This document shows, piece by piece, positions 1-24,000 of a stretch of DNA of 24,000 nucleotides (the stretch's first letter is position 1; each line of letters begins with the position of its first letter). Source of the DNA: Pannonibacter carbonis. GTDB taxonomy: Bacteria; Pseudomonadota; Alphaproteobacteria; Rhizobiales; Stappiaceae. A program made the translations under genes and the position numbers. The stretch covers positions 114,182 to 138,181 of the forward strand of contig NZ_PUDR01000001.1 in the NCBI RefSeq assembly GCF_003012935.1, given 5' to 3'. The notes under the pieces were generated by a model. That model was not told the DNA's origin, made no database searches, and saw nothing but the letters and a program-made list of their open reading frames with translations.

Positions 1-94
1 TCCCTTCCGGAGCATGATGTGACTGCCACCATTCTCAAGGGCTTTGTCGATGCCAGCCGCGCCGAGGGCCATTTCCTGCAGACCAGCGCCCGGC

Positions 95-1435
95 TTACCT
101 GAGCACGCCGGGCAGCCACAGGGTGATCTGCGGGAAGATGACCACGAACAGCAGCGCTGCGACCTGGATCACGACGAAGGGGATGACGCCACGATAGATC
201 ATGCCGATGGTCACGCCCTTCGGCGCGATCCCGCGCAGGTAGAACAGGGCATAGCCGAAAGGCGGCGTCAGGAACGAGGTCTGCAGGTTTACCGCCAGGG
301 CAATGGCGAACCAGATCATCATCTGCTCTTTCGGCAGGCCGAAATCGAGGCCCATGACGACCGGCGCGACAATCGGCACCACGACCAGCGTGATTTCCAC
401 CCAGTCGAGGAAGAACCCGAGCAGGAACACCAGCGCCATGATCACGAACAGCACCACGTAGGGGCTGGTGCCGAGACTGGAGAACATGTCAAGGATCAGC
501 GTGTCGCCGCCGAGCTTCCGGAACACCACGCTGAAAACCGTCGCGCCCATCATCACGAAGATGATCATGGCCGTGGTTTTCGTCGTATCGAGCAGAGCTG
601 AACGCAAAACCCCGAGACTGAGACCGCCGGAGGTGATCGCAAGAATCGTGGCGCCAACCGCACCGATGGCCGCTGATTCCGTTGGCGTCGCAATTCCCGC
701 AACGATCGTGCCGAGAACAGCGATGATGAGCAGCGCGGGTGCGAGCAGATCCTTGGCCAGCGTACCGAAGGCCTGCCAGAATGGTTGCGCCTCGCCGGTC
801 TCGGCCGCCGGCATGCGGTGCGGCTGGAAGATCGCGACCCCCACAAGATAGAGAACATAGAGCAGGCCGAGCAGCAGGCCGGGACCGACCGCGCCCATGA
901 AGAGTTCGCCCACCGAGACACGCAACTGGTCACCCAGCACGATCAGCATGATGCTCGGCGGCACCAGGATCCCCAGTGTACCGCTGGCCGCAATCAGGCC
1001 GCAGGAGAGCTTCGGATCATAGCGGTTGGCCAGCATGGTTGGCAGCGCCATCATGCCCATCAGCACCACCGACGCTCCGATGATGCCCGTGGAGGCCGCC
1101 ATGACAATGCCAATGATAGCAACGGCAAAGGCATAGCCGCCCGGCACGCCGCGGAACACGCCGGCCAGCGATTTCAGCAGCCGCTCGGCAACGCCGGAAC
1201 GCTCCAGCATCAGCCCCATGAAGACGAAGAGCGGGATCGCGATCAGCAGCCAGTTGGTCAGGATACCGGAGTAGATCCGCGAGACCGAGGTGGACAGAAA
1301 CAAAAAGGGGACGTTCGCAGCCACTGCAAACAGGATCCCGATCCCGGCCAGGACGAAGGCAACCGGATAGCCGACGAAGATGCCGGCCACGAGACCGGCC
1401 AGCATGAACAGCGGCCAGATCACTTCGGAGGTCAT
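95..1435 (-). CDS. dctM: TRAP transporter large permease subunit (DctM family)
   Basis: 446-aa polytopic hydrophobic protein with a typical DctM N-terminus (MTSEVIWPLFMLAGLVAGIFVGYPVAFVLAG...). Its ATG overlaps the dctQ stop as ATGA (1432-1435). Stop is TAA at 95-97. Confidence 0.92.
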   Translation of the reverse strand: MTSEVIWPLFMLAGLVAGIFVGYPVAFVLAGIGILFAVAANVPFLFLSTSVSRIYSGILTNWLLIAIPLFVFMGLMLERSGVAERLLKSLAGVFRGVPGGYAFAVAIIGIVMAASTGIIGASVVLMGMMALPTMLANRYDPKLSCGLIAASGTLGILVPPSIMLIVLGDQLRVSVGELFMGAVGPGLLLGLLYVLYLVGVAIFQPHRMPAAETGEAQPFWQAFGTLAKDLLAPALLIIAVLGTIVAGIATPTESAAIGAVGATILAITSGGLSLGVLRSALLDTTKTTAMIIFVMMGATVFSVVFRKLGGDTLILDMFSSLGTSPYVVLFVIMALVFLLGFFLDWVEITLVVVPIVAPVVMGLDFGLPKEQMMIWFAIALAVNLQTSFLTPPFGYALFYLRGIAPKGVTIGMIYRGVIPFVVIQVAALLFVVIFPQITLWLPGVLR

Positions 1436-1998
1436 TCCATCTCTCCTGATTGCGTCCGGCGACGCAAGAGCGCCCCGAGTGTGGCAACGATACGCGCCAG
1501 GGCCGCCAGCCCAAGCAGGAGGAAAGCCAGCGGTATGCAGGCCTTGACGATCCAGTAGTCGCGCAGGCCGCCGTAAGTCGAGGCTTCACCGGTGTTGAAC
1601 GAGGTCATCGCGAACCTCGTACCGAACCACACCACCACGGCGCAGAACGGCAACAGGAACAGAATGTCTCCGACAAGATCGACCCACGCCCGCGTCCGGC
1701 TGGAAAAGCGCGCTGACAGAAAGTCGACATTCACATGCACCCGGTCCTTGTAGGCCAGAACGCCGCCGAAGAGCACGATCAGGGCAAAGGCGGACCATTG
1801 CAGGTCCAGCAGGGTATTCGACGTGATGCCCGTCCCAAGGAGCGGCACTGTCGTCTGCCATTCCGCCAGCCGGTTCAGCCCGAGCTGGGCGGCGATCACC
1901 CCAAGACAGACAAAGAGAATTAGCGGCAGCAAAAGCCAGCCGATGACGCGTCCCGGCCAGACGGCAACGGCGGTCATGGCCTGCAAAAGGCGTGACAT
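1432..1998 (-). CDS. dctQ: TRAP transporter small permease subunit (DctQ family)
   Basis: 188-aa, about 4-TM protein lying between the dctP and dctM homologues. ATG at 1996-1998. Translationally coupled to dctM. Confidence 0.85.
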   Translation of the reverse strand: MSRLLQAMTAVAVWPGRVIGWLLLPLILFVCLGVIAAQLGLNRLAEWQTTVPLLGTGITSNTLLDLQWSAFALIVLFGGVLAYKDRVHVNVDFLSARFSSRTRAWVDLVGDILFLLPFCAVVVWFGTRFAMTSFNTGEASTYGGLRDYWIVKACIPLAFLLLGLAALARIVATLGALLRRRTQSGEME

Positions 1999-2024
1999 GG
2001 CAAGGATCCCCGCAGGAGAGGAAA

Positions 2025-2045
2025 GGCGGCACCATCGGTGCCGCC
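2025..2045 (-). other. Intercistronic stem-loop between dctP and dctQ (possible partial terminator or mRNA stabiliser)
   Basis: ggcggcacc (2025-2033) and ggtgccgcc (2037-2045) form a perfect 9-bp GC-rich stem with a 3-nt loop. On the minus strand it is followed by UUUCCUCUCC. It sits 22 nt after the dctP stop. Confidence 0.5.
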
Positions 2046-2066
2046 CGGCTTATTGACCGGCCAATC

Positions 2067-3098
2067 CTAGCGCGGAAGAGCCTGCAGGTCATTCCACTCG
2101 CCGACACGGGCGATATAGGCGGTCAGGGAATCGTGCGCTTCCTTGAAGATCGGATCCTTCGCCGCCTCTTCTGTCAGCACCTCGTTGGCTGCGGCCTTCA
2201 GATCGACAAGCACCTGATCCGGGAAGCGCTTCACCGTCACGCCAGCCTCACGGATGGTGGCAATGGCGTCGGCCTGGGCATGGATCTGGTTGCCGAGGTT
2301 GTAGGCGATGTTCGCCTTGCAGGCCTCGATCATGATCTTCTGCTGATCGCCGGTGAACCCGTTCCAGACATCCTTGTTGATGATGATGGAGTCCCAGCTC
2401 GACGGCTGGTGCCAGCCCGGGAAGTAATAGGTTTTGGTCACCTTCTGGAAGCCGAGGCCCACATCCAGCTGCGGCGCGGAAAATTCGGTCGCGTCGATGC
2501 GGCCGGTTTCCAGCGACACGTAGATCTCGCCGACGGGCACCAGCTGGGTGTTTGCGCCGAGCTTTGCCAGCGTCTTGCCGCCGAGGCCGGCGATGCGCAT
2601 GTTGAGGCCCTTGAAGTCCTCGACCGAGTTGATTTCCTTGTTGAACCAGCCGCCGGCCTCGCCCACCACCAGGTGGCAGGGGATGATCTGCACACCATGG
2701 GGGTCATAGGCCTTCTGGATGATCTGCAGACCGCCGCCCTCGAACATCCAGCCAAGCGAGACGTCCGGGCTCGGACCAAACGGCATGGAGCCGACAAGGT
2801 TTGCGACCGGGATGGTGCTGGCCCAATAGCCGATCCAGTCGAAGCCCATCGGAATGGCGCCGGAGCTGACCGCACCGAACACCTCGAAGGGCGGCACGAA
2901 GTCGCCGGCACCATGCACCTTGATGTCGATCTCGCCATTGGTCATCAGCTTGACGCGCTCGGCCCACAGCTGCGGGCTCGGCCCGATCGACGGCACGTTG
3001 AGGCCGAACACGCTCTGGAGATCGAAACTCGCTGCCTGAGCCACTCCGGTGGTCAGGGCAACGCCAGCCATCAGGGCTGCTGCAAATACTGATTTCAT
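2067..3098 (-). CDS. dctP: TRAP transporter substrate-binding protein (DctP family)
   Basis: The ORF 2067-3140 is trimmed to the ATG at 3098, which is preceded by GGAGGAGGA. The product then starts with a signal peptide, MKSVFAAALMAGVALTTGVAQA. The rest resembles periplasmic DctP-type binding proteins. Confidence 0.88.
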   Translation of the reverse strand: MKSVFAAALMAGVALTTGVAQAASFDLQSVFGLNVPSIGPSPQLWAERVKLMTNGEIDIKVHGAGDFVPPFEVFGAVSSGAIPMGFDWIGYWASTIPVANLVGSMPFGPSPDVSLGWMFEGGGLQIIQKAYDPHGVQIIPCHLVVGEAGGWFNKEINSVEDFKGLNMRIAGLGGKTLAKLGANTQLVPVGEIYVSLETGRIDATEFSAPQLDVGLGFQKVTKTYYFPGWHQPSSWDSIIINKDVWNGFTGDQQKIMIEACKANIAYNLGNQIHAQADAIATIREAGVTVKRFPDQVLVDLKAAANEVLTEEAAKDPIFKEAHDSLTAYIARVGEWNDLQALPR

Positions 3099-3176
3099 TT
3101 CTGTCCTCCTCCCAAACTGGAACCGTCGTTGCGGCTCCATCTCTGTCCCGGGCGCGCCGACAACGCACGACCGATC

Positions 3177-3204
3177 ATTAGATATTTTCTAATAGATTTG
3201 TCAT
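3177..3204 (-). promoter_or_regulatory. Candidate sigma70-type promoter of the TRAP operon with an overlapping palindromic operator
   Basis: Minus-strand reading: -35 ATGACA (3199-3204), 16-nt spacer, -10 TCTAAT (3177-3182). The perfect palindrome ATTAGA-tattt-TCTAAT (3177-3193) covers the -10 and spacer. It lies in an AT-rich island about 80-105 bp upstream of the dctP ATG. Confidence 0.45.
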
Positions 3205-3224
3205 AGATGAATCACGACCAGCTT

Positions 3225-4196
3225 TCAATGTCCCTTTCCGGGCTTTGCCCACCAGCCGTTCTTCAAGAGATCGAGCGACACAACCAGACCTATACTTGCC
3301 AGGGCAATGCCACTCCATTGTGTGACGGATGGCCAGTTTCCAGTCAGCGGAATAGCCAGAAGCACGGCAAGTGGCGGCACAAGTGCGGGAAAAATGGCCG
3401 ATCGCCCTGCCCCGAGCAGGGCGACGGAGCGCGTGTAGGCGAGGATTGCCAGGCAGCCCCCAAGAACACCCTGGAACACGCCCTGCCAAAGCCAGGCGGA
3501 TACGGGCGGGGTCTCCTCCGCCAGCAACAGCCAGAACGGCAGCAGCACGATCAGTGCGGAAACGATCGTCACCACACCCGTGGCGCGCACCGGATCAAGC
3601 TGCCAGCGGGCCGACAGATAGGTAAAGATCCCCCATAACATCCCCGAGCCGATGAAACACAGATCTCCAAGCCAGACCTCGACGCCAGGAGTCTTTGAGG
3701 TCGGTTGTTCCAGTGCCATGGCAACCAGACCTCCTGACACCAGCAACAAGCCAAGCAACCGCGCCATCGGCATCGGGCGCCGATCAAGGATCACCGACAG
3801 GGCATTGGCTGTCAGCATTGTCATGCCGGGACCAATGACCACGGCGTGCGCCAGCGGCGCAATGCCATATCCGGTGTTGATCAGGAGGGTGAAGGGCGGG
3901 CCGATGCAGATCGTCAGCACGGCCAGCTTGACCAGCGGCAAACGACCCGTTGCTTCCGCCGCACCGCCGGCAAGCCGCCCGTGCCCGAACATCAGCAACG
4001 GCAAAAACAGACCTGAAGCCACGACAAAGCGAAGCGTCATCAGATCCAGGCTGGAGAACCCCCAGCTGCGGCCAAGATCCGTCCCCGTATTGTAGAATGC
4101 CCAGAAAACGGACGCGGCCAGACCAAACCCCGCTCCGGCGAGAACGGCACCGGCTTCAGGACCAGATGCCTTGCCAATGCCGCTCGCCACCGTCAC
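3225..4196 (-). CDS. EamA/DMT-family permease
   Basis: 323-aa protein with about 10 hydrophobic segments in two EamA-like halves. Its GTG start overlaps the upstream flavoprotein stop as GTGA (4193-4196). Confidence 0.8.
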   Translation of the reverse strand: MTVASGIGKASGPEAGAVLAGAGFGLAASVFWAFYNTGTDLGRSWGFSSLDLMTLRFVVASGLFLPLLMFGHGRLAGGAAEATGRLPLVKLAVLTICIGPPFTLLINTGYGIAPLAHAVVIGPGMTMLTANALSVILDRRPMPMARLLGLLLVSGGLVAMALEQPTSKTPGVEVWLGDLCFIGSGMLWGIFTYLSARWQLDPVRATGVVTIVSALIVLLPFWLLLAEETPPVSAWLWQGVFQGVLGGCLAILAYTRSVALLGAGRSAIFPALVPPLAVLLAIPLTGNWPSVTQWSGIALASIGLVVSLDLLKNGWWAKPGKGH

Positions 4197-5899
4197 GAGT
4201 TGGCCCCCGACATGTGCCGCGCAGCGATGTAGCCGAAGGTAATTGCCGGTCCAAGCGTGATACCGCCGCCCGGATAATTGCCGCCCATGATGCTGGCCGC
4301 GTCGTTACCGGCGGCATAGAGCCCGGCGATCGGCCGCCGCTCTTCGTCCAGCACCCGCGCGTTCTCGTCCGTCCTCAGTCCGGCGAAAGTGCCGAGGTCG
4401 CCGATCACCAGCTTGACCGCATAGAACGGTCCCTTGGCGACCGGCGCAACGCAAGGGTTGGGACCATGTTCCGGATCGCCGAGCGATCTGTTGTAGGCGG
4501 TCGACCCCTTGTTGAAGGCCGGATCGCAACCATGCACAGCATGCTTGTTGAACTCCTGCACCGTTTCCTCCAGCTGCGCCGGATTGGCACCGATCTGCGC
4601 CGCCAGCTCGCTGAGGGTCTTGCCGCAGAAGAGATAGCCGGACTTGATGTGCTGCTTGAAGGGCACGGGCGAGGGCTTGGCGTAACCGAGGCCATACTTG
4701 CGGAAAGTGCGGTGGTCCGCGATGAAATAGGCGCAGATCTCGCCGCCCTCTTCCCGGCAGCGGTCATACATCGCCTGGCAGAAGTCGTGGTAGCTGTCGG
4801 CCTCGTTGACAAAGCGCCGGCCCGAACGGGTCACCGCAATGATGCCCGGCTTCGAGCGGTCGACGAAATGCGGGAACACGCCCAGCGTGCCATCTGGCTT
4901 CGGCGGACGCGACACCGGCACCCAGGCCGCCGGATGCGGCAGGCTGTCATCGATGCTGGCCCCGACCGCCTCTCCCAGCCGCAGGCCATCCCCGGTGTTG
5001 CCCGGAGGGGCCGGCGAGACATGCTCGTTGCCGGTTGGCGCGTGACGGAACAGCGCCTTGCGCCGGGTCACGTCCTGCGGGAAGCCGCCACAGGCGAGCA
5101 CCACGCCCCGGCTTGCCTGCACGGTCACCTCGCCGGTCTCGGTCTCGACTACGGCCCCCGTCACACGGCCGCTGTCATCATGCGTGAGGCGCTTGACGCC
5201 CGCGCGCGTCCAGATCGGCACGCCCTTGTCGAAGCAGGACTTCGCCAGCCGCGCGACCAGCGCATTGCCGTTCATCAGCCGCATGGCACGGCCATGGAAC
5301 AGCTTGTCGCGCAGGAACTTCGCGAACAGCTTGCTGACAAAGAAGGCCGAAACCGGCGACCGGGTCACGTTGAAGAAGTGCAGCAGTTCCTTGCCCGAAC
5401 CGATCATCATGCCGAGAAAGGTGATCTCCGCCAGCGGCGGGCGCAGGCGACGGATCTCGGGACCCAGTTCGCGTCCGTCGAAGGGCCGCGCCACAATCGA
5501 CCGCCCGCCCGGCATGCCGCCAGGCGCATCGGGATGATAGTCCGCGAAGGTCGGCCCCAGATCGAACTTCAGCTCGGTGTTCTGCTCGAAAAACTCGACC
5601 GCCTTGGGCCCGTAGTCCAGGAAGGCGTCGATGCGCGCGGCGTCGAAATGCTTGCCGGTCTCATGCTGCAGATAGGTGCGCGCCCGCGCTGCGCTGTCCT
5701 CGACCCCAGCACGCCGGGCGGGTCCATTGCCCGGGATCCACATCCAGCCACCGGAGCGGGCCGAAGTCCCACCGAAGACCGGCTCCTTCTCGACCACGAG
5801 AACCTTCAGGTTGCGATGGGCGGCAGCTACTGCGGCCGACAGGCCGCCGGCGCCCGAGCCCACCACGAGCACATCACAGACATAGGTGGTGTCTTGCAT
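4193..5899 (-). CDS. FAD-dependent oxidoreductase, 3-ketosteroid-dehydrogenase/fumarate-reductase-flavoprotein-like
   Basis: The ORF 4193-6079 is trimmed to the ATG at 5899, preceded by CAGGAAGA. The N-terminus is then MQDTTYVCDVLVVGSGAGGLSAAVAAA...VVEKEPVFGGTSARSGG (dinucleotide-binding GxGxxG). The C-terminal GLYAAGNDA...GGGITLG motif is typical of this flavoprotein family. Confidence 0.85.
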   Translation of the reverse strand: MQDTTYVCDVLVVGSGAGGLSAAVAAAHRNLKVLVVEKEPVFGGTSARSGGWMWIPGNGPARRAGVEDSAARARTYLQHETGKHFDAARIDAFLDYGPKAVEFFEQNTELKFDLGPTFADYHPDAPGGMPGGRSIVARPFDGRELGPEIRRLRPPLAEITFLGMMIGSGKELLHFFNVTRSPVSAFFVSKLFAKFLRDKLFHGRAMRLMNGNALVARLAKSCFDKGVPIWTRAGVKRLTHDDSGRVTGAVVETETGEVTVQASRGVVLACGGFPQDVTRRKALFRHAPTGNEHVSPAPPGNTGDGLRLGEAVGASIDDSLPHPAAWVPVSRPPKPDGTLGVFPHFVDRSKPGIIAVTRSGRRFVNEADSYHDFCQAMYDRCREEGGEICAYFIADHRTFRKYGLGYAKPSPVPFKQHIKSGYLFCGKTLSELAAQIGANPAQLEETVQEFNKHAVHGCDPAFNKGSTAYNRSLGDPEHGPNPCVAPVAKGPFYAVKLVIGDLGTFAGLRTDENARVLDEERRPIAGLYAAGNDAASIMGGNYPGGGITLGPAITFGYIAARHMSGANS

Positions 5900-5933
5900 C
5901 TTGTCGTCTTCCTGTCCGGGCATTCTTGAAAGT

Positions 5934-6686
5934 TCAGGCGCAGAGATAGCCGCCGTCGACGGGCAGGACGGCACCGGTGACGTAGCTGGCGAGATCCGAG
6001 GCAAGGAACAGCACCGGACCGGCAAGTTCCTCGGGCTGCCCCACACGTCCCATCGGCGTATGCGCCATGAAGCGGTCAATGGCGGCCGGATTGGCCCGTG
6101 TCGCTTCGGTCATGGGCGTCGCGATCACACCCGGAGCGATGGCATTGACGCGTACGCCATGGGGCGCAAGATCATGCGCCATCGCCTTGGTGAACTGGGC
6201 AACGGCGCCCTTGCTGGCCGCATAGGCACCGAGCCCCGGTCCGGCCGAAAAGGCCATGATCGATGCCAGGTTGATGATGGATCCGCGCGTTTGCGTCAGG
6301 TCGGACAAAAACGCCCGCACCATGTTGCGTGCCCCGTCGACATTGACCCGGAAGACCTGATCCCAGGACTCCTCGAATCCGTCCTCGAACACGCTCTGGC
6401 GGCGAATGACGCCCGCGTTGTTGACCAGCACCGCGACTGGCCCAAGCCGGTTGCGGACATCGGCTGCAAACGCGGTCGCCCTTGCGGCATCCCCCACATC
6501 CACTGCAGCCGCATGAACGACCGCGCCACGCTTCTCCAGATCGGCAGCCACGTTCATCACAGCCATCTCGTTGATATCGCACAGGGCCAGAACAGCCCCG
6601 GCATTCGCGAGGCCTTCGGCAATAGACCTGCCATTGCCTTGCCCGGCGCCTGTGACAACACAGACACGCCCCTCGATCCCGCGCAT
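5934..6686 (-). CDS. SDR-family (short-chain dehydrogenase/reductase) oxidoreductase
   Basis: The ORF 5934-6728 is trimmed to the ATG at 6686, directly preceded by GGGAGG. It carries the cofactor motif VTGAGQGNG, NNAG, and the catalytic YAASK (YxxxK). Confidence 0.88.
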   Translation of the reverse strand: MRGIEGRVCVVTGAGQGNGRSIAEGLANAGAVLALCDINEMAVMNVAADLEKRGAVVHAAAVDVGDAARATAFAADVRNRLGPVAVLVNNAGVIRRQSVFEDGFEESWDQVFRVNVDGARNMVRAFLSDLTQTRGSIINLASIMAFSAGPGLGAYAASKGAVAQFTKAMAHDLAPHGVRVNAIAPGVIATPMTEATRANPAAIDRFMAHTPMGRVGQPEELAGPVLFLASDLASYVTGAVLPVDGGYLCA

Positions 6687-6712
6687 GTCGCCTCCCATTA
6701 AATTTATTATTG

Positions 6713-6747
6713 GCAAATAACTTTGCATATAACAAATTCATGTGCAA
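6713..6747 (-). promoter_or_regulatory. AT-rich promoter/operator candidate upstream of the SDR-flavoprotein-EamA operon
   Basis: Inverted repeats TTGCATAT (6723-6730)-N9-ATGTGCAA (6740-6747), matching 7 of 8, and GCAAA-taac-TTTGC (6713-6726). On the minus strand there is a possible -35 TTGTTA, 18-nt spacer and -10 AATAAT just upstream of the RBS. The nearest regulators are the two IclR genes. Confidence 0.35.
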
Positions 6748-6868
6748 GGCCGCCAGCGCGCGTGTCGGCAGCAAAATCGCATCCGGAGACAATACGCGCC
6801 GCCTGCCCTCGACAAAACGAGGGCACCGGGCGGGGCTGCGAAGGTAAAGGTTGAACCGAAGCGTGGCG

Positions 6869-7666
6869 TCAGACGCGCATTGGCGCCAGCGACTGGCCGG
6901 CAAAGCCGAGCCCTCGGGAAACGCGCAAGGCCGTTTCCTGCAGCAGCCGCAGATGCGGACTGTCGGCGGACGTATCAAGAGACTGGGCAGCACCGATCAA
7001 GGTGATTGCCATCTGTATCTGCCCGGCATGGTCCAGGACCGGAGAGGAGAGCGCATTGATGCCCGGCACCGGCGTGGGAAAAACAGTGGCAAAACCGGCC
7101 TGGCGGATTCCGGCCAGTTCTGCCGGCGACAGGTCCATCAGCCGCCCGACACGGCCACTGCCCGGCTTTTCCTCGCGCTCCCGGCGGATCGCCTGCGTGA
7201 CTAGGCTTTGCGGCAGATAGGCCGCAAAGATCCGCCCGCTGGCTGTTCCTGTCAGCGAATAGACAGTACCTGCGCGGGTGTTGATATGGACCTGATCCGG
7301 GCCTTCCAGCACCTGGATGACGGTTGCACCGAACCCGCCCCAGACAACGATCGCCACAGCCAGTTGGGTCTCCTCGGAGAGTTCCAGCGCAGCCGCCTGT
7401 CCCAGCCGGATCGGATCAACGCTGCGCATCCGCGTGATGCCGAAGTCCAGCGCCGCCGGTCCCAGCCGATAGCGCGCCGAACCCGGTTCCTGCTCGACAA
7501 GGCCGATAGCGCCAAGGCTGATGAGATAGGCATGCGCCTGCGCCGGCGACAGACTGGCAAGCCTTGCAAGGTCACGCAGCATCAATGGCTCGTCATGACC
7601 GGCCAGGATTTCCAGCAGCCCGGCTCCGACCTCAACCGAATTGACGCCCCGCCCCTTGTCCGTCAC
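6869..7666 (-). CDS. IclR-family transcriptional regulator (paralogue A)
   Basis: 265 aa. N-terminal wHTH (VNSVEVGAGLLEILAGHDEPLMLRDLARLASLSPAQAHAYLISLGAIGLVEQ) plus a C-terminal IclR effector domain. Its GTG start overlaps the stop of the upstream paralogue. Confidence 0.88.
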   Translation of the reverse strand: MTDKGRGVNSVEVGAGLLEILAGHDEPLMLRDLARLASLSPAQAHAYLISLGAIGLVEQEPGSARYRLGPAALDFGITRMRSVDPIRLGQAAALELSEETQLAVAIVVWGGFGATVIQVLEGPDQVHINTRAGTVYSLTGTASGRIFAAYLPQSLVTQAIRREREEKPGSGRVGRLMDLSPAELAGIRQAGFATVFPTPVPGINALSSPVLDHAGQIQMAITLIGAAQSLDTSADSPHLRLLQETALRVSRGLGFAGQSLAPMRV

Positions 7667-8412
7667 GACCGCCGCCTCCTGAGGGGCCCGAGCGAATCGT
7701 CCCTTACTCCCGCAAGTTCAGCGGCAACCAGTGCCGCCTCCGCTTCGGCGCAAATGTCCAGAAGCCGCTCCCTTGCTGCCTTGCCGGCATCCTCCTCGCG
7801 CGCCAGTCTGGTGCTTGAGGCAACGAGCGTCAAAGCAGCAAACAACGCCCCGGACGCCGCGCGCACCGGCGCTGCAATGGCACTGACGCCGGGAACAGGC
7901 TCATCGCTGACGGCGGCATAACCGCAGCGCTGAACACTCTCGTCCTTCGAACCCACATCTGAAAAAGCCGCGAAGACCCGCCCCGTCGCCGTGTCACCCG
8001 GAGCATAGACGGTGCCCATGCGGATGTTGACGTTGAGGGTTTCGCCGCCGTCGAAGCGATGAATGACCGTGGCGCCCTGAGGTCCGGCAACTGTCACCGT
8101 CACCATGAGGCCGAGTTCCGTTCCAAGCCGTGTGGCCGCTGCGATCACCTCGCGATAGGCTGGAACGGTACGCAGCCGCGCCATCGCAAGACGAACCGCG
8201 AACGGCCCCATAAGGTACCGGCCGGTCTCGGGGCTCTGTTCGACAAATCCGGCCCGCTTCAGGCTGGCCAGATAGGCATGCGCCTGGGCAGGAGCCAGGT
8301 CAGCCTCTGCTGCCAGATCCTTCAGCATCATCGGTCCTGCATGCCGCATCAAGGCACTGAGGATCCGCCCGCCGATTTCAACCGACTGGATGCCCCGCCG
8401 CTTTTCGCTCAC
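7663..8412 (-). CDS. IclR-family transcriptional regulator (paralogue B)
   Basis: 249 aa. The N-terminus MSEKRRGIQSVEIGGRILSAL...LAPAQAHAYLASLKRAGFVEQ aligns residue for residue with paralogue A. GTG start preceded by GGGGGAG. Confidence 0.88.
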   Translation of the reverse strand: MSEKRRGIQSVEIGGRILSALMRHAGPMMLKDLAAEADLAPAQAHAYLASLKRAGFVEQSPETGRYLMGPFAVRLAMARLRTVPAYREVIAAATRLGTELGLMVTVTVAGPQGATVIHRFDGGETLNVNIRMGTVYAPGDTATGRVFAAFSDVGSKDESVQRCGYAAVSDEPVPGVSAIAAPVRAASGALFAALTLVASSTRLAREEDAGKAARERLLDICAEAEAALVAAELAGVRDDSLGPLRRRRS

Positions 8413-8526
8413 CCGGTCTCCCCCCGTTTCTGCAAATACCTAAGCCGCCCCAACAGCAAAGGCAATGAGTGCGCAAAAAGCATCCGTCCTCTTCCGCACT
8501 GCACCATCCGGCTTTCACGCCAATGA

Positions 8527-8576
8527 CTTGACAAAATCACCGCGTCGTAATTAGTTCGATCACAGAACGAATAAAT
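8527..8576 (+). promoter_or_regulatory. Candidate promoter (-35 CTTGAC) and imperfect 27-bp palindrome upstream of the ROK regulator gene
   Basis: CTTGAC lies at 8527-8532. ATTAGTTCGATC (8550-8561)-aca-GAACGAATAAAT (8565-8576) form half-sites complementary at 9 of 12 positions. They sit where a -10/TSS would fall, 28 bp before the TTG start. The region is the divergent intergenic space shared with IclR paralogue B. Confidence 0.4.
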
Positions 8577-8603
8577 AACCCGGCAGCGGAACAGGCACTC
8601 CCC

Positions 8604-9842
8604 TTGAGCGACAGCCCGAGCATTTCCCGGCAGTTTTCCCTGTGCACGGTCATGGAGACGATCGTGCATTGCGGGCCGATCTCGCGGGCCAGCATCGCCA
8701 AGCAGACCGGCCTGTCAAAGCAGACGATCTCCGAGATTGCCCGCCAGCTCGAGGAAGACGGCTGGATCCGGGAGACTGGTCGCACCAGCGGTCACGTCGG
8801 CCGCACCGCCATCACCTATGAAATCGTCCCCGAGGCCTCCTGCATCGCTGCCATCGATCTTGGTGGACGCAAGCTGCGCGCCGCCATTGCAGATCTCGCC
8901 GGCAATGTGCTGGCGGAAGTCACCGAGCCGACCGACCTGCGCGGCGGCCGCCATGTGGTCGAGCAGATTGCAAGCCTTGCCCACCGGGCGAGTGCACATA
9001 CCGGCATCCCGTTTGAGAAGGTTCGCCTTGCAATCGTCGGGGTTCCAGGCGCGCCGGACCGCACCACCGGCCGCGTCCTGATGGCACCGAACATTCCCGG
9101 CCTCGATGAATTCGATGTCAGCAGCGCGCTTGCCGAACTGCTCGGCACGGACGTTGTTCTGGAAAACGATGTCAATCTTGCCGTGATCGGCGAACGCTGG
9201 GCGGGAAGCGCAAACGGGATCGATGATCTCGCCTATATCGCCATCGGCACGGGCATCGGCGCCGGTGTCATGGTGGGCGGGGAGCTGGTGCGCGGAGCCG
9301 GCAACGCCGCCGGCGAACTCGGGTTTCTACCCTTCGGCAGCGACCCGTTTGAGCCCGAGTCGCTCAAGGTTGGCGCTCTCGAGCGCGCAACGGCGACCGC
9401 CGGCATCTGTGCCCGGTATCAGGCCCTGACCGGACGCAACGCCGATGTCCCGACGATCTTTGCTGCCGCGTCGGGAGGCCAGGCCGAGGCCGGACGCGTG
9501 CTGAACGAGACGGCACACCATCTGGCTCTCACCATCGCCGTTCTGAGTGCCGTGACCAATCCAAGGCGCGTTGTGCTGGGTGGTTCGATTGGCCGACGGA
9601 TGGAACTGGTCGAACGGATCCGTGCCCTGTTGCCCTTGTGCGTGCCGTTGCCGGTGGAGATCGGTGTGTCGTCGCTGGGCTCGCGGGTCACACTGGTCGG
9701 AGGCGTCGCCATCGGCCTCAGCCATCTTCATTCCGCCCTGTTTTCAGGCGGCGTTCCGGGCGCGCAGATCAGCCTGCCCCCGGCCCGGGTCAGCATCGTT
9801 GCTGGCTCATCAGTCACGCTTCAATCCGGCCCGTTGGCCTGA
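8604..9842 (+). CDS. ROK-family transcriptional regulator (NagC/XylR-like), zinc motif absent
   Basis: 412 aa. N-terminal wHTH (HCGPISRASIAKQTGLSKQTISEIARQLEEDGWI), ROK sugar-kinase-like core (AIDLGGRK, YIAIGTGIGAGVMVGGELVRGAGNAAGELG). A TTG start at 8604 is assumed. The alternative ATG at 8652 would cut into the helix preceding the HTH. Confidence 0.82.
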   Translation: MSDSPSISRQFSLCTVMETIVHCGPISRASIAKQTGLSKQTISEIARQLEEDGWIRETGRTSGHVGRTAITYEIVPEASCIAAIDLGGRKLRAAIADLAGNVLAEVTEPTDLRGGRHVVEQIASLAHRASAHTGIPFEKVRLAIVGVPGAPDRTTGRVLMAPNIPGLDEFDVSSALAELLGTDVVLENDVNLAVIGERWAGSANGIDDLAYIAIGTGIGAGVMVGGELVRGAGNAAGELGFLPFGSDPFEPESLKVGALERATATAGICARYQALTGRNADVPTIFAAASGGQAEAGRVLNETAHHLALTIAVLSAVTNPRRVVLGGSIGRRMELVERIRALLPLCVPLPVEIGVSSLGSRVTLVGGVAIGLSHLHSALFSGGVPGAQISLPPARVSIVAGSSVTLQSGPLA

Positions 9843-9863
9843 ACCCGAGGGAACCGACCCAAG

Positions 9864-11123
9864 ATGACGGACGTTGCTGCCCTTGCCGAGCGCCTGCGCG
9901 CCGCGCTTGATAGTGATCAGGTCATTGCGCTGCTGCGCGGCGCAGTCGCCTGCAATTCAATCACGGGCAACGAGGCCTCCATGGTCGCGTACCTGAAGCC
10001 CGAAATGCAGCGGCTGGGCCTCGCGCCACAGACGGCAGACTTCCAGCCCGGCCGCCCCAACATCTGGGGCGAGCGGAAGGGCACGGGCACCGGTCCGCGC
10101 CTCCTCTTCATGGGGCACACGGACACGGTGCATGTGAAAGGCTGGGCCGAGAAATGGGCCGGGACCGAGCGCGAGAACCCCTTTGGCGGTGCGCTGGTCG
10201 ATGGCGAGATCTGGGGCCGCGGCACCGGTGACCTGAAGGCCGGCATCTGCACCAGCCTCGCCGCCCTCGACCTCCTCGACCGTGCAGGGATCAAGCTTGC
10301 CGGCGATGTCGCCTATGCCTTTGTCGGCGATGAGGAAAGCGGAGAGGAAGGCACCGGCGTCAGCGCGGGCGTCAATGCCTACACGCGGCTGGTCGAGACG
10401 GGCGATGTCGCCCGGCCGGACTTTGCCGTCTATGTCGAACCGACGCAACTCAATGTCTTGACCGCCCAGATGGGTTTCTTCATCGCCGATCTGACCCTGA
10501 CCGGAAGATCAGCCTATTTCGGCGTGCCGGAGCAAGGGATCGACGCCTTGAAGGCCGCGCACCGGCTGCAGACGGCCCTGTTTGCCCATTCGGATGCAAT
10601 CGCCATCCGGTCGGAGCATCCGCTTGTTGGCCGCGCCTTCCTGCTGATCACGCATCTGGAGGCCGGCGGATACATTGCCGTTCCGGGAACCTGCCGGCTC
10701 TCCCTGATCCGCAAGCTGCTGCCCGGCGAAAGCCTCGACACGGCGGTGGCGGAGTTCGAGGCCGCGGCCCGTGGCAGCCTGACAGGGACGACTGTCCACC
10801 TCGACATCCGCTATCCGGCAGGCCGGGACCACGCCTTTGGCGGTTCCCCCGCCGAGATTGATCCCGAACACCCGGCCGCCCTGCTCATGTCCGCAGCCAT
10901 TGGCGCGGAGATGCAGGGCAAGGGTGCCATCGCCGGAGCACCCTACTGGTCGGAATCGCCTTTCCTGATCAACCGCCTTTCCTGCCCGGCGATCTATTGC
11001 GCCCCGGGCGACATCAGCAACTGCCACACCCTCGAGGAACGAGTGAACGTGGCGGACTACCTCAGCGGCATCGTCGCCTTTGCCAGCTTCATTGCCGCCT
11101 ATTGCGGTGTTCAGGGCACCTGA
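9864..11123 (+). CDS. M20-family metallopeptidase/deacylase (ArgE/DapE/ACY1-like)
   Basis: 419 aa. Metal and catalytic motifs MGHTDTV, GRGTGDLKAG and GDEESGEEG. RBS GAGGGAA. Lies 21 bp after the ROK gene. Confidence 0.85.
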   Translation: MTDVAALAERLRAALDSDQVIALLRGAVACNSITGNEASMVAYLKPEMQRLGLAPQTADFQPGRPNIWGERKGTGTGPRLLFMGHTDTVHVKGWAEKWAGTERENPFGGALVDGEIWGRGTGDLKAGICTSLAALDLLDRAGIKLAGDVAYAFVGDEESGEEGTGVSAGVNAYTRLVETGDVARPDFAVYVEPTQLNVLTAQMGFFIADLTLTGRSAYFGVPEQGIDALKAAHRLQTALFAHSDAIAIRSEHPLVGRAFLLITHLEAGGYIAVPGTCRLSLIRKLLPGESLDTAVAEFEAAARGSLTGTTVHLDIRYPAGRDHAFGGSPAEIDPEHPAALLMSAAIGAEMQGKGAIAGAPYWSESPFLINRLSCPAIYCAPGDISNCHTLEERVNVADYLSGIVAFASFIAAYCGVQGT

Positions 11124-11174
11124 CACCACCCCAGGCCATATGGGCCCAGTCGTACAGTAACGGGAGGAACTGAC

Positions 11175-12230
11175 ATGACATTGACCAAGCTTCTCGGCGC
11201 GCTCTCCGTAGCCGCCCTTCTTGCATCCACGCCGGCCCTGGCCCAGACCACGGGACCAAAAGGCGAAGCCGCCGTCGCCACCAGCACCGTCACTGTCAGC
11301 GATGCCCAGGCGGCCAAGCTGAAGACGGGCGGCCACAAGGCAGCGCTTCTCTGGCATGACCAGTCCGATTTCGTGAACGCTGTCACCGCCGGTGCCTCGG
11401 ACGAATTCGCCCGCCTCGGCATCGAGGTCGTCGCCACCACCAGCGCCGGTTTCGACGCGGCCAAGCAGCGCTCCGACATCGAGACGGCGCTCGCCAAGAA
11501 GCCGAACATCGTGCTCGCCCTGCCGCTGGATCCGGTCACCTCGGCTGCTGCCTTCAAGGAAGCCAAGGATGCGGGCGTGAAGCTTGTCTTCCTTTCCAAC
11601 CTGCCGAAGGACTACGTCCATCCGGCCGACTATGCGGCCATCGTCACCGACGACCTGTTCCAGATGGGCAAGCAGGCCGCCGACGCGCTGGCCAAGTCCA
11701 TGGGCGGCAAGGGCACGGTCGGCTGGATCTATCACGACGCCGACTATTACGTGACCAACCAGCGCGACAACGCCTTCAAGTCGACCATCGAGAAGGACTA
11801 TCCGGACATCAAGATCGTCGCGGAAGAGGGCATTTCCGACCCGGCCCGCGCCGAGGAAATCGCCAACGCGATGCTTCTGAAGAACCCGGATCTCGGCGGC
11901 ATCTATGTCACCTGGGCCGGTCCGGCCGAAGGCGTGCTCGCAGCGCTCCGCGCCAACGGCAACAAGACCACCAAGATCGTCACCCTCGACCTGTCCGAGC
12001 CGATCGCCCTCGACATGGTGAAGGGCGGCAATGTCGCCGCCATTGTCGCCGATGAGGCCTATGAACTCGGCCGCGCCATGGCGGCCACCGGCGCGCTGGC
12101 CCTGCTGGGCGAACAGACCCCGGCCTTCATCGTCGCCCCGGCGGTCACCGCCAATGCCGACACGGTCGCCGAAGCCTGGCAGCAGTCGCTGCGCAAGGAC
12201 GCTCCCAAGAGCGTGCTGACCGCGAAGTAA
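11175..12230 (+). CDS. Sugar-type ABC transporter periplasmic substrate-binding protein (type I PBP, RbsB/FrcB-like)
   Basis: 351 aa. Signal peptide MTLTKLLGALSVAALLASTPALAQ. RBS GGGAGGA. Resembles the Peripla_BP family. Confidence 0.85.
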   Translation: MTLTKLLGALSVAALLASTPALAQTTGPKGEAAVATSTVTVSDAQAAKLKTGGHKAALLWHDQSDFVNAVTAGASDEFARLGIEVVATTSAGFDAAKQRSDIETALAKKPNIVLALPLDPVTSAAAFKEAKDAGVKLVFLSNLPKDYVHPADYAAIVTDDLFQMGKQAADALAKSMGGKGTVGWIYHDADYYVTNQRDNAFKSTIEKDYPDIKIVAEEGISDPARAEEIANAMLLKNPDLGGIYVTWAGPAEGVLAALRANGNKTTKIVTLDLSEPIALDMVKGGNVAAIVADEAYELGRAMAATGALALLGEQTPAFIVAPAVTANADTVAEAWQQSLRKDAPKSVLTAK

Positions 12231-12240
12231 GCTCACGACT

Positions 12241-12270
12241 GCGCCCGGCCACCGTCGCGCGGTCGGGTGC
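12241..12270 (+). other. Stem-loop after the binding-protein gene
   Basis: GCGCCCGGCC (12241-12250) pairs with GGUCGGGUGC (12261-12270). That gives 10 bp including two G-U pairs, with a 10-nt loop and no U tract. It begins 11 nt after the TAA stop. Confidence 0.35.
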
Positions 12271-12335
12271 ATGTCCCATCCCTGACAACAGGCCTTCAAC
12301 GGGCCCGGCAAGGCCGGTTCGGAAACGGAACACCC

Positions 12336-13313
12336 ATGTCCACCAATACGTCCCTGAAGCCGGTCGCCCGGGTGCCGCTCCTGTCGCGTCTGGAGCCGCA
12401 GCAATTCGTGCTCTACCTCGGCTTTGCCGCGATCTTCCTGTTCTTCGCCGTCACTCTGGCCGATGACGGCTTCCTGACGACGCGCAATCTCTCCAACATC
12501 GTGCTGCAGACGGCGCCGGCCACCGTGATGGCCATCGGCCTCGTCTTCGTGCTCTCCGCCGGCGAGATCGACCTGTCCTTCGGCTCCATCGTCGCCGTCT
12601 CAGCGCTGGCCGCCGCTGTCGTCATGCAGGAACACTCGCTGTTCCTGGGCGTGCTTGCAGGGCTCGGCGCAGGACTTGCCATCGGCTGGCTCAATGGCAT
12701 GCTCGTCGCCTATCTTGGCCTGCCGTCCTTCCTGGTCACGCTGGCGACCATGGGTCTGTTTGCGGGACTGGCACGCTCGATGACGAACCTGCGCTCAATC
12801 CCCGTTGTCGACGACGCCTTTACCGGCTTCTTTGGCTCAGGCAGCCTGTTCGGCATTCCGTCACTCATCCTTTGGACGCTTGGCGCAGTCATCGTTGGCC
12901 ACATAATTTACCGCCAGACCCGCTTCGGCGCGCATGTGGTGGCCACTGGCGACAATGCCCGCGCCGCCCAGGTCTCCGGCATCAAGGTGCCGCGTCTGCG
13001 CCTCACCGTCTTGATGCTAAGCGGGCTCTGCGCCGGCCTTGCCGGGCTGCTCTATGCCGGCCGCCTGCAGGCCGCCAAATACACGCTCGGCGAAAGCGAC
13101 CTGATGACGGTGATCGCCGCGGTCATCGTCGGCGGCACGGCGCTGAATGGCGGCAAGGGAACTGTTGTCGGTGCGCTCGTCGGATCGCTGCTGATGGGCA
13201 TGCTCAACAACGGCCTCATCCTCATGGGCCTGTCCGTGTCCGACCAGATGATCGTGCGCGGCCTCATCATCCTCGTTGCCGTCGCCATCTCGCTGCGCGA
13301 CACAACCCGATAG
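12336..13313 (+). CDS. Sugar-type ABC transporter permease (RbsC/FrcC-like)
   Basis: The ORF 12267-13313 is trimmed to the ATG at 12336 (MSTNTSLKPV...), preceded by GGAAACGGAA. Multi-TM protein with a branched-chain/ribose permease-family look (GEIDLSFGS..., GGTALNGGKGTVVG). Confidence 0.85.
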   Translation: MSTNTSLKPVARVPLLSRLEPQQFVLYLGFAAIFLFFAVTLADDGFLTTRNLSNIVLQTAPATVMAIGLVFVLSAGEIDLSFGSIVAVSALAAAVVMQEHSLFLGVLAGLGAGLAIGWLNGMLVAYLGLPSFLVTLATMGLFAGLARSMTNLRSIPVVDDAFTGFFGSGSLFGIPSLILWTLGAVIVGHIIYRQTRFGAHVVATGDNARAAQVSGIKVPRLRLTVLMLSGLCAGLAGLLYAGRLQAAKYTLGESDLMTVIAAVIVGGTALNGGKGTVVGALVGSLLMGMLNNGLILMGLSVSDQMIVRGLIILVAVAISLRDTTR

Positions 13314-13327
13314 AAGGAACCCGGATC

Positions 13328-14533
13328 ATGTTTCTCGACCTTCTGCGCCGCCGCAACCCGGCCTTCGTCGAAGCGGCCATGGCCCTGCACCGGGCCGGAC
13401 ATATCCCCGCGAACGCCTATGTGCTCGACCTCGACACGGTGGAAGACAATGCCCGCCTGTTCAAGGCAGAAGCCGACCGCCATGGCCTGAAGGTCTTCGC
13501 CATGACCAAGCAGGTCGGGCGCAACAGCGGCTTCTCGCGCGCCGTCCTGCGCGGCGGCATCGACCGGGCGGTTGCCGTCGACATGGCCTGCGCCATCGCC
13601 TGCCACAAGGCGGGCCTGAAGACCGGGCACCTCGGCCACCTCGTCCAGGTGCCGCGCTTCGAGGCCGCCATGGCCGCCCGCGACCTTCAGCCGGACTACT
13701 GGACGGTTTTCAGCGACGACAAGGCGGTGGAAGCTGCGTCCGCCGCCAAGGCCGCCGGTCGCACGCAGAACCTGATGGCGCGCATCCACACCGCAGGTGA
13801 CACGTTCTACAAGGGGCATGAAGGCGGCTTCCCGGCCGAAGATATTGCCGCTGTGGCTGACCGCATCGACGCGCTGGACGGCGCCCGCTTCGCCGGCCTC
13901 ACCTCCTTCCCGGCGCTGCTCTATGACAACGCCACACGCACGGTGAACCCGACACACAATCTCACGACCCTCGCCCGCGCTGCGGATGCCCTGCGCAAGG
14001 GCGGCCGCAGTGAGGTAGAGATCAACGCGCCAGGAACCACCTCTTCCGCCGTGCTGCACCACCTGGCCAATGCCGGCGCAACCCAGTGCGAACCGGGCAA
14101 CGGCCTGCACGGCACCACGCCGCTGCATGCGCTGGAAGACCTGCCGGAGCGTCCGGCCGTGCTTTACCTTACTGAGGTCTCGCATCTGCACCAGGGCCGC
14201 GCCTACTGCTTCGGCGGCGGTCTCTATATCGATCCGGTCTTCCCGGACTACGGCCTCAAGGCCCTTGTGTCGGCAGAGCCCACAGTGGCAGACGCAGCGC
14301 TGCGCCCGGTCGAGATCCCCCCGCCCTCGGCCATCGACTATTACGGCATGATCGACTGTGCCGGGCATCCGGCACCCAGGAGCGGCGACACCGTCGTCTT
14401 CGGCTTCCGCGGCCAGGCCTTCGTCAAGCGCGGCTACATCGTCGGCGTTCGAGGCATCGCCTCCGGCACGCCGACGGTCGAGACCATCCAGAACATCTTC
14501 GGTCAGGCCGAGCCCTGGCCAAACCTGAGCTGA
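13328..14533 (+). CDS. YhfX-like protein, alanine-racemase-N (fold-type III PLP) domain, predicted amino-acid racemase family
   Basis: The real gene starts at the ATG at 13328 (RBS GAAGGAA); the upstream part of ORF 12872-14533 overlaps the permease out of frame. MFLDLLRRRNPAFVEAAMALH...FAMTKQVGRN...GHLGHLVQVP resembles E. coli YhfX as I recall it. The Lys in AMTKQ is the likely PLP lysine. Confidence 0.78.
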   Translation: MFLDLLRRRNPAFVEAAMALHRAGHIPANAYVLDLDTVEDNARLFKAEADRHGLKVFAMTKQVGRNSGFSRAVLRGGIDRAVAVDMACAIACHKAGLKTGHLGHLVQVPRFEAAMAARDLQPDYWTVFSDDKAVEAASAAKAAGRTQNLMARIHTAGDTFYKGHEGGFPAEDIAAVADRIDALDGARFAGLTSFPALLYDNATRTVNPTHNLTTLARAADALRKGGRSEVEINAPGTTSSAVLHHLANAGATQCEPGNGLHGTTPLHALEDLPERPAVLYLTEVSHLHQGRAYCFGGGLYIDPVFPDYGLKALVSAEPTVADAALRPVEIPPPSAIDYYGMIDCAGHPAPRSGDTVVFGFRGQAFVKRGYIVGVRGIASGTPTVETIQNIFGQAEPWPNLS

Positions 14534-14538
14534 CCGCC

Positions 14539-15303
14539 ATGACAGACAAGACCGAGACTTCCCTCACCCATGGCCGGCCGATGCTGGAACTGACCAACAT
14601 CCACAAGGCCTTTGGCGGCGTCGTCGCCATCGAGGACTTTTCCCTGACCGTCCGCGCCGGCGAGATCGTGGCTCTCGTCGGCGACAATGGCGCCGGCAAG
14701 TCGACGCTGATCAAAATCATCTCCGGCGTCTACACGCCCACCTCCGGCTCCATCGCGCTGGACGGCGCTCCGGTGCAGTTCTCCGATGCGAGTTCTGCAA
14801 GAGCGAGCGGCATCGAGGTGGTCTATCAGGATCTGGCGCTGGCCGACCATCAGCCGGTCTACATGAACCTGTTCCTCGGCCGCGAGAAGACGAAGCCCCC
14901 CTTCGGCCTTCTCGACCGCAAGGCGATGATGCAGGAAACGCAGGCACTGGTGGACGAACTGGACGTGCGCATCCCCTCCGCCCGGGCCACCATCAAGGAT
15001 CTCTCCGGCGGCCAGCGCCAGGGCATCGCCATCGCAAGGGCCACGCACTGGGCCAAGAAGCTGGTGCTGCTCGACGAGCCGACGGCCGCGCTCGGCGTTG
15101 CGGAAACGGCCAAGGTGGAGAAGATCGTCGAGGCCCTGCGCGCCCGGGACCTCGCCATCCTGATCATCAGCCACAGCCTCGATCAGGTCTTCCGCCTCTC
15201 CGATCGTATCTGCGTATTGCGCCGGGGCAAGCAGATCGGCGTGCGCGAGACGGCAAAGACCGACAAGAACGAGATCGTCTCGATGATCACCGGCGTTCAC
15301 TGA
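14539..15303 (+). CDS. ABC transporter ATP-binding protein, single-cassette sugar type (FrcA-like)
   Basis: 254 aa. Walker A GDNGAGKST, signature LSGGQRQ, Walker B LVLLDEPT. Confidence 0.9.
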   Translation: MTDKTETSLTHGRPMLELTNIHKAFGGVVAIEDFSLTVRAGEIVALVGDNGAGKSTLIKIISGVYTPTSGSIALDGAPVQFSDASSARASGIEVVYQDLALADHQPVYMNLFLGREKTKPPFGLLDRKAMMQETQALVDELDVRIPSARATIKDLSGGQRQGIAIARATHWAKKLVLLDEPTAALGVAETAKVEKIVEALRARDLAILIISHSLDQVFRLSDRICVLRRGKQIGVRETAKTDKNEIVSMITGVH

Positions 15304-15315
15304 GCAACCGCACGG

Positions 15316-15346
15316 GAGGGCGCAACGCCGGTGTTGCGCCCTCTTT
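15316..15346 (+). terminator. Terminator hairpin between convergent operons
   Basis: gagggcgcaac (15316-15326) and gttgcgccctc (15333-15343) form a perfect 11-bp stem with a 6-nt loop. It is followed on the plus strand by TTTCGCT, a short U tract. It lies 13 nt after the ATPase stop and abuts the TAG of the convergent VWA gene. Confidence 0.6.
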
Positions 15347-15348
15347 CG

Positions 15349-17625
15349 CTAGCGTGTCAGCCGCAGGTAGAGCTTGGGCAGCCGGTCGGGGAGCGCGGTG
15401 ACGCGGTCGATCTGGATCACGTTCTGGCGTCCGAAAATTCGCGACAGATAGGTGTCTCCCGTGCGGTCCAGCCCGACGCAGAACACGTCGATCCCGGCAC
15501 CGGCTGCTTCCTGCACCGCCTTGCGCGCATCCTCCACAAGATGCTTCGGATCGCTCACGTCAATGTCCGACGGTTCGCCGTCGGTGATGATCAGCACCAG
15601 CCGGCGGTGCGTCGCCATCGGCTGGATGTCGCGCGTCGCCATGCGCAGGGCCCCGCCCATGCGGGTCGACAGGCCCGGCCTCAGCCCCGCCAGCCGCGCC
15701 TTGGCCCGCGTGTCGAAGGCCTCTCCGAACCGCTTGATGCGATGATAGCGCAGGTCCTCCCGACCATCGGAGTGGAAGGCGGCAAGGGCGAAAGGATCGC
15801 CGGCCTCGGCCATCGCAGCGGCCAGATGGGCTGCCGCCTCGCGAAGGATGGAGAATACCGAGACCGGCGAACCGTCGATCGTGTCCTTGGTGGATTCGGA
15901 AATATCCAGGAGCACGAGAACCGAAAGATCGCGGGAATTGAGCGTGCGGGTCTCGTAGACCCGCGTGTCGGGGGCGTGCCCCCCGGCGAGATCAATGCGC
16001 GCGCGCAGGGCGGCCTCCAGGTCGAGCCGGTCGCCTTCGGCCTGACGGCGCAGCCGCACCGGCTGGCCCGCGCGCGCCTGCCGGATCAGCGCGCTGGTAC
16101 GCCGCACCAGGTCCGGACGCTCTGAGAGGAGCCGGTCGATGATGGCCGCCGGCGCCATTCTCGGCGGATGCTCCATCACCTGCACCCAGTCCGGCCGGTG
16201 CCGATGGCTGACCGCATCCCATTCCGGCAGCCGGCACAGCGGGAACGCCGCCTCGGGATCGGCTTCGGTCAGCCGCACCGGACTGACATCGTCACCGCCC
16301 TCCTCGGTCCGGCGGCGGTCTGGCTCGTCGGTCTGCGTTTCCCGCTGCTCGATGCGCACGGAAATGGAGATTTCGTCCGGAGCCCCCTGCTCCTGGTCCG
16401 GCAGGTCGAACTGCCACAGACCCTGATTGTCATCGCGGTAGAGCGGCTGCACCGCATAGGTCTTGGAATTGAACTGCAGCCGCATCTGGCCGAGATCATT
16501 GCCGAGCCCGCTGCCGATCCGCCGGAGCACATCCGGATCGTCCCAGCTGTCCCGCGCCTCGCGGAAGGCCGCGCGTCCCTTCTGCACGAAGGGATCGGGG
16601 TCCTCGTGGTCGGGGTCTGCCAGGACCCGTGCCAGCCGGGCCAGCAGCGCCTCCGCCGTCCCCCCTTCGGCCGGCGCGGTATGGAACGGCAGCCACAGCC
16701 GGTTGAGCCCAGGGTACTGGGCAAGCGCCAGATGCTCGGCCCGCGCATCCTCAAGGAGCGAAATCAGCGCGATCTGCAACGGCTTCAGCGCTTTGGCCGG
16801 ACGGGGTCGTCCGGAATGGGCCAGATGCGCGCCGATGTGCAGCGCTGCTGCCTTCATCAGGGTGACGGCCGCCTCCCCCCGCACGCCGCGATAGGCATCG
16901 GGCAGGAACAGGATGCGACCATCGAAGCTGGACCGGCGGGCGGTCTGGGCCCCGCCCGCCGGTGAAGGGCGGATCACGGGCTCGACCGACCAGAGCGCCG
17001 TAACCAGACCCTTGAGACGTGGCTCCAGCCGGGCGAGCGGCACATCGGCCGCCTCGCGCAGGAGGAGCGTTTCGGCCCGCGGATCGCGGAAGGAAAACAG
17101 GGCCTGCCGCAGGTCTTCCCGGCCTGCCGCCAGGTCGATCAGCGCCCCGACAAAGCCGGCAAGACCGCGAGCGCCCAGCCGGCCAAGCAGATGATCGGTC
17201 TCACCTGCAAACGCGGCGAGGCTTTCCGGCGCGCGCTCGGCCACATCGGCGACCACCGCAAGCCAGGCCGAGAGATCATCGCCATCGCTCAGCCAGCGCA
17301 GCGCGCGCGGCACCGCTGCAAGGACCAGCGTTGCATCGCCGCCACGCCCACGTTGGCCAAGGTCGCTGGCCTGCTCCAGAAGCCGGATCAGCGGCTCCGC
17401 ACCGGCCCGGTCGAACAGCGCCGATGCCGCCGCCGCCAGCGCCCGCCGCTGCAGGCTCGCAGGCTGGAACCGGTCGCAGAAGGTGGCGGCAGCCAACTCG
17501 AGCGCGGCCCGATCCTCCGCCGGCATGCGCGCCGTCAATCCGGGCAGCAGCCGATCCGTCGCGGATCCGGCAGACGCCGCAAGGGTCAGCGGGCCTGGCC
17601 TGTCCGCCTCTGCCAGTTGGGTCAT
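15349..17625 (-). CDS. VWA-domain protein, CbbO/NorD-like partner of the CbbQ-type ATPase
   Basis: The ORF 15349-17655 is trimmed to the ATG at 17625, with RBS GAAGGTG, 14 bp after the ATPase stop. The C-terminal VWA domain has an intact MIDAS: VLLDISESTKD ... GLSTRMGGAL ... LIITDGEPSD. The long helical N-terminal region and acidic linker match the CbbO/NorD architecture. Confidence 0.85.
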   Translation of the reverse strand: MTQLAEADRPGPLTLAASAGSATDRLLPGLTARMPAEDRAALELAAATFCDRFQPASLQRRALAAAASALFDRAGAEPLIRLLEQASDLGQRGRGGDATLVLAAVPRALRWLSDGDDLSAWLAVVADVAERAPESLAAFAGETDHLLGRLGARGLAGFVGALIDLAAGREDLRQALFSFRDPRAETLLLREAADVPLARLEPRLKGLVTALWSVEPVIRPSPAGGAQTARRSSFDGRILFLPDAYRGVRGEAAVTLMKAAALHIGAHLAHSGRPRPAKALKPLQIALISLLEDARAEHLALAQYPGLNRLWLPFHTAPAEGGTAEALLARLARVLADPDHEDPDPFVQKGRAAFREARDSWDDPDVLRRIGSGLGNDLGQMRLQFNSKTYAVQPLYRDDNQGLWQFDLPDQEQGAPDEISISVRIEQRETQTDEPDRRRTEEGGDDVSPVRLTEADPEAAFPLCRLPEWDAVSHRHRPDWVQVMEHPPRMAPAAIIDRLLSERPDLVRRTSALIRQARAGQPVRLRRQAEGDRLDLEAALRARIDLAGGHAPDTRVYETRTLNSRDLSVLVLLDISESTKDTIDGSPVSVFSILREAAAHLAAAMAEAGDPFALAAFHSDGREDLRYHRIKRFGEAFDTRAKARLAGLRPGLSTRMGGALRMATRDIQPMATHRRLVLIITDGEPSDIDVSDPKHLVEDARKAVQEAAGAGIDVFCVGLDRTGDTYLSRIFGRQNVIQIDRVTALPDRLPKLYLRLTR

Positions 17626-17638
17626 CCCGGCCACCTTC

Positions 17639-18448
17639 TTACTGGCACGCCGCAATGGCGTCCGTCAGGCTGGCCCGCAGATCCGGGTCGTCGGTGATCG
17701 GCAGGACCAGCGCCATCTGGCAGGCGGCGGTGAGCGAGATGCCGCGCGCCATCAGGCGCCCGGCCTGGATCAGCATGCGCGTCGAGGCGCCTTCATCAAG
17801 GCCATGGCCCTTCAGGTTGCGCGAGCGGTCGGCGACCTTCACGAGAAGCGTGGCCGTGGCCTCGTCGATGCCGGCCTCGCGCGCCACGATCCGGGCCTCG
17901 CGTGCGGCATCGGGATAGGTGAAGTCGAGGCCAACGAAGCGCTGCTTGGTGGATTCCTTCAGATCCTTCAGCACGCTCTGGTAGCCCGGGTTGTAGGAGA
18001 TCACGAGCTGGAAGTCGGGATGCGCCCGCACCAGCTCGTTCTTCTTGTCGAGCGGCAGGATGCGCCGGTCGTCGGTGAGCGGATGGATGACCACGGTCGT
18101 GTCCTGCCGCGCCTCGACGATCTCGTCGAGATAGCAGATCGCGCCGTGGCGCACGGCCAGCGTCAGCGGACCGTCGTGCCAGACGGTGCCGTCCGCATCG
18201 AGCAGGAACCGCCCGACAAGGTCGGAAGCGGTCATGTCCTCGTGGCAGGCGACGGTCACCAGCGGCCGGCCGAGCCGCCAGGCCATATGCTCGATGAACC
18301 GCGTCTTGCCGCAGCCGGTCGGCCCCTTGATCATGACCGGCTGGCGCAGGGCATGGGCCGCTGTGAAGAGGTCGATCTCGTCCGCCTGCGGGGCGTAGAA
18401 GGGTTCGTCGGCAAGGAAATACGGCGCAAGGACCATCGTCTGGCTCAC
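17639..18448 (-). CDS. CbbQ/NirQ/NorQ/GvpN-family MoxR AAA+ ATPase
   Basis: 269 aa. Walker [12 protein letters not shown], Walker [12 protein letters not shown], CbbQ-type C-terminal helical domain. GTG start at 18448; an alternative ATG lies at 18436. Confidence 0.9.
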
Positions 18449-18463
18449 TCTGGATGCAATCTT

Positions 18464-18502
18464 TGGAAAAAAGAGGCCGGCGGCGGATGGGACGCCGCCG
18501 GC
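18464..18502 (-). terminator. Rho-independent terminator immediately downstream of amiE
   Basis: Minus-strand reading: TGA, 7 nt, GCCGGCGGCG, ucccauc, CGCCGCCGGC, CUCUUUUUUCC. That is a perfect 10-bp all-GC stem (18476-18485 / 18493-18502) followed by a run of six U (A-run 18467-18472 on the plus strand). Confidence 0.8.
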
Positions 18503-18509
18503 AAGTCCG

Positions 18510-19550
18510 TCAGCGGTGGACAGGGGTCTTTTCGTTCGGGATGCCGTCGATCGGGCACTCGGACGTTCCGGCGGTGGACCGGGTCATGGCCTCGACCATT
18601 TCGCGGGTGCCTTCCGGATCACTGATCCACTTCTGGTAGAAGTCATAGGGGCAGGCCGCGACGCCCTTGGAGCTTTCGCCGGAATTGATCATGCCGGTGT
18701 AGCCACGGTGAACGAGCTTGTAGAGGTGGTTCTGCGACTGCATGTTGCGCCGCGCGTCACGGATCATCGAGACGGAGAGCTGCGCATATTGGATGCCGTA
18801 ATCCTCCTCGCCGCACTCACCGAGCGTCCGGCCGTCGAAGCCGACGATGGCGGAATGGCCGAAGTAGGAATAGACGCCGTCAAAGCCGGCCGCATTGGCC
18901 ACCGCCACATAGACGTTGTTGGCGAAGGCCATGGCCTTGGAGATGATGATCTGCTGCTCCTTGGCCGGGTACATGTAGCCCTGGCAGCGGACGATCAGCT
19001 CGGCGCCCTTCATGGCACAGTCGCGCCAGATTTCCGGATAGTTGCCGTCATCACAGATGATCAGCGAGATCTTCATGCCCTTCGGGCCTTCCGACACGTA
19101 GGTGCAGTTGCCCGGATACCAGCCCTCGATCGGCACCCACGGCATGATCTTGCGGTACTTCTGGACGATCTCGCCCTTGTTGTTCATCAGGATGAGGGTG
19201 TTGTAGGGCGCCTTGTTCGGGTGCTCCTCGTGTCGCTCGCCGGTGAGCGAGAACACGCCCCAGACATTCGCCTTGCGGCAGGCTTCCGCGAAGATGGCGG
19301 TTTCCTCGCCCGGCACCTGCGAGGCGGTCTCGTACATCTCCTTGCTGTCGTACATGATGCCGTGGGTCGAGTATTCCGGGAAGATCACGAGATCCATGCC
19401 CGGCAGCCCGATCTTCATGCCCTCGACCATCGCCGCGATCTTGCGGGCATTCTCGAGCACTTCGGCCTTGGTATGAAGGCGCGGCATCTTGTAGTTGACC
19501 ACCGCCACGCCGACGGTGTCATTGCTGCTGGAAATATCGCCGTGATGCAT
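18510..19550 (-). CDS. amiE: Aliphatic amidase (acylamide amidohydrolase), nitrilase superfamily
   Basis: 346 aa. Near-collinear with Pseudomonas aeruginosa AmiE as I recall it ([25 protein letters not shown]..., [40 protein letters not shown]). The catalytic triad is at the canonical positions E59 (FPEY), K134 (YRKIMPW) and C166 (IICDDG). RBS GGAGGAA. Confidence 0.95.
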
Positions 19551-19611
19551 GTTTGTTCCTCCGGTGGAGTGGTTGGGACCCTCGCGTCTTGCTTGAATGG
19601 GCCTGGTCGCC

Positions 19612-20310
19612 TCACACCGCCATGTGGCGGTGGATGAGGTCGTCGGTCAGCCCTGCGATAGGTCCGGATGCGACCACGCGTCCCTTTTCCAGGATCGCGA
19701 AGTCGGTGCTGGCGCGCCGTGCGAACACAATGTTCTGTTCCACGAGCACGATGGTGATGCCGAAACGCCGGTTCAGCGACAGGATCGCCTCCTCGATCAG
19801 TTCGACAATGTTGGGCTGGATGCCCTCCGCCGGCTCATCCAAGAGGATGATGCGCGGGTCGGTCATCAGCGCCCGGGCGATGGCCAGCTGTTGCTGCTGG
19901 CCGCCCGAAAGGTTGCCTCCGGCGCGGCCACGAAACTCGCGCAGGATCGGGAACATGTCGAAGACGAGCGCCTCCAGCTCCTTGCCTCGGTCGCTGGTGC
20001 GGGCAAAGCCGCCGAGCTGCAGGTTCTCGTAGACGGTGAAACGCGGCAGGATGCCTCGTCCCTGCGGCACATAGCCAATGCCGGCGCGGGCTCGTTGATG
20101 GGTCGCCATCCGGTTGATGTCCTGACCATCGAGGCGGATCTCTCCCTCGGTCCGGTCGAGGAGGCCAAGCATGGCGCGCATCAGCGTCGTCTTGCCGACG
20201 CCATTGCGGCCAAGCACCGACAGGAAGGCGCCCGTACCGACGCTCAGGTCGATACCCTGCAGGGCACGCGAGTTGCCGTAGAAGCCGTCGAGTTTGCTGA
20301 TCTCAAGCAC
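19612..20310 (-). CDS. urtE: Urea/short-chain-amide ABC transporter ATP-binding protein UrtE-like
   Basis: 232 aa. Walker [10 protein letters not shown] and the signature [15 protein letters not shown] typical of UrtE/LivF-type subunits. Its GTG start overlaps the urtD end by 8 nt. Confidence 0.88.
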
Positions 20311-21052
20311 CGTGGATCCCCATCGAACCGAGGTAGACTTCGCGCACGCGCTCGTTGGCGCTGATCTCGTCCGCCGTGCCTTCCGCCAGCAGCGAGCCCT
20401 GGTGCATCACCGAGAGGACGTCGCCGATGTCGCGCACGAAGCCCATGTCGTGCTCGACGACGATGATCGTGTGCTTGCCCTTGAGGCGGTTGCAGATGTC
20501 GGCCGTCTTGCGCGTTTCCTGCGCCGTCATGCCGGCAGTCGGCTCGTCGAGCAGGATGAGCTCGCTGTCCTGGGCCAGCAGCAGGGCAATCTCGAGCCAC
20601 TGCGTCTGGCCATGCGACAGGTTGGCCGCCGGCTCGTCGAGCTGGTCGGCAAGCCCCACGAACTCCGCCAGATGCTCAAGTCCGTCGCCGGAGCGCCCGC
20701 GCCGGAAGAGGTTCGCGAAAACACCGGGCTGACGGCACAGCGCAACCTCCAGGTTTTCGCGCACCGACAGCTGGCGGAACACGCTGGGGACCTGGAACTT
20801 GCGGCCAACCCCGGCTCGCGCGATCTCGAAGTCTTCCATTGTGGTCAGATTTTTGTCGCCCAGCCGGATCTCGCCGCTGACTGCCCGGGTCTTGCCGCAG
20901 ATGAGGTCGAGCGCAGTGGTCTTGCCCGCACCATTGGGGCCGATCAGGCAACGCAGCTCACCCTTGTTGACGCTCAGGTTGAGATTGTTGACCGCGCGAA
21001 AGCCGTTGAAGCTGACGCAGAGATCGACAAGTTGCAGATGCACGGCGCTCAT
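20303..21052 (-). CDS. urtD: Urea/short-chain-amide ABC transporter ATP-binding protein UrtD-like
   Basis: The ORF 20303-21334 is trimmed to the ATG at 21052 (MSAVHLQLVDLCVSFNGF...), which overlaps the urtC stop as ATGA. Walker A GPNGAGKTT, signature LSHGQTQWLE, Walker B ILLDEPT. Confidence 0.88.
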   Translation of the reverse strand: MSAVHLQLVDLCVSFNGFRAVNNLNLSVNKGELRCLIGPNGAGKTTALDLICGKTRAVSGEIRLGDKNLTTMEDFEIARAGVGRKFQVPSVFRQLSVRENLEVALCRQPGVFANLFRRGRSGDGLEHLAEFVGLADQLDEPAANLSHGQTQWLEIALLLAQDSELILLDEPTAGMTAQETRKTADICNRLKGKHTIIVVEHDMGFVRDIGDVLSVMHQGSLLAEGTADEISANERVREVYLGSMGIHGA

Positions 21053-22218
21053 GACTTGTCTCCCGGTTTGGTGGCGGACACCTCGGCGAGCGCAGGACGC
21101 AGGGCAGCGCCCTCGCTGCGCCGGGATGACTGCGCGAGGCGATTGCGAATGAGCGTGACAAGGCCGGCAAGGCCATTGGGCAGGAACAGCACGACCAGCA
21201 CGAAGGTCACGCCCATCACCAGCGTCCAGCTGTCGAGGAAGGCTTCGCTTTCGGAGAGGGCGCCCTGCATCCCGGCAATCAGGATTGCGCCGATGAGGGC
21301 TCCCACGAGGCTTTGGCGACCACCCACGGCACACCAGATGACGATGGACAGCGACAGCGGCACATCGAGGAATGTCGGCGAGGCGAACTCCATCACCACG
21401 GTGTAGAGCATGCCTGCCAGACCGGCGACGGCAGCCGAAACAGACATGGCGAGGATCTTGAAGGCCGCGACGTCGTAGCCGAAGAAGCGCACCCGCCGTT
21501 CGTCATCGCGGATCGCCTGGAAGATCAGCCCGGCCTTGCTGCGGATCACGGCCAGACAGGCAAACAGCGACACGGTCAGGCAGGTGGCCACGAGATAGTA
21601 GGTACTGGCCGAGTAGGAATCGAACACGAAGCCGAAGAGTTCCAGCTGAGCAAGGTCCGTGATGCCGTTGAAACCGCCCGTGTAGCTCTGCAGGTCGATG
21701 ATCAGCAGGTTGCCAACGACCAGCGCGGCCAGCGTGATGATGGCTACAAAGACGCCGGTGACGCGGCCGCGGAACATGAACCAGCCAAGCAGCGCCGCAA
21801 TCAGCACCGGAACGAGGATCCCGGCGATGATCGCAAATGTCATCGACTGGAACGGCACCCAGGCGAGCGGCAGTCGTTCCACGTTGTTCCAGACCATGAA
21901 GTCCGGCAGGCCCTCGGAGCCGGTGTGCACCGGAACCGTGCGCAGCTTCAGCGCCATGGCCATGCAATAGGAACCAAGCCCAAAGCTCAGCGCCTGACCG
22001 AGGTTGAGGATCCCGGCATAGCCCCAGGACAGGGCCAGCGCCATCGCCACCATACCCAGCACCAGATAACGGGCGATGCGGTTCAGCAGGAAGTCGTCGT
22101 CTATGCCGAGCGGCACCACGAAGATCAGCAGGCAGACTACGGCATAGGCGGCAATCTGCAGGCGGCCGTTGAGGACGGACTCCGATCGTCTTGAGGGAGA
22201 AAGAGACACACGTGTCAT
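21049..22218 (-). CDS. urtC: Urea/short-chain-amide ABC transporter permease UrtC-like
   Basis: The ORF 21049-22332 is trimmed to the ATG at 22218, 4 nt after the urtB stop. LivM/UrtC-type polytopic permease. Confidence 0.85.
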   Translation of the reverse strand: MTRVSLSPSRRSESVLNGRLQIAAYAVVCLLIFVVPLGIDDDFLLNRIARYLVLGMVAMALALSWGYAGILNLGQALSFGLGSYCMAMALKLRTVPVHTGSEGLPDFMVWNNVERLPLAWVPFQSMTFAIIAGILVPVLIAALLGWFMFRGRVTGVFVAIITLAALVVGNLLIIDLQSYTGGFNGITDLAQLELFGFVFDSYSASTYYLVATCLTVSLFACLAVIRSKAGLIFQAIRDDERRVRFFGYDVAAFKILAMSVSAAVAGLAGMLYTVVMEFASPTFLDVPLSLSIVIWCAVGGRQSLVGALIGAILIAGMQGALSESEAFLDSWTLVMGVTFVLVVLFLPNGLAGLVTLIRNRLAQSSRRSEGAALRPALAEVSATKPGDKS

Positions 22219-22222
22219 GGGA

Positions 22223-23092
22223 TCAGCTCCGGACCTTGGTGACGAACAGGCCCTGCGGGCGGAAACGGATGAGGACGATGATCGCAAGCAGCACCAGCGC
22301 CTTGGCGATCGTGTCGTTCGACACATAGGCAAGCGAGCCGGACATCTGGCCGAGCAACGCAGCGCTGGCTACCGTTCCGAACAGGCTCTGCACGCCGCCG
22401 AGGACGACAACGAAGAACGCATCGACCACATAGGCTGCGCCCATTTCCGGACTCACGCTCTTCAGCGGCGCCACCAGCGCACCAGCGAGACCGGCAAGGC
22501 CCGCGCCGTAGGCAAAGGTCAGGCTGTAGACCTTGTCGGCATTGACGCCGAAGCACATGGCGGTGTTGCGATCCTGCACGACAGCACGCAACCGCGTGCC
22601 GAAGGAGGTTCGGAACATCAGTGCCCACGTCGCGGCAAACAAGGCGGCGACAAACAGGAAGACAAAGACGCGGTAGGACGAAACACCGACGCCAAGGATC
22701 GAGACTGTCCCGGAGAAAATCTCCGGCATGCCGACGTAGCGCAGCTCTCCGCCCGCCGTCAGGCGGATGACCTGTTGCAGCACCACGCCGATGCCCCAGG
22801 TCGCCAGCAACGTGTCGAGTGGCCGGGCGTACAGGAACCGGATCACCCCGCGCTCAGTCGCCCAGCCGAAGGCGCCAACCCCGATAAAGATGAAGACGAG
22901 GCTGGACAGGAGATCCAGCCCGAACACGCTGTTGAGCGCCCAGGCTCCATAGGCCCCGAGCATGACGAACTCGCCATGGGCCATGTTGATGACGCCCATG
23001 GAGCCGTAGATGATCGCCAGACCCAGCGCGACAAGCAGCAGGATGGAACCGATGCTGAGGCCGGTGATGACTTGTTGAAGAATGAAATCCAC
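22223..23092 (-). CDS. urtB: Urea/short-chain-amide ABC transporter permease UrtB-like
   Basis: The ORF 22223-23323 is trimmed to the GTG at 23092 (VDFILQQVITGLSIGSILLLVALGLAIIYGSMGVINMAHGE...), preceded by GAGGGAG with a 5-nt spacer. The longer ORF would run through the intergenic hairpin. LivH/UrtB family. Confidence 0.82.
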   Translation of the reverse strand: MDFILQQVITGLSIGSILLLVALGLAIIYGSMGVINMAHGEFVMLGAYGAWALNSVFGLDLLSSLVFIFIGVGAFGWATERGVIRFLYARPLDTLLATWGIGVVLQQVIRLTAGGELRYVGMPEIFSGTVSILGVGVSSYRVFVFLFVAALFAATWALMFRTSFGTRLRAVVQDRNTAMCFGVNADKVYSLTFAYGAGLAGLAGALVAPLKSVSPEMGAAYVVDAFFVVVLGGVQSLFGTVASAALLGQMSGSLAYVSNDTIAKALVLLAIIVLIRFRPQGLFVTKVRS

Positions 23093-23127
23093 GGGCGTGC
23101 TCCCTCGCCAGCCGCATTGCCTCTCGA

Positions 23128-23175
23128 AAGCCCCTGTTTCCCCGGCGCTGAAGAGCGCCGGGGAAACAGGGGCTT
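23128..23175 (-). other. 48-nt perfect hairpin between the binding-protein gene and urtB
   Basis: aagcccctgtttccccggcgct (23128-23149), gaag loop, agcgccggggaaacaggggctt (23154-23175). The stem is 22 bp with no mismatch, and 15 of 22 pairs are G-C. No U tract follows on either strand. Confidence 0.85.
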
Positions 23176-23198
23176 GTCTTTCGCAGGAGAACGTTCGA

Positions 23199-24000
23199 TC
23201 AGCTTTCCTTGAGGCCGTCCGCCGTGCACATCTGGCCGGGATAGGCAGCGTACGGGTTCGGCGCGATCCATTCGGGGAAGCTCTCCAGCACCTCGAACTG
23301 GCCGTTGGACTTCGCCATGGCAATCTTTGGCCAGAGGTAAGTGTGCAGGTTCTCCGGCTCGATGCGGATGCGGCCCTGCGGAGCGATCAGTTCCTGGCCC
23401 TTGACGGCCTCGCGGATGGTGGGCGGGTCGATCTCGCTGCCGGCCAGCTTCTCGACAGCCTGCTTGAACAGGTAGACCTGGAAGTAGGATGGCTCGGACA
23501 CGAAATGGGTGACCTTGTCGTCGCCCCAGCGGCGCTTGTAGGCCGCCACGAACTTCTCGTTTTCCGGCGACTGGTGCACCATGAAGTAAGGCGCGGACGT
23601 GAAATGTCCGGCTGCCGCTTCACCACCCATGGCCGCGACCTCGTTTTCCGACGTCGTCAGGCTGGCCATCGGCATCTTTTCCGGATCGAGACCGGCCGCG
23701 CGGTACTGGCGATGCAGGGCCACGACGGAATCGCCGACAACGGTCGAGAAGATGACATTCGGCTGCGTGCTCTGGATCTTGTTGATGACCGAGGAGAACT
23801 CGGAATGGCCAAGCGGCACGTATTCCTCGTTCACCACCTCACCGCCGAGCTTCTCAAGCAGCTTCTTGCAGTAGTTGTTCTCTTCCTTCGGATAGATGTA
23901 GTTCGAACCGATCAGGTAGAACTTCTTGCCAAATTTCTGCACCAGCCAGGGGATGAACTCGTCCTGCTGCTGGTTCGGCACGGCACCGGTGTAGATCACG
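23199..24000 (-). CDS. urtA: Urea/amide-binding periplasmic protein (UrtA/FmdD/AmiC-like), 5' end outside the window
   Basis: C-terminal 266 aa of a LivJ/UrtA-type binding protein (FYLIGSNYIYPKEENNYCKKLLEKLGGEVVNEEYVPLGHSEFSSVINKI...). The reading frame stays open to the window edge. Stop is TGA at 23199-23201. Confidence 0.82.
   Translation of the reverse strand, partial: VIYTGAVPNQQQDEFIPWLVQKFGKKFYLIGSNYIYPKEENNYCKKLLEKLGGEVVNEEYVPLGHSEFSSVINKIQSTQPNVIFSTVVGDSVVALHRQYRAAGLDPEKMPMASLTTSENEVAAMGGEAAAGHFTSAPYFMVHQSPENEKFVAAYKRRWGDDKVTHFVSEPSYFQVYLFKQAVEKLAGSEIDPPTIREAVKGQELIAPQGRIRIEPENLHTYLWPKIAMAKSNGQFEVLESFPEWIAPNPYAAYPGQMCTADGLKES

Follow-up and report, generated by a model that had tools for sequence, protein, structure and literature searches.

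A CbbQ/CbbO-type ATPase and adaptor pair linked to the aliphatic amidase AmiE: a candidate amidase activase

Introduction

Why would the gene for an aliphatic amidase be followed by genes that resemble those of a Rubisco activase? In the window (the whole 24,000-nucleotide stretch of Pannonibacter carbonis DNA analysed here), the minus strand carries a trio made up of amiE, a gene for a CbbQ-type MoxR ATPase (Q) and a gene for a CbbO-type VWA protein (O; Table 1). An earlier reading of this DNA, made without database searches (the sequence-only reading), had suggested that the pair acts on the amidase. The adjacency of amiE and Q/O has been mentioned in passing by one 2026 paper. We asked how well the linkage is conserved, which enzyme is the client of Q/O, and what the pair is likely to do to it.

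Results

The amiE-Q-O locus

The AmiE sequence is identical to WP_106751334.1 from Pannonibacter carbonis. Its score against the NCBIfam aliphatic amidase equivalog is 721 bits, with a cut-off of 427, and its matches to the solved AmiE structures 2plq and 2uxy score 635-661 bits. It is a nitrilase-superfamily enzyme with Glu59, Lys134 and Cys166, and a check of the sequence confirmed all three catalytic residues as intact, as had been claimed. The urea-type importer that had been placed beside amiE is indeed upstream on the same strand and consists of UrtB-E and a periplasmic binding protein. The window was also said to lack Rubisco, nor, cox, gvp and chelatase genes, and none is present among its main open reading frames.

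Table 1 Features of the amiE-Q-O locus and its surroundings in the window.
Feature	Position	Strand	Details
amiE, aliphatic amidase	18510-19550	-	346 aa; proposed Q/O client
Last two amiE codons, CAC CGC (His345-Arg346)	18513-18518	-	Proposed Q/O recognition handle
Intrinsic-terminator-like hairpin with T6, amiE-Q gap	18466-18502	-	10 G-C pairs, 7-nt loop
Q, CbbQ-type MoxR AAA+ ATPase	17639-18436	-	265 aa from ATG at 18436; ORF to GTG at 18448
O, CbbO-type adaptor	15349-17625	-	758 aa; VWA domain C-terminal
O middle-domain motif (H263, H267, D293, R295, E297)	16735-16839	-	Conservation and model helices
O MIDAS codons (D574-x-S576-x-S578, T654, D682)	15580-15906	-	Conservation in homologues
G+C-rich inverted repeat, 11 bp	about 15316-15343		Between O stop and convergent ABC ATPase stop; read in sequence
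Convergent ABC ATPase gene	14539-15303		Stop codon faces O stop codon
Urea/short-amide type ABC importer	19612-24000	-	Upstream of amiE
UrtE	19612-20310	-	NCBIfam equivalog above cut-off
UrtD	ORF 20303-21334	-	NCBIfam equivalog above cut-off
UrtC	ORF 21049-22332	-	NCBIfam equivalog above cut-off
UrtB	ORF 22223-23323	-	NCBIfam equivalog above cut-off
Periplasmic binding protein	23199 onward, runs off window	-	Peripla_BP_5

The open reading frame of Q (17639-18448, GTG start) encodes 269 aa, the length given by the sequence-only reading, but homologues are 265 aa long, so the ATG is probably the real start and the gap to amiE 73 nt rather than the 61 claimed. The Walker A motif GPTGCGKT, the Walker B motif (read as YLDE) and the CbbQ-type C-terminus (Pfam AAA_5 and CbbQ_C) are all present as described. 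The ATG of O lies 13 nt past the TAA of Q, which corrects the previous value of 14 bp, and is preceded by GAAGGTGG.

The amiE-Q gap contains a terminator-like hairpin that was missing from the earlier reading; it was picked up by a consensus scan and then read in the sequence. The hairpin is likely an attenuator that would keep expression of Q/O far below that of amiE; of 70 related loci, just 19 have a comparable one. After O, where a convergent terminator had been reported, an inverted repeat separates the convergent genes; the minus strand has no T-run there, so the repeat went unflagged in the consensus scan.

The linkage is conserved across species and plasmids

Searches seeded with O in contigs representing one genome per species gave a sample of the best 80 loci, 70 of which had enough upstream DNA to be informative. 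All 70 have amiE beside Q and O, in the order amiE-Q-O with amiE upstream, save for one in which amiE is downstream on the opposite strand. These loci cover Alpha- and Gammaproteobacteria and span a wide range of identities (AmiE 81-100%, Q 67-99%, O 41-98%). The linkage is also seen on Alpha- and Betaproteobacterial plasmids, on Achromobacter chromosomes and for O-family representatives on other branches of a rough tree, and 43 of 61 informative loci in an unbiased sample, seeded only with AmiE, have Q/O beside amiE. Conservation of the adjacency, which the sequence-only reading had put forward for checking, thus holds in both samples and on many plasmids, and argues against a chance arrangement of the trio. 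Two loci have amiE and O without an adjacent Q. Urea transporters and urease genes are often neighbours of amiE.

Could the place of Q/O beside amiE nevertheless be incidental, its client being Rubisco, NO reductase, the Urt transporter or some other product of a distant locus? The similarity of Q to bona fide CbbQ (74%) equals that to other amiE-linked Q, a rough tree does not resolve amiE-linked O and CbbO as clean sister clades, and a few O-like proteins occur in other contexts, such as near HMA/MerT and Fer4 genes. Against this, the linkage extends across classes and plasmids in more than 110 loci, Urt genes adjoin amiE in only about two thirds of the linked loci, no Rubisco gene is found next to Q/O in the window or in the amiE-linked loci with annotated neighbours, and the C-terminal motif of AmiE described below tracks Q/O. 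We regard incidental adjacency as highly improbable.

The C-terminus of AmiE carries a Rubisco-type motif

For CbbQO to act, the Rubisco large subunit must end exactly in an HK/R motif: deletion of one residue or addition of one alanine eliminates activation as well as ATPase stimulation, and the motif, with a preference for the penultimate His, co-occurs with cbbQO genes (PMC4660213, PMC8718961). The CbbL encoded beside cbbQO in our reference locus ends in ...QHR. AmiE ends in His-Arg, and this pattern is general among the 114 Q/O-linked AmiE sequences: position -2 is His in all of them (76 distinct tails) and position -1 is Arg, rarely Lys or Ser. The preceding residues, -3 to -7, are variable (entropy of 2.2-3.0 bits), as is the length of the tail.

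We classed the 61 informative AmiE-seeded loci by the presence of a penultimate His and of Q/O within 5 kb of amiE. Both were present in 43, the tail alone in 12, Q/O alone in none and neither in six (Fisher p = 3e-4, an association partly confounded by common ancestry); the six tail-less loci, from the metagenome sample, include one NY-ending clade counted four times. The 12 tail-bearing loci therefore either have the pair elsewhere in the genome or have a tail that is independent of it. Eight full-length plasmid AmiE sequences without an intact Q/O pair have other C-terminal endings, and two of these are 87-88% identical to linked enzymes and so nest within the Q/O-linked diversity. The His-Arg tail is support for AmiE as the client that the sequence-only reading had not foreseen. 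Because the linkage is conserved and a Rubisco-type terminal motif tracks Q/O, the client is very probably AmiE.

Other amiE loci have a different ATPase or none

Plasmids without Q/O can have the gene of an unrelated AAA+ ATPase, Clp-D2-like (AmiB type), adjoining amiE or within about 3 kb of it. Among 66 plasmids, about 21 have the AmiB type and about 30 have O, with no case seen of both together, and in Halomonas, Parageobacillus and Peribacillus the AmiB-type gene follows amiE immediately, in the very slot that Q/O takes elsewhere. AmiB (known from the P. aeruginosa amiEBCRS operon, Rhodococcus, Halomonas and Parageobacillus) is, like Q, an AAA+ ATPase encoded beside amiE. In contrast to Q, it is a protein of about 350 aa with AAA_2 and ClpB_D2-small domains and no VWA partner, in line with the absence of such a partner stated in the sequence-only reading. 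AmiB-type proteins other than that of P. aeruginosa show no meaningful similarity to Q outside the P-loop, and the AmiE enzymes linked to them lack the His-Arg ending. On plasmids, about ten amiE genes are without any nearby AAA+ partner. As AmiE enzymes without Q/O evidently function, the pair is not essential for amidase activity as such.

Architecture of O

In the predicted structure of O (AF2, mean pLDDT 80), residues 12-212 form a helical N-terminal domain and residues 217-400 a middle domain; a disordered acidic linker (409-454) then leads to a beta finger (461-485) and the VWA domain (490-758). That the 758-aa protein ends in a VWA domain with an intact MIDAS had been read correctly: the five MIDAS residues do not vary among 74 amiE-linked O sequences, and CbbO and NorD share them. 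Mutation of the MIDAS in CbbO leads to loss of activase function (PMC4660213). O aligns with a Rubisco-linked CbbO along nearly all of its length (35% identity, 712 residues aligned). Shorter forms that lack the N-terminal helical domain, about 560-660 aa long, occur commonly among amiE-linked O.

The middle domain contains a second conserved motif, invariant among amiE-linked O and two CbbO and missing from NorD, whose residues fall on two adjacent predicted helices (250-270 and 282-303). By inference, it is a candidate pocket for the carboxylate of the client's terminal His-Arg.

Discussion

What Q/O may do to AmiE

By analogy, Q/O is probably an amidase activase, a CbbQO-type machine that releases a dead-end occupant from the hexameric AmiE. 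The machine would combine a MoxR AAA+ hexamer with a single VWA adaptor, the beta finger of O plugging into the Q ring as proposed from CbbQO-Rubisco and NorQD. O would bind AmiE physically through two holds: its VWA domain would grip a surface carboxylate by way of the MIDAS site, and a pocket, presumably in the middle domain, would take the free His-Arg at the C-terminus. Q would then hydrolyse ATP to pull or twist this hold and loosen the AmiE active site, such that the occupant leaves the Cys166 site and the enzyme is active again. Candidates for the occupant are an acyl or carbamoyl adduct that is hydrolysed only slowly and an amide analogue that binds tightly. For slow inactivation of AmiE by urea-like compounds, which the sequence-only reading had invoked, we found no support in the searchable literature; the frequent urea transporters and urease genes near amiE agree with it only indirectly.

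The same linkage and tail would be expected if Q/O were an assembly or maturation chaperone that acts once on new subunits to build or lock the hexamer, as they identify the client and not the act performed. The related NorQD is a maturation factor for NO reductase, and assembly could plausibly involve handling of AmiE's long C-terminal region. Nonetheless, AmiE needs no metal or cofactor inserted, an adjacent AAA+ partner is missing for many amiE genes, among them close relatives (87-88% identical), and the nearest homologues of the pair by sequence are the repair enzymes CbbQ/CbbO rather than NorQD. The amidases of P. aeruginosa and Geobacillus also assemble when made in E. coli. We consider a chaperone role unlikely and favour repair over assembly as the outcome of Q/O action, because there is no cofactor to insert and because of the plasmid amiE genes without a nearby AAA+ partner. 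The strong amiE-Q terminator points the same way: it implies that Q/O is sub-stoichiometric to AmiE.

It is less probable still that Q/O is a negative regulator or quality control system that disassembles or inactivates AmiE, or hands it to a protease, with His-Arg as the tag and a change in amide supply or nitrogen status as the trigger. AAA+ proteins typically select substrates by C-terminal dipeptide tags, and amidase expression is under tight control in this neighbourhood, related loci encoding AmiC-like binding proteins and ANTAR AmiR-like regulators. Yet the loci examined show no consistent linkage to a protease gene, the homologous CbbQO is an activator of its client, and Q/O is co-transcribed behind amiE; this couples its synthesis to amidase induction, which fits support of the amidase better than its removal.

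Comparison with known systems

RavA-ViaA and other MoxR/VWA pairs share with Q/O the general principle that a MoxR hexamer works with a VWA partner on a single dedicated enzyme complex. They belong to separate MoxR subfamilies with other partners and clients, and among the listed structure matches they show no sequence-level closeness to Q.

NorQ/NorD, which inserts FeB into cytochrome c-dependent NO reductase, likewise pairs a MoxR AAA+ ATPase with a VWA protein. The finger and VWA domain of O superpose on the NorD VWA domain (TM 0.76-0.78, 32-34% identity), and thus the finger-in-pore and linker-stretching model of NorQD probably applies to Q/O. The resemblance is confined to the C-terminal ~300 residues of O, NorQ is further from Q (336 and 320 bits) than CbbQ is, no nor genes adjoin Q/O, and AmiE has no metal centre. 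The pair accordingly is no stray NorQD; by sequence it falls in the CbbQ/CbbO family, yet without an adjacent Rubisco gene in the window or in the linked loci with annotated neighbours, and this outcome favours the idea put forward in the sequence-only reading.

The closest system is the CbbQO Rubisco activase of Acidithiobacillus ferrooxidans and Halothiobacillus neapolitanus, which has its two genes in the same order. The best PDB matches of Q are the CbbQ structures 6l1q and 5c3c (405 and 397 bits), a Rubisco-linked CbbQ is 74% identical to it, and O and CbbO share domain order, the intact MIDAS and the middle-domain motif. The differences lie in the client: the linked enzyme is a thiol amidase rather than Rubisco, and the chemistry of any inhibited state must differ, with a covalent or tight complex at Cys166 where Rubisco has sugar phosphates at its carbamylated lysine-Mg site. 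The frequent lack of the N-terminal helical domain also sets amiE-linked O apart. Both clients end in H-K/R. Since the tail of AmiE is the same as the two-residue tail that Rubisco needs, Q/O appears to repair or activate a second enzyme, one unrelated to Rubisco.

Organization of the amiE-Q-O locus

The amiE gene of the window encodes an aliphatic amidase (AmiE, identical to WP_106751334.1 of Pannonibacter carbonis) which matches the curated aliphatic amidase equivalog over its full length (721 bits, cut-off 427) and solved AmiE structures with 635-661 bits, with the catalytic residues E59, K134 and C166 all in place. It is followed on the same strand by genes for a CbbQ-type MoxR AAA+ ATPase (Q) and a CbbO-type VWA protein (O). 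Q matches the Pfam families AAA_5 (3.9e-34) and CbbQ_C (3.9e-31) and has intact Walker A (GPTGCGKT) and Walker B (YLDE) motifs; its start is probably the internal ATG of the open reading frame, because its homologs are 265 residues long. The ATG of O lies 13 nt past the Q stop codon, with GAAGGTGG just before it, and O carries a perfect MIDAS site formed by D574, S576, S578, T654 and D682. A convergent sugar-type ABC cluster ends on the far side of an 11-bp G+C-rich inverted repeat, 45 bp away from the stop codon of O.

Our analysis agrees with the sequence-only reading of this locus in its genes, motifs, gene order and absent families, and corrects its gap lengths slightly. Rubisco, nor, cox, gvp and chelatase genes, which that reading had reported missing, were indeed not found in the window. 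Its description did not include the strong intrinsic terminator located between amiE and Q. Given this terminator, Q and O must rely on read-through or an unseen promoter, and much less Q/O than amidase would be made, as expected of a catalytic repair factor. A strict pattern finds a comparable hairpin in 19 of 70 related loci, and the terminator is therefore no general feature.

Features of the window
Feature	Coordinates	Strand	Remarks
amiE	18510-19550	minus	346 aa; curated aliphatic amidase model
AmiE N148 codon	~19107-19109	minus	
AmiE K307 codon	~18630-18632	minus	
amiE-Q intrinsic terminator	18466-18502	minus	canonical; stem of 10 G-C pairs, then T6
Q	ORF 17639-18448; probable ATG 18436	minus	AAA_5 + CbbQ_C
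O	ATG at 17625	minus	758 aa; C-terminal VWA domain
H263-E297 motif of O	16735-16839	minus	two adjacent predicted helices
UrtE, UrtD, UrtC, UrtB and binding protein	upstream of amiE	minus	
TRAP transporter DctMQP	95-3140	minus	unrelated to the Q/O finding
FAD-binding flavoprotein	4193-6079		unrelated to the Q/O finding
YhfX-like PLP-fold protein	ORF 12872-14533		unrelated to the Q/O finding; listed start overlaps permease gene
EamA transporter, two IclR regulators, ROK regulator, M20 peptidase, sugar-type ABC transporter	within 95-15303		unrelated to the Q/O finding

Q and O are linked to amiE across genomes and plasmids

An alignment of O homologs was scanned over one genome per bacterial species, which returned at least 587 relatives, and the best 80 loci were kept. 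Seventy of these 80 have amiE beside Q and O, and the other 10 are cut off by contig ends. The order is amiE-Q-O, with amiE upstream, in 69 of the 70; in the single exception amiE is on the opposite strand, just downstream of Q/O. Among the hosts are Pannonibacter, Stappia, Kiloniellaceae, Salinarimonas, Bradyrhizobium, Mesorhizobium, Azospirillum and Rhodospirillales, as well as several gammaproteobacterial lineages, and identity across the linked loci is 81-100% for AmiE, 67-99% for Q and 41-98% for O. No more than about two thirds of the loci also have Urt genes with amiE. The trio is also found on Achromobacter chromosomes and on plasmids of Shinella, Brucella, Rhizobium, Agrobacterium, Azospirillum and Aestuarium. 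On a Roseibium plasmid it is accompanied by urtBCDE and by genes for an ANTAR regulator and a binding protein, and the order in Paraburkholderia pBN4 is amiE, Q, O, AmiC-like binding protein, ANTAR regulator. O-family representatives from other branches of a rough tree again adjoin amiE; several further representatives fell on contigs too short to inform on gene context. In all informative related loci the neighbor is amiE, and none of the amiE-linked loci with annotated neighboring genes has a Rubisco neighbor. The adjacency from which the sequence-only reading started is thus conserved in related genomes and on plasmids.

Several loci show other arrangements. Q and O are convergent with amiE and 0.6-3 kb off in loci L106, L114, L134, L138 and L154, which makes the association one of neighborhood and not always of a shared operon. 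In a urease cluster, amiE is directly followed by a 743-residue O with Q absent nearby (L185:3835-7232, L186:81-3478). Several metagenome loci have an amiE encoding a His-Arg end inside a urease cluster (L120:6141-9873, L168:8101-9813, L172:6051-6959, L185:1-9710), in the order urt transporter, amiE, then ureE/F, ureAB, ureC or ureD, and most of these have no Q/O within 5 kb. A 604-residue O-family VWA protein near the CbbO branch adjoins HMA, MerT/MerR and Fer4_5/Fer4_18 genes (L188:4347-8060, L189:206-3919); neither locus has amiE, Rubisco or Q genes close by, and the protein may therefore serve yet another client.

A second AAA+ ATPase alternates with Q/O beside amiE

Among 66 amiE-bearing plasmids that we compared, O lies beside amiE in about 30. 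About 21 have instead a ~350-residue ATPase with AAA_2 and ClpB_D2-small domains, adjoining amiE or within ~3 kb of it, in Rhodococcus, Arthrobacter, Mycolicibacterium, Parageobacillus, Peribacillus, Halomonas and probably Klebsiella (for example, Rhodococcus plasmid L087:4808-5875, Halomonas L088:7086-8135 and the plasmid matches H154-H201). In Halomonas the order is urtE, amiE, ATPase, fmdA, which places this ATPase in the Q/O slot. None of the 66 plasmids was seen with both systems, and about 10 have neither near amiE. That two unlike AAA+ systems alternate beside amiE suggests that AmiE benefits from ATP-dependent handling, and the plasmids with neither indicate that some backgrounds can do without such handling.

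Matched by description, this ATPase fits AmiB of the P. aeruginosa amiEBCRS operon, and we refer to it as AmiB type. That P. aeruginosa AmiB is Clp-like is taken from the AmiB-type proteins encoded beside amiE in other organisms, and was reportedly described by Wilson et al. (1995). The possibility that Q is itself the P. aeruginosa amiB ortholog was rejected: BLASTP against the Rhodococcus AmiB-type protein aligns the P-loop only. A large-database search with Q, of little help here, returned only unnamed or automatically named proteins of 74-100% identity and no AmiB. A review terms P. aeruginosa AmiB a putative chaperone only.

AmiE encoded beside Q/O carries the C-terminal motif of CbbQO-dependent Rubisco

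[quoted passage not shown] 2015, PMC4660213). With one or two residues removed from this tail, or a single alanine added, activation and ATPase stimulation are both lost; substitutions are possible at the last residue, the penultimate His is only partly replaceable, and the C-terminal peptide by itself stimulates the ATPase. In the authors' conclusion, a specific pocket probably accommodates the tail (PMC4660213). A later study confirmed the co-occurrence of the motif with CbbQO, switched activase specificity by swapping the last three residues, and placed the binding site for the client C-terminus probably on CbbO, where it is yet to be identified (PMC8718961). The CbbL encoded beside cbbQO in our reference locus ends in ...QHR.

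The body of AmiE is very conserved, and the proteins encoded beside Q and O (Q/O-linked AmiE) differ from unlinked ones almost solely at the extreme C-terminus, or tail. All 71 Q/O-linked AmiE of a first set end in His-Arg, preceded by 4-6 residues which vary in sequence and number (...KTPVHR, ...LEKHR, ...PKTHR, ...DPAHR; ...PVHR in the window), and the full-length members of the 90%-identity cluster of the window AmiE (from Achromobacter, Shinella and Ciceribacter) have the His-Arg end too. Position -2 is His in 114 of 114 Q/O-linked AmiE; among their 76 distinct tails, position -1 is Arg in 72, Lys in three and Ser in one, and positions -3 to -7 have an entropy of 2.2-3.0 bits. Eight full-length plasmid AmiE without an intact Q/O pair have endings other than His-Arg: EA in Rhodococcus, SH in Halomonas, TR in Burkholderia vietnamiensis, NY in Agrobacterium, RN in Azospirillum oryzae, AK in Methylovirgula, DH in Methylobacterium and HK in Acidithiobacillus caldus. 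The Agrobacterium and A. oryzae proteins are 87-88% identical to Q/O-linked AmiE, a value inside the 78-100% range of Q/O-linked AmiE among themselves, and it would therefore seem that tail and pair disappeared jointly on more than one occasion.

Against selection bias, metagenome contigs were also scanned with AmiE alone as the query, and each locus was scored. AmiE with a penultimate His (HR, HK or HS) had Q/O in the locus in 43 cases and no Q/O within 5 kb in 12; for AmiE with any other ending the counts were zero and six (Fisher's exact p = 3e-4, the tail-less loci being phylogenetically non-independent).

The AmiE tail thus appears to be the same recognition mark as that of Rubisco, in the same positional register and on an unrelated fold. 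No other evidence at hand speaks as strongly as this shared mark, which tracks Q/O, for AmiE being the client and being engaged like Rubisco, and on the comparative evidence as a whole we consider it very probable that AmiE is the client of the pair.

Some AmiE tails depart from His-Arg at the last residue. In marine metagenome contigs (L121, L122, L123 and L130), AmiE ends in ...EDIKHS, and the Q and O that follow it are more divergent, with 64% and 31-35% identity, respectively; these His-Ser tails keep the penultimate His and change the last residue, as the Rubisco mutagenesis would allow. On the A. caldus megaplasmid (L083:6594-9524), amiE is followed by two decayed O fragments; Q is absent, IS elements flank the locus, and AmiE ends in ...RHK. 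The decayed fragments and the retained penultimate His suggest that the pair was lost recently.

Outside the tail, N148 and K307 are the only AmiE positions that set Q/O-linked AmiE apart: each is present in 89% of linked AmiE, with D, G or E at the first position and mostly T or D at the second in the others. They may be secondary contact sites. No acidic AmiE residue that could contact the MIDAS site emerged from this comparison of linked and other AmiE.

Predicted architecture of O

O is divided into five parts in its AlphaFold model, whose mean pLDDT is 80. A helical N-terminal domain (residues 12-212) and a middle domain (217-400) come first; residues 409-454 form an acidic, disordered linker, and a beta finger (461-485) precedes the VWA domain. 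The finger and VWA domain superpose on the NorD VWA domain of the NorQD cryo-EM structures with TM scores of 0.76-0.78, and the published arrangement with the finger in the pore should therefore apply to the modeled O. A fold search with the whole model was dominated by the VWA domain and was uninformative on the N-terminal and middle domains.

Five residues of the middle domain, H263, H267, D293, R295 and E297, do not vary among 74 amiE-linked O and the two CbbO references, and this motif is absent from NorD. It is a possible, if speculative, candidate for the pocket which receives the client C-terminus. Many amiE-linked O are short, at ~560-660 residues, and are without the N-terminal helical domain (L084:8906-10651, L096:7911-9896, the representatives P0256, P0261 and P0267, and others); residues 12-212 are therefore dispensable for the association with amiE.

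Proposed action of Q/O on AmiE

The data show intact genes, their linkage, their homology and the motif on the client; how the pair would physically work on AmiE is a further step that we infer. By analogy, the finger of O would enter the Q hexamer; O would grip AmiE through its MIDAS site and a pocket for the carboxylate of the terminal His-Arg, and would pass ATP-driven twisting or pulling on to the amidase. The sequence-only reading had left two roles side by side, assembly of the hexameric amidase and release of an inhibited enzyme. We favor an activase that repairs inhibited AmiE over an assembly factor because the nearest relatives of the pair are repair enzymes, because AmiE has no cofactor to insert, because closely related amiE genes occur without a partner nearby, and because the amiE-Q terminator implies much less Q/O than amidase, although such a hairpin is present in only 19 of 70 loci. 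Taken as a whole, and judged by analogy, this repair mechanism is plausible and on balance probable.

Urea-like compounds may slowly inactivate AmiE, as the sequence-only reading suggested. The idea that such compounds are the relevant inhibitors is circumstantially in line with the position of amiE beside urea-type importers; slow inactivation of AmiE by urea or hydroxyurea was not found in the searchable literature. A broader reading, which we offer tentatively and rate somewhat short of probable, joins these elements: ATP-driven repair by CbbQO-type machines would not be confined to Rubisco; AmiE, an unrelated thiol amidase, would become trapped in dead-end active-site states, for example with urea-like compounds from the adjacent importer; a portable His-Arg/Lys handle would recruit the CbbQO-type pair to the trapped enzyme, with H263, H267, D293, R295 and E297 as the pocket; and AmiB would be an independent, convergent answer to the same trapping problem.

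To our knowledge, the sole role described for CbbQO is that of a Rubisco activase, and for NorQD the maturation of NO reductase. Amidases go unmentioned in the CbbQO and NorQD papers and reviews of the searchable literature, subscription journals lying outside it. The single mention found is in a 2026 paper on a Pseudomonas veronii plasmid, whose amiE-amiC-amiR operon was noted to include genes of the AAA/CbbQ_C and NorD-like kinds; we found no earlier report in the searchable literature on how widespread the linkage is, on the homology of O to CbbO along its whole length, on AmiB-type ATPases alternating with Q/O or on the His-Arg motif of AmiE. The earlier suggestion of a new client class for this family is supported by the comparative evidence of linkage, homology and tail.

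If the proposal is true, MoxR/VWA machines would be seen to repair metabolic enzymes beyond Rubisco, and a homohexameric amidase would offer a small, soluble and easily assayed client for dissecting these machines and would help to locate the binding site for the client C-terminus. It would also give a testable function to the AAA+ genes of amidase operons, AmiB having been unexplained since 1995, and would be relevant to industrial aliphatic amidases, whose declining activity during turnover causes difficulties in practice.

Comparison with CbbQO, NorQD and AmiB

The reference loci for comparison were cbbL-cbbS-cbbQ-cbbO of Cereibacter pORIO1, the carboxysome-linked cbbQ-cbbO of Nitrobacter and norCBQD of Agrobacterium. 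The two bona fide CbbO form a small clade in a neighbor-joining tree of 237 O-family sequences rooted on NorD. The tree is star-like, and amiE-linked O are neither resolved as one clade nor parted cleanly from CbbO; we therefore dropped the notion of amiE-linked O as a monophyletic sister group of CbbO.

The AmiB-type ATPases, also encoded beside amiE, are ~350-370 residues long with AAA_2 and ClpB_D2-small domains, whereas Q has AAA_5 and CbbQ_C. Among solved structures, Q matches Acidithiobacillus CbbQ (6l1q) with 405 bits and carboxysomal CbbQ with 397, as against 336 and 320 for NorQ. It is 74% identical to Cereibacter CbbQ, as near as to the amiE-linked Q of other orders. Over 712 residues, the identity of O to Cereibacter CbbO is 35%, and O shares with CbbO (~770 residues) the C-terminal VWA domain, the perfect MIDAS site and the CbbO-type N-terminal region. 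NorD, in contrast, matches O only over residues ~455-758 in profile and tblastn searches, the N-terminal match being insignificant, and NorQD has norCB genes alongside, as in Agrobacterium, which the window does not. With both Q and O matching CbbQO in this way and the NorD match confined to the last ~300 residues, we assign the pair by sequence to the CbbQ/CbbO family, not to NorQ/NorD. It differs from CbbQO in its neighbor: CbbQO lies beside Rubisco genes (cbbLS or cbbM), whereas Q/O lies beside amiE, whose product bears the H-K/R motif at its exact C-terminus as Rubisco does.
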